A program made the translations under genes and the position numbers. The notes below the pieces were generated by a model that had not been told where the DNA came from, did no database searches, and saw nothing but the letters and a program-made list of their open reading frames with translations. A DNA stretch of 32,000 nucleotides from Candidatus Omnitrophota bacterium. Lineage in GTDB: Bacteria > Omnitrophota > Gorgyraeia > Zapsychrales > JANLHA01. The stretch covers positions 1,410,001-1,442,000 of the forward strand of contig OY759724.1 in assembly GCA_963662715.1 (NCBI GenBank), in the 5' to 3' direction. Every line of letters starts with the position of its first letter. Position 1 is the first letter of the stretch. Shown here piece by piece: positions 1 through 32,000 of this stretch.

Positions 1-1920
1 TCTGAAATCAGCCTGATCGACCCGTGGTTTATTGATCACATAGCGCAGATTTGGGAACTGGAACAGGAATTGATTCGGGTGGCCCGGTCCGGAGAGGCGT
101 TTTCTGAACAGCTGTTCAGAAAAGCCAAGGAATACGGGTTCAGTGATCCCCAGCTGGCTCAAATTATGGGGATCAGCGAAGAAGCCGTGCGTCAACAGCG
201 TAAGGACAAGGGCATCGTAGCCACCTTTAAGCAGGTCGATACCTGCGCCGCGGAATTTGAGGCTTATACCCCCTACTATTATTCCACGTATGAACTGGAA
301 GACGAATCCATTATTGAGAACCGGAAGTTAACGGAAGCGGCTTCTGCCCCAAGAAAGAAAATTGTTATTCTGGGCGGGGGGCCGAACCGTATCGGCCAGG
401 GGATTGAATTTGACTATTGCTGCTGCCACGCGGCCTTTGCTTTGGAAGACCTCGGTTATGAAACGATTATGGTCAACTCCAACCCGGAAACCGTTTCCAC
501 GGACTACGACACATCAGACCGGCTGTACTTTGAACCGTTGACATTTGAAGATGTCATGAATATTATCGACGTGGAGCAGCCGGAAGGCGTGATTGTCCAG
601 TACGGGGGGCAGACCCCTTTGAATCTCGCCGACCGCCTGCAGGAAGCCGGAGTCCCGATTATCGGAACAACGGTCAAATCGATCGACCTTGCGGAAAACC
701 GGGAACTGTTCGCGAGGTTTATTTCCCATCTTCACATTGCCCAGCCATCCAATGCTTCGGCCACATCCGTAGAGGAGGCTGTCCAGTATGCCCGGCAGAT
801 CGGCTATCCTGTTCTGGCCCGCCCTTCCTATGTTCTGGGCGGCCGGGCTATGCGTATCGTTTACGATGAGGCCTCTTTATTGTCTTTCATTCGTGAGGCG
901 GAAGAGGTTTCTCAGGGAAAGCCCATCCTTATCGATAAATTTGTGGAAGATGCCATTGAAGTGGACGTTGACGCTATATCCGACGGGGAGCAAACGTATG
1001 TCGCGGGGATTATGGAGCATATTGAGAACGCGGGTATTCATTCGGGGGATTCCGCATGCGTTCTTCCTCCTCACACGATAGGGGAACATATTATTTCGCA
1101 GATCAGACAGTATACGTGTCAGATCGCCCAGGGATTGAAGGTTGTGGGCCTTTTAAATATTCAGTTTGCCGTTAAGGGGAGCAAGATTTATGTCCTGGAG
1201 GTCAACCCCCGGGCTTCGCGTACGGTTCCTTTTGTCAGCAAGACAACGGGGATTCCTTGCGCCAAAATTGCCGCCCAAATTATGGCCGGGAAAAAGATTA
1301 AAGATTTTTCGCTTCCGCAGGAATTGGAATTGCCGCATTTTTCTGTTAAGGAATCTGTACTGCCGTTTTCCCGCTTCTCCGGCGTAGACATTGTTTTGGG
1401 CCCGGAAATGAAATCGACCGGCGAGGTCATGGGTATCGCCATGAACTTTGGAGAAGCTTTTGCCAAATCCCAATTCTGTGCGAACCAAATATTGCCTAAA
1501 ACCGGAACCGTTTTTGTCAGCGTTAAGGACGAGGATAAACGGGCGATTGTTTTTCTGGCGAAAAAACTGCAGGATTTGAAATTCGGTCTGGTGGCCACGC
1601 AGGGAACCGCCAAAGTTTTAAGGTCCAATGGTGTGGCGGTTGACGTGGTCGGGAAATATGCGGAAGGCGAAAACACATTGCTTAATATGATAAAAGAGAA
1701 TAAAATTCATTTAGTCATTAATACGCCGAGCGGTCAGACAAGCCAGTCTGATATGAGAAAAATCAGGGCTTCAGCCATTCTTTATAATATTCCGTGCATT
1801 ACAACGCTGCAGGGAGCCTGGGCAGCGGTGAACGGCATGGAAGATATGCTGAAGCGGTCGTTTTCAGTTAAGTCTTTGCAGAATTATTACCGGAATATGC
1901 AGCACTCCTGTTCTGTCTGA
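1..1920 (+). CDS. carB: Carbamoyl-phosphate synthase large subunit, C-terminal ~640 aa (5' end lies upstream of the window)
   Basis: Frame 1 is open from base 1 (SEISLIDPWFIDH...), so the Met at 70 is internal. Second ATP-grasp half (GGGPNRIGQGIEFDYCC; IQFAVKGSKIYVLEVNPRASRTVPF) and MGS-like allosteric tail (TVFVSVKDEDK...LVATQGTA...HLVINTP). Confidence 0.95.
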   Translation, partial: SEISLIDPWFIDHIAQIWELEQELIRVARSGEAFSEQLFRKAKEYGFSDPQLAQIMGISEEAVRQQRKDKGIVATFKQVDTCAAEFEAYTPYYYSTYELEDESIIENRKLTEAASAPRKKIVILGGGPNRIGQGIEFDYCCCHAAFALEDLGYETIMVNSNPETVSTDYDTSDRLYFEPLTFEDVMNIIDVEQPEGVIVQYGGQTPLNLADRLQEAGVPIIGTTVKSIDLAENRELFARFISHLHIAQPSNASATSVEEAVQYARQIGYPVLARPSYVLGGRAMRIVYDEASLLSFIREAEEVSQGKPILIDKFVEDAIEVDVDAISDGEQTYVAGIMEHIENAGIHSGDSACVLPPHTIGEHIISQIRQYTCQIAQGLKVVGLLNIQFAVKGSKIYVLEVNPRASRTVPFVSKTTGIPCAKIAAQIMAGKKIKDFSLPQELELPHFSVKESVLPFSRFSGVDIVLGPEMKSTGEVMGIAMNFGEAFAKSQFCANQILPKTGTVFVSVKDEDKRAIVFLAKKLQDLKFGLVATQGTAKVLRSNGVAVDVVGKYAEGENTLLNMIKENKIHLVINTPSGQTSQSDMRKIRASAILYNIPCITTLQGAWAAVNGMEDMLKRSFSVKSLQNYYRNMQHSCSV

Positions 1921-1944
1921 TATCGAAAATAAGGAGAGGCCATC

Positions 1945-3318
1945 GTGTGTGGGATCATTGGTATTGCCAACCATGAGCAAGCGGCAAGAGTTGCTTTCCT
2001 GGGGCTTTATGCCTTACAGCACCGGGGAGAAGAAGCGGCTGGAATTGTGACCTTTGACGGAAAAAAACCCCATGTTATAAAAAATATGGGATTGGTGGCC
2101 GATGCCTTTAGTGAAAAGTCCCTGGAGAGTCTGCAGGGCGCCTGCGCTATCGGTCATAGCCGTTATTCGACAACCGGTTCCAGTAATATTAAAAATGTTC
2201 AGCCGTTTCTGGCCACCCACAAGAACCGGCCTATCGCTTTGGCGCATAACGGGAATTTAACCAATACCGAAGAGTTATATAAAGAACTGGAAGAGGAAGG
2301 CGCTATTTTCCAGACGTCCATGGATTCGGAAATCATCGTCCATCTGCTTGCCCGCAGGAAATCTCCTGATGTTAAAGACTGGTTTGTTCATGTCTTGTCT
2401 CAGCTGGAAGGCTCTTATTCACTGGTTTTTCTCCTGGGGGATATGGTGATTGGCGCCCGGGACCCCCATGGATTCCGTCCTTTGTGTTTAGGCAAAATCA
2501 ACGGGAGTTATATCTTGTCCAGCGAAAGCTGTGCTCTGGATTTGAACAGGGCTGAATTTATCCGGGAGATCGAGCCCGGAGAGATTGTTTTTATTAAGGG
2601 AGAGAAGATCGAATCCTGTCAAATAGCGAAGAAATCCCCGAAAAAAACTCAGTGTATCTTTGAAAATATTTATTTTTCCCGGCCGGACAGCCATATTTTT
2701 CATGACAATGTTTATCTTGTCCGGAAACGTCTGGGGATTCAATTGGCCAAAGAGAGTCCGGTTGCTGACGCGGACTTTGTGATGGCTTTTCCCGATTCCG
2801 GCAATTACGCGGGGCTTGGCTATGCGCAGGAACTGGACTTGCCCTTTGAAATCGGAATTATCCGGAACCATTATATTGGCCGGACATTCATTCAGCCAAC
2901 GCAATTGGCTCGCGACTCCCGCGTCAGGGTCAAACTGAATCCTATCCGGGAAGTCCTGCAGGGGAAAAAGGTTGTTGTGGTGGACGATTCTATTGTCCGG
3001 GGAACGACAAGCCGAAACCGTATTGTCGAGTTGCGCCGGGCGGGAGTGAAAGAAGTGCATATGCGGATTTCCTGCCCGCCGATCAAATCCCCGTGTTTTT
3101 ACGGCATTGATTTCCCCAGCAAGAAGGAGCTCATTGCCGCAAATAAGTCGGTTGAGGAGATTGCCAGGTATATTGAAGTGGATTCTTTGGGGTACATCAG
3201 TTTAGAGGGGATGTTATCCTGCATGAAGAATTCCCAGGACTTTTGCACAGCCTGTTTTACGGGCGAATATCCGGTTAAGATCCCCAGCAACCAGAGTAAA
3301 TATTTGTTGGAAGTTTGA
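1945..3318 (+). CDS. purF: Amidophosphoribosyltransferase (glutamine PRPP amidotransferase)
   Basis: GTG start preceded by AAGGAGAGG. MCGIIGI Ntn-nucleophile Cys at the N-terminus, PRTase loop VVVVDDSIVRGTT, Cys-rich C-terminus (CFYGIDFP, CTACFTGEYP). Confidence 0.95.
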   Translation: MCGIIGIANHEQAARVAFLGLYALQHRGEEAAGIVTFDGKKPHVIKNMGLVADAFSEKSLESLQGACAIGHSRYSTTGSSNIKNVQPFLATHKNRPIALAHNGNLTNTEELYKELEEEGAIFQTSMDSEIIVHLLARRKSPDVKDWFVHVLSQLEGSYSLVFLLGDMVIGARDPHGFRPLCLGKINGSYILSSESCALDLNRAEFIREIEPGEIVFIKGEKIESCQIAKKSPKKTQCIFENIYFSRPDSHIFHDNVYLVRKRLGIQLAKESPVADADFVMAFPDSGNYAGLGYAQELDLPFEIGIIRNHYIGRTFIQPTQLARDSRVRVKLNPIREVLQGKKVVVVDDSIVRGTTSRNRIVELRRAGVKEVHMRISCPPIKSPCFYGIDFPSKKELIAANKSVEEIARYIEVDSLGYISLEGMLSCMKNSQDFCTACFTGEYPVKIPSNQSKYLLEV

Positions 3319-3455
3319 CGGACAGCGGTCCTTTTCGGAGGGCCCCGCCGGAAACATGTTTAATTTGACGAGAACTGCCGGTCAGGCATTTTTCGTTAAA
3401 AATATATTGTTGATAAGCAGCCGCAGCAGGACACAATTTTCGATAAGGTGATATT

Positions 3456-5063
3456 ATGAGTAAATTTATTTTTGTTACGGGGGGTGTTGTTTCAAGTCTG
3501 GGCAAGGGGATTGCCGCCGCGACCGTCGGGAAACTGCTGGAAGCGCGCGGCCTGACAACAAATTTGATCAAATGCGATCCTTACCTTAACGTGGATCCGG
3601 GGACGATGAACCCTTTTCAGCACGGTGAAGTCTACGTGACAAACGACGGGGCGGAAACCGACCTGGATTTGGGGCATTATGAAAGGTTTACCAACGCCAG
3701 CATTACGAGGGACAGCAATATTACAACAGGGAAAATATATTATTCTGTCATCACGAAAGAAAGGCGGGGGGATTATTTGGGAAAGACGGTGCAGATTATC
3801 CCGCATATCACCGACGAAATTAAGCATTCCATCCGCCTTGTCCCCCATCACCGGCCGGTGGACATCACCATCGTCGAGATCGGCGGCACTGTCGGCGATA
3901 TTGAAAGCTTGCCCTTCCTGGAGGCGATACGCCAGATGAGGTGGGAGCTTGGGGAAAGTTATGCTTTAAATATTCATGTCACCCTGTTGCCGTATATCAA
4001 GGCTGCCGGTGAACAAAAGACAAAACCGACGCAGCATAGCGTGGGGCGGCTGCGGGAAATAGGCATCCAGCCGGATATCTTGCTGTGCCGTACGGAGAAA
4101 CATATTACCAAGGAACAAAAAGAGAAGATTGCTTTGTTCTGCAACGTGGATAAGGAAAGCGTCATTGAAGCCGGCGATGTCAAACATATCTATGAAGTTC
4201 CGCTGTCTTTCAAGAAAGAAAGTCTGGATGACCTGATCCTGAAAAAGTTGAACATTAAAGCCGCGGACAATGATTTAAAGGATTGGAATAATTATGTTGT
4301 TAAGCGGCTGAAGAACCCGGCGCATGAAGTGAAAATTTCTGTGGTCGGCAAATATATCTCCCTGCCCGATGCCTATAAGTCTATTTATGAAGCCCTTGTG
4401 CACGGCGGGATTGCGAACAACGCCAAGGTTATTATTAATAAAATTGATTCGGAAGACCTGGAAAAGAAGAAAAATGTCGTTAAATGCCTGAAAGACTCCC
4501 AGGGCATTCTTATTCCCGGCGGGTTCGGGAACCGGGGCATTGAAGGGAAAATTCGCGCTGTTCAGTATGCCCGGGAGAACAATATTCCCTTTTTCGGTAT
4601 TTGCCTGGGTATGCAGGTGGCGACCATTGAGTTTGCCAGGAATGTTTGCGGATTGAAGGATGCGAATTCAACAGAATTTGATGCCGCGACAAAGAATCCG
4701 GTGATCAGCTTGTTGGAGGAGCAAAAGCATGTTTCCGGAATGGGGGCCAGCATGCGTTTAGGCGCATATGCCTGCAAGCTGCTGAAGAATTCCTGTTCTT
4801 CCCGTGCGTATAAGAAAGAGAATATCAGCGAACGGCATCGCCACCGGTATGAATTTAATAATAAATATAAGAAGATTATGGAACGGAAAGGCTTGGTGGT
4901 CGCCGGCCGCCATCCTCAAAAAGGCTTGGTGGAGGTTGTTGAAATCAAGAAGCATCCGTGGTTTGTGGCCTGCCAGTTCCATCCGGAATTCAAATCCAAG
5001 CCCGACCGCTGTCATCCGTTATTCAAGGATTTCATTAAATCGGCGCTCAATGTTAAAAAGTAG
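3456..5063 (+). CDS. pyrG: CTP synthase
   Basis: [20 protein letters not shown]-terminus, [11 protein letters not shown], class-I glutamine amidotransferase motifs GICLGMQ and [18 protein letters not shown] upstream. Confidence 0.95.
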
Positions 5064-5091
5064 TTCCCCTTTGGTTTTTGCGGGCGGTTTT

Positions 5092-5136
5092 CAGGGCCGG
5101 ATACTTTTATCGGCGGCAGAAAAGCCCTGTTTTTTC
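5092..5136 (+). terminator. Possible intrinsic terminator after pyrG
   Basis: CAGGGC (5092-5097) pairs with GCCCTG (5124-5129), with inner GCCG(G)AT/ATCGGC pairing, followed by a T6 run. The loop is long, so the call is moderate at best. Confidence 0.35.
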
Positions 5137-5157
5137 TTATTAAGGAAAATAAGAAAT

Positions 5158-5188
5158 TTTACACTTTTTTGTGATTTGCAGTTAAAAT
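5158..5188 (+). promoter_or_regulatory. Putative sigma70-type promoter for tRNA-Leu
   Basis: TTTACA/TTACAC at 5158-5164, an 18-19 nt spacer, TAAAAT at 5183-5188, 14 nt before the tRNA 5' end. Confidence 0.35.
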
Positions 5189-5201
5189 ATGGCATTGTTT
5201 T

Positions 5202-5283
<82 letters not shown>

Positions 5284-5368
5284 CTATTCTTCGGAACACA
5301 ATTCTTCTGGCGGCAGAACCATTTTGCCGGGTATCAGATTTAGTTATCAGATAAATAAAGAAATTCCT

Positions 5369-6091
5369 ATGAACAAACCGAAAAAAATACAAGTGAGCGC
5401 AAGTATTTTGTGCGCGGATTTTACCCGGCTGAAAGAAGAAATTCATAAATGTGAACAGGCCGGGGTGGATATTCTGCATGTAGATGTTATGGACGGGCAT
5501 TTCGTTCCCAACATTACGGTGGGTTCTTTGATTGTCAAAGCGATCCGCCCGCTGACCAGGCTGCCCATTGACACACATCTGATGATTGAACATCCTGAGG
5601 ATTATATTGATGATTTTTGTCAGGCCGGGGCGGATATTGTGTCTGTTCATGCGGAGTGTTACGGGCCGCTAAAAAAAGACTGCCGGAAGTACGGCCAGTA
5701 TCCCAAGGAGGTAGAGAGCATTGATCCGGAGAGAGCCGGGAAGGATATTCAGAAAATCAAAAATCATGGCAAAAAAGCCCATATGGTGATCAGCCCGGGA
5801 ACGCCTTTGTGCGTTGACGCCCTTTTAAATGATTTGGACGGGGTGCTTATTATGTCCGTTAACCCCGGTTTTGCGAAGCAGAAATTTATGCCTTCGGTTC
5901 TTCCCAAGATTCAGCAGTTAAGAAGCTGTTTTCAGGGGGACATTGAGGTTGACGGCGGCATTAATGATGTGACAGCTCCGGAAGTTATTAAGGCGGGGGC
6001 CAATATTTTAGCGACGGCCAGTTATTTCTTCGGCGCCGGTAACCCCAAGGATGCGGTTAAAAGTCTAAAAGGAATCCTTGCTTCAGGTTAA
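5369..6091 (+). CDS. rpe: Ribulose-phosphate 3-epimerase
   Basis: The ORF track starts at 5189 but that extension overlaps tRNA-Leu. The ATG at 5369 (MNKPKKIQVSASILCADF) gives the canonical Rpe N-terminus. Motifs HVDVMDGHFVPN, MSVNPGFAKQKF, VDGGIN. Confidence 0.9.
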   Translation: MNKPKKIQVSASILCADFTRLKEEIHKCEQAGVDILHVDVMDGHFVPNITVGSLIVKAIRPLTRLPIDTHLMIEHPEDYIDDFCQAGADIVSVHAECYGPLKKDCRKYGQYPKEVESIDPERAGKDIQKIKNHGKKAHMVISPGTPLCVDALLNDLDGVLIMSVNPGFAKQKFMPSVLPKIQQLRSCFQGDIEVDGGINDVTAPEVIKAGANILATASYFFGAGNPKDAVKSLKGILASG

Positions 6092-6110
6092 AAGGCTTTT
6101 TTCAGGAAAA

Positions 6111-6139
6111 TTGAAAAAAAACAGATGTTATGCTATAGT
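6111..6139 (+). promoter_or_regulatory. Near-consensus sigma70 promoter with extended -10
   Basis: TTGAAA (6111-6116), 17-nt spacer, TGc-TATAGT (6131-6139), 32 nt upstream of the ATG at 6171. Confidence 0.55.
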
Positions 6140-6170
6140 TTTTGTAGGGATAAGAAAGGACTCCTGAACA

Positions 6171-6407
6171 ATGTTATTTTGCAATCCACGTTATGCGGGC
6201 AAGCCTTCAGCTAAGCGCAGACGACGCGCCCAGACCGCGATAGAATATCTTATTTTATTAGGGGTGGTTACCGCTATTGTTTTGGCAGGATTTAACTATT
6301 TTGTCCCCTTGGCCCGGGATGACACCAACCGCTATTTTCGTGAGGTTCTCCGCGGGGTCTATGGGAACCAGCCTCCCTGGGACCCAAACTGGAATTCCTA
6401 TCCGTGA
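6171..6407 (+). CDS. Small pilin-like protein with Flp / class III signal-peptide motif
   Basis: Basic leader (KRRRRA) followed by QTAIEYLILLGVVTAIVLAG. TAIEY matches the Flp motif, and the Glu falls at +5 of a putative A|Q prepilin cleavage site, followed by a hydrophobic helix. Confidence 0.55.
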   Translation: MLFCNPRYAGKPSAKRRRRAQTAIEYLILLGVVTAIVLAGFNYFVPLARDDTNRYFREVLRGVYGNQPPWDPNWNSYP

Positions 6408-6420
6408 TTTTTTCCCGCAG

Positions 6421-7371
6421 CTATTCTTCTTTTTCCTGCCGGTTATTCTTTCTTTTATCTCTGACAAAATTGCTCTGATGAAAGCTTTTGGCATATTTTT
6501 TTAATTCGGCTCCCAATTCGCTGATTTGTCCCACATGAGTAATCGGGGACACGGCGTTGCTGACAATCCCGATGGATATGGACAGCAATCCGGTTTTTAT
6601 TTCATTCCCCACCCTGTCCCGGCCGACGATATATCCCGCCTTCTTGTCTTCTTCATTGTAAAAATCCGGGGCGGTCGAATCAAACGCATCGACGATTTCC
6701 TGGCAGATATCATCCATGATGTCGTCATCTGCGATAAAAACAAAATCGTCCCCGCCGATATGGCCGATAAAACTTTCTGACCCGGCTTTCTTCCTGACAA
6801 CCCGGACCAGCAGGCGGGCGACATCTTTAATGACTTCGTCGCCTTTTTCAAAGCCGTATTTATCGTTGTAAACCTTAAATTTGTCCAGATCGGCATAAGC
6901 AACGGCGAAAGCTTTTCCGCCGGTAATGTTCTGCTGGAATTCTTCTACGATAGAGGTGTTCCCGGGAAGATGCGTGAGCGGGTTGGCGTCAAGGCTGCGG
7001 ACGGTCCGGCGCAGGATCATCCGTATCCTCGCCACAAGCGAGTCCGGGTCGAAGGGCTTGACGATATAGTCATCTGCTCCGGCGTCGATCCCCCCGATCA
7101 TGTCTTTAACCTCTCCTTTGCCCGTCAACATAATGACGGGGATGTGCTGCAGCAGAATATCTTTTTTAAGAGCCCGGACGAATTCCCGGCCGTTCATGAC
7201 CGGCATCATATAATCGCAGATGATGAGATTGGGGGTTTTTTTTTGTATGATCTCCAGAGCTTGCTTCCCGTTGGAAGCCTGGATGACGTCATAGGCTTCG
7301 GATAATGTCAGGTCGAGGACATCCAGAATGTCCGGGTCGTCGTCAACGGTTAATATTTTTTCTCGCTGCAT
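6421..7371 (-). CDS. Response regulator: receiver domain plus GGDEF-family (nucleotide cyclase) domain with variant GGDDF motif
   Basis: REC: ILTVDDDPD...ICDYMMPVMNG...TGKG...DDYIVKPF. Cyclase domain: ADLDKFKVYNDKYGFEKGDEVIKDVA, HIGGDDFVFIA, LSISIGIV. RBS AAGGAG. Confidence 0.85.
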   Translation of the reverse strand: MQREKILTVDDDPDILDVLDLTLSEAYDVIQASNGKQALEIIQKKTPNLIICDYMMPVMNGREFVRALKKDILLQHIPVIMLTGKGEVKDMIGGIDAGADDYIVKPFDPDSLVARIRMILRRTVRSLDANPLTHLPGNTSIVEEFQQNITGGKAFAVAYADLDKFKVYNDKYGFEKGDEVIKDVARLLVRVVRKKAGSESFIGHIGGDDFVFIADDDIMDDICQEIVDAFDSTAPDFYNEEDKKAGYIVGRDRVGNEIKTGLLSISIGIVSNAVSPITHVGQISELGAELKKYAKSFHQSNFVRDKRKNNRQEKEE

Positions 7372-7404
7372 GATATCTCCTTTGCTTCAGGTAAGGTTGT
7401 AACT

Positions 7405-8892
7405 TTAGACATCCGGGGTGTTCGCCTTCGGCCCTAACGGTAACGTGAAATAAAAACATGTCCCGACGTTCAACTTGCTGGTCACCCAGATTTTTCCTCC
7501 GTGGGCCTCGACAATCTTTTTGACGAGGGCCAGTCCCAGCCCTGTTCCTTTGACATTCTGATTGATCTCATTGTCGACCCGGTAGAATTCCGTGAAGAGT
7601 TTATGCATGTCTTCCTCTTTGATCCCGATCCCCGTGTCAGAAATGCCGACCGTGACTTTTTTTTCGTCACGGGTGACGTTAGCCGTGATCGTCCCGCTGA
7701 TCGGAGTGAACTTGATGGCGTTGCTGATCAAATTGATAAACACCCTTTCGATTTGAGCGGTATCCATAAAGACTTTGGGAAGGGCGTCCGCAAAATCGGC
7801 AACAAACTGGATGTTTTTATCTTTCATCTGCGGGGTGATCAGGTCCTGCACATTGGCTATAATAGACGGAATATCGTGTTCGAGAAATTTCATCTCGACG
7901 CGTCCGGATTCGATCCGGGAGATGTCAAGCAGATTGTTGATGAGCTGCACAAGATTATCCGTGTGTTTGTTGATTTTCCCCAGGCGTTCCCGCACTTTTT
8001 CCGGGACCGCGCCGACTTTCCCTGTCATCAAAATCGAGGCATATCCTTTTATGGATGTTAAAGGGGTCCTTAGTTCGTGGGACACGGCAGAGATAAACTC
8101 AGACTTTGTTTTGCTGATCCGTTTGACTTCTTCCAGCACGGAAGAAAGCTCTTTGGTCCTGTCCTGGACTTTTCGTTCCAGTTCCTGGCTGGAACGGTAA
8201 ACCTGTTCAAATAACCGGGCGTTTGCCAGCGAGTGGCCGATTTGATCCGCCAGGATGGAAATGACTTCCTCGTCCCCCTCGGTCATCGTGTAGGATTCGG
8301 AAAGGTTTCCCGCCATGATGATCCCCAGGACATTTTGCTGGGACAGGATCGGCGTGACAATGAACTGCCGGACGGAAAGGATTTTCGTGAATTCCTCTTT
8401 AACGTCCCTGGGAGAACTGAGGGAGGAGATGATATCCCCCTTCTTGGCGGACTGCAACAACTCCGTCTTGGCATTGAACATATCGACTATGGGTTTAATG
8501 TCTTTGCGGGGGAAGCCGAAGTCCACCCGGGGTTTTAAGGGGCTGGAATTTTTAAAAGTCAGGATAAGAAATTTTTCAAAGCCCAATTCCGTGAGAAAAG
8601 GCTGGTTGAGCCGGTGAAAGACCTCGTCTTCAATAAGCGTTGTGCTGATAAGCCGTGAAATTTTATGCAGGGCATCAAGCCCGTTCAGACGTTTATCGAG
8701 GGCTTCCTGGGCTTTGTTCAGCTCGAGGTCTGTCTGCAGGATGATTTTTGCCTGTTCATCCAGTTCCTGAAAAGAATTGGAAACCTGCAGAAGAGATCTT
8801 TTAAGATTTTTGACTGTCCTTGCGTAGTTGACAAAAAAAAGCGCAAGAATTCCAAAAATGACAAAAAGTAATAAACCGTAAATATGGTGCAT
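7405..8892 (-). CDS. Sensor histidine kinase (N-terminal TM, coiled coil, GAF-like domain, HisKA, HATPase_c)
   Basis: H-box SAVSHELRTPLTSIKGY. N-box LISNAIKFT. G-boxes DTGIGI and GTGLGLALVKKIVEAHGG. Hydrophobic N-terminus LLLFVIFGILALFFV. RBS AGGAG. Confidence 0.9.
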   Translation of the reverse strand: MHHIYGLLLFVIFGILALFFVNYARTVKNLKRSLLQVSNSFQELDEQAKIILQTDLELNKAQEALDKRLNGLDALHKISRLISTTLIEDEVFHRLNQPFLTELGFEKFLILTFKNSSPLKPRVDFGFPRKDIKPIVDMFNAKTELLQSAKKGDIISSLSSPRDVKEEFTKILSVRQFIVTPILSQQNVLGIIMAGNLSESYTMTEGDEEVISILADQIGHSLANARLFEQVYRSSQELERKVQDRTKELSSVLEEVKRISKTKSEFISAVSHELRTPLTSIKGYASILMTGKVGAVPEKVRERLGKINKHTDNLVQLINNLLDISRIESGRVEMKFLEHDIPSIIANVQDLITPQMKDKNIQFVADFADALPKVFMDTAQIERVFINLISNAIKFTPISGTITANVTRDEKKVTVGISDTGIGIKEEDMHKLFTEFYRVDNEINQNVKGTGLGLALVKKIVEAHGGKIWVTSKLNVGTCFYFTLPLGPKANTPDV

Positions 8893-8964
8893 ACGATTTT
8901 GCTCCTGCTTTTTGCCGCTGTTGCCGGATCGTTATTGTTATACCCTTGTTTTGGCCCGAGGTCG

Positions 8965-10152
8965 TTAAACGACGGCCATTATGATAATATTGCCGTTCTG
9001 CATCAGCCAGGGATCGGCCGAAGGATCATGGCTGAAGCGGAAAAATTCATTTAAAGAATACATGCCCAATATCGGCACGGAATGGCCGAAAGTCGTCCGG
9101 ATTGTCTTGAGTTCATCCATGGCGCTGCGGCCCAGTAATCGACGACGGGCAATGGACTCAAAGATCAAAACAAAACTGGGCCTTTTCAGGGTTAGCTGCG
9201 CCCTGACATCCTTGGCCGCCTCTTCGGCCGCCTGCAGGTAGGAAGAATGGTTCCCGATCATGATATTGATCTCTGATCCTTCAGGAACAGTATCTTGACA
9301 GATTATCGCTCCTCCGTCAAGAATGCCAATGACATTTCTGAGGATGTATTTTGAGCTGCCGGGTATGCGTATGCCTAACGGGTAGCGGAAGCTCAAAGGG
9401 CTTAACGGCCCGTGTTTCAGGGTTTCCGCTTCTTTTCCGAAATATTGTTTGTAAAGAAAGCTGGCTTTCTTTCCGTTAATCGAAAGGATGAGCGGGCCGT
9501 CGACTTTATCTACTGTGCGGGGCTTCCCTATCGGCTTGAAACCATGGTTGATGCACATGCCGGTTTGTAGCCGGCCGCCCAGAATGAGGGATACGGAGCC
9601 TTCCGACATCGCCGCGTCTTTATAATACTGAAATGTTTTTTGAAAACGGAAATCATCACTGCTCCCGACCATGATCATGGGGATATTGTAAAGGAATTCC
9701 TGCTTGATCCCTAAAAGAAACTGGGAAAGCTCTTCCAGTAAACCGTCGGCAATACAGAGAAATAATTGTCTCTGTTTCTGGCCGAACCCGGACATGGTCG
9801 ACTTGACCAGTTTGCGGCCGGCCTCCTTTTTGTTCTGCAGTTTGAGGAAGGGGATGCATCCGGATTCAAAACGGATTTGATCGGAATTGAGGGCCATAAT
9901 GCCGATGCCCCGGTTAGCAATCTGGTTGGGCAGGATGATGGAAGGGGTGGACGCCCCGATAATGCGGGTGCGGTTTAATATCTCGAATACGATGGGAATG
10001 ACTGTCTGCGGAGAATAGTGTATGGTCGTGAACAGGATCGCCATGTCGACACGGTCCAGTTTCAAATTTTTTTTTGCCTGTTCCGCCGCCTCTTTTGCGG
10101 CTAAGCGCGTGTCGTAATTTTGACTAAACCCAATGCCCACGTTTGTTGCCAC
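8965..10152 (-). CDS. FIST-domain signal-transduction protein
   Basis: GTG start with AAAGGAG RBS. The layout is typical of FIST_N/FIST_C proteins (GIGFS..., AILFTTIHY, GASTPS, SLILGG...G, IMIGN, ...LGMYSLNEF). First gene of a FIST-HK-RR operon on the minus strand. Confidence 0.7.
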   Translation of the reverse strand: MATNVGIGFSQNYDTRLAAKEAAEQAKKNLKLDRVDMAILFTTIHYSPQTVIPIVFEILNRTRIIGASTPSIILPNQIANRGIGIMALNSDQIRFESGCIPFLKLQNKKEAGRKLVKSTMSGFGQKQRQLFLCIADGLLEELSQFLLGIKQEFLYNIPMIMVGSSDDFRFQKTFQYYKDAAMSEGSVSLILGGRLQTGMCINHGFKPIGKPRTVDKVDGPLILSINGKKASFLYKQYFGKEAETLKHGPLSPLSFRYPLGIRIPGSSKYILRNVIGILDGGAIICQDTVPEGSEINIMIGNHSSYLQAAEEAAKDVRAQLTLKRPSFVLIFESIARRRLLGRSAMDELKTIRTTFGHSVPILGMYSLNEFFRFSHDPSADPWLMQNGNIIIMAVV

Positions 10153-10335
10153 GAGCAGACTCCTTTAAAATATTAATATCGATATAACTATAACATATGA
10201 AATGATTTGCTAAATAAGAAAATGGATTTTATTAAGGAGGCAATAATTTTTATTGACCGTGAAATGAATTATGGTAATATTTAAAGTTACAGGTCGCGGT
10301 TCTTCTGAACGGCCTGTTCATTAAGATGAATTTAC

Positions 10336-10410
10336 GGCCCCATCGTCTAGCCTGGTCCAGGACGTATGGTTCTCAGCCATAAAACGCCGGTTCAAATCCG
10401 GCTGGGGCTA
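10336..10410 (+). tRNA. tRNA-Glu, anticodon CTC
   Basis: GGCCCCATCGTCTAGCCTGGTCCAGGAC..., typical tRNA-Glu D-arm. Anticodon stem TATGG/CCATA with loop TTCTCAG (anticodon CTC). T-arm CCGG-TTCAAAT-CCGG. Acceptor GGCCCCA/TGGGGCT plus A. Confidence 0.9.
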
Positions 10411-10411
10411 T

Positions 10412-10451
10412 AAATATAAGGGGACACCCAAAAGGGTGTCCCCTTATATTT
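10412..10451 (+). terminator. Perfect 18-bp hairpin immediately 3' of tRNA-Glu (terminator-like)
   Basis: AAATATAAGGGGACACCC - AAAA - GGGTGTCCCCTTATATTT. Confidence 0.6.
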
Positions 10452-10923
10452 AAAACTCCAACTCTTTGACCGGCAATCGGAGATATCGGCGACCGAGCGT
10501 TGCGAGGCAATTCAGAAAAGGTCATCCGAGCTGAGCGAGGAAGTGGTTGAGCAGGGGCGAAACCATTCCAAATCCGGCAGTATAAAAGGGGGACTCTTTT
10601 GAATCCCCGTTATTATTTCTTCTAACTCAGAAATTTTCCTTTTTGTATCCCCAAAACCATGGAAATATTACAGGAAAATAGATTTTTTGCGAGGCCTTTT
10701 CAAGAGTGCTTGTAATTCAAAAAATTTTATATTTATGTTAAGAAAAGTCAGATTTTGGTCGTATCGGGCCATTGACAGAGAGAAAAATAAGGATGATACT
10801 GTATGATATTTCCAGGTGTTTTGAAAGATCGGTAATATTATGCGTCGTAACTATTTAGCAGTATAAAAAAGGACAAAAGAGATTTTTTATTCAATAAAAA
10901 CCGGATATTTGGAAAAAAACACA

Positions 10924-11000
10924 CTATAACAATACATCACGATATCACCCAATAACAAAATTCAATATTAATAAGTACGACGTAGAAGAAATTGTTAGAC
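10924..11000 (+). repeat. attC-like recombination site (site 0) ending in core GTTAGAC
   Basis: Starts CTATAACAAT (inverse-core-like) and ends AATTGTTAGAC. TAACAAT/ATTGTTA pair as the base of an imperfect palindrome. GTTAGAC fits GTTRRRY and lies 7 nt before the ORF at 11008. Confidence 0.5.
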
Positions 11001-11007
11001 GAAGAAA

Positions 11008-12021
11008 ATGATGAAAAAACTCATAGAAGATTTTCAAAAAATAGCCACCACGATAACAGAGCTAACAAAAATATCTGACTTAACAGCAGAGCATGATATT
11101 TTATCAAATGCTGAACGACATATCGAAATAACAGGCTATGACAATTGGGATGGCGGGTCAGATATCCACACAGTATACTTGCAAATACCCATCGAGCTTT
11201 ACTCTAAATATGAGTCAAATTTAGATAAAATAGAAAAGACAATTAATTCTAAGTTTCAACCCATTCTTCGCAATTATCCGAATGAGTATATAAACGATGT
11301 TGTAATTACACCGCGCCTTGTACAAGCGAAAGCTTCTGTTCAAACAGAATACACTCAACAAGAAAAACATGCATTTATAAGCTATCAGACAGCTGATAAG
11401 CATGTTGCAGGAAAAATAAAACAATTATTAGAGGGTATTGGTATTGAAGGTTTTTTAGCACATGAAGACATTGACGTTTCATTAGAATGGCAAGATGAAA
11501 TATTAAAAAATATGGCAAAATCTTCTCTATTTATTTGCTTGTTAAGCAGTAATTATTTAAATTCTTTTTGGTGCATACAAGAATCGGGAATGGCAAGGTT
11601 TAAGAACTCTACAGTCATCCCGTTGACATTAGATGGCACTGTTCCGCCCGGTTTTATTTCAAAGTATCAAGCAGTAAGAATTGATCCTGAAAGACCTAGA
11701 ATACATGATCTTATCCCTGGATTGATGAAATATAATAAATTTGATGTCTTAGAAATAATTATAGAAGTAATTGGATCGTCGAGAAGTTTTCGTGGCGCAG
11801 AGTCTAATTTTGAATTGATTTTGCCATATTTAAATGATTTAACCGAGAAACAGGCTAAAAGTTTGCTAGAAAAAATAAGACAAAACAATCAAGTGCATCA
11901 TGCAAGTCTTTGTGCAAATGAATACATCCCAAAAGTGCTTAAGAAATATGGCAATTTAATCTCTGAAGATGACTTGGAGTTTTTAAAAGATAGATGTAAA
12001 GAATATAATGGAGACGTCTAA
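11008..12021 (+). CDS. TIR-domain protein (unknown N-terminal ~115 aa, TIR, helical C-terminal ~120 aa)
   Basis: TIR core at residues ~120-210: HAFISYQTADKHVAGKI...LFICLLSSNYLNSFWCIQESG...VIPLTLDG. The SxWCxxE motif carries the conserved catalytic Glu (E192, nt 11581-11583). Confidence 0.8.
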   Translation: MMKKLIEDFQKIATTITELTKISDLTAEHDILSNAERHIEITGYDNWDGGSDIHTVYLQIPIELYSKYESNLDKIEKTINSKFQPILRNYPNEYINDVVITPRLVQAKASVQTEYTQQEKHAFISYQTADKHVAGKIKQLLEGIGIEGFLAHEDIDVSLEWQDEILKNMAKSSLFICLLSSNYLNSFWCIQESGMARFKNSTVIPLTLDGTVPPGFISKYQAVRIDPERPRIHDLIPGLMKYNKFDVLEIIIEVIGSSRSFRGAESNFELILPYLNDLTEKQAKSLLEKIRQNNQVHHASLCANEYIPKVLKKYGNLISEDDLEFLKDRCKEYNGDV

Positions 12022-12090
12022 CAACTCAATCCAGCGGACCTCCGGGGCAGCTGCGCGCCCCTTCGAGCCGCTGATTTCGTTGCGTTATAG
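12016..12090 (+). repeat. attC-like recombination site (site A)
   Basis: GTCTAAC (12016-12022, fits RYYYAAC and overlaps the stop codon) is the exact reverse complement of GTTAGAC at 10994. The GC-rich imperfect hairpin pairs CAGCGG/CCGCTG and GGGGC/GCCCC, with bulged bases. It ends GTTATAG (12084-12090). Confidence 0.6.
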
Positions 12091-12111
12091 GAAATAAATA
12101 AAAAAGGAGAA

Positions 12112-12786
12112 ATGCTCATGTCTCGAAGTCCATATAAAATGCCTTCTGTGTTTGTAGCCTGCCCTTATGATGAAAAGAAATTTAAATTTTCTTCGTTTAA
12201 GAAAGAATTGGCGTCCCTTCCTTTTAGCATCGAATATGCTGATACAAATTTGGAAACAAAGCACTTAATGGAAAAAATAAAACGTCTTATAAAGGCTGCA
12301 GATTTTTCTTTCTTTGACTTGTCATCTTGGAATCCAAACGTTGCACTTGAATTAGGTTTAGCAGAAGGAGTTAAATCTTCTTATTATATTTTGGTAAACT
12401 CGAAGATGAACAAAGATGTTCCTTCCGATATTAAAGGGATTCAAAGAATAGAATATTCGTCCCTTCAAGGAAATGAGAGAAGTCTCCGTTCCCAAATAAT
12501 TCAATATTTCTTTAAAAAGAATTATTCTCTGACAAAAGATTTGTGGACAAAATTGTCTCGACATAAAAATGCTCATAAAATATTTGATTTTGGGTTGCGT
12601 GTTCTCGCCTTTCTACGAGATCACGATGCCATAGAACATGCCGATTTTAAAGAAATTTCTAGAGGACTATATGTTAGGCTTGAGGATCAGGAACATGTTA
12701 TAACAACTCTTATAAATATAAAGGCGTTAAAAAAGGCCTATGGTCGCGAAGAATACTTATTAACAAAATCTATATATAAGAAATGA
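12112..12786 (+). CDS. TIR-like / nucleoside 2-deoxyribosyltransferase-like domain protein with a possible C-terminal winged-helix
   Basis: SVFVACPYD...KIKRLIKAADFSFFDLSSWNPNVALELGLAEG resembles the (V/I)F(I/V)...AD..I.D.....NV.(F)ELG.A.G signature of COG4271-type TIR-like and deoxyribosyltransferase-like folds. The AAGGAGA RBS at 12104-12110 favours the second ATG (12118) as the start. Confidence 0.45.
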   Translation: MLMSRSPYKMPSVFVACPYDEKKFKFSSFKKELASLPFSIEYADTNLETKHLMEKIKRLIKAADFSFFDLSSWNPNVALELGLAEGVKSSYYILVNSKMNKDVPSDIKGIQRIEYSSLQGNERSLRSQIIQYFFKKNYSLTKDLWTKLSRHKNAHKIFDFGLRVLAFLRDHDAIEHADFKEISRGLYVRLEDQEHVITTLINIKALKKAYGREEYLLTKSIYKK

Positions 12787-12788
12787 CC

Positions 12789-12830
12789 CTATAACAATTC
12801 ATGTGTTCTATCGTAGATGAAAATTTATAA
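12789..12830 (+). repeat. Short, degenerate attC-like site (site B)
   Basis: CTATAAC (12789-12795, 3 nt after the stop) is the exact reverse complement of GTTATAG at 12084. AATTCAT pairs with ATGAA(AA)TT. The expected GTT core is TTTATAA (12824-12830), so the site is probably inactive. Confidence 0.4.
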
Positions 12831-12833
12831 AAA

Positions 12834-14465
12834 ATGACGTCACCTAAAAAGCGCGCTCAAATACTGCAAGATCATCTTAAAAAAGGTAATACTTTTTTCC
12901 CTCCTTTTACTTTTAAAGAAGGCATTGGTCGGTTTGACGAAATCAACTGGCGGGCAGACTTTGTTCCAGAGCTAATTTGGATTGCATTATTGATTGAGGA
13001 ATATGGATTCGATAAATCAAAAAATTTAGCCTGTGCTTTGGCAATATTGTCAATGCAACTCCGTCAAACTGAACAACTACCAGATTTTGGAATGGTATCA
13101 GCCTATGAACCACTAGGGGAAACGACAAAAAGGAATATTAATAAACACTTAGATTCAAAGGGAGTGTTGCAAGAAATATCAAAGCCATTGGTGCCATTGG
13201 TAACACTCTATCCTGATTGCCCATTAAGTTTTTTGATCGAAGGAGAAAAGAATAGATGTTCTGTCGATCACGCCAGCACAAAGGTTGCTCCAATTCTTGA
13301 AGAATGTCTTTACCGTGGTGAAAAATTGCCAACTCTTGTTCAAGCTGTTTATTATGAGCTGTCAATCGCTTCCGGAAAATTGAAATTCGTTGCTCCATTA
13401 GGCCCTCACAATACAGATCCTATTAAAGAATACCCCAATACAGACGAATCAAAAAGGTTGGCTAGCATGCTTAGGGCCAACGCTTGTCATATGACAGCAA
13501 TGGGCCATTCAAAGAAATGGGTTCAATATTTCTGGAGAAAAGGTCGTGATATTGGCCCTTGTGTGCCTAAAAAATCTTCTGACCTTCATCTGAATGATTT
13601 CCCTCAAGAATTTATTTTATACAACACAGAATGTTTCAAACAATATCATGATGGTTGTAATAAGCTATGGGAATATATCGAGCGAAACTATGTGATTGAT
13701 TTTTACTCTCCACTGCGTGACGAAATTCGCCTTAGTCTATTTTGCCGTATTTATCGCCTTACTGTCCATGTCGTAAGTTTTATCCCTAATTGGACAGAGG
13801 ATATAGCTGAAATATTTTTGCGAATGATTATAGAATCATATATTTACTATATGTGGTTCAAAAAAAATGGCACGGAAGAATCATATGAGAAATTCTATGT
13901 GTATGGCCTTGGGCAACAGAAATTAAGAAAAGAACACATATCAAACTATCTCAAGAAGCAAGGTGTTCCCGAGGAGGAGATAGAACAACAGAATCCCGGT
14001 CTCTCATTTCTTAAAAATCATAAAATGGATGAATTTATTCCAGTGAATATTGGAAATCCGCTGGACAAAAATCTTCGAATTATTGCAGAGGAGGCAGATT
14101 GCCGTGAAATTTACTCATTAATTTTCTCACCAGCGAGTTCTGCTATCCATGGAATGTATGATTCCTTAGAAAGGTTCTATTTGAAAACATGCCTAAATCC
14201 ATTCCATTGTTACCATAAAGTTCCATATTATTGGTCCAAATCAGCTGTGTCGAGTTATGGGGTGATTAACTGCCTTGAATTCACTGACTGGATTTTTGCT
14301 GATTTGGTGAAGGATTTAAATGGTAAATTGCCGGATAAAATGCCAGGTGAAATCTATATTGAGAACCTAAACGACAATAAGGCGCTCGAGGAGTTTACCA
14401 AAAGAGATGATGTGCAGGAGTGGATTAATTTATCTGCACAATTTAGAAACAATGTAAAGGAGTAA
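12834..14465 (+). CDS. Hypothetical protein, 543 aa, no domain recognised
   Basis: Long uninterrupted ORF in an AT-rich context, on the same strand as its neighbours and 4 nt after site B. Predicted mostly helical. No catalytic motif I can name and no obvious SD. Confidence 0.6.
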   Translation: MTSPKKRAQILQDHLKKGNTFFPPFTFKEGIGRFDEINWRADFVPELIWIALLIEEYGFDKSKNLACALAILSMQLRQTEQLPDFGMVSAYEPLGETTKRNINKHLDSKGVLQEISKPLVPLVTLYPDCPLSFLIEGEKNRCSVDHASTKVAPILEECLYRGEKLPTLVQAVYYELSIASGKLKFVAPLGPHNTDPIKEYPNTDESKRLASMLRANACHMTAMGHSKKWVQYFWRKGRDIGPCVPKKSSDLHLNDFPQEFILYNTECFKQYHDGCNKLWEYIERNYVIDFYSPLRDEIRLSLFCRIYRLTVHVVSFIPNWTEDIAEIFLRMIIESYIYYMWFKKNGTEESYEKFYVYGLGQQKLRKEHISNYLKKQGVPEEEIEQQNPGLSFLKNHKMDEFIPVNIGNPLDKNLRIIAEEADCREIYSLIFSPASSAIHGMYDSLERFYLKTCLNPFHCYHKVPYYWSKSAVSSYGVINCLEFTDWIFADLVKDLNGKLPDKMPGEIYIENLNDNKALEEFTKRDDVQEWINLSAQFRNNVKE

Positions 14466-14541
14466 TAAATAACAACGGAAAGAATCATCTATCAACGGCA
14501 TTAAGAGCGACGGCAAAAAATCGCCGAAAGATAAATAAAAC

Positions 14542-14943
14542 ATGAATATTTTTAAAAATGAAATTTATTGTGTAGTTTTTCCTGAAGAATTTCGATTTAA
14601 GTCATATGGGAAAGAGAAAAATCTAAAGACATTTATTGATGTCTCGGAGGGAAAGAATCCTAAGGTAATCGCTGTAGGTGAAGATGTTTCTCATCAAGAA
14701 CCATTTAATAGAGTGTATTTATTTAAAACTACTGAAAATAATTTAAAATTAAAGAAAAGTGAATATTTAACTGCCTATTTTAAGTATGCTTTTAAAAGCG
14801 TTTTTAATAAATTTGTTGTAGTAAGACCAACAATAATTTTTGAGAACACATCCAGCTTGAGTTCAATCTTAGGCGGTTATGAGAAAGATATCCTTGAGCA
14901 CGCATCATTGAGTGCAAGTGCTTTAAAATGTATATTTAAATAA
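14542..14943 (+). CDS. Hypothetical protein, 133 aa
   Basis: ORF on the same strand, 76 nt after the previous gene, with a double stop TAATAA. No recognisable motif. Confidence 0.4.
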   Translation: MNIFKNEIYCVVFPEEFRFKSYGKEKNLKTFIDVSEGKNPKVIAVGEDVSHQEPFNRVYLFKTTENNLKLKKSEYLTAYFKYAFKSVFNKFVVVRPTIIFENTSSLSSILGGYEKDILEHASLSASALKCIFK

Positions 14944-15126
14944 TAAACGGCTAACAAGTCATCCATGAAAACAGTCATCTGGTCAAGCATAAAATAGAAA
15001 GGCCAAATCATCCATTCGCGCTATATTCCCCCAAAGGACTTATGCGCACAATAGCGTATTATGACAGGGCGTGCCAATCACTACAACGGCCTTAAATATG
15101 CCAGAGTTGTTAACAGCATCACCCAT

Positions 15127-16134
15127 TTATACTGACCGATATTTATACTCACAGTTGTTTTTCAAAACAGCAAAAACAGATTTTAACAGCTTATGAGCAA
15201 CAGCAACTATAGCGACACCGTAATCTTTTTTAGTTCGAATCTTCTGAAAATGAGTTTGTAAATATATATCACGGCGCACAGCGGTTTGAGCCGCTTCGAC
15301 AAAAGCAGTGCGTAAGTATTTATTGCCATCTTTAGTAATAGGGCCTGAATAATAGCTTTGACCTGATTGATGGACACGAGGAACAATGCCGGCGTAACGG
15401 GCAAGTTTATGCGCATTCTTAAAGCGGGAGATGTCACCGATTTCAGCCAGGATGACATGAGCAAGAATAACCCCTATACCAGGGACAGTGTAGAGTAACC
15501 GAGCCTTAGAATCGACTTTGATGTTCAGACGGAGACGAGAATCGATTTTGTAAATATGCCGGGAGAGAATATCGATAAAGGAGAGATAATCGGCAATCAT
15601 GGAAGAATAAGGTTGCCGTAAGGATAATTGATTTAAGAAGAGTTTGCCGGAAACACCGAAGAGGTCGCTGAAAGAATGCTGAATACCCTGATAATCAAGG
15701 ATAGCATGAATACGATTTTTGAGGCTAGTGCGAATGGCGATCAAACGGTGGCGATACCGCATCAAAGCACGAGCATCACGATGAAAGCGGGAAACACGGT
15801 AAGCTTTGGGCAAGAGATCGGCTCTCAAGAGGTCAGCTAAAACAGAAGCAGAGATTTTATCGGTTTTAATGCGTTGTTCGGCAATAGCCTTAGTTCGCGC
15901 GGTATGAGCGAGAGAAACATCTAAGCCGGCCTCTTCAAGCAAGTCACCGAGCCAAAGGTCAAAGCCAGAGGCTTCCAGTGCGACAGAAGAGTTATGAGGA
16001 AGGGCTTTAAAATAATTTTTCATAGCATCTTTCTGAAAGTGATATAATTTTGTTTGATCGATGCGGTTGCCATTCTGATCTTTAACGACAACATACGAAT
16101 ACTTTTTGTGTTGATCGATTCCGATGTAATACAT
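15127..16134 (-). CDS. IS110-family transposase/recombinase
   Basis: MYYIGIDQHKKYSYVVV (DEDD RuvC-like N-terminus), ...ALEASGFD..., C-terminal YAGIVPRVHQSGQS / ITKDGNKYLR (IS116/IS110/IS902 domain). Start moved to the ATG at 16134, which has an AGGAGG RBS; the track's 16179 start lacks one. Confidence 0.9.
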   Translation of the reverse strand: MYYIGIDQHKKYSYVVVKDQNGNRIDQTKLYHFQKDAMKNYFKALPHNSSVALEASGFDLWLGDLLEEAGLDVSLAHTARTKAIAEQRIKTDKISASVLADLLRADLLPKAYRVSRFHRDARALMRYRHRLIAIRTSLKNRIHAILDYQGIQHSFSDLFGVSGKLFLNQLSLRQPYSSMIADYLSFIDILSRHIYKIDSRLRLNIKVDSKARLLYTVPGIGVILAHVILAEIGDISRFKNAHKLARYAGIVPRVHQSGQSYYSGPITKDGNKYLRTAFVEAAQTAVRRDIYLQTHFQKIRTKKDYGVAIVAVAHKLLKSVFAVLKNNCEYKYRSV

Positions 16135-16330
16135 ACGTGCCTCCTTTCTGGAAGGTTGTGGTTTTTGGCTTAAAATCATTATACGCCTTCCAGAGGCACG
16201 TTTTCATACTATCACTACAGCGGTGCGCTTCGGCACCTTCGGCAGCCTCAAGACCCAGTGGGCGTGTGGCGTATCTCCTCAAAAATTGGACTGAAAGTAA
16301 TTAGGGAGACAAAATAGCTTTTAATATAAA
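16135..16330 (-). ncRNA. Candidate IS110 bridge/guide RNA region in the 5' non-coding end
   Basis: Dense secondary structure. ACGTGCCTC..CTGGAAGG (16135-16156) pairs with CCTTCCAG-AGGCACGT (16185-16200) and occludes the RBS. A second hairpin is GGTGC-GCTTCG-GCACC (~16223-16238). The position matches the IS110 subgroup, where the ncRNA lies upstream of the recombinase. Confidence 0.35.
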
Positions 16331-16351
16331 AGGTCACCCGGGGCTATATAT

Positions 16352-16385
16352 CCCCCTGCAATTGATCAATTGCAGGGGGTTTTTG
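16352..16385 (+). terminator. Perfect 28-nt palindrome plus T5 (plus-strand intrinsic terminator-like)
   Basis: CCCCCTGCAATTGA|TCAATTGCAGGGGG followed by TTTTTG. Sits at the AT-rich/GC-richer transition. Confidence 0.55.
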
Positions 16386-16458
16386 TTTAGGGTAAAATGG
16401 GAAGAAATCAAATGAACCGGCAGGGTTTTATCGTCTCGCAATAATATACAGCAATAGC

Positions 16459-16887
16459 ATGGGTTTCCTTAAACATAGTTTTTCCAAGAACAACCATAAA
16501 ACAAGAAAGTTGAATTCCCAGGGCCCCTTGTTTTGGAGTCAAGTGTTCTTCATTATGGCGGTCATTGACGTTTCTATCATTTTCTTCAGGAAAAGCTGGA
16601 GCGCTGAGGCCGCTATCACGCCGTCCATTGAGGTCTTTCTGGGCATCACGATTTTGGGTTTAAGAAAATATGAAAAAGTCGTGAGGGTCTGTTTGATATG
16701 CCTGTTTTTTCTTACCGGTATCATCATGTTGCCCGGGGGGGATTTAAGGTGTCTCAGGGACTTGGGAGAAGAGGGGGTGTTCCTCCGGGCCCTGGTTTTA
16801 TTTTTGGGGGAATTTATGGCCGCGGCCGGCATAGCTGTTTTACTTAAGTATTCTCGGAGATCAAATTACGGCGGCACGTCCGGTTAA
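16459..16887 (+). CDS. Hypothetical membrane protein
   Basis: Three to four hydrophobic segments (VFFIMAVIDVSIIFF, VFLGITILGL, VCLICLFFLTGIIML, LVLFLGEFMAAAGIAVLL). Weak RBS and uncertain start. Confidence 0.4.
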   Translation: MGFLKHSFSKNNHKTRKLNSQGPLFWSQVFFIMAVIDVSIIFFRKSWSAEAAITPSIEVFLGITILGLRKYEKVVRVCLICLFFLTGIIMLPGGDLRCLRDLGEEGVFLRALVLFLGEFMAAAGIAVLLKYSRRSNYGGTSG

Positions 16888-16914
16888 ATCAACAGTATTA
16901 GAAGGGGATTTGTC

Positions 16915-18606
16915 ATGATAGAAGATGTTAAATTGAAAGAATGGTATCAAAGCAATAAAGAAAATGAAAGGAATGGTCTGGCAAAGATATTAGACGTGGA
17001 GTATGCGCATATAAAGCTGCGGGAGGAAGATGACCTGTATATTACTGCTGAAGGGTTGGCCTTTATCGATAATTTAATGCCGGAGAATTTTTGGACCGAC
17101 AAAGAATGGGTGAGGGAGAATTCAGAGCGGTTGTCGGGGACAAGCACTGTTTATAAGATCAGGACCAAAAAAGTGGGCGGTAAGCAGATAGAGCTTGTCG
17201 TTAAATGGAACCGGATGGGCCAGGATGTGCCCGGGGCGGAAGACTGTGAAGACTTGATGAGCGCTGAATTTAACAGCCCTTTTGAGGAATTTTCATTGGT
17301 TTTTGAATTAAGGAAAATAGTTCATGATTCAATGGAGAATATTTTTATACAGAGGCCTTTGGCGATATTCGTTCCTTCCGAATCTGTCGAGTTGTGGCAG
17401 AGCGGCAGAAAAGAGTATAAGATGCGGAACAAGATCGAGTCGCACAAGGATATTATGTTGGACATGTTCCGTTCTTACGCGGTTATATATTTATGGGTTC
17501 CGGGGATCGATTTAACGCAGGCCCTGAAAAAGGATTCTTTAAAGGAGAAAGACCTGAAACTGTTGACTCGGGATGCGCAAAAGAAAATGTTCGAAAACGG
17601 TTATGTGGTTAAAGATCATAAGCCCCAGCATGTCATTGTTAACTCGGGGAAGGAAGGAGGCTTGAAAAGAAACGCAAACGGGGAAATAGAATATGCTTTG
17701 GTTGATTTTGAATTGCTTCAGCGGACTTTCGAGAAGGAAGAAATGGTTAAGAAGAACAAACGCACGGATTATTTAAAAAGACAAAAAGACAGGTTTAATA
17801 TAGAAACCCCGAAGAAGTTTTACCCGTATTTGAACCACGTGAGTATTTTTGATGTCGCGTATATCTTTGGGCATGTCGAAAGCACGAAAGGAAGATTGTG
17901 GGTTTTGGGAAAAGACCCCTGTTTGTTCGACTATTTCCTCCCGGAACGATGGGAGCAGAGGCCCAGGACGAAAATATCGGTTCTCAATGCCATGTATTAC
18001 ACGATTTCCAAAGATAATATCCACCTTGTCTGGAAAGTGTCCAAGGTCGGCTCCAGGCCCGACATGGATCCTTTTAAAGAAGATGAAAAGAAAATACTGG
18101 ATTATGGCTATAACAGCCCTTTTGAAGAAGCTGCGATAGCCCTTGAACTTGAGCAAAAAGGAATACCCACGATCAGTCCGAGAGCGATATATATGACTTC
18201 GAATGAAATAGACATGTCGGCACATTTGCAGGATAATTCGCGTTACGATAATCATAAAAATTTGTTTGATCCTGACGGGGCGGCCATATTAAGAAAAGAC
18301 CGCGATTACATAAGTATTTGGGGATACTGGCGCGGACCCATCGAAAAACTGGCTCAAAGAGACGAAGATTATCATGAGGGGATGAATATTTTAAAGGCAT
18401 ACAGAGAAAGAATTATCAATGAACAGCAATATTTAAACCTGCTGCAGACAGCAAAACAAAGATTGCTGCATGCGGGCTTTGAGGACCTTAATCTTAGGGG
18501 AAACCATTTGATGATTTCTTTTGACAGTCACAATAATCTTATTATGGATGATTCAGGCCTGCCTGAAATTAGAATATGTAATTTTGAGTTTCTTAAGAGA
18601 ATTTAA
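16915..18606 (+). CDS. Protein with two tandem RIO/Kdo(WaaP)-like atypical kinase-fold modules
   Basis: Internal duplication: FNSPFEEFSLVFELRK ... DHKPQHVIVN ... LVDFELL, and YNSPFEEAAIALELEQKGIPT ... EDLNLRGNHLMIS ... ICNFEFL. These resemble the N-lobe helix, catalytic loop and DFG-equivalent of Kdo/RIO-type kinases. Confidence 0.4.
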   Translation: MIEDVKLKEWYQSNKENERNGLAKILDVEYAHIKLREEDDLYITAEGLAFIDNLMPENFWTDKEWVRENSERLSGTSTVYKIRTKKVGGKQIELVVKWNRMGQDVPGAEDCEDLMSAEFNSPFEEFSLVFELRKIVHDSMENIFIQRPLAIFVPSESVELWQSGRKEYKMRNKIESHKDIMLDMFRSYAVIYLWVPGIDLTQALKKDSLKEKDLKLLTRDAQKKMFENGYVVKDHKPQHVIVNSGKEGGLKRNANGEIEYALVDFELLQRTFEKEEMVKKNKRTDYLKRQKDRFNIETPKKFYPYLNHVSIFDVAYIFGHVESTKGRLWVLGKDPCLFDYFLPERWEQRPRTKISVLNAMYYTISKDNIHLVWKVSKVGSRPDMDPFKEDEKKILDYGYNSPFEEAAIALELEQKGIPTISPRAIYMTSNEIDMSAHLQDNSRYDNHKNLFDPDGAAILRKDRDYISIWGYWRGPIEKLAQRDEDYHEGMNILKAYRERIINEQQYLNLLQTAKQRLLHAGFEDLNLRGNHLMISFDSHNNLIMDDSGLPEIRICNFEFLKRI

Positions 18607-18824
18607 CTGAAATATAATGATTCGCCGGTCTGACAGTTCAGATAGGATCATCCGGGCGGCGCGGGGGAGTGTTTGCCCGGCAGCGAAACCATCCCTGATT
18701 TTTCCCGAAGCGCAACAGGGCCGCAAGGTGAATGCCCGGTCCCCTGGCCCATAATTTTTTATTGTCTCCCCAAAATTTCCGGGCTAGAATATGGCGCCTG
18801 AAAAAGGCTAAGAAAGGACCGTTT

Positions 18825-19421
18825 ATGAATATGTTGTTCAACTGCGTGCTCGCATTGTTGGCGCTGGTCAATCCCATCAGCAAGATATTTATTTTGTCTT
18901 CCCTGGCTGCGGAATCAGACCCCCAGGAGATTAAAAGGATTTCCGTGAAAGCGACCTCGGTTGCGGCTGGCATGCTGATCGTATTCGCGCTGTTGGGGAA
19001 TTTTATCCTGCAGAATATCTTTCACGTTAAAATTTATGCGTTTCAGATAGTCGGAGGTGTTGTCCTTTTCCTCCGGGGGCTTCAGGCCCTGAACAAAGGT
19101 TTGTTTCTTGAGCTGGAAGCTCATCAAAAACTGGAAGATGCTTCCATCGTTCCGCTGGCATCCCCGATGATCGCCGGCCCGGCCACATTGACAGCCGCCA
19201 TAGCTTTCCCGTCTCAATACGGCATGCTCATAACCTTGACGGCTATTATGATGGCCTTGTTGATCAACTTGTTTATCATGTTGTCGGCCAAGAAAATCAG
19301 CGGTGTTTTGAGCGAGTACAATCTCATGGGGGCCTTGATACGGATTACCGGCCTTGTTGTCGCCACCATCGGTGTTCAGATGATATTGGACGGTACGGCG
19401 GAATATATCGCCGCTCTGTAA
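18825..19421 (+). CDS. MarC-family (UPF0056) integral membrane protein
   Basis: MNMLFNCVLALLALVNPISKIFI... (NPI motif) and six hydrophobic segments. The ATG at 18825 has an AGAAAGGA RBS; the track's upstream extension from 18732 is non-membrane junk. Confidence 0.7.
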   Translation: MNMLFNCVLALLALVNPISKIFILSSLAAESDPQEIKRISVKATSVAAGMLIVFALLGNFILQNIFHVKIYAFQIVGGVVLFLRGLQALNKGLFLELEAHQKLEDASIVPLASPMIAGPATLTAAIAFPSQYGMLITLTAIMMALLINLFIMLSAKKISGVLSEYNLMGALIRITGLVVATIGVQMILDGTAEYIAAL

Positions 19422-19451
19422 ATGTTTTGTCCCCGGGAAAGAGGGAACGGA

Positions 19452-20129
19452 ATGCGGATATTGATTATTGAAGACGAGAGAAAAATTGCCAGTTTTGTGC
19501 AGCGGGGGTTAAAAGAAGAGAACTATGCCGTTGACCTGGCCTATGACGGAGAGCAGGGGCTCGCCCTTGCGGATGTTAATGAGTACGATTTGATTGTCCT
19601 GGATATTATGCTGCCCGGCAAAGACGGCATTTGTATATGCCGGGAAATAAGGCAGCAGGGGGACGACACCCCTATTCTGATGTTGACGGCCCGGGGGAGA
19701 ATAGAGGATAAAGTGTCGGGACTGGATGTCGGGGCGGACGACTATTTGACGAAACCCTTTGCTTTTGAGGAATTCCTGGCGAGGGTCAGGGCGCTTTTGC
19801 GGAGACAGAAACACGGGAAAAAGACATTGTTGAAAATCAGCGATTTGGAGCTGGACCAAATAACACATCAGGTCAAAAGAGCCGGCAAGAAAATACGGCT
19901 TACCAGCAAAGAATATTCTTTGCTGGAATATTTGATGCTTCATGCCGGTCAGATTGTCACGCGAACCATGATCTCCGAGCATGTTTGGAATGAGGATTTC
20001 GACAGCTTTACCAACGTGATTGACGTTTATGTGCGGTATCTGCGCAATAAGATTGATAAAGGTTTTAAGAAAGACCTTATCCACACTGTCAGAGGAACAG
20101 GCTATCTGTTCAGCGAGACCCCTCCATGA
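19452..20129 (+). CDS. OmpR-family DNA-binding response regulator
   Basis: MRILIIEDE, DLIVLDIMLPGKDG, LMLTARG, DDYLTKPF, winged-helix LTSKEYSLLEYL...VDVYVRYLRNKID...TVRGTGY. Start set at 19452 behind a GAGGGAA RBS. Confidence 0.9.
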   Translation: MRILIIEDERKIASFVQRGLKEENYAVDLAYDGEQGLALADVNEYDLIVLDIMLPGKDGICICREIRQQGDDTPILMLTARGRIEDKVSGLDVGADDYLTKPFAFEEFLARVRALLRRQKHGKKTLLKISDLELDQITHQVKRAGKKIRLTSKEYSLLEYLMLHAGQIVTRTMISEHVWNEDFDSFTNVIDVYVRYLRNKIDKGFKKDLIHTVRGTGYLFSETPP

Positions 20130-21625
20130 GATTCCGTTCCGTTAAATTCAAGGTCACCATCCTTTTTGTCCTCATTTTAGGGATTATTTTATCTCTTTAC
20201 AGCGGAGTCCTGTATTACAGCCTTTACAAAACGCTATATAATGAACTGGACCACGAGCTGGAATACAAAGCCAAGGTCATGAGTTCGTCATTGCAGGCGT
20301 ATATGTCAATCTTAAATGAGGATGAAAACTCTTTGCTTTTTGCCGCCAGAAGAATCATCACGTTAAAAGGGGAGTACCCGGGAGACCAGGTCTCTCTCGG
20401 GCCGGAACAGAAGAGACGGATCGTTGAGATTGAGAAGAAATGGCTGCAGGTATACGATAAGCTGGATTTGAGCGAGGACTATGTCCATTTTGTTACGATA
20501 AAAGGCAGATCCCTGGTTAAATCAAAGAACGTGTCTCCGGATCTGAGAAATATTTTATTGAAAAAACTGAAGCAGGTCCGGAACAGGTTCAGCAAGTTTA
20601 AGTTTCAGAAAAGGAACCTGAGGTTGCTGCAAGTCCCTTTTGTTTTTGATAATGAGAAAGAATATGTCATCCAAATTGCGTCTTCCCAAAAGCCCATTGT
20701 GGCCCTGCTTGAAAAAAGTCAGTTTGTTTTTATGACCAGCATCCCGTTGATCCTTGTTTTAACGAGTTTTGTCGGGCGGTTTTTGTCCGGCAGGATCCTC
20801 TTCCCGGTGGCGGAAGTTACCGAAACAGCAAAGAATATCACCCATGAAAACCTGAGCGGACGCTTAAAGCATGCTTACCGGGATGAAGAAATGCGTGTGT
20901 TGGTGGAAGCTTTTAACGACATGATAGCCCGCCTGGAGGAGTCGTTCCAGCATATTTCGGAATTCAGTTCACAGGTCGCCCATGAACTGAAAACCCCGAT
21001 TGCCATTATCAGGGGGGAATGTGAGATTGCTTTGCGGAAAACCAGGAACCCGGAAGAATACAGGCGGGCGCTCAGGGTTAACCTTGAAGAGGCGAAACGG
21101 ATGCTGAAAACAATCGACGATCTGCTTTTGCTGGCAAAGCTGGATTACCGGCCCGAAATTTTCACTTTTGAAGAATTCAGTGTGGCCGATTTCTTTAATG
21201 AAATTTATGAGCAGAGCAGGATTCTGTCCGCCGAGAAAAAAATTCAGGTGGCATTGACTTTGCCGAAGGTTCATTTGCGGATAAGAGGCGACAAAGTCCA
21301 CCTCCGGAGACTGTTTTTCAATATTATTCATAACGCTATCAAATTTACGCCCCCCCAGGGCAGGATATCCATAACCGTGATCCGGCAAAAAGACAGCATA
21401 GATATCGAAATTAAAGATAGCGGTCCGGGGATTTCCCGGGAATATATCTCCCGGGTTTTTGATAAATTTTTTCATAAGCCTCCTTGCGAAAACGAGCCGG
21501 CTACGGGCAGTGGCTTGGGGTTGAGCATCGCCCTTGCCATTGCCAAAATTCACAAGGGCACTATTTCTGTCCAGAGTCAGGCAGGGCACGGCGCAACGTT
21601 TTCCGTCTCCCTGCCCCTTTCCTGA
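20126..21625 (+). CDS. Sensor histidine kinase (2 TM, HAMP, HisKA, HATPase_c)
   Basis: ATGA start/stop overlap with the regulator. H-box SSQVAHELKTPIAIIRG. N-box IIHNAIKFTP. DSGPGI. GSGLGLSIALAIAKIHKG. Confidence 0.9.
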   Translation: MRFRSVKFKVTILFVLILGIILSLYSGVLYYSLYKTLYNELDHELEYKAKVMSSSLQAYMSILNEDENSLLFAARRIITLKGEYPGDQVSLGPEQKRRIVEIEKKWLQVYDKLDLSEDYVHFVTIKGRSLVKSKNVSPDLRNILLKKLKQVRNRFSKFKFQKRNLRLLQVPFVFDNEKEYVIQIASSQKPIVALLEKSQFVFMTSIPLILVLTSFVGRFLSGRILFPVAEVTETAKNITHENLSGRLKHAYRDEEMRVLVEAFNDMIARLEESFQHISEFSSQVAHELKTPIAIIRGECEIALRKTRNPEEYRRALRVNLEEAKRMLKTIDDLLLLAKLDYRPEIFTFEEFSVADFFNEIYEQSRILSAEKKIQVALTLPKVHLRIRGDKVHLRRLFFNIIHNAIKFTPPQGRISITVIRQKDSIDIEIKDSGPGISREYISRVFDKFFHKPPCENEPATGSGLGLSIALAIAKIHKGTISVQSQAGHGATFSVSLPLS

Positions 21626-21766
21626 CCTTGCCCGCCCCTTCCTCTTTCCCTGAAATTCTTTTAAATCCAGAGTGCGTTATTAAAATGAGAAAAATTTAAT
21701 GTTGTTTTAATCTTCTTCTCATCTCTTGTTTAGTATCCTTTTTAAAATACAGGGCAGGAGGCCGGG

Positions 21767-22123
21767 ATGGAGAGGATTTTAATCATTGATGACGAAGAAA
21801 AGGTTTTAGACGCCTACAAGAGATTATTTGAAGAAGAGGGTGTGGATGTGTTTGTCGCCAAGAATGCCTTTGAAGGGACCCAGATCCTGATCAGATCCGG
21901 AATAATCGACCTTGTTTTACTGGATATCAATATGTATGGGGTAGACGGGGGCATGATGAAAGAAATTATAGATGAATACGATCCGGAATTGAAAGTGATT
22001 GTTTCAAGCGTGCGTCCCCTGGAGGAGCAAAAGGAGATTATTCCAAAAGCATTTGATTATTTTGATAAATCTCAAGGTACGGATTTACTGCTGAAAAAAG
22101 TAAGAGAAGCATTAACGTCATAA
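21767..22123 (+). CDS. Stand-alone CheY-like receiver protein
   Basis: ILIIDDEE, DLVLLDINMYGVDG, VIVSS; 118 aa; RBS GGAGG. Confidence 0.8.
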   Translation: MERILIIDDEEKVLDAYKRLFEEEGVDVFVAKNAFEGTQILIRSGIIDLVLLDINMYGVDGGMMKEIIDEYDPELKVIVSSVRPLEEQKEIIPKAFDYFDKSQGTDLLLKKVREALTS

Positions 22124-22139
22124 TCAAAAGGAGGGGTTT

Positions 22140-22529
22140 ATGAACTGGAAAATGTTGGCTTTGTTGGTCATCTTGTTTTGCCTGATAATTTTTCCTGCCG
22201 GAAGTCAGTCGCAGGCTCAGGAGGGTGAAATGGAAGTGGCTTTTGGTGTTGTTGTAAGCGTGGCCTCAAATCAAATTGTTATTATGGAATATGATTATAT
22301 TGAGGATTTGGAAAAAGAAGAGGTTTATCTGTTAAACGCGGCAACCCAGTATGAGGACGTGAAGTCAGGAGAAGATATTCAGCCCGGGGATTCTGTCGAA
22401 ATAGCCTATATCATTCAGGGAGGGAAGAAAGTCGCCCAGATGATAAAAAAGGAATCCCTGGATGATGTTGAAGAAGGCTTGGAGTGGGAAGGAGAAAATG
22501 CGGACCCGGCTCCCGACTATGATTTGTGA
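22140..22529 (+). CDS. Secreted acidic small protein
   Basis: Signal peptide MNWKMLALLVILFCLIIFPAGSQSQA. Strong GGAGGGG RBS. Shares a G(V/T)VVSV...GD(S/R)(V/I) pattern with the ORF at 23039. Confidence 0.55.
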   Translation: MNWKMLALLVILFCLIIFPAGSQSQAQEGEMEVAFGVVVSVASNQIVIMEYDYIEDLEKEEVYLLNAATQYEDVKSGEDIQPGDSVEIAYIIQGGKKVAQMIKKESLDDVEEGLEWEGENADPAPDYDL

Positions 22530-22590
22530 GATAAGCTGTCTTGTTGTTAATAACAGGCATGATTTTGTACTTGTGAAAGGAGGTGAGATA

Positions 22591-22641
22591 ATGGCTGGCA
22601 AAAAAGGCAAAAAGAAGACAAAGCCAAAACAAGAAGAATAG
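22591..22641 (+). CDS. Possible 16-aa lysine-rich micro-protein (MAGKKGKKKTKPKQEE)
   Basis: AAAGGAGGTGA RBS with 7-nt spacing to the ATG. Too short for compositional support. Confidence 0.25.
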   Translation: MAGKKGKKKTKPKQEE

Positions 22642-22783
22642 CTATTTGTGTGACGTGGTTTTTAGTTCGCGGCTAAACAAAGAATAAATTTACAGGCCAG
22701 GCACTCCGTTGTTCCCGCACGAGTCTTTTTTCAGTTTAGCGGGGTGCCTGGTTAACCTCTAAGAGAAAGACGGCAGGCGTGAA

Positions 22784-23026
22784 ATGGTCAAAGGGAAAGT
22801 GAAGTGGTTCAACGCCAGAAAAGGCTATGGCTTTATTCAGACGGAAACCGGACAGGATGTCTTCGTGCATCACAGCGAAATTGTCGGGGAGGGGTATAAG
22901 GCTTTGAGAGAGGGAGAAAATGTGGATTTGGTTATGGAGAAGACATCCAAGGGGTTCAAAGCCCTTCATGTCGTTAAGAAGGAAAAGCGGCCAGCTGTTA
23001 GGGAACGGGCGAGTGCAATAAGATAG
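22784..23026 (+). CDS. Cold-shock domain protein with basic C-terminal tail
   Basis: MVKGKVKWFNARKGYGFIQ (RNP1), DVFVHHS (RNP2), 80 aa. Confidence 0.9.
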   Translation: MVKGKVKWFNARKGYGFIQTETGQDVFVHHSEIVGEGYKALREGENVDLVMEKTSKGFKALHVVKKEKRPAVRERASAIR

Positions 23027-23038
23027 GAGGAACAATAA

Positions 23039-23329
23039 ATGAAAAAAGTGCTCCCAATATTGATGTTGGCTTTTAGTTTGGTTTTTGTGCAGCAGAGTTT
23101 TGCTGGGATTATTGATTGGGACCGTAAAATGGGGTTGAGACGGGTTGAGGGAACGGTTGTTTCTGTGGACAGAAGAAGTCATCAGGTCACTGTCAAGAAC
23201 AGTGTCAGCGGGAAGGACGTAACCTACAACGCGACGGAAGATTTGATAAGTGATGTATCCGAAGGAGACAGGATTCTGTTGAAGCACAAACAGGATACGA
23301 AAACAGTGCACTCTATAGAAAAGAAATGA
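23039..23329 (+). CDS. Small secreted protein
   Basis: Signal peptide MKKVLPILMLAFSLVFVQQSFA. RBS AGGAGG. Confidence 0.55.
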   Translation: MKKVLPILMLAFSLVFVQQSFAGIIDWDRKMGLRRVEGTVVSVDRRSHQVTVKNSVSGKDVTYNATEDLISDVSEGDRILLKHKQDTKTVHSIEKK

Positions 23330-23347
23330 TCTTAAAGGAGCCTGCCG

Positions 23348-23566
23348 ATGGTCAAAGGGAAAGTGAAGTTTTATGATTCTGAGAGCGGTTATGGGAATAT
23401 TGTTTCTTCATCAGGGTTGGAAATGTGCGTTTATGCCAATGACATTGTGTGGCAGAACGGAAATACCCGGGGTTTGCAGGAGAATCAGGATGTCGAATTT
23501 GACGTCGTTTATGACCGGCGGGGCCGGAGAGCCGTAAATGTGGAGATGGTGGAGGAAGAGATGTGA
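23348..23566 (+). CDS. Divergent cold-shock-like domain protein
   Basis: MVKGKVKFYDSESGYGNI parallels the Csp N-terminus, but RNP1/RNP2 are degenerate (SGYGNI, CVYAN). Acidic tail. RBS AAAGGAG. Confidence 0.6.
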   Translation: MVKGKVKFYDSESGYGNIVSSSGLEMCVYANDIVWQNGNTRGLQENQDVEFDVVYDRRGRRAVNVEMVEEEM

Positions 23567-23590
23567 GGGAGGAGCTCCAGGGGAGAAGGC

Positions 23591-23839
23591 ATGTCAACAG
23601 AAGAAAAAATCCGAACCATACTGGCTGAAAAATTAAACATCGACGCGGAAAGCTTAACATTGAAATCTTTTTTTATCCGTGACCTCGGGATTGATTCGTT
23701 GGATGCCGTTGAGCTTGTTTTGACCTTGCAGGATGAGTTCGGGATTGAAGTTCCCGAGGACGAGGCCAGGACCCTAGTCTCCTTGCAGGACGCTGTGTGT
23801 TATGTGGAAGAAAAGCTGCTCGCACGCAATAAGGCCTGA
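23591..23839 (+). CDS. Acyl carrier protein-like
   Basis: LGIDSLDAVELVLTLQDEFGIEVPEDE carries the DSL phosphopantetheine-attachment Ser motif; 82 aa. Confidence 0.85.
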   Translation: MSTEEKIRTILAEKLNIDAESLTLKSFFIRDLGIDSLDAVELVLTLQDEFGIEVPEDEARTLVSLQDAVCYVEEKLLARNKA

Positions 23840-23961
23840 ACTCAGGCCTTGGGGGAGGTATTGTTCTGCCTGGGGGCCTATCCTTTCCGACCTGTTTTGG
23901 GAGGAATTTTGTGGAATTGTTTCTCTCAGGCTGAAAGACCGCCCGGGGAGAGGAAGTCTTC

Positions 23962-24171
23962 ATGATACGTAAAAGGCGTAAACCCGCCAAAATAAAATTT
24001 TCAGAATTGTCTGTTGAAGAACTGCGCGAATGGGTGAAGGCGAAAGCTCATGAGCTTTATCTGGCCGGAGGAAGACAGCCGGATGATGACTGGCAGGATT
24101 GGTTCCGGGCCGAAGAACTGCTTGTGGAAAACTTGTTGGAAAATAACGACTTTATTCAAAATTCTGATTAG
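23962..24171 (+). CDS. DUF2934-like small protein
   Basis: KAHELYLAGGRQPDDDWQDWFRAEELL matches the A..ly..rG...g.d..DWf.AE pattern of DUF2934. Confidence 0.5.
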   Translation: MIRKRRKPAKIKFSELSVEELREWVKAKAHELYLAGGRQPDDDWQDWFRAEELLVENLLENNDFIQNSD

Positions 24172-24179
24172 GAGACTAA

Positions 24180-26117
24180 ATGAATAAAATAAACAGTGAT
24201 CAGCTATTCGTGGCAACTAAAAACAAACCCAATTTAACCCCGACTTTAGGCCCCATTAAGGATTTGGAAGCTTATGTGTCTTCTGACTGGTGGCAGAAGA
24301 TTTTCAATGCGAATTATTTAAAAACGGACGCCGATATCGTTAATGATCCCCGTATAACAAAACAGGAAGTTACCCAGTATTTAAGCATCCTGAACTGTGA
24401 ACGGGACAGCCACATATTGGATATATGCTGCGGACAGGGCCGGCATGTTTTGGAGTTCCATAAGCGGGGATTCCGTAACACGACCGGCTTGGACCGTTCC
24501 CGTTTTCTTATACAGAAAGCGCGGACGGCTGCCCGTAGAGATAATTTTGACATTAAGTTTAAGGAAGGGGATGCCCGTAAACTTCCTTTTAATGACGGTT
24601 CATTTGATTTTGTGACTTTGCTGGGAAACAGTTTCGGTTATTTTGAGACGGTTTATGATGATATCCGTGTCTTGAAAGAGATTTTCCGTGTTTTGCGCCC
24701 TTGGGGAAAAATCCTTATTGATGTCACGGACGGGGAGTTTATGATTAAAAACTTCCGGGACCGGAGCTGGGAGTGGATCGATAAAAATCATTTTGTCTGC
24801 CGGGAACGCTCGCTGTCCTCTGACAAGAAAAGGCTTATTTCCCGGGAGATTATTTCCAATGCTCAAAAAGGAGTTCTTACTGATCAGTTTTACGCCGAAA
24901 GGCTTTATTCCCAGAATGAGTTGTTGCAGCTGCTTTCGGATGTCGGCTTTAAGGATGTGATGTGTCATGGTCAGGTGGACACAAAGACGAGCCGAAATCA
25001 GGATTTAGGGATGATGGAAAAGCGGTTGATCATTACCGCGACGGTCCGGAAAGAATGGATCCAAAGACCAACAACAAAGCAAATAAAGTTAAGACAGGTT
25101 GCTGTTCTTCTGGGGGACCCTTCCAAGGAAGACAAATTGAAGCCGAAAGCGGTGTTTGATGATGATGACCTGTATACGATTGATTGTTTGAAAAATGTTT
25201 TATCGAAAATGGATCAATACCATTTTATTTATTTGAATAACCACGAACAGATGGTGCAGGATTTGTTGCGGATCAGGTCGAAAATAGATTATGTCTTTAA
25301 CATTTGTGATGAAGGATATAATAATGAAGCCTCAAAGGAGCTTCATGTCCCGGCCCTCTTGGAGCTGCTTGGTGTCCCCTACACCGGAAGCAACCCGCAA
25401 TGTCTGGCTTATTGCTATGATAAATCTCTGGTCAGGGGTGTTGCCCGCGAGATGGGCGTTGGGGTGGCGGAAGCCTTTTTTATAAAACCGGAAGACAATG
25501 TTTATGAATTAAAAATTTCTTTCCCGGTTCTCGTGAAACCTAATTTCGGCGATTCCAGCCTGGGGATCACGCAAAAGAGCTATGCTGAAAATGTTGAACA
25601 GTTGTCCGACGCTATCCAGAATATACGAGATAATACGGGGTATGACAAACCGATCCTGGTGGAGGAATTCCTGCCCGGGGCTGATTTGAGTGTGGGCATT
25701 ATCGGCAACCTTAATGACGGGTATGCGATCCTTCCTGTCATTGAAGAGGATTATTCGAGCCTTCCGGCAGGGTTCCCTCATATATGCGGGTATGAAGCGA
25801 AATGGCTACCGGGATCCCCTTACTGGCAAATAAAATCAAAACCTGCTGTGCTGAGCGATAAACTGCAAAAATATATTGAAGAAGCGTGCCTGAGGCTTTT
25901 TGAGCGTCTTGATTGCCGGGATTATTGCCGTTTTGACTGGCGTCTTAACTCTCGGCAGGAGCCAAAATTGCTTGAAGTTAATCCCAATCCGGGGTGGTGT
26001 TGGGACGGGCATCTGGCGAGAATGTCCAAGATGAAAGATATGACATATGCCATGATGATTGAGGAAATCCTTAAAGCCACGGAAAGAAGACTGAATTTAA
26101 TCGGGGGCAATGCCTAA
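24180..26117 (+). CDS. Fusion protein: class I SAM-dependent methyltransferase (N) plus D-Ala-D-Ala-ligase-like ATP-grasp (C)
   Basis: MT motif I ILDICCGQGRH, post-I GLDRS, FDFVTLLGNSFGY. ATP-grasp: FPVLVKPNFGDSSLGI, ILVEEFLPGADLSVGIIG, CRFDWRLNSRQEPKLLEVNPNPGW. Confidence 0.75.
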   Translation: MNKINSDQLFVATKNKPNLTPTLGPIKDLEAYVSSDWWQKIFNANYLKTDADIVNDPRITKQEVTQYLSILNCERDSHILDICCGQGRHVLEFHKRGFRNTTGLDRSRFLIQKARTAARRDNFDIKFKEGDARKLPFNDGSFDFVTLLGNSFGYFETVYDDIRVLKEIFRVLRPWGKILIDVTDGEFMIKNFRDRSWEWIDKNHFVCRERSLSSDKKRLISREIISNAQKGVLTDQFYAERLYSQNELLQLLSDVGFKDVMCHGQVDTKTSRNQDLGMMEKRLIITATVRKEWIQRPTTKQIKLRQVAVLLGDPSKEDKLKPKAVFDDDDLYTIDCLKNVLSKMDQYHFIYLNNHEQMVQDLLRIRSKIDYVFNICDEGYNNEASKELHVPALLELLGVPYTGSNPQCLAYCYDKSLVRGVAREMGVGVAEAFFIKPEDNVYELKISFPVLVKPNFGDSSLGITQKSYAENVEQLSDAIQNIRDNTGYDKPILVEEFLPGADLSVGIIGNLNDGYAILPVIEEDYSSLPAGFPHICGYEAKWLPGSPYWQIKSKPAVLSDKLQKYIEEACLRLFERLDCRDYCRFDWRLNSRQEPKLLEVNPNPGWCWDGHLARMSKMKDMTYAMMIEEILKATERRLNLIGGNA

Positions 26118-26351
26118 ACAGAGTTTCTCGCCGGGAGGAAGGCCAAGGGCGGCCTGAATTGTCTGGTCATCGGCTGTCCCGTTGTATCTGAAAAAAGTCC
26201 TTATATCACATCTTTTAAATATATGATCCTGTCGACAGGTATCTGTTTTTGTGAAATTTTGGACTTTTAAAAAATTGGGCGACAGTGTCTTTTGCCCGGT
26301 ATTTTTTGTTTTATTCTCTTTCGATAATCGAAAAAAAATTTTTGAAAGATG

Positions 26352-26380
26352 TTGACAAGATATGCGAAAAATGATATATT
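26352..26380 (+). promoter_or_regulatory. Consensus-like sigma70 promoter with extended -10, upstream of the MerR-type regulator
   Basis: TTGACA (26352-26357), 17-nt spacer, TGa-TATATT (26372-26380). Flanked by two AATCGAAAA copies (26326-26334, within the palindrome TCGATAATCGA, and 26383-26391). Confidence 0.6.
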
Positions 26381-26407
26381 TTAATCGAAAAGAGGAGGCG
26401 TAGCAGC

Positions 26408-26719
26408 ATGGTTGCCAAGAACAAAAAAGACCACAGTTTTGAAGAGGTCCATATAGATGCGGATATTCCAATTTATACAACGGGCGTTGTCTGCAAGATT
26501 TTAAGCATTCCTATTTGGATTTTAAAACAGCTAGACAGGGAAGGGATTGTTTCTCCCCCTAGGGATAATCAGGGAAAAGCAAGATTATATTCCAAACGGG
26601 AGTTAAAAAAGGTGCAGCATTGCTGGTTTTTTATGAAACAACATGATGTTAAGATTCCGGGATTAAAGATTATTTTAAAGATGGAAAGAGGAATATTTTA
26701 TAACAATAGAAAAGAATAA
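26408..26719 (+). CDS. MerR-family transcriptional regulator, HspR-like by context
   Basis: HTH IYTTGVVCKILSIPIWILKQLDREGIVSPPR...RLYSKRELKKV. Located directly upstream of the Hsp20 genes. RBS GAGGAGG. Confidence 0.7.
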   Translation: MVAKNKKDHSFEEVHIDADIPIYTTGVVCKILSIPIWILKQLDREGIVSPPRDNQGKARLYSKRELKKVQHCWFFMKQHDVKIPGLKIILKMERGIFYNNRKE

Positions 26720-26738
26720 AAATTTTTTTGTCAAAATA

Positions 26739-26765
26739 TTAGCACTCCGTCATGTCGAGTGCCAG
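26739..26765. promoter_or_regulatory. CIRCE-like inverted repeat (HrcA operator type)
   Basis: TTAGCACTC-N9-GAGTGCCAG versus consensus TTAGCACTC-N9-GAGTGCTAA. The left half is perfect and the right half matches 6/9. Confidence 0.6.
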
Positions 26766-26809
26766 TGCGGTAAATTAATCAAGAATGGACAGGAAAGGAG
26801 GTGAAGTAA

Positions 26810-26887
26810 ATGAAACTGTTGGAGAGATTTATCGTTACAATTACAGACTTAAGAGACTTTATAAGGAAAAGGTTCAAAACAAAATAA
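26810..26887 (+). CDS. Possible 25-aa leader peptide (MKLLERFIVTITDLRDFIRKRFKTK)
   Basis: AAAGGAGGTGA RBS 7 nt before the ATG. Lies between the CIRCE-like site and the first Hsp20 gene. Confidence 0.25.
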   Translation: MKLLERFIVTITDLRDFIRKRFKTK

Positions 26888-26921
26888 AAAATATCAAATT
26901 ATGAATCAGGAGGTGATCACA

Positions 26922-27395
26922 ATGGCACTTGCCCCTTATAGAAAAGATAATTGGTGGGTCGATCCTTTTTCGGAATTAGAAAATATCCAGAAACAGATGA
27001 ACCAGCTTTTTAACTTTTCACTTTCACGAACTCCCTGGGGGGAGGCGACCCTGCTGGGTGGTCAATGGGCTCCTCCAGTGGATGTGTATGATTCCAAGGA
27101 TAATTTCTTGGTTAAAGCCGAGTTGCCGGGCTTAACAAAGGAGGAAATAGAAGTTTCCATACAGGATAATAATCTTATCTTGAAGGGAGAGAAGAAAAAG
27201 GATGTTGAGATCGATGAGGAAAATTACTTTAAGACAGAAAGATTTTACGGGAGCTTTTTTAGAACAATTCCTTTGCCGTCGGAAGTCGAGGTGAATAAAG
27301 TTGACGCAAGATATCAGGACGGTGTGCTCACCTTGACATTGCCGAAGAAGGAAGAATCTAAACCGAAACAGATAAGCATAGATGTTAATCAATAG
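26922..27395 (+). CDS. Hsp20/alpha-crystallin small heat-shock protein
   Basis: Start moved to the ATG at 26922 behind GGAGGTGA. Alpha-crystallin domain VDVYDSKDNFLVKAELPGLTKEEIEVSI...GVLTLTLPK. Confidence 0.9.
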   Translation: MALAPYRKDNWWVDPFSELENIQKQMNQLFNFSLSRTPWGEATLLGGQWAPPVDVYDSKDNFLVKAELPGLTKEEIEVSIQDNNLILKGEKKKDVEIDEENYFKTERFYGSFFRTIPLPSEVEVNKVDARYQDGVLTLTLPKKEESKPKQISIDVNQ

Positions 27396-27459
27396 TGCCC
27401 GTTGTTATGGACACAGGCGACACAAAAGTGTGGCGACTTTTACTGGGGAGGTGATAGCC

Positions 27460-27828
27460 ATGTTAGAAAAATTTAAAAGAGATAGAGAAGAACTTTCCGT
27501 CGTGGCTCCGTTCGCGAATTTGTATGAGAAAGGGGGTGATATTGTCATTGCGGTTGAAATGCCCGGGGTGGATAAAGACTCTTTAGCCCTGAATCTTGAC
27601 GGTAATTTGCTAATTATTCAAGGCAGGAAAAAGAAAGATGATATTGGTAAGGAGTATGCCCCTGTTTATCGTGAAAGGAGACTTGTTGTTTTTGAACGCA
27701 GGTTTGAAATAAACACGCAAATAGACAGGGAAAAAATCAGGGCCGAATATAAAGACGGCATCCTTAAAGTTCTATTAGCAAAATCTGAGAAGGCGCAGCC
27801 GAAGAAAATAACTGTTAAAACGTCATGA
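27460..27828 (+). CDS. Hsp20-family small heat-shock protein
   Basis: Start at 27460 behind GGGGAGGTGA. ANLYEKGGDIVIAVEMPGVDKDSLALNL...GILKVLLAK. Confidence 0.85.
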   Translation: MLEKFKRDREELSVVAPFANLYEKGGDIVIAVEMPGVDKDSLALNLDGNLLIIQGRKKKDDIGKEYAPVYRERRLVVFERRFEINTQIDREKIRAEYKDGILKVLLAKSEKAQPKKITVKTS

Positions 27829-27869
27829 GGGGGGATAAAATTCCCCCCATCATGAGGGGGTGATTTTAA

Positions 27870-28118
27870 ATGAATAAAATCGATGTGTTTGATGTCTTTT
27901 TCGATGGTTTTTCCTGCACCTGGAAACAGCAATTTATCCAAGGCATTCTGTTTGTTTTGTTTGGTGCTGTTGTTGTCTTGATGCCGCAGCTGTTAGTCGC
28001 CATGATCGCGGCATTCTTTATGCTGATGGGTTTCATCCTCATCGGGTCGGCTTGGACCACGCGGCGGTTTCGAAAACAATATAACGGTTTTCGAAGCGAG
28101 CTTTTTGAGCTTTTTTGA
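27870..28118 (+). CDS. Small two-TM membrane protein (DUF308/HdeD-like pattern)
   Basis: GILFVLFGAVVVLMPQLLVAMIAAFFMLMGFILIGSAW. RBS GAGGGGGTGA. Confidence 0.45.
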   Translation: MNKIDVFDVFFDGFSCTWKQQFIQGILFVLFGAVVVLMPQLLVAMIAAFFMLMGFILIGSAWTTRRFRKQYNGFRSELFELF

Positions 28119-28132
28119 ATCTTTGAGATCCT

Positions 28133-28143
28133 GGGGGGGGGGG
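28133..28143. repeat. G11 homopolymer tract (intergenic)
   Basis: ctGGGGGGGGGGGagg, counted across the 28140/28141 line break. It is 14 nt after the stop at 28118 and 133 nt before the ATG at 28277. Confidence 0.9.
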
Positions 28144-28276
28144 AGGTCGTCTTCCCACAGCAATGGGATCGTGGACGAGCCTTCTCCCGGCGTCGAAACT
28201 GAACGTCAGTTCGGCCCGTTAAAAACGGAAGCTCTGCATATTTTTTGTCCGGATTTTTAAGGAAAGGAGGAATATT

Positions 28277-28891
28277 ATGAAAAGAAATGTACTTGCCTAT
28301 GGAATAGGCCTGTCGGTTCTTGTTTTTGTTTTTTGCTGTAATGTCCCTTCTTTTGCCGAAGAAGATACAGACAGCCTGAAACAGCAGATAGAGGCTCTGC
28401 AACAAAGAGTCGAAGAGTTGGAGAAGGAGAAACAGAAGGCTGGCAAAGACGATGATTTCTTCTCCGGAAGTTTTCAGGGAGCATGGGATCCGTTGACTGA
28501 AATCCAGCGTATGCAGGAAGAAATGAACCGGATGTTTCAGAGTTCTTTCAGCCAACGAGGCTGGGCTAACGGAGGATTTTTTAGCAACCGTCTGAATTTT
28601 AACAAGACTTATGACTTTAAGGAAAATGAAAACGGCTATGAGATAATATTTGATATGGCCGGATTTGATAAAGACAAGGTTGATATTCAGATCAATGAAC
28701 ATTCTGTTATGGTCAAGGGGGAACACAGCAGACAGGACGAGGAAAACGGGCCAAATCGCTATATGGGGGTCCAGGCTTACGGATCTTTTATGCAGACAAT
28801 CCCGCTTCCTTTGGACGCCGATACGACTAAAGTCAAAACAGAGAAGGTCGGGGATAACCTTGTTATTCGGCTCCCTAAGAAAACAACATGA
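28277..28891 (+). CDS. Exported Hsp20-domain protein (signal peptide, coiled coil, alpha-crystallin domain)
   Basis: Signal peptide MKRNVLAYGIGLSVLVFVFCCNVPSFAEE. Heptad-like LKQQIEALQQRVEELEKEKQ. ACD: YEIIFDMAGFDKDKVDIQINEHSVMVKGEH...GDNLVIRLPKK. RBS AGGAGG. Confidence 0.8.
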   Translation: MKRNVLAYGIGLSVLVFVFCCNVPSFAEEDTDSLKQQIEALQQRVEELEKEKQKAGKDDDFFSGSFQGAWDPLTEIQRMQEEMNRMFQSSFSQRGWANGGFFSNRLNFNKTYDFKENENGYEIIFDMAGFDKDKVDIQINEHSVMVKGEHSRQDEENGPNRYMGVQAYGSFMQTIPLPLDADTTKVKTEKVGDNLVIRLPKKTT

Positions 28892-28988
28892 TAAGAATTT
28901 TTTCCGGAGGAGGCGCCTGTAGGCCGTCCTCCTCCATCTGCCGCAAGTTTGATATTCATTCCTGTTCGAGGGAAATGAACTTGTCGTG

Positions 28989-29010
28989 AGGCCGGGCCCC
29001 GGCCTTTTTA
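28989..29010 (+). terminator. GC-rich hairpin plus T-run between convergent genes
   Basis: AGGCCGGG-c-CCCGGCCT followed by TTTTT, overlapping the MBOAT stop codon. A second hairpin lies upstream (GGAGGAGG...CCTCCTCC, ~28907-28936). Confidence 0.55.
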
Positions 29011-30432
29011 GAATTGAAAATATATAAAGGCATTCGACTGGCCGCCGAACATGACAATGAATACTAGAAGGATTGCTGCGGCAATATAATCTTTGAAATT
29101 GTTGAACAAAAAGACATATTCCGTCCCCCTTTTTTCTTGCCTCCAGTCAACCAGAAGGACAACAAGACTGAAAATAATGAGCCAGAAGGAATAGACTAAA
29201 ATTCGGCCCAGGGCATGTTCATCGCTCGGTAAGCAGAACCCGGAAAATAAATATTTTTGCATGTAAAAGAATTGTTCAAGATTGGCGCTTCGGAAAATCA
29301 GCCAGCTGTAAACAGTCAGCGTAAACATCGTTATCCAGGAGCATGTTTTTATTATACGGCTTGTTTTGATGAGGCGGCCAACGGCTTTATTGAAGAGGCG
29401 GTGCCCCACCAAAAGGGTGCCGTGATAAAACCCCCATAAAACAAACAGCCACGAGGCCCCGTGCCATAATCCGCCTAAAAGCATTGTGACCATTAAGTTG
29501 CGAATCGTACGCATATTCCCTTTGCGATTTCCTCCGAGAGAAATATACAGGTAATCCCTCAGCCATGTCGATAATGAAATATGCCATCTCCGCCAAAAGT
29601 CTGAAGGGTTGCCGGCAAAATAAGGATGATGGAAATTCTGCATCAACTCAATTCCCAGCAATTTTGATATCCCCCTGGCAATTTTGGAGTAGCCGGCGAA
29701 ATCCCCGTATATCTGAAAAGTAAAAGCCAGCAGCCCTATCAGGATTTCCAAAGAGCACCTTTTGAAATTCATATCAAGAAAATAGTAGTCCGCGACCCGG
29801 GACAGGTTGTCGGCGATAAAAACCTTTAAAAAATATCCCCAGATTATGAGCGACATCCCTTCCCGGATCTGGAGCGGTGACGGTTTTTTGAGCTGTTTGA
29901 TTTGAGGAAGCAATGAGGCGGCTCTTTCAATGGGGCCGGCAACCAGCTGGGGGAAAAAGGCCACGTAAGTAGCAAAGACGGCATAGTTTTTTTCACAGGG
30001 GATTTTCTTCCGGTAAATATCGATCGTGTAGCTCATGGATTGGAATGTGTAGAAAGAAATTCCGATGGGCAATAAAACCTTTAAGGTTACAAAATCTCTG
30101 TGGAACCCCAGGTGATTCAGAATTTTTACAAAGTTAAAGGCGAAGAAATTGAAATATTTGAAAATAAAAAGGATCAAAAGGTTCGCTATGACGCTGATCG
30201 CAAGGAATGTTTTTCTTTTCTGTTCCGTCTCCTCCCGGGATATTTTTATGCCGGCAAAATAATCTATGCTCGTGGAAATGATGATGAGGCCAAGGTACCG
30301 GAAATCCCACCATCCGTAAAAGAAATAGCTGGATATTAATATGAAATAAAGCCGGGCTTTTCCTTTTAGATATATATAGGTTGAAAAAAACAATACGATA
30401 AAGACTAAAAAAGAAATGGAATTGAAGTTCAT
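29008..30432 (-). CDS. MBOAT-family membrane-bound O-acyltransferase (AlgI/DltB-like)
   Basis: 474 aa, polytopic. FWRRWHISLSTWLRDYLYISLGGNR and LLGGLWHGASW contain the conserved MBOAT His. Confidence 0.9.
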   Translation of the reverse strand: MNFNSISFLVFIVLFFSTYIYLKGKARLYFILISSYFFYGWWDFRYLGLIIISTSIDYFAGIKISREETEQKRKTFLAISVIANLLILFIFKYFNFFAFNFVKILNHLGFHRDFVTLKVLLPIGISFYTFQSMSYTIDIYRKKIPCEKNYAVFATYVAFFPQLVAGPIERAASLLPQIKQLKKPSPLQIREGMSLIIWGYFLKVFIADNLSRVADYYFLDMNFKRCSLEILIGLLAFTFQIYGDFAGYSKIARGISKLLGIELMQNFHHPYFAGNPSDFWRRWHISLSTWLRDYLYISLGGNRKGNMRTIRNLMVTMLLGGLWHGASWLFVLWGFYHGTLLVGHRLFNKAVGRLIKTSRIIKTCSWITMFTLTVYSWLIFRSANLEQFFYMQKYLFSGFCLPSDEHALGRILVYSFWLIIFSLVVLLVDWRQEKRGTEYVFLFNNFKDYIAAAILLVFIVMFGGQSNAFIYFQF

Positions 30433-31421
30433 GAGTTATCCTGGAGGTGTTTGACAATGATATTATACAGTCTCAGGGCCACCCGATTGAGCTCCTCCCG
30501 GGATGACGGATGAATGTTGTCGGAATAATGTTTTTCCTGGTAATAATTCTTGAAATTATAATAATGAATATTTTCATGGCTTTCTGCCATCCCGGGAAAA
30601 CGGTCGTTGATCGGCAGCTTCGTCATGTTGTTTTCCTGCTCAATAAAAACGATTTTTTGTTTGTCTTTTGACAGCTGGTTGAAGAAAAAAGGCAAAAGCT
30701 CCGACAGGGCAGGCTGTTCCTTGGGGGTCCTCTGCGCAAAAGCCGTTACGTTATTGGTTTGCATCCAATCCCCGGCTGTGTTTAATGTGTAAGGGAAGAA
30801 ATTCATAACGGGCAGCGCCCCTATTTTCAGCGCCAGATTGTTTATCGCTTTTTTGCATTTCACCCGGGTGATGATATGTGTTCTGATTATGGGGAAGAAG
30901 GAATATAAAAAGCTTTCCACCAGCTCATCTCTGGTGTATAAATCGAATATTTCATGAGTCCGGATTCTTTTCATTTCGGGAAGGAATATGAGCTTTTTGG
31001 CTTCTGTCCGGAACAAAGGGGCTTCATACCCGAAAGTCATGGGGACAATGTGGGCAATGATGAGGTCGGGATCGTATTTCCTGACATAATTATAAATAAT
31101 AATATAGTCCGCGATGGAAGAGCCGCACATGGAAAAATTTCCTATTTCAAAATCAATGGCCGGATTTGTTTTTTTCAGCGCTTCTATCTCGGAGACAATC
31201 CCGCTCAGCTGGAATACGGAATTTCCCAGCAGGATAACTCTTTTCTTGGTTTTCGGCGGCATTGTTGTGAAAGGCAGCCCATATGTGCCGTATTCAATTT
31301 TTTTGTGAACCACAACATTGTGCTGTTCATGAGGTAGGACATGAAAAATATACAGAAGAAAAAAAAGTGTCGTCAGCGGCAGAAATTTGATAATAGCCTT
31401 AGTTCTGTTAATATCCCTCAC
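30429..31421 (-). CDS. Membrane-anchored SGNH/GDSL-like partner of the MBOAT (DltD/AlgX-type role inferred)
   Basis: GTG start and N-terminal TM (FLPLTTLFFLLYIF). Block-I-like VILLGNSV and block-V-like DNIHPS (DxxH). ATGA overlap with the MBOAT gene. Confidence 0.45.
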   Translation of the reverse strand: MRDINRTKAIIKFLPLTTLFFLLYIFHVLPHEQHNVVVHKKIEYGTYGLPFTTMPPKTKKRVILLGNSVFQLSGIVSEIEALKKTNPAIDFEIGNFSMCGSSIADYIIIYNYVRKYDPDLIIAHIVPMTFGYEAPLFRTEAKKLIFLPEMKRIRTHEIFDLYTRDELVESFLYSFFPIIRTHIITRVKCKKAINNLALKIGALPVMNFFPYTLNTAGDWMQTNNVTAFAQRTPKEQPALSELLPFFFNQLSKDKQKIVFIEQENNMTKLPINDRFPGMAESHENIHYYNFKNYYQEKHYSDNIHPSSREELNRVALRLYNIIVKHLQDNS

Positions 31422-31803
31422 CGTAGCCCTTTCGGAACTTTTTGTTTTATTTCATCGCGAATTTGTTCGTACGACCTGTTTTTTCCGTTAAGCATATATA
31501 TTATTTATAACAAAAATAATCATAAAATTTATAGAATTATTTAAGAAAAGTAATCCTGGATACGGAAGCCCGTCAGCCGGGGAAGTTTATCTCTTGGAGA
31601 AGTCAGGGACATGCCCTTTACCGGAAGTTGATATTCAGCATAAAAAGAGCGCCGTCAAAAAATAAAATGTTATAATAAAAAACATTATTTTTCGTATGTT
31701 CTCAAGTTTTTTGTTTGCCCGGGGTGTTCCGCCTTAACGCCGTAATAAGGCACGCTTTTTCATCGCAAATCAATGAGTTGCTCTTTATTAAGGACGGGTT
31801 TTT

Positions 31804-32000
31804 ATGAAAAAAATAATTTTTCTGACTTTCCTAATAGCGTCTTTTTCCGTCAGATTTCTGTTGGCTGACGTAAGGCCGGTCAGCGGTGCGGCCTGGAAGA
31901 CGATGAGTCAAAGAGATAAGGAATTATATATATCAGGACTTGTCGAAGGCTCTTTGATATATGAAAGGCAGCTGTTGCCCCCCCGGGAAGAAGGAGGGGG
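31804..32000 (+). CDS. Secreted protein, N-terminal fragment (runs off the window)
   Basis: ATG at 31804, MKKIIFLTFLIASFSVRFLLA signal-like N-terminus, frame open to the window end. Not in the ORF track because no stop is reached. Confidence 0.45.
   Translation, partial: MKKIIFLTFLIASFSVRFLLADVRPVSGAAWKTMSQRDKELYISGLVEGSLIYERQLLPPREEGG

Follow-up and report, generated by a model that had tools for sequence, protein, structure and literature searches.

A candidate defence islet of four probably independent modules beside tRNA-Glu(CTC) in an Omnitrophota genome

The window, i.e. the whole 32,000-nucleotide stretch of contig OY759724.1 that was analysed, carries directly 3' of a tRNA-Glu(CTC) gene an AT-rich block with four intact plus-strand ORFs (here genes A to D), separated by gaps of 90, 47, and 76 bp and followed by an IS110-family transposase gene (Table 1). 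The initial annotation had described the same four co-directional genes; its IS110 transposase is also present, albeit on the opposite strand.

Table 1. Features of the islet and its borders (positions in the window).
Feature	Position	Strand	Basis and remarks
tRNA-Glu(CTC)	10336-10410	+	Left landmark of the islet; ARAGORN and Rfam RF00005, 57.4 bits
Hairpin (AAGGGGACACCC-AAAA-GGGTGTCCCCTT, T-rich run after)	10415-10450	+	Inverted repeat I1, 27 nt, 89% complementary
Non-coding leader, about 560 bp, GC 0.36	10451-11007	.	ORF list, promoter scan, composition
Gene A, TIR protein, 337 aa	11008-12021	+	Pfam TIR_2, 5.1e-17
Gene B, 224 aa	12112-12786	+	ORF list; start at M3 (222 aa) in a public source
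Gene C, DitA-like (Aditi), 543 aa	12834-14465	+	PADLOC DitA PDLC03826, E 1.8e-28
Gene D, MreB-N-terminal-like small protein, 133 aa	14542-14943	+	Family profile, hhalign
IS110-family transposase gene	15127-16179	-	NF033542 transpos_IS110, 229 bits (cut-off 140); Pfam DEDD_Tnp_IS110 and Transposase_20
Terminator-like palindrome (CCCCCTGCAATTGA/TCAATTGCAGGGGG, then T run)	16352-16387	+	Inverted repeat I21, 14 nt, 100% complementary

The block starts directly at the tRNA and extends to about 15.06 kb, with a GC content of 0.351 over 10411-15060 as against 0.452 ± 0.020 in same-size windows elsewhere in the window (minimum 0.417); likewise, GC3 amounts to 0.21-0.33 in genes A to D and to 0.48-0.61 in the flanking backbone genes. 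The compositional shift that had been noted next to the tRNA is thus real, and a foreign islet beside a tRNA gene is confirmed. Its right border had been placed at ca. 16.4 kb, where backbone composition was thought to resume, but the AT-rich block stops earlier: the remaining part (15.06-16.4 kb) is the IS110 element, which at 0.43 GC resembles the downstream backbone and, judged by composition, probably spans ca. 15060-16340.

The AT-rich block opens at the hairpin directly 3' of tRNA-Glu, which probably is the terminator of the tRNA. The leader behind it holds no ORF of at least 60 aa, and its best plus-strand promoter-like site (10/12 matches in the promoter scan) lies at 10772-10800. The terminator scan found no plus-strand terminator-like site in 10450-16185 and only one strong one within 10300-16900, namely the palindrome behind IS110. 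Possibly this was the islet's original terminator, from which IS110 now separates gene D; the original end of the islet may lie there, with IS110 inserted inside. The end coordinate given in the initial annotation (16385) coincides with the palindrome. Because the gaps are short and internal terminators absent, genes A to D are likely to be co-transcribed in this genome; such tight co-directional packing is also what one would expect of a real operon. No integrase gene was found at the islet, nor did the repeat search find a direct repeat (att) of the tRNA-Glu 3' end.

Gene A was correctly recognized earlier as encoding a TIR protein. It consists of a variable N-terminal domain (residues 1-112), the TIR domain (ca. 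115-235) with the catalytic Glu E192 in the motif CIQESG, and a conserved C-terminal domain (236-337) that is shared with the C-terminus of PD-T7-3 (PADLOC, 2.2e-9). E192 is conserved in at least 95% of 120 homologues, only about 18% of which possess the N-terminal domain; this domain by itself has no PADLOC match. The only PDB sequence match is SpbK (9phb), covering the TIR domain alone. For SpbK, NADase activity and a portal-triggered mechanism were reported, with canonical N1-cADPR as product (PMC12847820).

Gene B, the most novel part of the islet, had been called TIR-like or deoxyribosyltransferase-like, and its AlphaFold model (pLDDT 86.3, pTM 0.86) supports this. The model predicts a DNPH1/nucleoside 2-deoxyribosyltransferase/PCTIR-like domain (residues ca. 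10-125) followed by a helical, winged-helix-like domain (ca. 125-220); the top Foldseek matches are DNPH1 (8rps_B in the PDB, E 1.7e-4, TM 0.72 normalised to the target) and purine 2'-deoxyribosyltransferase, others being Rcl, PTD (1s2l), and TIR-STING. In an alignment of 55 family members (60% mean column identity) E80, situated in the motif NPNVALELGLAEG, is invariant, and hhalign puts it opposite the DNPH1 nucleophile E104 in an alignment that by itself is not significant. The match to Pfam CAP12-PCTIR_TIR (7.8e-5) covers the motif region only and, at 23.1 bits, stays under the curated cut-off of 24.7.

Gene C, formerly listed as a 543-aa unknown, belongs to a named defence family, DitA of Aditi, and covers positions 5-448 of the 486 in the PADLOC model, i.e. 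nearly its full length. It comprises an N-terminal helical domain (ca. 5-243) and a DUF5677 domain (ca. 273-478; Pfam, 1.4e-18), with an invariant Ser/His cluster (S435, H439, H458, and H461); its predicted model is all-alpha, and the structure search returned no fold match in the PDB. Identity to the validated DitA of Saccharibacillus kuerlensis is 21.6% over 430 aa (tblastn, 5e-7). The match to a named system is partial: DitA is there, while DitB is absent from the window and from all 18 loci related to gene C, and gene C is a member of a DitB-less clade of DitA. In five of these loci (L014-L018) the relatives are two overlapping genes, one for the N-terminal half and one for the DUF5677 half.

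Gene D has no match in Pfam, PADLOC, NCBIfam, or PHROGs. Its family, for which 122 representative clusters were found at E ≤ 1e-3, aligns colinearly with the first third of MreB (ca. 130-146 residues): the family profile matches residues 2-128 of MreB 4cze (E 0.003), and hhalign aligns it to residues 1-146 of a sequence taken as that of E. coli MreB with a probability of 75.8% (E 2.3e-5). The DLGT phosphate-binding motif is missing from gene D.

The co-occurrence of the four families was surveyed with profile HMMs over 106 related loci (690 kb), with anchored sets of 18 loci for C (about 14 independent), 80+5 for B, and 9 for A. The families are never paired in these loci save in one (L038), where a B gene (42% identical to that of the window) precedes a DitA-like gene (25%) by about 430 bp; this order of B and DitA thus recurs once. 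A single four-gene system, as the initial annotation had it, is not what these data show, since the homologues essentially never co-localise and no second locus holds even three of the families. Among 80 B-family metagenome loci, of which many are on short contigs (at least 1 kb upstream in 43 and downstream in 41), relatives of A and D were found in none and a C-like gene in one. Homologues of 63-80% identity lie among differing neighbours: the B homologue at 80% adjoins DUF3800/DUF2971 genes, the one at 64% HTH-Peptidase_M78/Phd genes, and C homologues at 75-78% are preceded by a 207-aa unknown or a 572-aa TPR protein. The 18 C loci have nothing in common beyond gene C itself, whether whole or split in two; the 80 B loci have no conserved neighbour, the largest cluster with shared neighbours comprising 4 of ca. 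58 loci; and the five independent A-family contexts, a thin sample, have no neighbour in common.

The neighbours themselves are often defence genes. For C they include MmeI restriction-modification, HmaB/HmaC, a pAgo-like gene, PDC-S15, a PLD restriction enzyme with its methyltransferase, HEPN, and MazE/Fic; for B they include AbiU, SIR2, UzuA (Uzume), GajA/Old (Gabija), RmrA, ThsB_TIR, AIPR, PIN_10, caspase, and DUF4231, next to several transporters and metabolic genes; and for A they include a HEPN-like gene and DUF4238. Hence families A, B, and C cannot be regarded as lacking enrichment in defence islands. Within 11008-18606 our Pfam, PADLOC, and NCBIfam scans agree with the initial annotation in finding no SIR2, Macro, CD-NTase, STING, or Argonaute partner.

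We hold with moderate confidence that the interval represents a small defence islet, acquired horizontally and put together from four evolutionarily independent modules, probably single-gene defence modules, rather than a co-evolved four-gene system: four unrelated genes, each occurring alone elsewhere, look like an ordinary patchwork defence island. Gene A would work alone, as a SpbK-type TIR NADase: recognition of a phage component by its N-terminal domain, its PD-T7-3-like C-terminal domain, or both would cluster the TIR domains and form the E192 active site, whereupon cleavage of NAD+ would yield ADPR or cADPR and the infection would abort. Gene B may function alone as an N-glycosidase of the DNPH1/deoxyribosyltransferase/Cap12-PycTIR superfamily, with E80 as putative nucleophile and the winged-helix-like domain gating the enzyme, that would deplete NAD+ or a (deoxy)nucleotide needed by the phage. 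Gene C would contribute a helical two-domain protein of the DitB-less DitA clade and gene D a small MreB-N-terminal-like protein; for B and D the defence roles are predictions from neighbourhood and fold. IS110 would have been a later insertion that separated gene D from the terminator at 16352.

An alternative, which we think unlikely, is that the islet has no immune function and consists of decayed mobile-element cargo (e.g. addiction, toxin-like, or nucleotide-salvage genes) retained by chance beside the tRNA. The missing integrase and att repeat and the IS insertion all suggest decay, transporters and metabolic genes occur among the B neighbours, and for B, D, and a DitB-less C a defence role is a prediction. 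In addition, a solo DUF5677 ORF assayed in E. faecalis did not appear among those that protected in that screen (10.1101/2025.10.07.681051), so that a DitA lacking DitB may have no activity or protect only narrowly, which also weighs against the preferred reading. However, none of the four ORFs is disrupted and their families are well conserved (with the catalytic Glu of B invariant), defence-gene neighbourhoods recur for A, B, and C, and TIR proteins that keep the catalytic Glu but have no partner are an established class of NADase defence proteins. Distinctly unlikely in our estimate is a two-gene Thoeris-like module of A and B, a type VIII variant devoid of TPR with C and D as bystanders, in which A would sense infection and make a cADPR-type signal that activates B as a nucleotide-pool-degrading effector of the DNPH1/CMP-hydrolase family. 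The two genes are co-directional and adjacent, B combines a DNPH1-like fold with the invariant E80, type VIII Thoeris itself pairs a cADPR-making TIR with the ThsI 'CMP hydrolase' (10.64898/2025.12.03.692087), SpbK, the closest solved relative of A, yields a cADPR, and in one B locus (L031) a ThsB-like TIR is the immediate neighbour. Yet no A-family TIR occurs in the 80 B loci and no B relative in the five independent A contexts; ThsB_TIR accounts for only 2 of 150 B neighbours, the one located being convergent with B and not operonic; no TIR gene adjoins the B homologues closest to that of the window (80% and 64% identity); and B lacks the TPR domain, which is the proposed cADPR sensor.

Pairing B with C instead, so that an NDT-like B would replace DitB as the partner of DitA in the DitB-less clade, strikes us as very unlikely. 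The same-strand order of B then C was seen twice, in the window and in L038, and as both families are uncommon, two adjacencies exceed genome-wide chance; but a B relative is found in none of the ca. 14 independent C loci, those with 75-78% identical C genes included, a C relative is missing from 79 of the 80 B loci, and one coincidence can be accounted for by the tendency of both families to lie in defence islands. As to one undescribed four-component system, the co-directional arrangement with no internal terminator-like site and the same foreign composition of all four genes speak for it; it is nonetheless hardly credible against the absence of a second locus with even three families, the unrelated contexts of close homologues, and the assignment of gene C to an already named system family.

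In type VIII Thoeris the TIR makes canonical cADPR, and ThsI combines a CMP hydrolase domain (MilB/DNPH1 family) with TPR (10.64898/2025.12.03.692087). A TIR gene directly upstream of a DNPH1/MilB/deoxyribosyltransferase-superfamily gene resembles this arrangement, with ThsI compared by description only, but gene B has no TPR domain and families A and B do not co-occur elsewhere in the loci examined. With Cap12/PycTIR (PF10137), human DNPH1, and bacterial nucleoside 2-deoxyribosyltransferase, the N-terminal domain of gene B shares a flavodoxin-like fold (TM 0.6-0.72 normalised to DNPH1) as well as a motif of the N-V-x-x-E-L-G type, in which an invariant Glu occupies the nucleophile position; it differs from Cap12/PycTIR in its sub-threshold, motif-only Pfam score, from CBASS and Pycsar in having no cyclase partner, and from DNPH1 and the deoxyribosyltransferases in its winged-helix-like domain. 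PD-T7-3, reportedly a single-gene E. coli defence described by Vassallo and colleagues in 2022, matches gene A over ca. 72 residues at its C-terminus; with the other ca. 340 model positions unmatched, gene A was rejected as an overall homologue. Aditi is said to consist of DitA and DitB (Millman and colleagues, 2022), to have been validated from S. kuerlensis, and to be all-helical without a recognisable enzymatic fold. Gene C agrees in its helical, DUF5677-bearing architecture and near full-length match, and differs in its low identity to the validated DitA, the lack of DitB, and a clade structure of 543-aa fusions or, among more distant members, pairs of overlapping genes, amid variable neighbours. 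SpbK, the stand-alone TIR NADase of Bacillus subtilis ICEBs1 (PDB 9phb), differs from gene A outside the TIR domain: its 4-helix bundle has no detectable relation to the N-terminal domain of gene A (most A-family members have no N-terminal domain at all), and it has no counterpart of the conserved C-terminal domain of ca. 100 aa. Each is nevertheless a TIR protein encoded by one gene, with an additional N-terminal domain and without a dedicated effector beside it, and their catalytic Glu residues, E192 in either protein, align.

Genes A (TIR), B (DNPH1-like), C (DitA-like) and D (resembling the N-terminal part of MreB), which follow one another in the AT-rich insert (the islet) 3' of tRNA-Glu(CTC), do not belong to one system. 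The initial annotation had proposed them as a candidate undescribed four-gene anti-phage system, and this proposal did not survive the comparison of related loci: profile HMMs of the four families, searched against all ORFs in 106 loci (690 kb), detected a single locus outside the window (L038) that holds two of the four families. The islet is probably better described as a mosaic defence islet of independently acquired modules, which would now have a leader and a terminator in common. The four genes, confirmed as plus-strand ORFs with intergenic gaps of 90, 47 and 76 bp, are probably co-transcribed in this genome.

Coordinates of the islet features and of the split DitA-like genes in five related loci
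Feature	Sequence	Coordinates	Strand	Product or evidence
tRNA-Glu(CTC)	window	10336-10410		ARAGORN and Rfam
Gene A	window	11008-12021	+	337 aa
Gene B	window	12112-12786	+	224 aa
Gene C	window	12834-14465	+	543 aa
Gene D	window	14542-14943	+	133 aa
IS110 transposase gene	window	15127-16179	-	NF033542 equivalog, 229 bits (cut-off 140)
Terminator-like perfect palindrome	window	16352-16387	+	14+14 nt then T run, just past IS110
Split DitA-like genes	L014	287-1800
Split DitA-like genes	L015	9779-11568
Split DitA-like genes	L016	764-2324
Split DitA-like genes	L017	9968-11435
Split DitA-like genes	L018	9923-11531

The tRNA-adjacent, AT-rich insert described in the initial annotation is real. The GC content of block 10411-15060 is 35.1%, against 45.2 ± 2.0% (minimum 41.7%) in windows of the same size elsewhere in the 32 kb, and the drop begins at a 27-nt hairpin directly 3' of tRNA-Glu; GC3 is 0.21-0.33 in genes A-D versus 0.48-0.61 in the flanking genes. 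The return to backbone composition had been placed at about 16.4 kb and has to be shifted to the left: the AT-rich block stops at about 15.06 kb, because the IS110 element has a backbone-like GC content (0.43). The right-hand coordinate chosen earlier coincides with the terminator-like palindrome. This is the only strong plus-strand terminator-like site downstream of the tRNA hairpin, and IS110 therefore probably entered downstream of gene D and ahead of the terminator that originally closed the islet. The IS110 gene does lie downstream of the four genes, as annotated, and its product carries the PF01548 N-terminal (DEDD) and PF02371 Transposase_20 C-terminal domains (Pfam). A bridge RNA had no match in Rfam, and the 5' non-coding region folds no better than shuffled sequence (z = -0.27). 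A weak sub-threshold Rfam match to NsiR1 at the palindrome is probably noise, and the sub-threshold Rfam matches in general (MicX, NsiR1 and others) were treated as such. The ORF list and Pfam gave no integrase-like ORF in the islet, and the tRNA 3' end is not directly repeated, either in 10200-16900 or across the whole window.

Several other stretches in and around the islet deserve mention. The stretch that separates gene A from the tRNA hairpin (10451-11007, about 560 bp) is unusually long and has no ORF of at least 60 aa. It contains a GC-richer piece (about 10460-10570) as well as a terminator-like hairpin on the minus strand (10608-10589), and may be what is left of a gene, or else a regulatory leader. 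Directly after IS110 lie two ORFs (16459-16887, 142 aa; 16915-18606, 563 aa) that are unmatched in Pfam, PADLOC, NCBIfam and PHROGs, the longer one with an intermediate GC content (0.41) and within a strong positive GC skew. These could be additional accessory cargo. A second AT-rich dip (GC 0.34-0.40) is seen at 26001-27000, some 10 kb beyond the islet.

The neighbourhoods of the individual families, like the profile searches, separate the four genes. For the C family, tblastn and an all-against-all neighbour comparison of 18 loci found no conserved neighbour. Upstream of the C homologues with 78% and 75% identity lie genes for a 207-aa unknown protein and a 572-aa TPR protein, respectively, and more distant relatives adjoin an MmeI-type restriction-modification gene, HmaB/HmaC and a pAgo-like gene, PDC-S15, a PLD restriction enzyme with its methyltransferase, HEPN, and MazE/Fic. 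The B family comprises at least 179 protein clusters and at least 189 metagenome relatives; loci were fetched for 80 of the 189, and they contain no relatives of A, none of D and a single C-like gene. The latter, in L038, is a DitA-like gene (7086-8813, 25% identical to C) located about 430 bp downstream of the B-family gene (6001-6660) on the same strand. No cluster of shared B-family neighbours extends to more than 4 of about 58 loci; an 80%-identical homologue of B lies between DUF3800 and DUF2971 genes, and a 64%-identical one after an HTH-Peptidase_M78 gene. Among the nearest neighbours (n=150) are AbiU, SIR2, UzuA, GajA/Old, RmrA, ThsB_TIR (twice), AIPR, PIN_10, caspase and DUF4231, together with ordinary transporters, and no A-type TIR was found beside B-family genes by hmmsearch and 150 hhalign runs. 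Five independent A-family contexts share no neighbour and hold no relatives of B, C or D; a HEPN-like gene and DUF4238 flank one of them, and smpB is next to another. Scans of viral contigs yielded 4 loci for the A family and were empty for the B, C and D families. Close homologues of A (62% identity; L106, 458-907) and of B (64%; L022, 9188-9280) were observed within a few kb of smpB, a classical integration hot spot, which is consistent with travel as island cargo.

Gene A encodes a TIR protein, as annotated (Pfam TIR_2, 5.1e-17; PADLOC ThsB1, 9.8e-8), with an NCBIfam ThcB4 match far under the cut-off (36.8 bits versus 220). Its only PDB sequence match is SpbK (9phb), in a phmmer alignment confined to the TIR domain, where E192 of gene A (CIQESG) aligns with the Glu of the SpbK motif CLNEMG. 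In SpbK, E192 is among the modelled NAD+-contacting residues, and an E192A mutant has been made (Mishra et al., PMC12847820). Among 120 homologues, conservation reaches at least 95% at gene A E192 and at some 40 further positions. The A-family core (about 218 aa) consists of the TIR domain and a conserved C-terminal domain, which in gene A matches the last ca. 72 positions of the PD-T7-3 model (2.2e-9). An N-terminal extension resembling gene A residues 1-112 is present in only about 18% of the family, and these residues alone have no match in PADLOC. By analogy with SpbK (PMC12847820), and given its conserved catalytic Glu and stand-alone position, we infer that gene A encodes a putative NADase, which would stay switched off until a phage component brings its TIR domains together.

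The label given earlier to gene B, "TIR-like/deoxyribosyltransferase-like", agrees with its predicted fold. Neither Pfam nor NCBIfam nor PADLOC has a model dedicated to the family; gene B matches the Pfam TIR-like domain of Cap12/PycTIR under the curated cut-off (7.8e-5; 23.1 bits, cut-off 24.7), PADLOC TIR-effector and PDC-S35 models weakly (best 4.6e-5), and PHROG 3634. The putative link to DNPH1 rests on predicted structure. The AlphaFold model, built with 55 homologues as input, is confident (pLDDT 86, pTM 0.86), and Foldseek against the PDB puts human DNPH1 first (E 1.7e-4, TM 0.72 normalised to the target), with rat Rcl and purine 2'-deoxyribosyltransferase also among the top matches and TIR-STING lower in the list. 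The same link sought from sequence was rejected: a PDB sequence match is absent, and the sole hhalign alignment, which sets E80 opposite the DNPH1 nucleophile E104, is not significant (E 0.094). E80 is invariant in the B family, within the motif NPNVALELGLAEG. Residues ~125-220 are predicted to form a helical domain with a β-hairpin at its end and a winged-helix look, the sole sequence hint being the Fur DNA-binding domain (E 0.67). Gene B would be an N-glycosidase that depends on this Glu, is controlled by its C-terminal domain and acts on NAD+ (as Cap12/PycTIR) or on a nucleotide (as DNPH1/MilB). It is conceivable, though doubtful, that it represents a widespread unnamed single-gene defence family or else, in this genome, an effector without TPR that the adjacent TIR drives. 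Members of such a family would combine an N-glycosidase of the DNPH1/deoxyribosyltransferase type with a sensor domain resembling a winged helix, and might protect by hydrolysing NAD+ or by destroying a phage-specific (modified) deoxynucleotide.

Gene C, formerly listed as unknown, already has a name: it matches the PADLOC model PDLC03826 "DitA" (1.8e-28; residues 10-470 on model positions 5-448 of 486) and contains DUF5677 (Pfam). DitA can be identified as the first gene of Aditi because the neighbouring PADLOC model names are ZacB (Azaca) and DzbB (Dazbog). The supplement of Millman et al. lists the tested Saccharibacillus kuerlensis proteins as DitA, 483 aa, and DitB, 372 aa; this DitA is a distant relative of gene C (21.6% identity over 430 residues, tblastn 5e-7). 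PADLOC finds no DitB among the proteins encoded in 11008-18606, and both published DitB sequences, searched with tblastn and phmmer --max against the window and the 18 C-family loci, gave a best E of 0.3. The candidates considered for DitB were genes B and D together with all neighbours from the C-family loci, and each was rejected. The AlphaFold model of gene C is all-helical (pLDDT 77), with no meaningful Foldseek match in the PDB (best E 1.6).

The C family includes 31 word-sharing homologues; of the loci studied, exact look-ups supplied 11 and a genome scan 7. In the five most distant (L014-L018) the protein is encoded by two overlapping genes that correspond to C residues 5-243 and 273-478, and these split forms thereby define the two domains of gene C. 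S435, H439, H458 and H461 are invariant over the fused and split forms. The N-terminal half in L015 has an HTH-like N-terminal extension matching the PADLOC RmrA, PDC-M64 and capH models. The HmaB-like methyltransferase and HmaC-like ATPase genes of L012 (58-8293) enclose two others, a DitA-like gene and a pAgo-like/SIR2-associated gene; the arrangement looks as though this pair had entered an Hma system or been recruited by one. A caution for gene C comes from an Enterococcus screen that reports no protection by a DUF5677 ORF alone (10.1101/2025.10.07.681051).

Exhaustive searching with HMMER gathered 122 representative clusters, with proteins about 135-150 aa long, so that gene D is a member of a real gene family. 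The family profile is colinear with the first ca. 130-146 residues of MreB (PDB 4cze, E 0.003), two members match Pfam MreB_Mbl (0.011), and hhalign against a manually entered E. coli MreB sequence gave a probability of 75.8% (E 2.3e-5). Gene D is without the DLGT phosphate-binding (ATP-binding) motif, and we regard homology to MreB as a lead, not as proven. A few members of the family are fusions; in P0301 the N-terminus is an IS200-like Y1 transposase domain, and further domains are present in P0314, P0322 and P0324.

Among the rival readings, the most serious takes A and B as a type VIII Thoeris-like pair. As described in a December 2025 preprint (10.64898/2025.12.03.692087), type VIII Thoeris consists of a cADPR-producing TIR and ThsI, an effector in which a CMP-hydrolase (DNPH1/MilB family) is combined with TPR. 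The juxtaposition of A and B resembles this pairing, and SpbK makes canonical cADPR. However, gene B has no TPR domain, the two families never meet in the 80 B loci or the five A contexts, and the sole located TIR neighbour of a B-family gene (L031) is ThsB-type and convergently oriented, so that we judge such a pair unlikely. A partnership of B with C, to which the two adjacencies in the window and in L038 would point, appears very improbable, and a four-gene system has next to no probability. That the islet is non-immune seems rather unlikely. We retain the mosaic of independently acquired modules as the preferred reading.

The main value of this analysis lies in the correction that a tight, co-directional, defence-like cluster is not automatically one system, and that one of the islet's "unknowns" was already named. 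Three by-products may be worth pursuing: the DitB-less DitA clade, fused or split, which provides two domains and an invariant, mutable Ser/His cluster; the unannotated B family, DNPH1-like with a putative winged-helix-like domain, without a conserved partner and often with defence-gene neighbours; and the small-protein family resembling the N-terminal third of MreB. Should any of them protect against phage, it could offer new effector chemistry or a handle on the mechanism of Aditi.

Compared with known systems, gene A is like the ThsB-type TIR with catalytic Glu of Thoeris types I-IV, but the islet is without a ThsA-type effector (SIR2-SLOG, Macro, TM), and it differs from CBASS and Pycsar in the absence of a CD-NTase or pyrimidine cyclase gene; Pfam, PADLOC and NCBIfam, searched with the seven proteins encoded in 11008-18606, were negative for both, as the initial annotation had stated. 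The effector of type VIII Thoeris has a CMP-hydrolase/DNPH1-family domain, to which the DNPH1/NDT-like predicted fold of gene B may correspond; gene B has no TPR (Pfam, model), and conserved TIR-effector co-occurrence was not seen in the 80 B loci or in the A loci. Gene A is also like the stand-alone TIR NADase SpbK in its catalytic Glu and want of a conserved partner gene, but has no SpbK-like N-terminal 4-helix-bundle sensor domain. Gene C is a DitA homologue; Aditi, however, is a two-gene system and DitB is not encoded alongside, so the locus is not a complete Aditi. The islet resembles tRNA-associated integrative genomic islands in tRNA adjacency and compositional shift, but not in integrase gene or flanking tRNA-derived direct repeats, and its mobile element is a DEDD transposase gene with the N-terminal and Transposase_20 domains of the IS110 family. 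The locus is another instance of a known pattern, the tRNA-adjacent defence islet, and its unusual pieces, as judged from sequence and predicted structure, are a DitB-less DitA clade, an unannotated, putatively DNPH1-like B family and an MreB-fragment-like gene D.

What the first reader, a model, noticed from the sequence alone, without database searches (positions are those of the whole stretch)
10924..12830. Integron-type gene cassettes without an integrase: cassette ends verified by reciprocal 7-mers
In integron cassettes the crossover falls between G and TT of the core site GTTRRRY. A cassette therefore begins with TTRRRY, and the inverse core (RYYYAAC) of its own attC is the reverse complement of that core. 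This pattern is seen twice here.

- GTTAGAC at 10994-11000, 7 nt before the TIR ORF, pairs with GTCTAAC at 12016-12022, which overlaps that ORF's stop codon.
- GTTATAG at 12084-12090, 14 nt before the next RBS, pairs with CTATAAC at 12789-12795, 3 nt after that ORF's stop.

Each inverse core opens an imperfect palindrome with bulged bases, for example CAGCGG...GGGGC-loop-GCCCC...CCGCTG in site A. All junctions share the box TAACAA/TTGTTA.

The ORFs start 4-30 nt after the core and have no promoter of their own. No intI gene or attI is present in the window, so this would be a CALIN-type array. I did not exhaustively count how often these 7-mers occur elsewhere in the window.
Basis: partly seen in the sequence, partly recalled or inferred. 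Interest (0 to 1): 0.75.

Follow-up and report, generated by a model that had tools for sequence, protein, structure and literature searches.

The report
Lone integron cassette carrying TIR gene
One gene for a TIR-domain (phage-defence-type) protein is a genuine integron gene cassette with a textbook attC site, stranded without an integrase inside a small island next to a tRNA gene. The other proposed cassette ends are only relics, so this is an ordinary example of a known phenomenon.

Summary
GTTAGAC, GTCTAAC and GTTATAG each occur once in 32 kb.

Site A (12016-12090) is a canonical attC. A covariance model trained only on 11 class-1-integron attCs scores it at 31.3 bits (E 1.6e-6), full length, with exactly the predicted ends. 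Nothing else in the window is significant. It has the R''/R' cores, an unpaired spacer and two extrahelical bases 6 bp apart, as in aadA1. Its arms recur in more than 120 genome stretches, in attC arrays beside IntI genes, including in Omnitrophota, the host phylum.

The unit 10995-12084 (TIR gene plus attC) is therefore a real cassette inserted at a G|TT.

Site 0 (2.7 bits) and site B (1.1-9.6 bits) fail the model and do not fold. They share arms and look like relics.

By IntegronFinder's rule of two or more attC sites this is a single-attC element (SALIN), not a demonstrable CALIN.

The low-GC block (10486-16339) is absent from a related genome and lies between copies of the tRNA-Glu 3' end. 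No integrase gene is in the window.

The parts
10336..10410 (+). tRNA-Glu(CTC). Its 3' end (AATCCGGCTGGGGCTATA) serves as the repeated attachment-type sequence for the island.
   Evidence: ARAGORN and Rfam tRNA, 57.4 bits. Repeats aligned.
10486..16339 (.). Segment absent from a related Omnitrophota genome. The low-GC part (about 10600-15113, roughly 33% GC against 45% outside) carries four same-strand genes, followed by an IS110 element. Degenerate copies of the tRNA 3' end lie at 10573-10590 and 16335-16350.
   Evidence: blastn of the window against relative L149: synteny stops at 10485 and resumes at 16340. Composition.
10772..10800 (+). Sigma-70-like promoter match (TTGACA-17-GATACT). It is a candidate external promoter for the promoterless genes downstream.
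   Evidence: It is a consensus match only, and such matches are not enriched over shuffles.
10924..10994 (+). Site 0, the left part of the pre-insertion site X. It runs CTATAACAAT...57 nt...ATTG and ends at the G of the crossover. With TTATAG (12085-12090) restored it has perfect 10-bp terminal inverted repeats. It is not a canonical attC.
   Evidence: R1 score 2.7 bits. Not listed by R2. Fold -4.6 kcal/mol, z -1.1. Arms shared with site B.
10995..12084 (+). Gene cassette 1 (1090 bp) in linear form. It starts with TTAGAC and ends with the G of the attC R' core.
   Evidence: The start TTAGAC is the exact complement of R'' GTCTAA. Both 7-mers are unique in the window. The attC is confirmed.
11008..12021 (+). 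ORF1, a 337-aa TIR-domain protein. The TIR domain spans about aa 110-226 and is flanked by extra N- and C-terminal regions. The stop codon lies inside R''.
   Evidence: Pfam TIR_2, 5e-17. PADLOC ThsB-like, SpbK and PD-T7-3 C-terminus. NCBIfam TIR families, all below their cut-offs. 320 homologues.
12016..12090 (+). attC site A (75 nt, 60% GC).
- R'' 12016-12022
- spacer 12023-12027
- L'' 12028-12039, with extrahelical C12031 and A12038 (G and T on the bottom strand)
- variable loop region 12040-12066
- L' 12067-12076
- spacer 12077-12083
- R' 12084-12090, with the crossover between G12084 and T12085
   Evidence: CM R1 31.3 bits, E 1.6e-6. CM R2 50.4 bits, E 2.5e-12. Arms match catB3 and aadA1 attCs and environmental attCs.
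12085..12829 (+). Cassette-like unit 2. It comprises TTATAG, ORF2 (12118-12786, 222 aa, weakly TIR/CAP12-like) and the relic site B.
   Evidence: An 80%-identical homologue in L143/L144 begins its DNA similarity at the equivalent G|TTGTAG. ORF2-like genes lie in a genuine cassette in L040. Pfam PF10137 is weak at 7.8e-5.
12789..12829 (+). Site B. It has CTATAAC+AATTC (R'' and spacer consensus) and then a short AT-rich tail ending in TTTATAA instead of GTTATAG. It is a relic or non-functional attC-like site.
   Evidence: R1 1.1 bits. R2 9.6 bits, E 3. Fold z +0.7. Similarity to X, p about 0.004.
12834..14465 (+). ORF3, a 543-aa DUF5677 / PADLOC DitA-like protein. It is followed by AAATAACAACGG at 14467.
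   Evidence: Pfam 1.4e-18 and PADLOC 1.8e-28. No attC found in this region.
14542..14943 (+). ORF4, 133 aa with no family match. It is followed by GGCTAACAAGTC at 14949.
   Evidence: for the lack of family match. No attC by CM. The downstream region does not fold.
15127..16179 (-). IS110-family RNA-guided transposase gene. The element spans roughly 15114-16334, including a 5' non-coding region of about 155 nt. It is not part of the integron machinery.
   Evidence: NCBIfam NF033542, 229 bits. Pfam. Only about 23% identity to IS1111-attC and IS5075 transposases.

Best explanation
The window holds one intact, promoterless integron gene cassette (10995-12084). It consists of a TIR-domain gene followed by a canonical 75-nt attC.

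The cassette sits without any integron integrase inside a 5.8-kb low-GC island. That island lies between repeats of the tRNA-Glu 3' end in an Omnitrophota chromosome.

The likely history is as follows.
- An integron integrase acting in trans excised the cassette from an array. The integrase came from elsewhere in this genome or from a transient element.
- The cassette's folded bottom-strand attC then recombined with a G|TT in front of ORF2, at ...AAATTG|TTATAGG....
- This produced the observed reciprocal junctions: TTAGAC at the left end, and GTCTAAC...G|TTATAG at the right end.

ORF2, and perhaps ORF3 and ORF4, are older cassette-derived genes whose attC sites have eroded. They keep the R''+spacer box (xxxTAACAAxxC) after each stop. 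For ORF2, a reciprocal core and a diverged partner repeat also remain.

The genes are probably transcribed from an upstream island promoter and probably act in phage defence.

Shown: the attC identity, the cassette ends, the absence of intI from the window, and the island's absence from a relative. Inferred: the integrase-mediated insertion, the relic status of the neighbouring sites, expression and function.
For: **Site A is an attC.**
- Model R1 was built only from plasmid class-1 attCs. It gives site A 31.3 bits, E 1.6e-6, over the full model length with the exact predicted ends. The next hit in 64 kb searched is 11.9 bits.
- Model R2, built from 150 environmental attCs, gives 50.4 bits, E 2.5e-12.
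- Controls: 0 hits at E<=1 in 46.8 kb of non-array DNA and none in another 46.8 kb.
- By direct reading, the left half of site A is GTCTAAC|AACTC|AAT(C)CAGCGG(A)C. This has the same layout and the same 6-bp spacing between extrahelical bases as aadA1, GTT(C)AAGCCG(A)C.
- The stop codon lies inside R'', as in catB3, aadB, aacA4 and dfrA12.

**The same attC type occurs in real integrons.**
- The left-arm pattern is found in more than 120 genome stretches. R1 finds 206 attCs in arrays in the 80 listed loci.
- Full-length IntI homologues lie alongside in six of those loci, including Omnitrophica UBA6215.
- The nearest attCs also share the unselected right arm, GCCGCTGATTTCG.
- The UBA6215 array has the same signature: 30-39% GC cassettes and 74-77-nt GC-richer attCs.

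**Cassette ends.** The reciprocal cores are statistically rare.

**Island context.** The island is absent from the relative L149 and is bounded by tRNA 3'-end repeats.

**ORF2 as a former cassette.**
- The family's 5' boundary falls at G|TT in L143.
- ORF2-like genes lie in a genuine cassette in L040.

**Literature.** Lone cassettes (SALINs) and integrase-mediated insertion at genomic GWT sites are documented (bioRxiv 10.1101/2022.09.11.507474).
Against: - Sites 0/X, B, C and D fail both covariance models and do not fold better than shuffles. The claim that the neighbours are eroded cassettes therefore rests on short motifs and one modest alignment (p about 0.004).
- The core of unit 2, GTTATAG, does not fit GTTRRRY.
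- Homologues of ORF1 and ORF2 elsewhere are mostly not next to canonical attCs. Some sit in ordinary defence islands.
- The models are surrogates for IntegronFinder's model, and their E-values are rough.
- The rest of the 3.36-Mb genome could not be searched, so the source of the integrase is unknown.
Confidence: 0.72

Rival explanations
1. This is a true CALIN. Sites 0/X and B, and perhaps the sites after ORF3 and ORF4, are functional attC sites of a divergent AT-rich type, with long R-box repeats and little L-box stem, which standard models miss. On this reading two to four cassettes remain mobilisable.
For: - ORF2 has a reciprocal core, GTTATAG with CTATAAC.
- X has perfect 10-bp terminal inverted repeats.
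- X and B share both arms.
- A TAACAA box follows all four stops.
- L143 and L001 have comparable TAACAA...TTGTT inverted repeats next to homologues.
- Island composition matches Omnitrophota cassette arrays.
Against: - Scores are 1.1-9.6 bits for site B and 2.7 bits for site 0, both non-significant, against at least 26 bits for 206 real attCs.
- There is no significant fold.
- Site B lacks the crossover G (TTTATAA).
- No GTT core exists after ORF3.
- A pattern search for X-type sites in metagenomes returned only two irrelevant hits.
- Genuine Omnitrophota arrays use canonical 74-77-nt attCs.
Confidence: 0.13
2. This is the remnant of a complete integron. Site X is the attI site and the 310 nt upstream (10612-10923) is the old platform with the cassette promoter. 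The intI gene was deleted. The TIR cassette is the most recent capture at attI.
For: - The only pristine cassette is in first position, as expected for capture at attI.
- A promoter-like site lies upstream at 10772-10800.
- The genes are all on one strand and are tightly packed.
Against: - There is no trace of an IntI reading frame anywhere in the window (tblastn E>3; Pfam).
- The arms of X are 57 nt apart, unlike the adjacent L and R boxes of attI1. This comparison rests on my own knowledge.
- The upstream neighbour is a tRNA gene and its repeats, not an integrase remnant.
Confidence: 0.08
3. There is no integron involvement. The island is an ordinary tRNA-linked defence island, site A is a terminator or REP-like hairpin, and the 7-mer matches are chance.
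For: - The island is tRNA-linked and absent from a relative.
- The folding energy of site A alone is not significant.
- Homologues of the TIR gene occur in non-integron defence islands.
Against: - The CM scores, with independent training.
- The extrahelical-base geometry is identical to aadA1.
- Both arms are shared with attCs that sit next to IntI genes.
- There is no T-run and no terminator call at this position.
- The reciprocal-core probabilities are about 1e-3 each.
Confidence: 0.02

Closest known systems
[quoted passage not shown] Source: Loot and colleagues, bioRxiv 10.1101/2022.09.11.507474.
   Same: One CDS plus one model-positive attC, no integrase nearby, and an insertion junction at G|TT outside a recognisable attI or attC site. 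The cassette depends on an external promoter.
   Different: Here the target G|TT lies at the end of a 77-nt element with attC-like terminal repeats. The downstream gene also has cassette-like ends, so the target may be an eroded attC rather than a naive genomic site. The host is an uncultured Omnitrophota bacterium.
[quoted passage not shown]
   Same: Same-strand, compact, low-GC, promoterless genes with no intI gene, and attC-type cores at the gene ends.
   Different: A CALIN needs at least two attC sites that pass the model. Only one passes here.
attC sites of class 1 integron cassettes: aadA1, aadA2, aadB and catB3.
   Same: By my count from the sequences, the left arm of site A is 20/24 identical to catB3's. 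The R''-5 nt-L'' layout is the same, the two extrahelical bases are 6 bp apart, and the stop codon lies inside R''.
   Different: Site A has a longer variable region (75 nt against 60 nt). Its R' half now derives from the neighbouring unit (GTTATAG). The cargo is a TIR protein, not a resistance gene.
Anti-phage defence cassettes of sedentary chromosomal integrons (bioRxiv 10.1101/2024.07.02.601686).
   Same: A defence-type gene packaged as a small single-gene cassette.
   Different: It is not in an array with an integrase, and its function is untested.
tRNA-linked genomic or defence islands.
   Same: The block lies immediately 3' of a tRNA gene, is bounded by repeats of the tRNA 3' end, has atypical GC, carries defence-type cargo and an IS, and is absent from a relative.
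   Different: The island has no tyrosine integrase gene of its own.
Single-gene TIR defence proteins (SpbK, ThsB-like).
   Same: A TIR_2 domain. The PADLOC SpbK model aligns over aa 3-196.
   Different: There is no ThsA partner. All named family matches fall below their curated cut-offs. The extra C-terminal region resembles only the tail of PD-T7-3.

Membership tests
Integron attC site (site A, 12016-12090) | Inverse core R'' (RYYYAAC) and core R' (GTTRRRY) at the two ends, in inverted orientation. | tested here: met
   R'' is GTCTAAC. The cassette's own R', reconstituted as G + TTAGAC = GTTAGAC, fits GTTRRRY. The present R', GTTATAG, is a hybrid with the next unit.
Integron attC site (site A, 12016-12090) | L''/L' stem separated from the R box by an unpaired spacer, with extrahelical bases on the bottom strand. 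| tested here: met
   AAT(C)CAGCGG(A)C pairs with GCCGCTGATT. The spacers are AACTC and TCGTTGC. The extrahelical bases are 6 bp apart, as in aadA1 (sequence reading; CM alignments).
Integron attC site (site A, 12016-12090) | Significant score against an attC covariance model. | tested here: met
   R1 gives 31.3 bits, E 1.6e-6. R2 gives 50.4 bits, E 2.5e-12. These are surrogate models; IntegronFinder's own model was not available.
Integron attC site (site A, 12016-12090) | Recombined by an integron integrase as folded single-stranded DNA. | not testable with these tools
   This needs an in vivo or in vitro recombination assay.
Integron gene cassette (10995-12084) | One promoterless ORF followed by its attC, with the first six bases complementary to R''. 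| tested here: met
   TTAGAC at 10995-11000 complements GTCTAA at 12016-12021. The ORF starts 7 nt after the core. No promoter-like site lies between the core and the ATG.
attC site (site 0, 10924-11000, and site B, 12789-12830) | Significant covariance-model score and an L-box stem. | tested here: not met
   With R1, site 0 scores 2.7 bits and site B 1.1 bits. With R2, site B scores 9.6 bits (E 3) and site 0 is not listed. Folds have z +0.6, +0.7 and -1.1.
CALIN | At least two attC sites within a few kb. | tested here: not met
   Only one site passes in 32 kb on both strands with filters off.
CALIN / SALIN | No integron integrase nearby. | tested here: met
   No Phage_integrase or IntI match in any ORF of at least 90 aa tested. 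tblastn with IntI1 against the window gives E>3. The rest of the genome was not searchable.
Complete integron | intI gene, attI site and cassette promoter adjacent to the array. | tested here: not met
   There is no intI gene. The region upstream of the first cassette is a tRNA gene plus repeats.
tRNA-linked genomic island | Insertion at a tRNA 3' end with flanking direct repeats, and absence from a related genome. | tested here: met
   L149 lacks 10486-16339. The tRNA 3'-end repeat is perfect over 18 nt (19 nt with the preceding mismatched position) in the relative and degenerate at 10573 and 16335 in the window.
tRNA-linked genomic island | The island's own tyrosine or serine integrase. | tested here: not met
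   None found in the island. The only recombinase is an IS110 DEDD transposase.
IS1111-attC group (for the adjacent IS) | Close relationship to the attC-targeting IS1111 elements and insertion inside an attC. | tested here: not met
   About 23% identity to the IS1111-attC element in L003 and to IS5075. NCBIfam classifies it as generic IS110. No attC at its junctions.
Thoeris defence system | A ThsB-type TIR protein together with a ThsA effector. | tested here: not met
   Only the TIR domain matches, and it falls below the curated cut-offs. No SIR2, Macro or SLOG partner is among ORF2-4.

The most novel reading that the evidence does not exclude
Sites X and B represent a functional, non-canonical class of integron recombination site in Omnitrophota. 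The class would be AT-rich, with roughly 10-bp terminal inverted repeats around TAACAA/TTGTTA and no L-box or extrahelical-base stem. On this reading integron integrases can build and shuffle arrays through weakly structured sites that current attC models cannot see, and defence islands at tRNA genes can be assembled cassette by cassette.
Probability: 0.07. Interest if true: 0.6.

Novelty: new member of a known kind. Interest (0 to 1): 0.3.

Why it matters
The finding is a clean natural example of a lone integron cassette carrying a defence-type TIR gene. It has precise G|TT junctions and lies outside any integron, in a candidate phylum (Omnitrophota).

It supports two recently described ideas:
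- integron cassettes leak into chromosomes at non-classical sites;
- integron cassettes are a reservoir of phage-defence genes.

It also shows that the attC type familiar from clinical aadA and catB cassettes is shared across very distant phyla.

It does not reveal a new mechanism. Its practical lesson is that matches between core 7-mers alone over-call attC sites in AT-rich DNA. Only one of the three proposed sites survived a structural model.

Tried and rejected
- **Exact-protein look-ups.** Look-ups of window proteins, including the 100%-identical P0001, found no contig. The source genome could therefore not be walked.
- **Published attC models.** The published taxon-specific attC covariance models (PMC8352920 supplement) are Infernal files that cannot be loaded here. 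I built my own models instead.
- **IS1111-attC idea.** I considered that the adjacent IS110 element marks an attC, as IS1111-attC elements do. This was rejected: about 23% identity and no attC at its ends.
- **Weak hit at 12698-12732.** It scores 11.9 bits with R1 and 16.3 bits with R2 (E 0.03). I rejected it as an attC because it lies in a C-terminal coding stretch covered by ORF2 homologues of 222-226 aa.
- **Metagenome scan for X-type sites.** It returned only a zinc-transporter coding repeat and an unrelated long palindrome.
- **Contexts of homologues.** The neighbourhoods of ORF1 and ORF2 homologues (L001, L014, L015-22, L143-146) contain no canonical attC. They gave only indirect support, from the G|TT boundary in L143.
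- **Folding.** Folding energies were uninformative even for the genuine attC.
Full report
**1. The observation**

- GTTAGAC (10994), GTCTAAC (12016) and GTTATAG (12084) each occur once in the 32-kb window. CTATAAC occurs four times (10188, 10924, 12789, 18108).
- I fitted a first-order Markov model to the low-GC island. The chance of finding the reciprocal 7-mer within 30 nt of the relevant stop codon is about 0.0007 for the first pair and about 0.0013 for the second.
- The 10-mer CTATAACAAT is expected 0.009 times in the island and is seen twice.
- TAACAA lies within 18 nt of the stop in 4 of the 51 ORFs of at least 100 aa in the window. Those 4 are precisely the four island ORFs.

The pattern is therefore not chance. 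Two details in the finding are overstated. TTGTTA is present only at the first junction. Only site A is a convincing palindrome, because sites 0 and B fold no better than shuffled sequence.

**2. Site A is a canonical attC**

I took 11 genuine attC sites from class 1 integron arrays on PLSDB plasmids: aadA1, aadA2, aadB, catB3, blaVIM-4, aacA4, arr-3, cmlA5, dfrA1, dfrA12 and dfrA27. I aligned them and built covariance model R1 with the textbook R-box/L-box structure. Site A was not in the training set.

Searching the whole window on both strands with filters off gave these results.
The next hit scored 11.9 bits.
- The left half of the site reads GTCTAAC|AACTC|AAT(C)CAGCGG(A)C, then the variable region. 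The right half reads GCCGCTGATT|TCGTTGC|GTTATAG.
- The two unpaired top-strand bases (G and T on the bottom strand) are 6 bp apart, exactly as in aadA1, GTT(C)AAGCCG(A)C.
- The left arm is 20/24 identical to the catB3 attC.
- The ORF's TAA lies inside R'', as it does in catB3, aadB, aacA4 and dfrA12.

These came from many phyla.
- In the 80 listed loci, R1 found 206 attCs arranged in arrays.
- Full-length IntI homologues (40-65% identical to IntI1) lie beside them in six loci.
- The closest attCs (L041, L096, L084, L034) also share site A's right arm, GCCGCTGATTTCG, which was not part of the search pattern.
- Model R2, built from 150 of these environmental attCs, scores site A at 50.4 bits, E 2.5e-12.
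- Two control sets of 46.8 kb of non-array DNA gave no match at E<=1.

**3. Cassette 1**

Given the attC, the cassette in linear form runs from T10995 to G12084 (1090 bp).
- It begins with TTAGAC, the complement of R'' GTCTAA.
- It has a 13-nt leader, a single ORF (11008-12021) in the canonical orientation, and no promoter-like match between the core and the ATG.
- Its own reconstituted core, G+TTAGAC, fits GTTRRRY.

ORF1 is a 337-aa TIR-domain protein.
- Pfam TIR_2 matches at 5e-17.
- PADLOC matches ThsB-like and SpbK models, plus the C-terminal part of PD-T7-3.
- NCBIfam TIR families match below their cut-offs.

**4. The other proposed sites**

- Site 0 (10924-11000) scores 2.7 bits with R1, aligning only the two R boxes. 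R2 does not list it.
- Site B scores 1.1 bits with R1 and 9.6 bits (E 3) with R2, aligning only CTATAAC+AATTC.
- Nothing is found after ORF3 or ORF4.
- None of these regions folds better than shuffles.
- A weak hit at 12698-12732 (E 0.03 with R2) lies in a C-terminal stretch of ORF2 covered by homologues of 222-226 aa. I discount it.

Even so, these sites do not look like random sequence.
- Deleting cassette 1 in silico restores a 77-nt element X, CTATAACAAT...ATTG|TTATAG, with perfect 10-bp terminal inverted repeats.
- ORF2 begins with TTATAG and is followed by CTATAAC+AATTC.
- X and B share both arms: CCCAATAACAAAATTC...CGTAGAAGAAATTGTTATA against CCCTATAACAATTC...CGTAGATGAAAATTTATA. The local alignment has p about 0.004 against shuffles.
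- In an 80%-identical ORF2 homologue (L143/L144), DNA similarity to the window starts at the equivalent G|TTGTAG. That position is preceded by an unrelated element with TAACAA...TTGTT inverted repeats.
- In L040, two ORF2-like genes lie in one cassette between two model-positive attCs.

The most economical reading is that ORF2 was once a cassette and that X and B are eroded or non-canonical sites. Site B has lost the crossover G, reading TTTATAA. I could not show that they function. A metagenome pattern search for X-type sites found only two irrelevant matches.

**5. Context**

The best named matches to the host's CTP synthase are Candidatus Omnitrophota, at about 78-82% identity. A related 3.35-Mb genome, whose CTP synthase is 93% identical, is syntenic with the window up to 10485 and again at 16340-16400. 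It lacks 10486-16339.
- In that relative, the tRNA-Glu 3' end AATCCGGCTGGGGCTATA is repeated about 170 nt downstream.
- In the window, degenerate copies lie at 10573 and 16335 and bracket the low-GC block.

The cassette therefore lies in a tRNA-linked island that also holds:
- ORF3 (DUF5677 / DitA-like);
- ORF4 (no family match);
- an IS110-family RNA-guided transposase. This transposase is only about 23% identical to attC-targeting IS1111 elements.

Composition points the same way. The island genes have 28-37% GC and site A has 60%, against 45% for the rest of the window. The cassette array of the complete Omnitrophica UBA6215 integron has the same signature: 30-39% GC cassettes and 74-77-nt GC-richer attCs.

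No integron integrase or other tyrosine recombinase is encoded in the window.

**6. Mechanism**

Shown:
- an intact attC;
- exact cassette ends at G|TT;
- no integrase in the window;
- island-specific presence.

Inferred:
- An integrase supplied in trans inserted the circular cassette by recombining its folded bottom-strand attC with the G|TT at the end of X. X would be either an old attC or a genomic attG-type site. Such insertions and the resulting lone cassettes (SALINs) have been described experimentally and in genomes (bioRxiv 10.1101/2022.09.11.507474).
- Expression would depend on an upstream promoter. The candidate is at 10772-10800.
- A defence role is suggested only by domain content and by the known enrichment of defence genes in cassettes (bioRxiv 10.1101/2024.07.02.601686).

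**7. Classification and novelty**

- As an attC and a gene cassette, every sequence-level criterion is met.
- As a CALIN, the criterion of two or more attC sites was tested and not met.
- As a complete integron, the criteria are not met.

The best label is a SALIN-type lone cassette embedded in a tRNA-linked island, with probable relic cassettes beside it. This is a new member of a known kind. It is useful as an example but not surprising.

The residual novel possibility is that X and B represent a functional, unstructured class of attC site. I put that at about 7%.

**8. Limits**

- The covariance models are my surrogates for IntegronFinder's model. Calibration was shortened, so E-values are rough.
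- R2's training set was enriched for site A's left arm, so R1 is the independent test.
- The remainder of the source genome could not be searched for intI or further attCs.

Noticed in passing
window 10336-10625 and 16318-16400; L149 16868-17095: The tRNA-Glu 3' end (AATCCGGCTGGGGCTATA) is repeated downstream in both this genome and a relative, each time followed by a hairpin. The window has two extra degenerate copies that bracket a 5.8-kb insertion. The site therefore looks like a recurrent integration hotspot, although the island has no integrase gene.
   Followed up: partly
window 15114-16334 (-): A single-copy IS110-family RNA-guided transposase (NF033542, 229 bits). Its 5' non-coding region of about 155 nt (16180-16334) abuts the tRNA-end repeat and is a candidate bridge/seek RNA. 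The element's ends and target were not determined.
   Followed up: partly
window 16459-19421: Two ORFs without any Pfam match (142 aa and 563 aa) and a MarC-family gene. None has a DNA match in the related genome L149, so this looks like a second strain-specific segment to the right of the island.
   Followed up: no
window 12698-12732 (+): A 35-nt mini-palindrome, TTATAACAACTC...AGGCGTTAAAA, matches only the attC R boxes and spacers (R2 16.3 bits, E 0.03). It lies inside the conserved 3' coding part of ORF2. It is probably spurious, but it sits 60 nt upstream of the relic site B.
   Followed up: yes
L001 5000-9000 (JGI Ga0495385_0000503): A same-strand gene array around a 63%-identical TIR homologue. 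Its intergenic regions carry long hairpins whose arms are tandem heptamers (for example GTCACAAGTCACAGGTCACAAGTCACAG...TGTGACGTGTGAC). They are not attC by the covariance model and remain unexplained.
   Followed up: no
L014 4015-4090 and 5478-5545: A 62%-identical TIR homologue next to smpB is flanked by direct repeats of about 75 nt. Each repeat contains the palindrome TTTCTAACC...GGTTAGA, and GTTAGGT lies 18 nt before the gene's start. The arrangement is cassette-like, but the repeat type is different.
   Followed up: no
L040 2048-3391 (Chlorobiaceae MAG): One integron cassette, bounded by attCs of 60.3 and 27.8 bits, carries two tandem ORF2-like genes (150 aa and 231 aa). The next cassette encodes an 873-aa protein. 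ORF2's uncharacterised family therefore does travel in integrons.
   Followed up: partly
L092 1949-8000 and L042 (Omnitrophica UBA6215, DISH01000005.1): A complete integron in the host phylum. The intI gene (47% identical to IntI1) sits in a 50-57% GC backbone. It is followed by at least 15 cassettes of 30-39% GC with 57-77-nt attCs (mostly 74-77 nt) that share site A's arms.
   Followed up: partly
L003 1279-2322: On plasmid pGZAF1_VIM, an IS1111-attC-type IS110 element interrupts the smr cassette's attC just after TAACAATTCAT. The attC-like homology of sites 0 and B in the window ends at the same relative position (CTATAACAAT[A/T]CAT). This may be a coincidence.
   Followed up: no

Follow-up and report, generated by a model that had tools for sequence, protein, structure and literature searches.

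A putative TIR NADase in a tRNA-Glu-linked island of an Omnitrophota genome with a C-terminal module remotely related, by profile comparison, to the ssDNA-binding end of DARNA

The means by which stand-alone TIR enzymes of bacteria recognise infection have been worked out in only a few cases, such as SpbK and the phage portal, and the locus described here raises this question for a TIR protein with an additional module on either side: which part could recognise infection, and could the protein act alone? Within the 32,000-nt window (the whole stretch of DNA that was analysed), an ORF with an ATG start at 11008..12021 on the + strand encodes a 337-aa protein, with exactly the bounds originally given, and the strings AFISY, LFICLLSSNYLNSFWCIQE and DNWDGGSDIHTVYLQIPIELYSKYE quoted in that prediction are all present in its translation. 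The AlphaFold2 model (mean pLDDT 91) consists of three folded modules, an N-terminal module (residues 1-104), a TIR domain (121-~228) separated from it by a linker, and a DARNA-like C-terminal module (232-332), and the domain sizes first estimated from the sequence (~115, 90 and 120 aa) were about right. We found 320 homologues of the protein, six of them full-length with 59-63% identity. The two flanking modules, initially described as unassigned, both exist and can now be partly assigned. Each could act as a sensor, as had been proposed, and since both match defence-associated families, the result that was to count against a defence role, flanking modules from a non-defence family, did not appear.

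A TIR gene within a tRNA-Glu-linked island

A 5.9-kb island of low GC content (35%, versus 48% on the left flank) carries the gene, and its attL-like left boundary is the 3' end of a tRNA-Glu(CUC) gene (10336..10410, + strand; ARAGORN and Rfam). A related genome, L059, was located by way of the CTP synthase cluster. Its synteny with the window ends at 10485, homology resumes at 16340-16400, and window positions 10486-16339 are absent from it; at the corresponding point in L059, 18 nt of the tRNA 3' end are repeated exactly (AATCCGGCTGGGGCTATA). A scan of the window that allowed up to three mismatches to the tRNA-Glu 3' end found no attR copy, and the right boundary, where this end recurs in degenerate form (CACCCGGGGCTATATAT, 16335..16351, + strand), emerged only through the comparison with L059. 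With its start at a tRNA 3' end, its deviant composition and its absence from the syntenic genome, the region is a horizontally acquired island at a tRNA-Glu hotspot.

Besides the TIR gene, the island holds a DitA-like gene and an IS110 element, and its four genes are co-oriented with short intergenic spacers. No tyrosine integrase is present, only the IS110 transposase, and Rfam identified only the tRNA over the island. Genes flanking the island include FIST and RR-GGDEF genes, for which exact-sequence look-ups found nothing on record, and the ORFs at 16459-18606 had no Pfam or PADLOC match. Whether the 224-aa or the 133-aa neighbour could be the DitB partner of the DitA-like gene was also considered: a metagenome scan returned no relatives, DitA homologues on plasmids were too distant and had no similar genes beside them, and nothing useful was found in the literature.

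The original prediction had treated the TIR gene as a single-gene cassette and self-contained mobile unit, which this context does not support. Directly 3' of the stop codon there is a GC-rich imperfect hairpin (12022..12082, + strand; dG -27.4 kcal/mol, z=-1.85) of ~60 nt that starts with GTCTAAC, a fit to RYYYAAC, and together with the short spacers between the four co-oriented genes this could recall an integron-type cassette, in which an ORF and a downstream attC are mobilised by an integron integrase. However, the 3' end of the hairpin has no GTTRRRY core, the hairpin is unique within the window and all fetched loci, the other ORFs are followed by nothing similar, no attC-like repeat family is present, no ORF of at least 280 aa within the 32-kb window has a Phage_integrase domain, and the island edges are instead a tRNA 3' end and a degenerate repeat. 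We regard the integron reading as scarcely credible, and the acquired unit is the whole island at tRNA-Glu rather than the single gene. The hairpin could possibly be a terminator between the TIR gene and the next gene, and was left uncalled by a terminator scan because it has no T-run. Upstream, ~210 bp before the start codon, a consensus scan located a sigma-70-like promoter candidate, TTGACA-17-GATACT (10772..10800, + strand, 10/12 positions), which is weak because the number of such sites is not above shuffle expectation.

The TIR domain and a DARNA-like C-terminal module

Residues 121-228 (11368..11691, + strand) form the TIR domain. Pfam TIR_2 (PF13676) matches residues 123-226 far above chance (E=5.1e-17; 62.9 bits, cut-off 28). 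A second model, Pfam TIR, also matches the protein (E=2e-7). When the full model was compared to the PDB with Foldseek, only TIR matches were returned, and among solved structures the NADase SpbK (PDB 9phb; TIR identity ~24%) is closest to the domain in sequence as well as in fold. The motif S186-F-W-C-I-Q-E192 contains the putative catalytic glutamate, whose GAA codon at 11581..11583 (+ strand) was checked directly. E192 is invariant among 48 aligned homologues, as are F123, S125, Y126, H152, W161, S186, C189, Q191 and G194, and in a phmmer alignment, with the numbering corrected for 24 extra residues in the 290-residue PDB chain, it falls on E192 of SpbK, the position that corresponds to E642 of SARM1. 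SpbK E192 is the residue that was changed to Ala to produce the catalytic mutant (PMC12847820). These results bear out the expected TIR domain with an intact catalytic Glu, and by analogy with its relatives the domain is predicted to cleave NAD+.

The C-terminal helical module (residues 232-332; 11701..12003, + strand) was modeled with a pLDDT of 95.7. PADLOC matched its residues 246-317 to PD-T7-3 (E=1.1e-8) when the whole protein was searched, and PD-T7-3 was the sole match (E=2.6e-9) for the module alone. In the reciprocal direction, searching the family profile against the whole PDB gave 'Dandelion' (9wwz/9wxf) as the two top matches; this protein is ORF1 of phage P2-EC30, that is, DARNA, with agreement at 12/12 published residue identities. 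Using the DARNA sequence, which we obtained by tblastn against phage records, hhalign gave a probability of 96.6-97.2% (P=5e-10 to 8.5e-11) for the comparison with the C-module family, and reversed, N-terminal-part and 20 column-shuffled controls all stayed at or below 1.2%. The aligned part of DARNA is residues 331-455 only, residues 1-330 gave a probability of 1.2%, and the homology spans just its last 75-125 residues at ~19% identity. By these profile comparisons, the C-module and the distal part of DARNA/PD-T7-3, which binds ssDNA, are remotely homologous.

The distal ssDNA-binding segment of DARNA (~350-430) is recovered at the sequence-profile level together with its base-contacting residues. 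In DARNA, F368 stacks on thymine, D372 hydrogen-bonds cytosine, Q403 hydrogen-bonds thymine, Y405 and W406 contact adenine, and the site touches DNA through bases only, with no phosphate contacts (bioRxiv 10.64898/2026.02.22.705581). In the TIR protein, F368 and D372 align with F261 and E265 of the stretch F261-R-G-A-E265 (11788..11802, + strand), and DARNA N401-N-Q403-C-Y405-W406 aligns with N293-N-Q295-V-H297-H298 (11884..11901, + strand), which makes N293, Q295 and H297 the equivalents of N401, Q403 and Y405. The positions matching base contacts rank among the most conserved in the TIR family: across 118 sequences, an aromatic residue (F/Y/W) occupies position 261 in 118/118, A264 and N293 are each found in 118/118, E265 in 116/118 and Q295 in 111/118, and position 297 is mostly H/Y. 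Among seven DARNA family sequences, N401 is conserved in 7/7, Q403 in 6/7 and Y/H at position 405 in 7/7. W406 is not conserved, being His in the TIR protein described here and also varying across DARNA relatives. R262, C302 and P308, which are invariant in the TIR family, have no DARNA counterpart, and the ligand could therefore differ. This pattern suggests nucleic-acid binding as a putative function of the C-module, and offers a residue-level hypothesis built on F261, E265, N293, Q295 and H297.

The original prediction had also proposed modeling the structure and searching it with Foldseek, which recovered the TIR domain in a confidently modeled fold but gave no significant match for the C-module: its model returned only generic helical repeats from the PDB and BFVD, and no DARNA. 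The DARNA entries 9wxf/9wwz may post-date the fold library, and the search therefore neither confirms nor refutes the homology at the structural level. A 45-aa DARNA fragment searched against an index of 5.8 billion proteins gave no candidate.

DARNA (encoded in the Z-region of phage P2-EC30) is a single-gene abortive-infection system, as the protein described here would be, and they share the distal, ssDNA 'CT'-reading end of DARNA. They differ in the effector, which in DARNA is a tRNA-cleaving HEPN RNase at the N terminus with an Rx4H motif, whereas a TIR domain takes that place here and neither Pfam nor PADLOC found a HEPN domain in the 337-aa protein. They also differ in that the shared part is only the end of a ~300-aa Pds5-like C-domain in DARNA, which works as a dodecamer. 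DARNA needs this dodecamer to be pre-formed for ssDNA binding, a requirement that speaks against a DARNA-type model.

An exchangeable N-terminal module and the family core

The N-terminal module (residues 1-104; 11008..11319, + strand) has an alpha/beta fold with the topology H-H-E-E-H-H-E in the AlphaFold2 model (pLDDT ~93) and carries the motif GYDNWDGG at residues 43-50. A disordered linker (residues 105-116; 11320..11355, + strand) with pLDDT below 50 follows it, in a region where the homologue alignment is gapped and variable. The module had no match in Pfam, NCBIfam or PADLOC, and only spurious ankyrin/DARPin matches in the PDB, but a phmmer search of 1.84 billion representatives found relatives in 270 clusters. 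Its fusion partners are other TIRs, AbiJ_NTD3, AAA_21 ATPases, AbiJ HEPN and PDC-S32. It is thus a recurrent, exchangeable domain of abortive-infection proteins, here accessory, with the family motif GYDNWNGG. Modular Abi proteins of the AbiJ type combine AbiJ-NTD1-5 with HEPN (Anantharaman et al. 2013, PMC3710099). Like the AbiJ-NTDs, the module is an alpha+beta domain of ~100 aa at the N terminus that is exchanged among proteins whose effector may be a HEPN, a TIR or an ABC-ATPase. It is also found together with AbiJ_NTD3, but it matches none of Pfam AbiJ_NTD3, NTD4 and NTD5. The module appears to be an unnamed member of the AbiJ-NTD-like class, and its definition adds a widely shuffled part to the repertoire of abortive-infection proteins. 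Homology to the Ntd of SpbK had been hinted at by a full-length PADLOC match (3-196 to 37-231) and was rejected because the spbK score comes entirely from the TIR part; in a PDB search that included the full-length SpbK chain, the N-module profile also did not match it at E<=10.

Architectures across 120 homologues place the N-module outside the family core. In 95 of the 120, the protein consists of the TIR domain and the C-module only (~218 aa); the N-module is present in 15, and the remaining 10 have different domains at the N terminus. The C-module with its invariant polar residues is therefore a fixed companion of the TIR domain in proteins without an N-module, and no separately encoded N-module was found beside the short forms, which indicates that the core must sense alone. 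We also compared 48 family loci from many phyla and found no conserved neighbour gene, except among three near-identical contigs, a result that supports a single-gene system and agrees with the one-protein TIR system originally suggested. The neighbours in the window do not recur at these 48 loci, apart from one weak match. Family neighbours are often defence-like (AAA_21/AAA_15, RiboL-PSP HEPN, DUF4238, GIY-YIG, PDDEXK, DUF1016, toxin-antitoxin pairs and transposases). A tblastn search with the TIR and C-module against plasmids and phages produced three weak plasmid matches and no phage match.

Candidate routes of activation

We propose, and give roughly an even chance, that the gene encodes a self-contained, one-protein abortive-infection TIR NADase whose core, a TIR domain joined directly to a helical C-module of ~100 aa, senses nucleic acid through its DARNA-like part. 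This core is the whole protein in most relatives. During infection, the C-module would bind exposed bases of phage single-stranded nucleic acid, which by analogy with DARNA may be ssDNA presented by a phage SSB. Several copies lined up on one strand, or clustered by some other means, would form head-to-tail TIR contacts and complete a TIR active site. Glu192 would then cleave NAD+, possibly also giving cADPR-type products, and the depletion of NAD+ would leave the infected cell unable to support phage growth. The N-module on its disordered linker would be an accessory, exchangeable input or adaptor domain gained by this lineage. Activation by clustering of TIR domains has a precedent in SpbK (PMC12847820), and the anti-phage phenotype we envisage resembles that of stand-alone defence TIRs, for which protection has been shown to depend on TIR active-site residues.

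The DARNA link connects a large TIR family to a recently solved ssDNA-sensing end, and suggests that one and the same nucleic-acid sensor came to be paired with two different suicide effectors, in one case a HEPN RNase and in the other a TIR NADase. If the model is correct, TIR immunity would gain a route in which nucleic acid is sensed directly, without an Argonaute, retron or CRISPR partner. A bolder version, which we hold only tentatively and consider doubtful as a whole, is that proteins combining a TIR domain with the DARNA-like module form a widespread, undescribed class of TIR NADases with an active filament templated directly by phage single-stranded nucleic acid, and that the protein described here has two inputs, with the exchangeable N-module reading a second, protein cue. 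Under that version, sensor modules would behave as independent parts that can move from HEPN to TIR effectors and back.

The location of the sensor is the main point on which other readings diverge. The N-module could be the real sensor, docking on an oligomeric phage portal or capsid as in SpbK, while the C-module is merely a structural or oligomerisation extension. SpbK from Bacillus subtilis ICEBs1 is likewise a single-protein abortive-infection TIR NADase, an activity predicted here from sequence, with the catalytic Glu at the aligned position (E192 in both), and its plan of N-terminal domain, flexible linker and TIR (PMC12847820) is mirrored by the N-domain, ~12-residue disordered linker and TIR of our protein. 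Shuffling of the N-module among TIR, AbiJ HEPN and AAA_21 effectors would be expected of a sensor or adaptor, and portal-sensing single-protein TIRs are known (PMC11350192). TIR-V and TIR-IX sense portal proteins. We nevertheless consider this reading unlikely, as 95/120 family members do without the N-module, and the SpbK Ntd is a four-helix bundle that binds the portal YonE whereas the N-module is an alpha/beta domain with GYDNWNGG and no detectable homology to it, by PDB profile or by PADLOC. SpbK also ends after the TIR domain (helix alphaF), where the protein described here adds a conserved 100-aa helical module, and the positions most conserved in that module hold polar or aromatic residues and match a site known to bind ligand. 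Keeping the sensor in the C-module, the ligand could instead be a free base, nucleoside or nucleotide-like small molecule, specific to the phage or induced on infection, that activates the TIR domain allosterically, rather than polymeric ssDNA. The homologous DARNA site reads bases alone, and the extra invariant residues R262, C302 and P308 suggest a remodelled pocket; however, the sole characterised homologue binds ssDNA, and no likeness to CARF, SAVED, SLOG or STING was found in Pfam, PADLOC or Foldseek, which makes a small-molecule ligand quite improbable.

Our preferred model of a self-contained core also has to be weighed against readings in which the TIR domain serves another purpose. 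It would be at odds with a TIR whose signal serves an effector encoded at another place, and the original prediction had suggested a signal generator acting with the neighbouring cassette. In a Thoeris-like arrangement, the TIR domain would convert NAD into a messenger, of the cADPR type or another, that acts on a separately encoded effector, which could be the adjacent 224-aa TIR-like protein or the product of a gene elsewhere. Like ThsB, the domain is a TIR with a catalytic Glu, and there is weak profile similarity (PADLOC ThsB1, E=1e-7; NCBIfam ThcB4, E=2e-9). The 224-aa neighbour (12112-12786) has a CAP12/Pycsar-effector TIR-like match (E=7.8e-5), and SpbK itself produces N1-cADPR, whose role is unknown (PMC12847820). 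Thoeris, however, needs an adjacent ThsA, and no ThsA-like gene (SIR2, Macro, TM, SLOG) occurs in the window or beside the 48 family loci; the score for ThcB4 of Thoeris type III (NF058526) of 36.8 is far below the curated cut-off of 220. The match of the 224-aa neighbour is sub-threshold (23.1 bits vs 24.7), the gene does not travel with the family, being near a member only once and weakly, and the hairpin separates the two genes. The partnership with this neighbour found no support, and messenger signaling in general appears more improbable again than a small-molecule ligand.

Outside defence, the protein could be a TIR toxin aimed at other bacteria or at a host, or could take part in NAD metabolism, and some TIR proteins of bacteria act as virulence factors. 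Against this very remote reading, a Pfam search found no signal peptide or secretion-associated domain in the 337-aa protein, both extra modules are common to abortive-infection or defence proteins, and the island around the gene is of a defence type, with a DitA-like gene next to it. The distribution of the family is patchy, extending over many bacterial phyla and some archaea, with most members coming from environmental sources.

Domain layout and the TIR-C unit

The ORF at 11008-12021 (+) encodes a 337-aa protein, and both its bounds and every string quoted from its translation were exactly as originally predicted. Pfam TIR_2 covers residues 123-226 with E=5.1e-17 and 62.9 bits (gathering score 28), and the Pfam TIR model also hits the protein (E=2e-7), confirming the canonical TIR domain. 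In the AlphaFold2 model (mean pLDDT 91.4), residues 1-104 fold as an alpha/beta domain at the N-terminus (N-module, H-H-E-E-H-H-E), which a disordered linker (105-116) separates from the TIR domain (121-~228); an all-helical C-terminal domain (C-module, 232-332) directly after the TIR is the third folded part. Foldseek with the full model ranked the SpbK filament ahead of SPARTA, SARM1 and plant TIRs, and among solved proteins SpbK (9phb), a B. subtilis NADase, is also the nearest in sequence. The predicted catalytic Glu is intact: the Glu192 codon (GAA, 11581-11583, +) lies within the motif S186-F-W-C-I-Q-E192, and the residue aligns with the Glu in CLNEMG of the 9phb sequence, which is SpbK E192 once the 24-residue tag of the PDB chain is discounted. 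SpbK E192 is the site of a catalytic-site mutant (PMC12847820).

A search of 5.8 billion proteins returned 320 homologues. Among the best 120 of these, six are full-length (59-63% identity), ~10 more carry all three modules at 38-43% identity, and the majority are 216-230 aa long and cover residues 121-333 only. TIR plus C-module (TIR-C) is the architecture of 95 of the 120, with N-TIR-C in 15 and a different N-terminal domain joined to TIR-C in 10; the C-module thus forms a fixed unit of ~218 aa with the TIR, and is not an optional add-on sensor. R262, A264, E265, P273, Q282, L286, N293, Q295, A299, C302, A303 and P308 are invariant or nearly so in the C-module, and because many of its conserved residues are polar, they point to a putative binding site rather than a scaffold. 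Neither the TIR-C family nor the N-module is covered by a Pfam, NCBIfam or PADLOC model, and no description of the family was found in the literature searched. C-module-only proteins of ~90-190 aa without a recognisable TIR (homologues P0270-P0286), some on long contigs (P0280, P0281, P0283), may be independent sensor modules, or else genes that have decayed.

Homology of the C-module to DARNA

Searching PADLOC with the whole protein matched PD-T7-3 (positions 344-415 of 432 against residues 246-317, E=1.1e-8), which was also the sole match of the C-module alone (E=2.6e-9). PD-T7-3, now named DARNA, has an N-terminal HEPN tRNase followed by a helical C-domain of ~300 aa, the distal part of which binds ssDNA presented by phage SSB (bioRxiv 10.64898/2026.02.22.705581). 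The same preprint, which makes no mention of TIR fusions, describes F368 as stacking on T, the hydrogen bonds of D372 and Q403 as base-specific, and Y405 and W406 as contacting A; activity is lost in F368A and in W406A.

When a profile built from 46 diverse C-modules (A3) was searched against all PDB sequences, the top two were 9wwz_A (E=0.03) and 9wxf_A (E=0.06), both deposited as "Dandelion". By tblastn of the aligned fragment, the Dandelion gene is ORF1 of the phage P2-EC30 Z-region (AJ512676.1). All 12 residues checked from the DARNA preprint (F6, N33, D81, P85, R98, R117, H122, K201, K204, E347, F368 and W406) fit ORF1 numbered from its second in-frame Met, a fit that identifies the Dandelion entries, DARNA and ORF1 as one protein. 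The reciprocal search is then consistent with the PADLOC match. ORF1 is located at 364-1779 in its record, and a DARNA number equals the annotated ORF1 number minus 16; no cross-reference among the three names was found in the sources searched.

Six plasmid relatives (22-35% identity) were collected into a DARNA alignment for comparison with A3 by hhalign, which gave a probability of 96.6-97.2% (P=5e-10 to 8.5e-11) over A3 19-93 and DARNA 353-429 in the local run and over 1-110 and 331-455 in the other. Controls gave 0.3% (reversed template), 1.2% (DARNA 1-330), 0.4% (unrelated N-module profile) and at most 0.8% (20 column-shuffled queries). The most conserved TIR-C columns coincide with the DARNA ssDNA contact positions, as counted in 118 TIR-C and seven DARNA family sequences. 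DARNA F368 corresponds to F261 (F/Y/W in 118; F/Y in 7/7), A371 to A264 (118; A in 4/7, also C, S and T), D372 to E265 (116; D in 5/7), N401 to N293 (118; 7/7), Q403 to Q295 (111; 6/7), Y405 to H297 (H in 77 and Y in 11; Y/H in 7/7) and W406 to H298 (H in 84; variable in the DARNA family).

The suggested Foldseek check of the C-module yielded a confident model (pLDDT 95.7) and no significant match in PDB and BFVD, the output consisting of generic helical repeats (AlkD, PUF, MA3), which leaves the homology to DARNA at the profile level. DARNA was absent from this output, the fold library extending to April 2026 and possibly being without 9wxf.

A probable one-protein system and its possible sensing mode

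TIR-C family members were located at 48 loci (nine exact-sequence look-ups and 39 from a one-genome-per-species scan) in Proteobacteria, Desulfobacterota, Acidobacteriota, Chloroflexota, Chlorobi, Ignavibacteria, Elusimicrobiota, Leptospira, Nitrospinota and several archaea. Clustering of all ORFs lying within 4 kb at these loci gave no common neighbour except in three near-identical contigs; neighbours were often defence-like or mobile (AAA_21/AAA_15, RiboL-PSP HEPN with DUF4238, GIY-YIG, PDDEXK_4, DUF1016, YoeB/Phd, transposases). A single-gene system is well supported by this gene-content survey, in agreement with the one-protein option of the original prediction. Its other option, a signal generator acting with the neighbouring cassette, is not supported: among the window's neighbours only the adjacent 224-aa protein recurred at the 48 loci, in one weak match, and no ThsA-like effector was found there. 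For Thoeris, ThsA was lacking and ThcB4 scored 36.8 bits where its cut-off is 220, placing the TIR gene outside that system.

The N-module matched 270 clusters by phmmer among 1.84 billion representatives, 30 of them at E<=1e-10, with the signature TGYDNWNGGT...P...YA...E..I...R...V.I.P. Among the 149 matches listed, the N-module stands alone in 57 (some maybe fragments), precedes TIR with various tails in ~40 and unknown domains of 100-250 aa in ~27, and occurs as N-TIR-C in eight and AbiJ_NTD3-N-TIR in five; other examples are N-AbiJ HEPN (P0142), N-PDC-S32 C-terminus (P0121) and N-AbiJ_NTD3-...-AAA_21 (P0200). Like AbiJ-NTD sensor/adaptor modules, which follow the same shuffling pattern (Anantharaman et al., PMC3710099), it has been recombined with varied partner domains. 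Of the two modules originally left unassigned, the C-module can now be called DARNA-like, while the N-module is a recurrent shuffled domain that matched no model. Since no separately encoded N-module adjoins the short TIR-C genes, it is accessory to the TIR-C core. Identity with the SpbK Ntd was ruled out, as the N-module matched no PDB sequence, the full-length SpbK chain included, and the SpbK Ntd is a 4-helix bundle (PMC12847820).

The best-supported reading is a one-protein abortive-infection TIR NADase with a built-in DARNA-like C-module sensor, for which we infer enzymatic activity, ligand, activation by clustering and phenotype as follows. The C-module would contact bases of phage single-stranded nucleic acid, multiple copies sharing a strand would put their TIRs in head-to-tail contact, building the active site, and Glu192 would hydrolyse NAD+, with the flexibly tethered N-module providing extra input or modulation. 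In SPARTA, contacts between TIRs reportedly form the active site too, in a different way from SpbK. Active-site formation by head-to-tail TIR contacts is described for SpbK filaments (PMC12847820). The proposed working mode would resemble that of SpbK and the sensor side that of DARNA, but the protein belongs to neither family, having no SpbK Ntd, no HEPN domain and little of the DARNA C-domain.

Three main rivals have to be weighed. SpbK-like sensing by the N-module, with the C-module merely structural, would fit the SpbK-like layout of N-terminal domain, disordered linker and TIR; the polar conservation of the C-module and the rarity of the N-module among TIR-C proteins argue for the C-module as sensor. 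A base-like or nucleotide-like small ligand could occupy the same conserved positions in place of ssDNA, the ligand that they contact in DARNA. The protein could also generate a signal for an effector encoded in trans, a role that the absence of a shared neighbour makes less attractive for genes nearby. The sensor reading of TIR-C offers a concrete residue-level hypothesis for infection sensing by a large stand-alone TIR family.

The tRNA-Glu island

The TIR gene lies in a low-GC stretch (35%, against 48% in the left flank and 44% in the right) that starts directly after tRNA-Glu(CUC) at 10336-10410. The TIR gene is followed by the 224-aa ORF (12112-12786, +), with a sub-threshold CAP12/Pycsar-effector TIR-like match, a 543-aa DUF5677 protein (12834-14465, +) with a PADLOC match (E=1.8e-28) to DitA, from the Aditi defence system, a 133-aa ORF (14542-14943, +) with no matches, and, on the opposite strand at the right end, an IS110-family transposase (15127-16179, -; DEDD_Tnp_IS110 and Transposase_20). 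DitB models matched neither the 224-aa nor the 133-aa ORF flanking the DitA-like gene. The transposase is probably a later insertion, since its GC exceeds that of the rest of the island.

In a related genome (L059), flanking genes share 74-81% nucleotide identity with the window, and synteny runs through carB, purF, pyrG, rpe, an RR-GGDEF gene, a histidine kinase, a FIST gene and tRNA-Glu to 10485, restarting at 16340-16400. At its "empty" site (about 16800-17100), 18 nt of the tRNA 3' end recur downstream as an exact direct repeat, ~130 bp from the tRNA; in the window, a degenerate copy of this end lies at 16335-16351 at the island's right end. The empty site and the repeats indicate that the acquired unit is most probably a 5.9-kb island at a tRNA-Glu integration hotspot, its integrase now absent, and not the TIR gene as a self-contained mobile cassette. 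No integrase domain was found in any ORF of at least 280 aa within the 32-kb window, nor any attC family, and the one imperfect GC-rich hairpin between the TIR gene and the next ORF (12022-12082; dG -27.4 kcal/mol, z=-1.85), which adjoins the TIR stop codon in surroundings that are AT-rich, has a 5' GTCTAAC (RYYYAAC-like) without a 3' GTTRRRY core and is unique in the window, leaving an integron gene cassette without support. The hairpin may be a terminator or a recombination-site relic.

Just outside the island, ORFs of 142 aa (16459-16887, +), 563 aa (16915-18606, +) and 111 aa (18638-18973, -) had no Pfam or PADLOC match, and no DNA similarity to their segment was detected in L059; they may form a second variable segment. 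Elsewhere in the window, the 300-aa mechanical ORF for ribulose-phosphate 3-epimerase (5189-6091, +) overlaps tRNA-Leu(GAG) at 5202-5284. Because its Pfam match begins at residue 69 and the L059 orthologue has 237 aa, the true start is predicted to lie downstream of this tRNA.

Follow-up and report, generated by a model that had tools for sequence, protein, structure and literature searches.

The Aditi anti-phage system is composed of DitA and DitB (Millman et al. 2022, bioRxiv 10.1101/2022.05.11.491447), with DitB being required in the only system tested. Canonical Aditi, verified on C. difficile and S. salivarius plasmids, comprises a DitA scoring 709-733 bits and an overlapping downstream DitB scoring 396-399 bits. 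Published work has shown that small defence systems are stored in integron cassettes, which act as their reservoirs, and that defence islands can contain pseudo-attC sites (10.1101/2024.07.02.601719; 10.64898/2026.03.17.712381). Defence-gene cassettes and CALINs are the subject of Kieffer et al. 2025, Darracq et al. 2025 and Getz et al. 2025, all three cited by 10.64898/2026.03.17.712381.

Within the window, the whole 32-kb stretch of DNA that was analysed, a gene for a DitA-like protein of 543 aa follows a gene for a 224-aa protein across a 47-nt gap that reads CCCTATAACAATTCATGTGTTCTATCGTAGATGAAAATTTATAAAAA. In the reading that we regard as likely, the two are independent single-gene cassettes in a low-GC, integrase-less, partly decayed CALIN-like array next to tRNA-Glu.

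Layout of the island and its cassette boundaries

A strong hairpin (10403-10460) comes after the tRNA-Glu gene, and beyond it the low-GC island starts, with GC across about 10-15 kb of the window falling from 0.47-0.50 to 0.33-0.39. The array would run, in order, TIR protein, NDT/DNPH1/TIR-like protein with a winged helix, DitA-like DUF5677 protein and 133-aa ORF, and appears to have been inserted behind tRNA-Glu and to be bounded by an IS110 element. A search for tRNA-derived direct repeats as island att sites found none. The four co-oriented genes are probably co-transcribed: a sigma-70-like promoter match may drive all of them, and a search of the + strand from about 10610 to 16185 gave no terminator-like site.

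Table 1. Features of the island in window coordinates
Feature	Position	Strand	Description
tRNA-Glu (CTC)	10336..10410	+	ARAGORN and Rfam
Sigma-70-like promoter match TTGACA-17-GATACT	10772..10800	+	5' of the co-oriented array; consensus match only
attC-like site 0	10924..11000	+	R'' CTATAAC ... R' GTTAGAC; AT-rich, weakly structured
TIR-domain protein, 337 aa	11008..12021	+	SpbK/ThsB-like; Pfam TIR_2 5e-17
attC site 1	12016..12091	+	76 nt; R'' GTCTAAC, GC-rich imperfect palindrome, R' GTTATAG
224-aa protein gene	12112..12786	+	ORF; NDT/DNPH1/TIR-like N-terminal and winged-helix-like C-terminal domain
Pseudo-attC	12789..12830	+	42 nt; R'' CTATAAC 12789-12795 kept; R' degenerated to TTTATAA 12824-12830
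543-aa DitA-like protein gene	12834..14465	+	All-alpha; DUF5677 at residues 299-450
133-aa ORF	14542..14943	+	Co-oriented; without family match; singleton in protein collection
IS110-family transposase bounding the island	15127..16179	-	Pfam Transposase_20 2.8e-27, DEDD_Tnp_IS110 1.2e-15

The two ORFs, their motifs and the 42-nt CTATAAC…TTTATAA site between them all lie where the first-pass annotation had put them, and a TIR gene indeed directly adjoins the pair upstream. A functional attC combines conserved AAC...GTT triplets with an imperfect palindrome at least 57 nt long and a bottom strand that can fold. The best-formed attC of the window is site 1, whose bottom strand folds at -15.3 kcal/mol (z -1.4); in the bottom-strand fold of site 0 the R boxes pair with an energy no better than that of shuffles. 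The site between the 224-aa and 543-aa genes retains AAC in a 42-nt span with R' TTTATAA and an unstable fold (-1.2 kcal/mol, z +0.2), and is therefore a pseudo-attC. The GTT is lost and the central stem is missing, which makes the decayed attC proposed in the first-pass annotation a plausible description.

This site shares a 5' half, CTATAACAAT-CAT, and a 3' half, CGTAGA-GAAA, with site 0, to which it is, judged by its sequence, paralogous. Exact copies of CTATAACAAT are limited in the window to 10924 and 12789, each of them in a spacer between genes. The CTATAAC element is beyond chance: CCTATAAC has two occurrences in the 32-kb window, one at 12788-12795, just past the stop codon of the 224-aa gene, and one as its reverse complement, GTTATAGG, at 12084-12091, 20 nt 5' of the start of the same gene.

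Cassette boundaries were assigned by a core-site test, in which a cassette should begin at a G↓TTRRRY that complements the R'' (RYYYAAC) of the attC at its own 3' end. Among the island genes, the TIR and 224-aa genes show the exact G↓TTNNNN/NNNNAAC complement: the TIR cassette runs from G↓TTAGAC (10994) to R'' GTCTAAC (12016), and the 224-aa gene forms a single-gene cassette from G↓TTATAGG to CCTATAAC. The 543-aa and 133-aa genes lack such a complement. No consistent core pair belongs to the 543-aa gene, which has no recognisable attC on its 3' side; the 133-aa ORF has a recognisable attC on neither side, with an R''-like GGCTAAC at 14949-14955 lying 3' of it. Elsewhere in the window, two further core-site pairs consist of AT-rich or low-complexity heptamers without an attC hairpin; the pair around the ORF at 16915-18606, an AT-rich heptamer with the hairpin absent, was rejected as chance. 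Composite cassettes (224+543, 543+133 and the whole array) were likewise rejected, each being without consistent outer core sites.

The same logic extends to relatives. In the 224 family, the upstream GTTNNNN exactly complements the NNNNAAC at the stop in 10/44 loci, compared with 2.45% in position-shuffled controls, and a Sphaerotilus locus (L041) presents a TIR / 224-like / TIR series with classic attC sites in between. In two other loci (L056 and L058) a DitA-like gene is the only gene of its cassette, with classic attC hairpins of 58-62 nt (z -2.5 and -3.6). An integron integrase was sought as a tyrosine-recombinase domain in the 19 larger window ORFs scanned, and none was found; since the scanned ORFs include no integrase, the integron origin is argued from attC logic alone.

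Domain content of the island proteins

In the 224-aa product, VFVACPYD occupies residues 13-20 and AADFSFFDLSSWNPNVALELGLAEG residues 62-86. Its gene probably starts at ATG 12118, giving 222 aa; this start agrees with a database protein (P0032) and with homologues opening MSR/MAR/MAK. The protein belongs to a conserved family of at least 179 relatives of about 225 aa, scattered sporadically across phyla, that shares the N-terminal motif FDLS-WNPNV-LELG and in which D69 and E80 are invariant among 30 members. Neither Pfam nor NCBIfam has a model for this family, and the Pfam NDT model does not match the 224-aa protein.

The AF2 model (pLDDT 85) supports an NDT/DNPH1/TIR-like alpha/beta domain with a helical, winged-helix-like tail, upholding the TIR-like/deoxyribosyltransferase-like fold and winged helix of the first-pass annotation. 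Foldseek against the PDB returns as best matches DNPH1, NDT, the CMP N-glycosidase BcmB and SPARTA/STING TIR domains, at a probability of 1.0, with E reaching 5e-4 and target TM-scores of 0.65-0.71; DNPH1 itself has a target TM-score of 0.71 at E 5.2e-4 and probability 1.0. In BFVD the top matches are a CAP12/Pycsar TIR protein (the best) and a CMP/hmCMP hydrolase. E80 of the LELG motif aligns by hhalign to YELG of human DNPH1, weakly (E 0.12) and with a provisional DNPH1 sequence. PF10137 scores 23.1 bits, below its cut-off of 24.7 and over profile positions 76-118 of 119 only, and the PADLOC 'Effector TIR' model matches the family at E 4.6e-5 across 48 residues. None of the validated defence models matches the 224 family above threshold, and the ThsA models give zero matches to the 224-aa protein even at E<=10. 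A PDB sequence search with the family returned nothing significant, the C-terminus giving weak Fur/MCM8 winged-helix matches (E 0.4-0.6). Such an Asp/Glu pair is characteristic of NDT/TIR-type domains that catalyse rather than only bind. Invariant Asp69/Glu80, in FDLS...LELG, would form the candidate active site of an enzyme of N-glycosidase type whose substrate would be a nucleotide, a nucleoside or an NAD-like molecule. The protein most likely has an autonomous accessory function, probably anti-phage, and the winged helix would be a nucleic-acid or ligand-binding module.

The upstream TIR protein matches the PADLOC models spbK (3e-7), ThsB (1e-7) and PD-T7-3 (1e-8), and scores 36.8 against the NCBIfam model for Thoeris type III ThcB4, whose cut-off is 220. 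It would be an SpbK/ThsB-type NADase, most likely an autonomous accessory function and probably anti-phage.

The 543-aa protein had been described as an orphan without a motif, a view overturned by matches to Pfam DUF5677 (PF18928; 68 bits, cut-off 27.1, residues 299-450) and to PADLOC DitA (PDLC03826; E 1.8e-28, 97.6 bits), the latter spanning nearly the full length, residues 10-470 against model positions 5-448 of 486. Its family holds 31 close relatives and 1701 cluster representatives at E<=1e-3. R214, C243, R330, K363, R415, S435, H439, C453, H458 and H461, invariant across 134 members including canonical DitA, are all present. The profile and residue matches identify the protein as a distant, DitB-less relative of Aditi DitA. 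No neighbouring ORF matches the PADLOC DitB model at E<=0.1-10, and an HMM built from two verified DitB proteins (positive control 396-399 bits) gives no hit across the six reading frames of the window or among the sampled DitA-like loci. A fold search of the PDB with the 543-aa model gave nothing better than E 0.7, a PDB sequence search with the family nothing significant, and NCBIfam has no model for the protein. A search of viral contigs found relatives of neither this family nor the 224 family. The 543-aa protein would be a divergent DitA acting without DitB, most likely an autonomous accessory function and probably anti-phage.

No conserved linkage between the two genes

Investigation of 44 loci of the 224 family (40 genome and 4 metagenome) revealed zero DitA-family ORFs, even by a broad HMM on which canonical DitA scores 230-299 bits. 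Conversely, the 543-aa clade was sampled in about 17 distinct contexts, with zero 224-like genes among them, and the constant TIR-like partner that a neighbourhood survey of 543-aa homologues might have disclosed does not appear. None of the Pfam families among the 141 ORFs that flank 224-family genes turns up more than twice, BLASTP clustering finds no recurrent partner and no cyclase family recurs. All-against-all BLASTP of the neighbours of the 543-aa clade joins only identical contigs, again without a recurrent partner. The closest homologues (80% identity for the 224-aa protein, 78% for the 543-aa protein) have unlike neighbours: upstream of the 543-aa homologues lie a TM protein (in the 78%-identical case) and a TPR protein (in the 75%-identical case), and further contexts of the clade include MmeI, a type I S subunit, a BsuBI/PstI REase, HNH, RT, PLD+MTase and a helicase. 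DNA homology with the homologue loci is restricted to coding regions, the flanks being without homology. Of the two findings that the first-pass annotation named as refuting it, the lack of a conserved linkage to the 224-aa gene is borne out, but the family to which the 543-aa protein is related is one of defence, not of housekeeping.

Among the contexts sampled, the pair lies side by side only in the present genome. Absence of linkage elsewhere is not proof against cooperation of the 224-aa and 543-aa proteins here.

A sensor-effector module, as the first-pass annotation had proposed, would have the 224-aa protein sense or process a nucleotide signal, perhaps made by the TIR protein, and control the 543-aa effector, the cassettes having been welded since their products cooperate. 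The genes are co-oriented across their short gap with no terminator between, the attC separating them is degenerate, both proteins look defence-related, and DitA normally requires a partner, the usual DitB being missing. Set against this, co-occurrence is 0/44 for the 224 family and 0/about 17 for the DitA-like clade, the nearest homologues sit in other neighbourhoods, relatives of each gene travel alone as cassettes, no outer attC pair surrounds 224+543, and canonical DitB is downstream of DitA, overlaps it and is unrelated to the 224-aa protein; we hold such a module to be very unlikely. Pairing the 224-aa protein with the TIR protein instead, in a Thoeris-like arrangement, appears just as improbable. 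Here the TIR protein would make an ADPR-derived signal, the NDT/SLOG-like domain would bind it and the winged helix would be the output, leaving the DitA-like gene a bystander. The TIR gene directly upstream, the TIR genes flanking the 224-like gene in Sphaerotilus, the weak matches of the TIR protein to ThsB and ThcB4 models and the kinship of the 224 fold to nucleotide-binding Rossmann-like sensors are consistent with it. TIR adjacency, however, is found in 2/44 loci only, both with separate cassettes bearing their own attC sites; the 224-aa protein matches no ThsA model, the ThcB4 score lies far under its cut-off, and the family retains an invariant Asp/Glu pair of catalytic rather than merely binding type.

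Neither gene need serve defence: the 224-aa protein could be a nucleotide-salvage or sanitation enzyme or a regulator and the 543-aa protein could have some other accessory role, the defence look arising only from cassettes and islands. Structurally the 224-aa protein comes closest to metabolic N-glycosidases and transferases, none of the validated defence models reaches its threshold, the DitA mechanism has no established account, viral contigs hold neither family, and integron cassettes carry many non-defence functions (10.64898/2026.03.17.712381). This is nonetheless unlikely, as RM and nuclease genes adjoin the 543-aa clade in at least 6/about 17 contexts, the 543-aa protein is a full-length homologue of an experimentally validated defence family, and the 224 family is sporadic across phyla without conserved metabolic neighbours and lies between TIR cassettes in two loci. 

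The analysis shows the gene identities, the folds, the lack of a conserved linkage and the cassette boundaries, whereas defence functions for the island genes are inferred from homology and context only and their enzymatic activities are predictions. With the 224-aa and 543-aa genes taken as independent cassettes, loss of the attC between them is best read as local decay and not as the mark of a selected two-gene system. Loss of the GTT crossover triplet and stem probably means that the two are no longer separately excisable here; no intact outer attC pair encloses both as one unit.

A fuller scenario, in which the DitA-like clade is an autonomous defence cassette without DitB, the 224 family a new anti-phage nucleotide-cleaving cassette (NAD or modified dNMP) and the decayed attC a welding of the two into a co-transcribed pair, strikes us as quite unlikely in its entirety. 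If true, cassette welding would be a route for assembling multi-gene defence systems inside integrons, and the locus, if confirmed, would be a clean example of how attC erosion fuses neighbours in a cassette array that is integrase-less and decaying. If confirmed, a large clade of DitB-less DitA relatives, about 545 aa long and borne on single-gene integron cassettes, would offer a simpler handle on DitA action, with its invariant Arg/Lys/Ser/His and Cys/His residues as obvious mutagenesis targets. The 224 family would, if confirmed, combine a DNPH1/NDT/TIR-type catalytic fold and a winged helix in a cassette recurring across many phyla; without a Pfam or NCBIfam model as it is, the family would be a candidate addition to the defence genes known from cassettes, whose number is growing.

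Comparison with known systems

The window differs from CBASS and Pycsar in its neighbours (TIR_2, DitA-like, 133-aa ORF and IS110), among which there is no cyclase or CD-NTase, and from Thoeris, in which a ThsA-type effector (SIR2, Macro or TM domain plus SLOG) adjoins a ThsB TIR protein, in that the TIR protein has only weak ThsB matches (E 1e-7) and the 224-aa protein no ThsA-type match. Like CAP12/Pycsar proteins (PF10137), the 224-aa protein shows a weak match over the same motif, although this is sub-threshold and limited to the final third of the model. With NDT, DNPH1 (Rcl) and BcmB it shares the flavodoxin-like fold of its N-terminal domain (target TM-score 0.65-0.71) and it carries a D...E-L-G motif where the strand-loop of the catalytic Glu would lie, the equivalence of E80 to that Glu being tentative (hhalign E 0.12). 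Unlike all of these and CAP12, it has an extra winged-helix-like C-terminal domain.

The 543-aa protein resembles Aditi DitA in its homology over nearly the whole model, DUF5677, an all-alpha build, common invariant residues and the lack of a solved structural relative. It differs in scoring 97.6 bits where canonical proteins score 709-733, in being about 55 aa longer, and in that the window and the sampled clade are without DitB, whose gene in canonical loci overlaps ditA at its 3' end; the clade is a solo gene, at times a single-gene integron cassette.

Compared with integrons, whose arrays adjoin an intI integrase and attI, and with CALINs, the window shows no intI among the ORFs scanned, has one well-folded attC only and holds an array of 3-4 cassettes that adjoins a tRNA gene and is bounded by IS110. 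It has in common with them short co-oriented genes, attC-type sites between these, defence-type cargo, and TIR and 224 cassette starts that complement their own R''. A pseudo-attC with a mutated crossover point has also been described for a Tragantia homologue in a defence island (10.1101/2024.07.02.601719), a likeness to the site between the 224-aa and 543-aa genes.

Cassette boundaries in a low-GC island

Most of the window is ordinary chromosome of 45-52% GC, carrying carB-, purF- and pyrG-like genes, two-component systems and a tRNA-Leu, and GC falls to 33-39% between about 10 and 15 kb. This island, bounded by a tRNA-Glu and an IS110-family transposase gene, comprises four co-oriented ORFs encoding a TIR_2 protein (337 aa; Pfam E 5e-17) and products of 224, 543 and 133 aa, separated in order by gaps of 90, 47 and 76 nt. 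A simple scan of the + strand found no terminator-like site between them, and no integron integrase was found among the window ORFs scanned. The gene pair described in the first-pass annotation, directly 3' of the TIR gene, is confirmed, as are the peptide motifs quoted for the 224-aa product (residues 13-20 and 62-86). Translation of the 224-aa gene probably does not begin at its first ATG (12112): the ATG at 12118, yielding 222 aa as in the protein collection entry, is better spaced relative to GGAG at 12106-12109, and the database protein and all homologues start there (MSR..., with homologues opening in MSR, MAR or MAK).

Features of the island and its margins, in window positions
Feature	Position	Strand	Remark
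tRNA-Glu	10336-10410		island begins after it and its terminator hairpin
Promoter-like match	10772-10800		in the island
TIR cassette start	10994-11000		GTTAGAC, 8 nt before gene start
TIR gene	11008-12021	+	directly 5' of the 224-aa gene
TIR cassette end	12016-12022		GTCTAAC, overlaps stop
attC	12016-12091		76 nt, GC-rich imperfect palindrome, fold -15.3 kcal/mol
224 cassette start core	12084-12091		GTTATAGG
224-aa gene	12112-12786	+	
224 cassette end core	12788-12795		CCTATAAC, right after stop
CTATAAC half-site	12789-12795		R''
TTTATAA	12824-12830		in place of R'
543-aa gene	12834-14465	+	
133-aa ORF	14542-14943	+	
R''-like GGCTAAC	14949-14955		6 nt past 133-aa ORF stop
IS110-family transposase	15127-16179	-	island's far end
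563-aa ORF	16915-18606	+	just past the IS110 element

In integron arrays, a cassette opens with TTRRRY, the part of the GTTRRRY core after its G, which is complementary to the R'' half-site (RYYYAAC) of the cassette's own 3' attC. Of the four genes in the island, those for the TIR and 224-aa proteins pass this core consistency test, whereas those for the 543-aa and 133-aa products fail; the two cores around the 224-aa gene are the only occurrences of GTTATAGG and CCTATAAC in the window. One poly-T/A heptamer and one AT-rich heptamer elsewhere in the window also pass, but neither has a hairpin. The 563-aa ORF, a large unexplained protein adjoining the island, has no match in Pfam, PADLOC, NCBIfam or PHROGs; its flanking GTTAAAT/ATTTAAC core pair is probably due to chance, because no attC hairpin follows.

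The 47-nt spacer between the 224-aa and 543-aa genes holds CTATAAC and TTTATAA, 42 nt end to end. Its R'' is retained, and its halves CTATAACAAT-CAT (5') and CGTAGA-GAAA (3') are similar to the site lying 5' of the TIR gene. The R' is TTTATAA rather than GTT..., the site is only 42 nt long and it does not fold stably (-1.2 kcal/mol, z +0.2). Because these defining features of a functional attC fail, 12789-12830 is best called a pseudo-attC; a similar one has been reported for a defence gene not located in an integron (10.1101/2024.07.02.601719). The window contains neither a consistent core pair for the 543-aa gene nor an outer pair enclosing both genes. The earlier idea of cassettes joined by a decayed attC is largely right and explains the juxtaposition of the two genes. 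The cassettes are fused locally by attC decay and do not constitute a transferable two-gene cassette.

No R' matching the terminal GGCTAAC occurs before the IS110-family transposase gene. Since some IS110/IS1111 elements target attC sites, this element may have interrupted the last attC of the array. A related transposase lies ~4 kb from the 224-like gene of another homologue locus (L024).

Fold and family of the 224-aa protein

The AlphaFold model of the 224-aa protein is confident (pLDDT 85, pTM 0.85) and consists of an alpha/beta domain (~residues 12-120), after which helices and a beta-hairpin take up a winged-helix-like arrangement. Foldseek places DNPH1/Rcl as the top PDB match (E 5.2e-4, probability 1.0, target TM-score 0.71), followed by nucleoside 2-deoxyribosyltransferases (NDT), the CMP N-glycosidase BcmB and the TIR domains of SPARTA and TIR-STING; among viral models, a CAP12/Pycsar TIR-domain protein ranks best, then a CMP/hydroxymethyl-CMP hydrolase. 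Because of these structural matches, the fold originally guessed, a TIR-like or NDT-like domain with a possible winged-helix tail, proves right. Sequence-level matches are weaker: in Pfam, only a partial, sub-threshold hit to PF10137 (23.1 bits vs 24.7), and in PHROGs, phrog_3634 of unknown function (E 1.9e-8).

The protein belongs to a well-conserved family of ~225-aa proteins, at least 179 relatives strong, for which neither Pfam nor NCBIfam has a model; the matches do not establish the protein as a member of any named family. Residues C17-P18-Y19, D69, W73-N74, N76-V77, E80, G82, D106, G109 and Q111 are invariant or near-invariant in 30 members. E80 (LELG) aligns tentatively with YELG of DNPH1, at a profile-sequence E of only 0.12.

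Independent distribution of the two families

For the 224 family we sampled 40 loci in species-representative genomes of many phyla, among them Acidobacteriota, Planctomycetota, Verrucomicrobiota, Omnitrophota, Ignavibacteriota, Chlamydiota, Leptospira and Thermoplasmata, plus four loci with 80%- and 64%-identical homologues. A DitA-family ORF, the class to which the 543-aa protein belongs, occurs in 0/44 loci, even when six-frame translations are searched with a broad HMM on which canonical DitA scores 230-299 bits. BLASTP clustering of neighbours yields no recurrent partner, and no Pfam family appears more than twice in 141 flanking ORFs.

The 543-aa clade, sampled in about 17 distinct contexts, has no 224-like neighbour even at E<=10 and no recurrent partner. 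Upstream of the 78%- and 75%-identical homologues lie a 207-aa membrane protein and a TPR protein, respectively; other members come after an MmeI-type enzyme, a type I S subunit, a BsuBI/PstI endonuclease, an HNH protein, a reverse transcriptase or a large helicase, and one has a PLD-nuclease and a methyltransferase downstream. DNA similarity between the window and homologue loci is limited to coding sequences. The neighbourhood survey proposed in the first-pass annotation thus never recovers the pairing, and the two-gene module is not borne out, with no shared loci and no recurrent partner for either family. In L001/L062 and L063, DitA-like genes (40-42% identity) lie immediately 3' of an MmeI-type or type I restriction-modification (RM) set, two different contexts that hint at a recurrent association of the clade with RM loci.

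Ten of the 44 224-family loci pass the core consistency test, vs 2.45% of position-shuffled controls, most with R'' no more than ~10 nt from the stop and attC sequences of textbook form on both sides. The Sphaerotilus uruguayifluvii locus (L041; NZ_JABSNM010000041.1, 1-2145) is a textbook array of integron cassettes in which a 224-like gene sits between two TIR genes, separated by classic attC sites (GCCTAGC...GTTAGGC and GCCTAAC...GTTGGGC); besides the window, this is the sole locus with a TIR gene adjoining a 224-family gene. DitA-like genes in two further loci (L056 and L058) are single-gene cassettes with 58-62-nt attC hairpins (z -2.5 and -3.6). Each gene elsewhere is therefore an independently mobile single-gene cassette.

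Proposed function and comparison with Aditi

The evidence best supports a short cassette array, integrase-less and eroding, with three autonomous accessory genes, probably of defence type. The TIR protein resembles single-gene TIR defences, with E-values of 1e-7 to 1e-8 for the SpbK, ThsB and PD-T7-3 models. Its N-terminal region and TIR domain resemble SpbK (E 3e-7) and residues 246-317, at the C terminus, PD-T7-3 (E 1e-8), which gives it the look of a mosaic built from two single-gene defence proteins. In the 224-aa protein, the predicted site of the NDT/DNPH1/TIR-type domain, with the invariant Asp69 and Glu80, probably cleaves an N-glycosidic bond in a nucleotide-type substrate, and the winged helix is a predicted binding or regulatory module. 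The 543-aa protein would act by the DitA mechanism, without DitB.

The sensor-effector pair originally proposed, coupling the 224-aa and 543-aa proteins, is without any conservation support and is very improbable. A Thoeris-like pairing of the TIR and 224-aa proteins, whose sole support is TIR adjacency in 2/44 loci, is just as improbable: both loci have separate cassettes, and conservation support is again lacking. That the genes have no defence role is somewhat less remote, though still unlikely; we infer defence roles from homology, the RM- and nuclease-rich surroundings of DitA-like genes and published findings that integron cassettes serve as a reservoir for small defence systems (10.1101/2024.07.02.601719; 10.64898/2026.03.17.712381). 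The initial observation is confirmed and its interpretation partly supported: rather than a new two-gene system, the locus encodes a DitB-less DitA relative plus a member of an unclassified NDT/TIR-like and winged-helix family, both cassette-borne.

The 543-aa protein is not the orphan it was taken for. It matches Pfam DUF5677 (68 bits, cut-off 27; residues 299-450) and PADLOC DitA (E 1.8e-28; residues 10-470 on model positions 5-448 of 486). Its AlphaFold model is all-alpha (pLDDT 79), with no PDB relative by fold or sequence. A full HMMER scan recovers 1701 cluster representatives with E<=1e-3, including 394 with E<=1e-30. Among 134 aligned family members, including DitA of verified Aditi loci, ten polar residues are 87-100% conserved: C243, C453, H458 and H461 suggest a Cys/His metal site, and R214, R330, K363, R415, S435 and H439 a possible catalytic or ligand-binding set. 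Among representatives P0249-P0294, many proteins of ~245-265 aa match only the N-terminal half of the 543-aa profile (3-248) and others of ~215-270 aa only the DUF5677 half (269-467), so the two halves also occur as separate proteins in the DitA family.

Aditi is a validated anti-phage system whose two proteins, DitA and DitB, have no recognisable domain according to its authors (10.1101/2022.05.11.491447); in a preprint of 2024 and a review of 2026 the system is still given as unclassified or as having an unknown mechanism. On C. difficile and S. salivarius plasmids, canonical DitA is a 488-490-aa DUF5677 protein (709-733 bits), followed by an overlapping 354-356-aa gene scoring 396-399 bits on the DitB model. 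DitB is absent from the window, by the PADLOC model among neighbours and by six-frame HMM search, and HMM searches found none in any sampled 543-aa-clade locus. The 543-aa protein is thus related to DitA only distantly and, unlike DitA in canonical Aditi loci, has no overlapping DitB gene beside its own.
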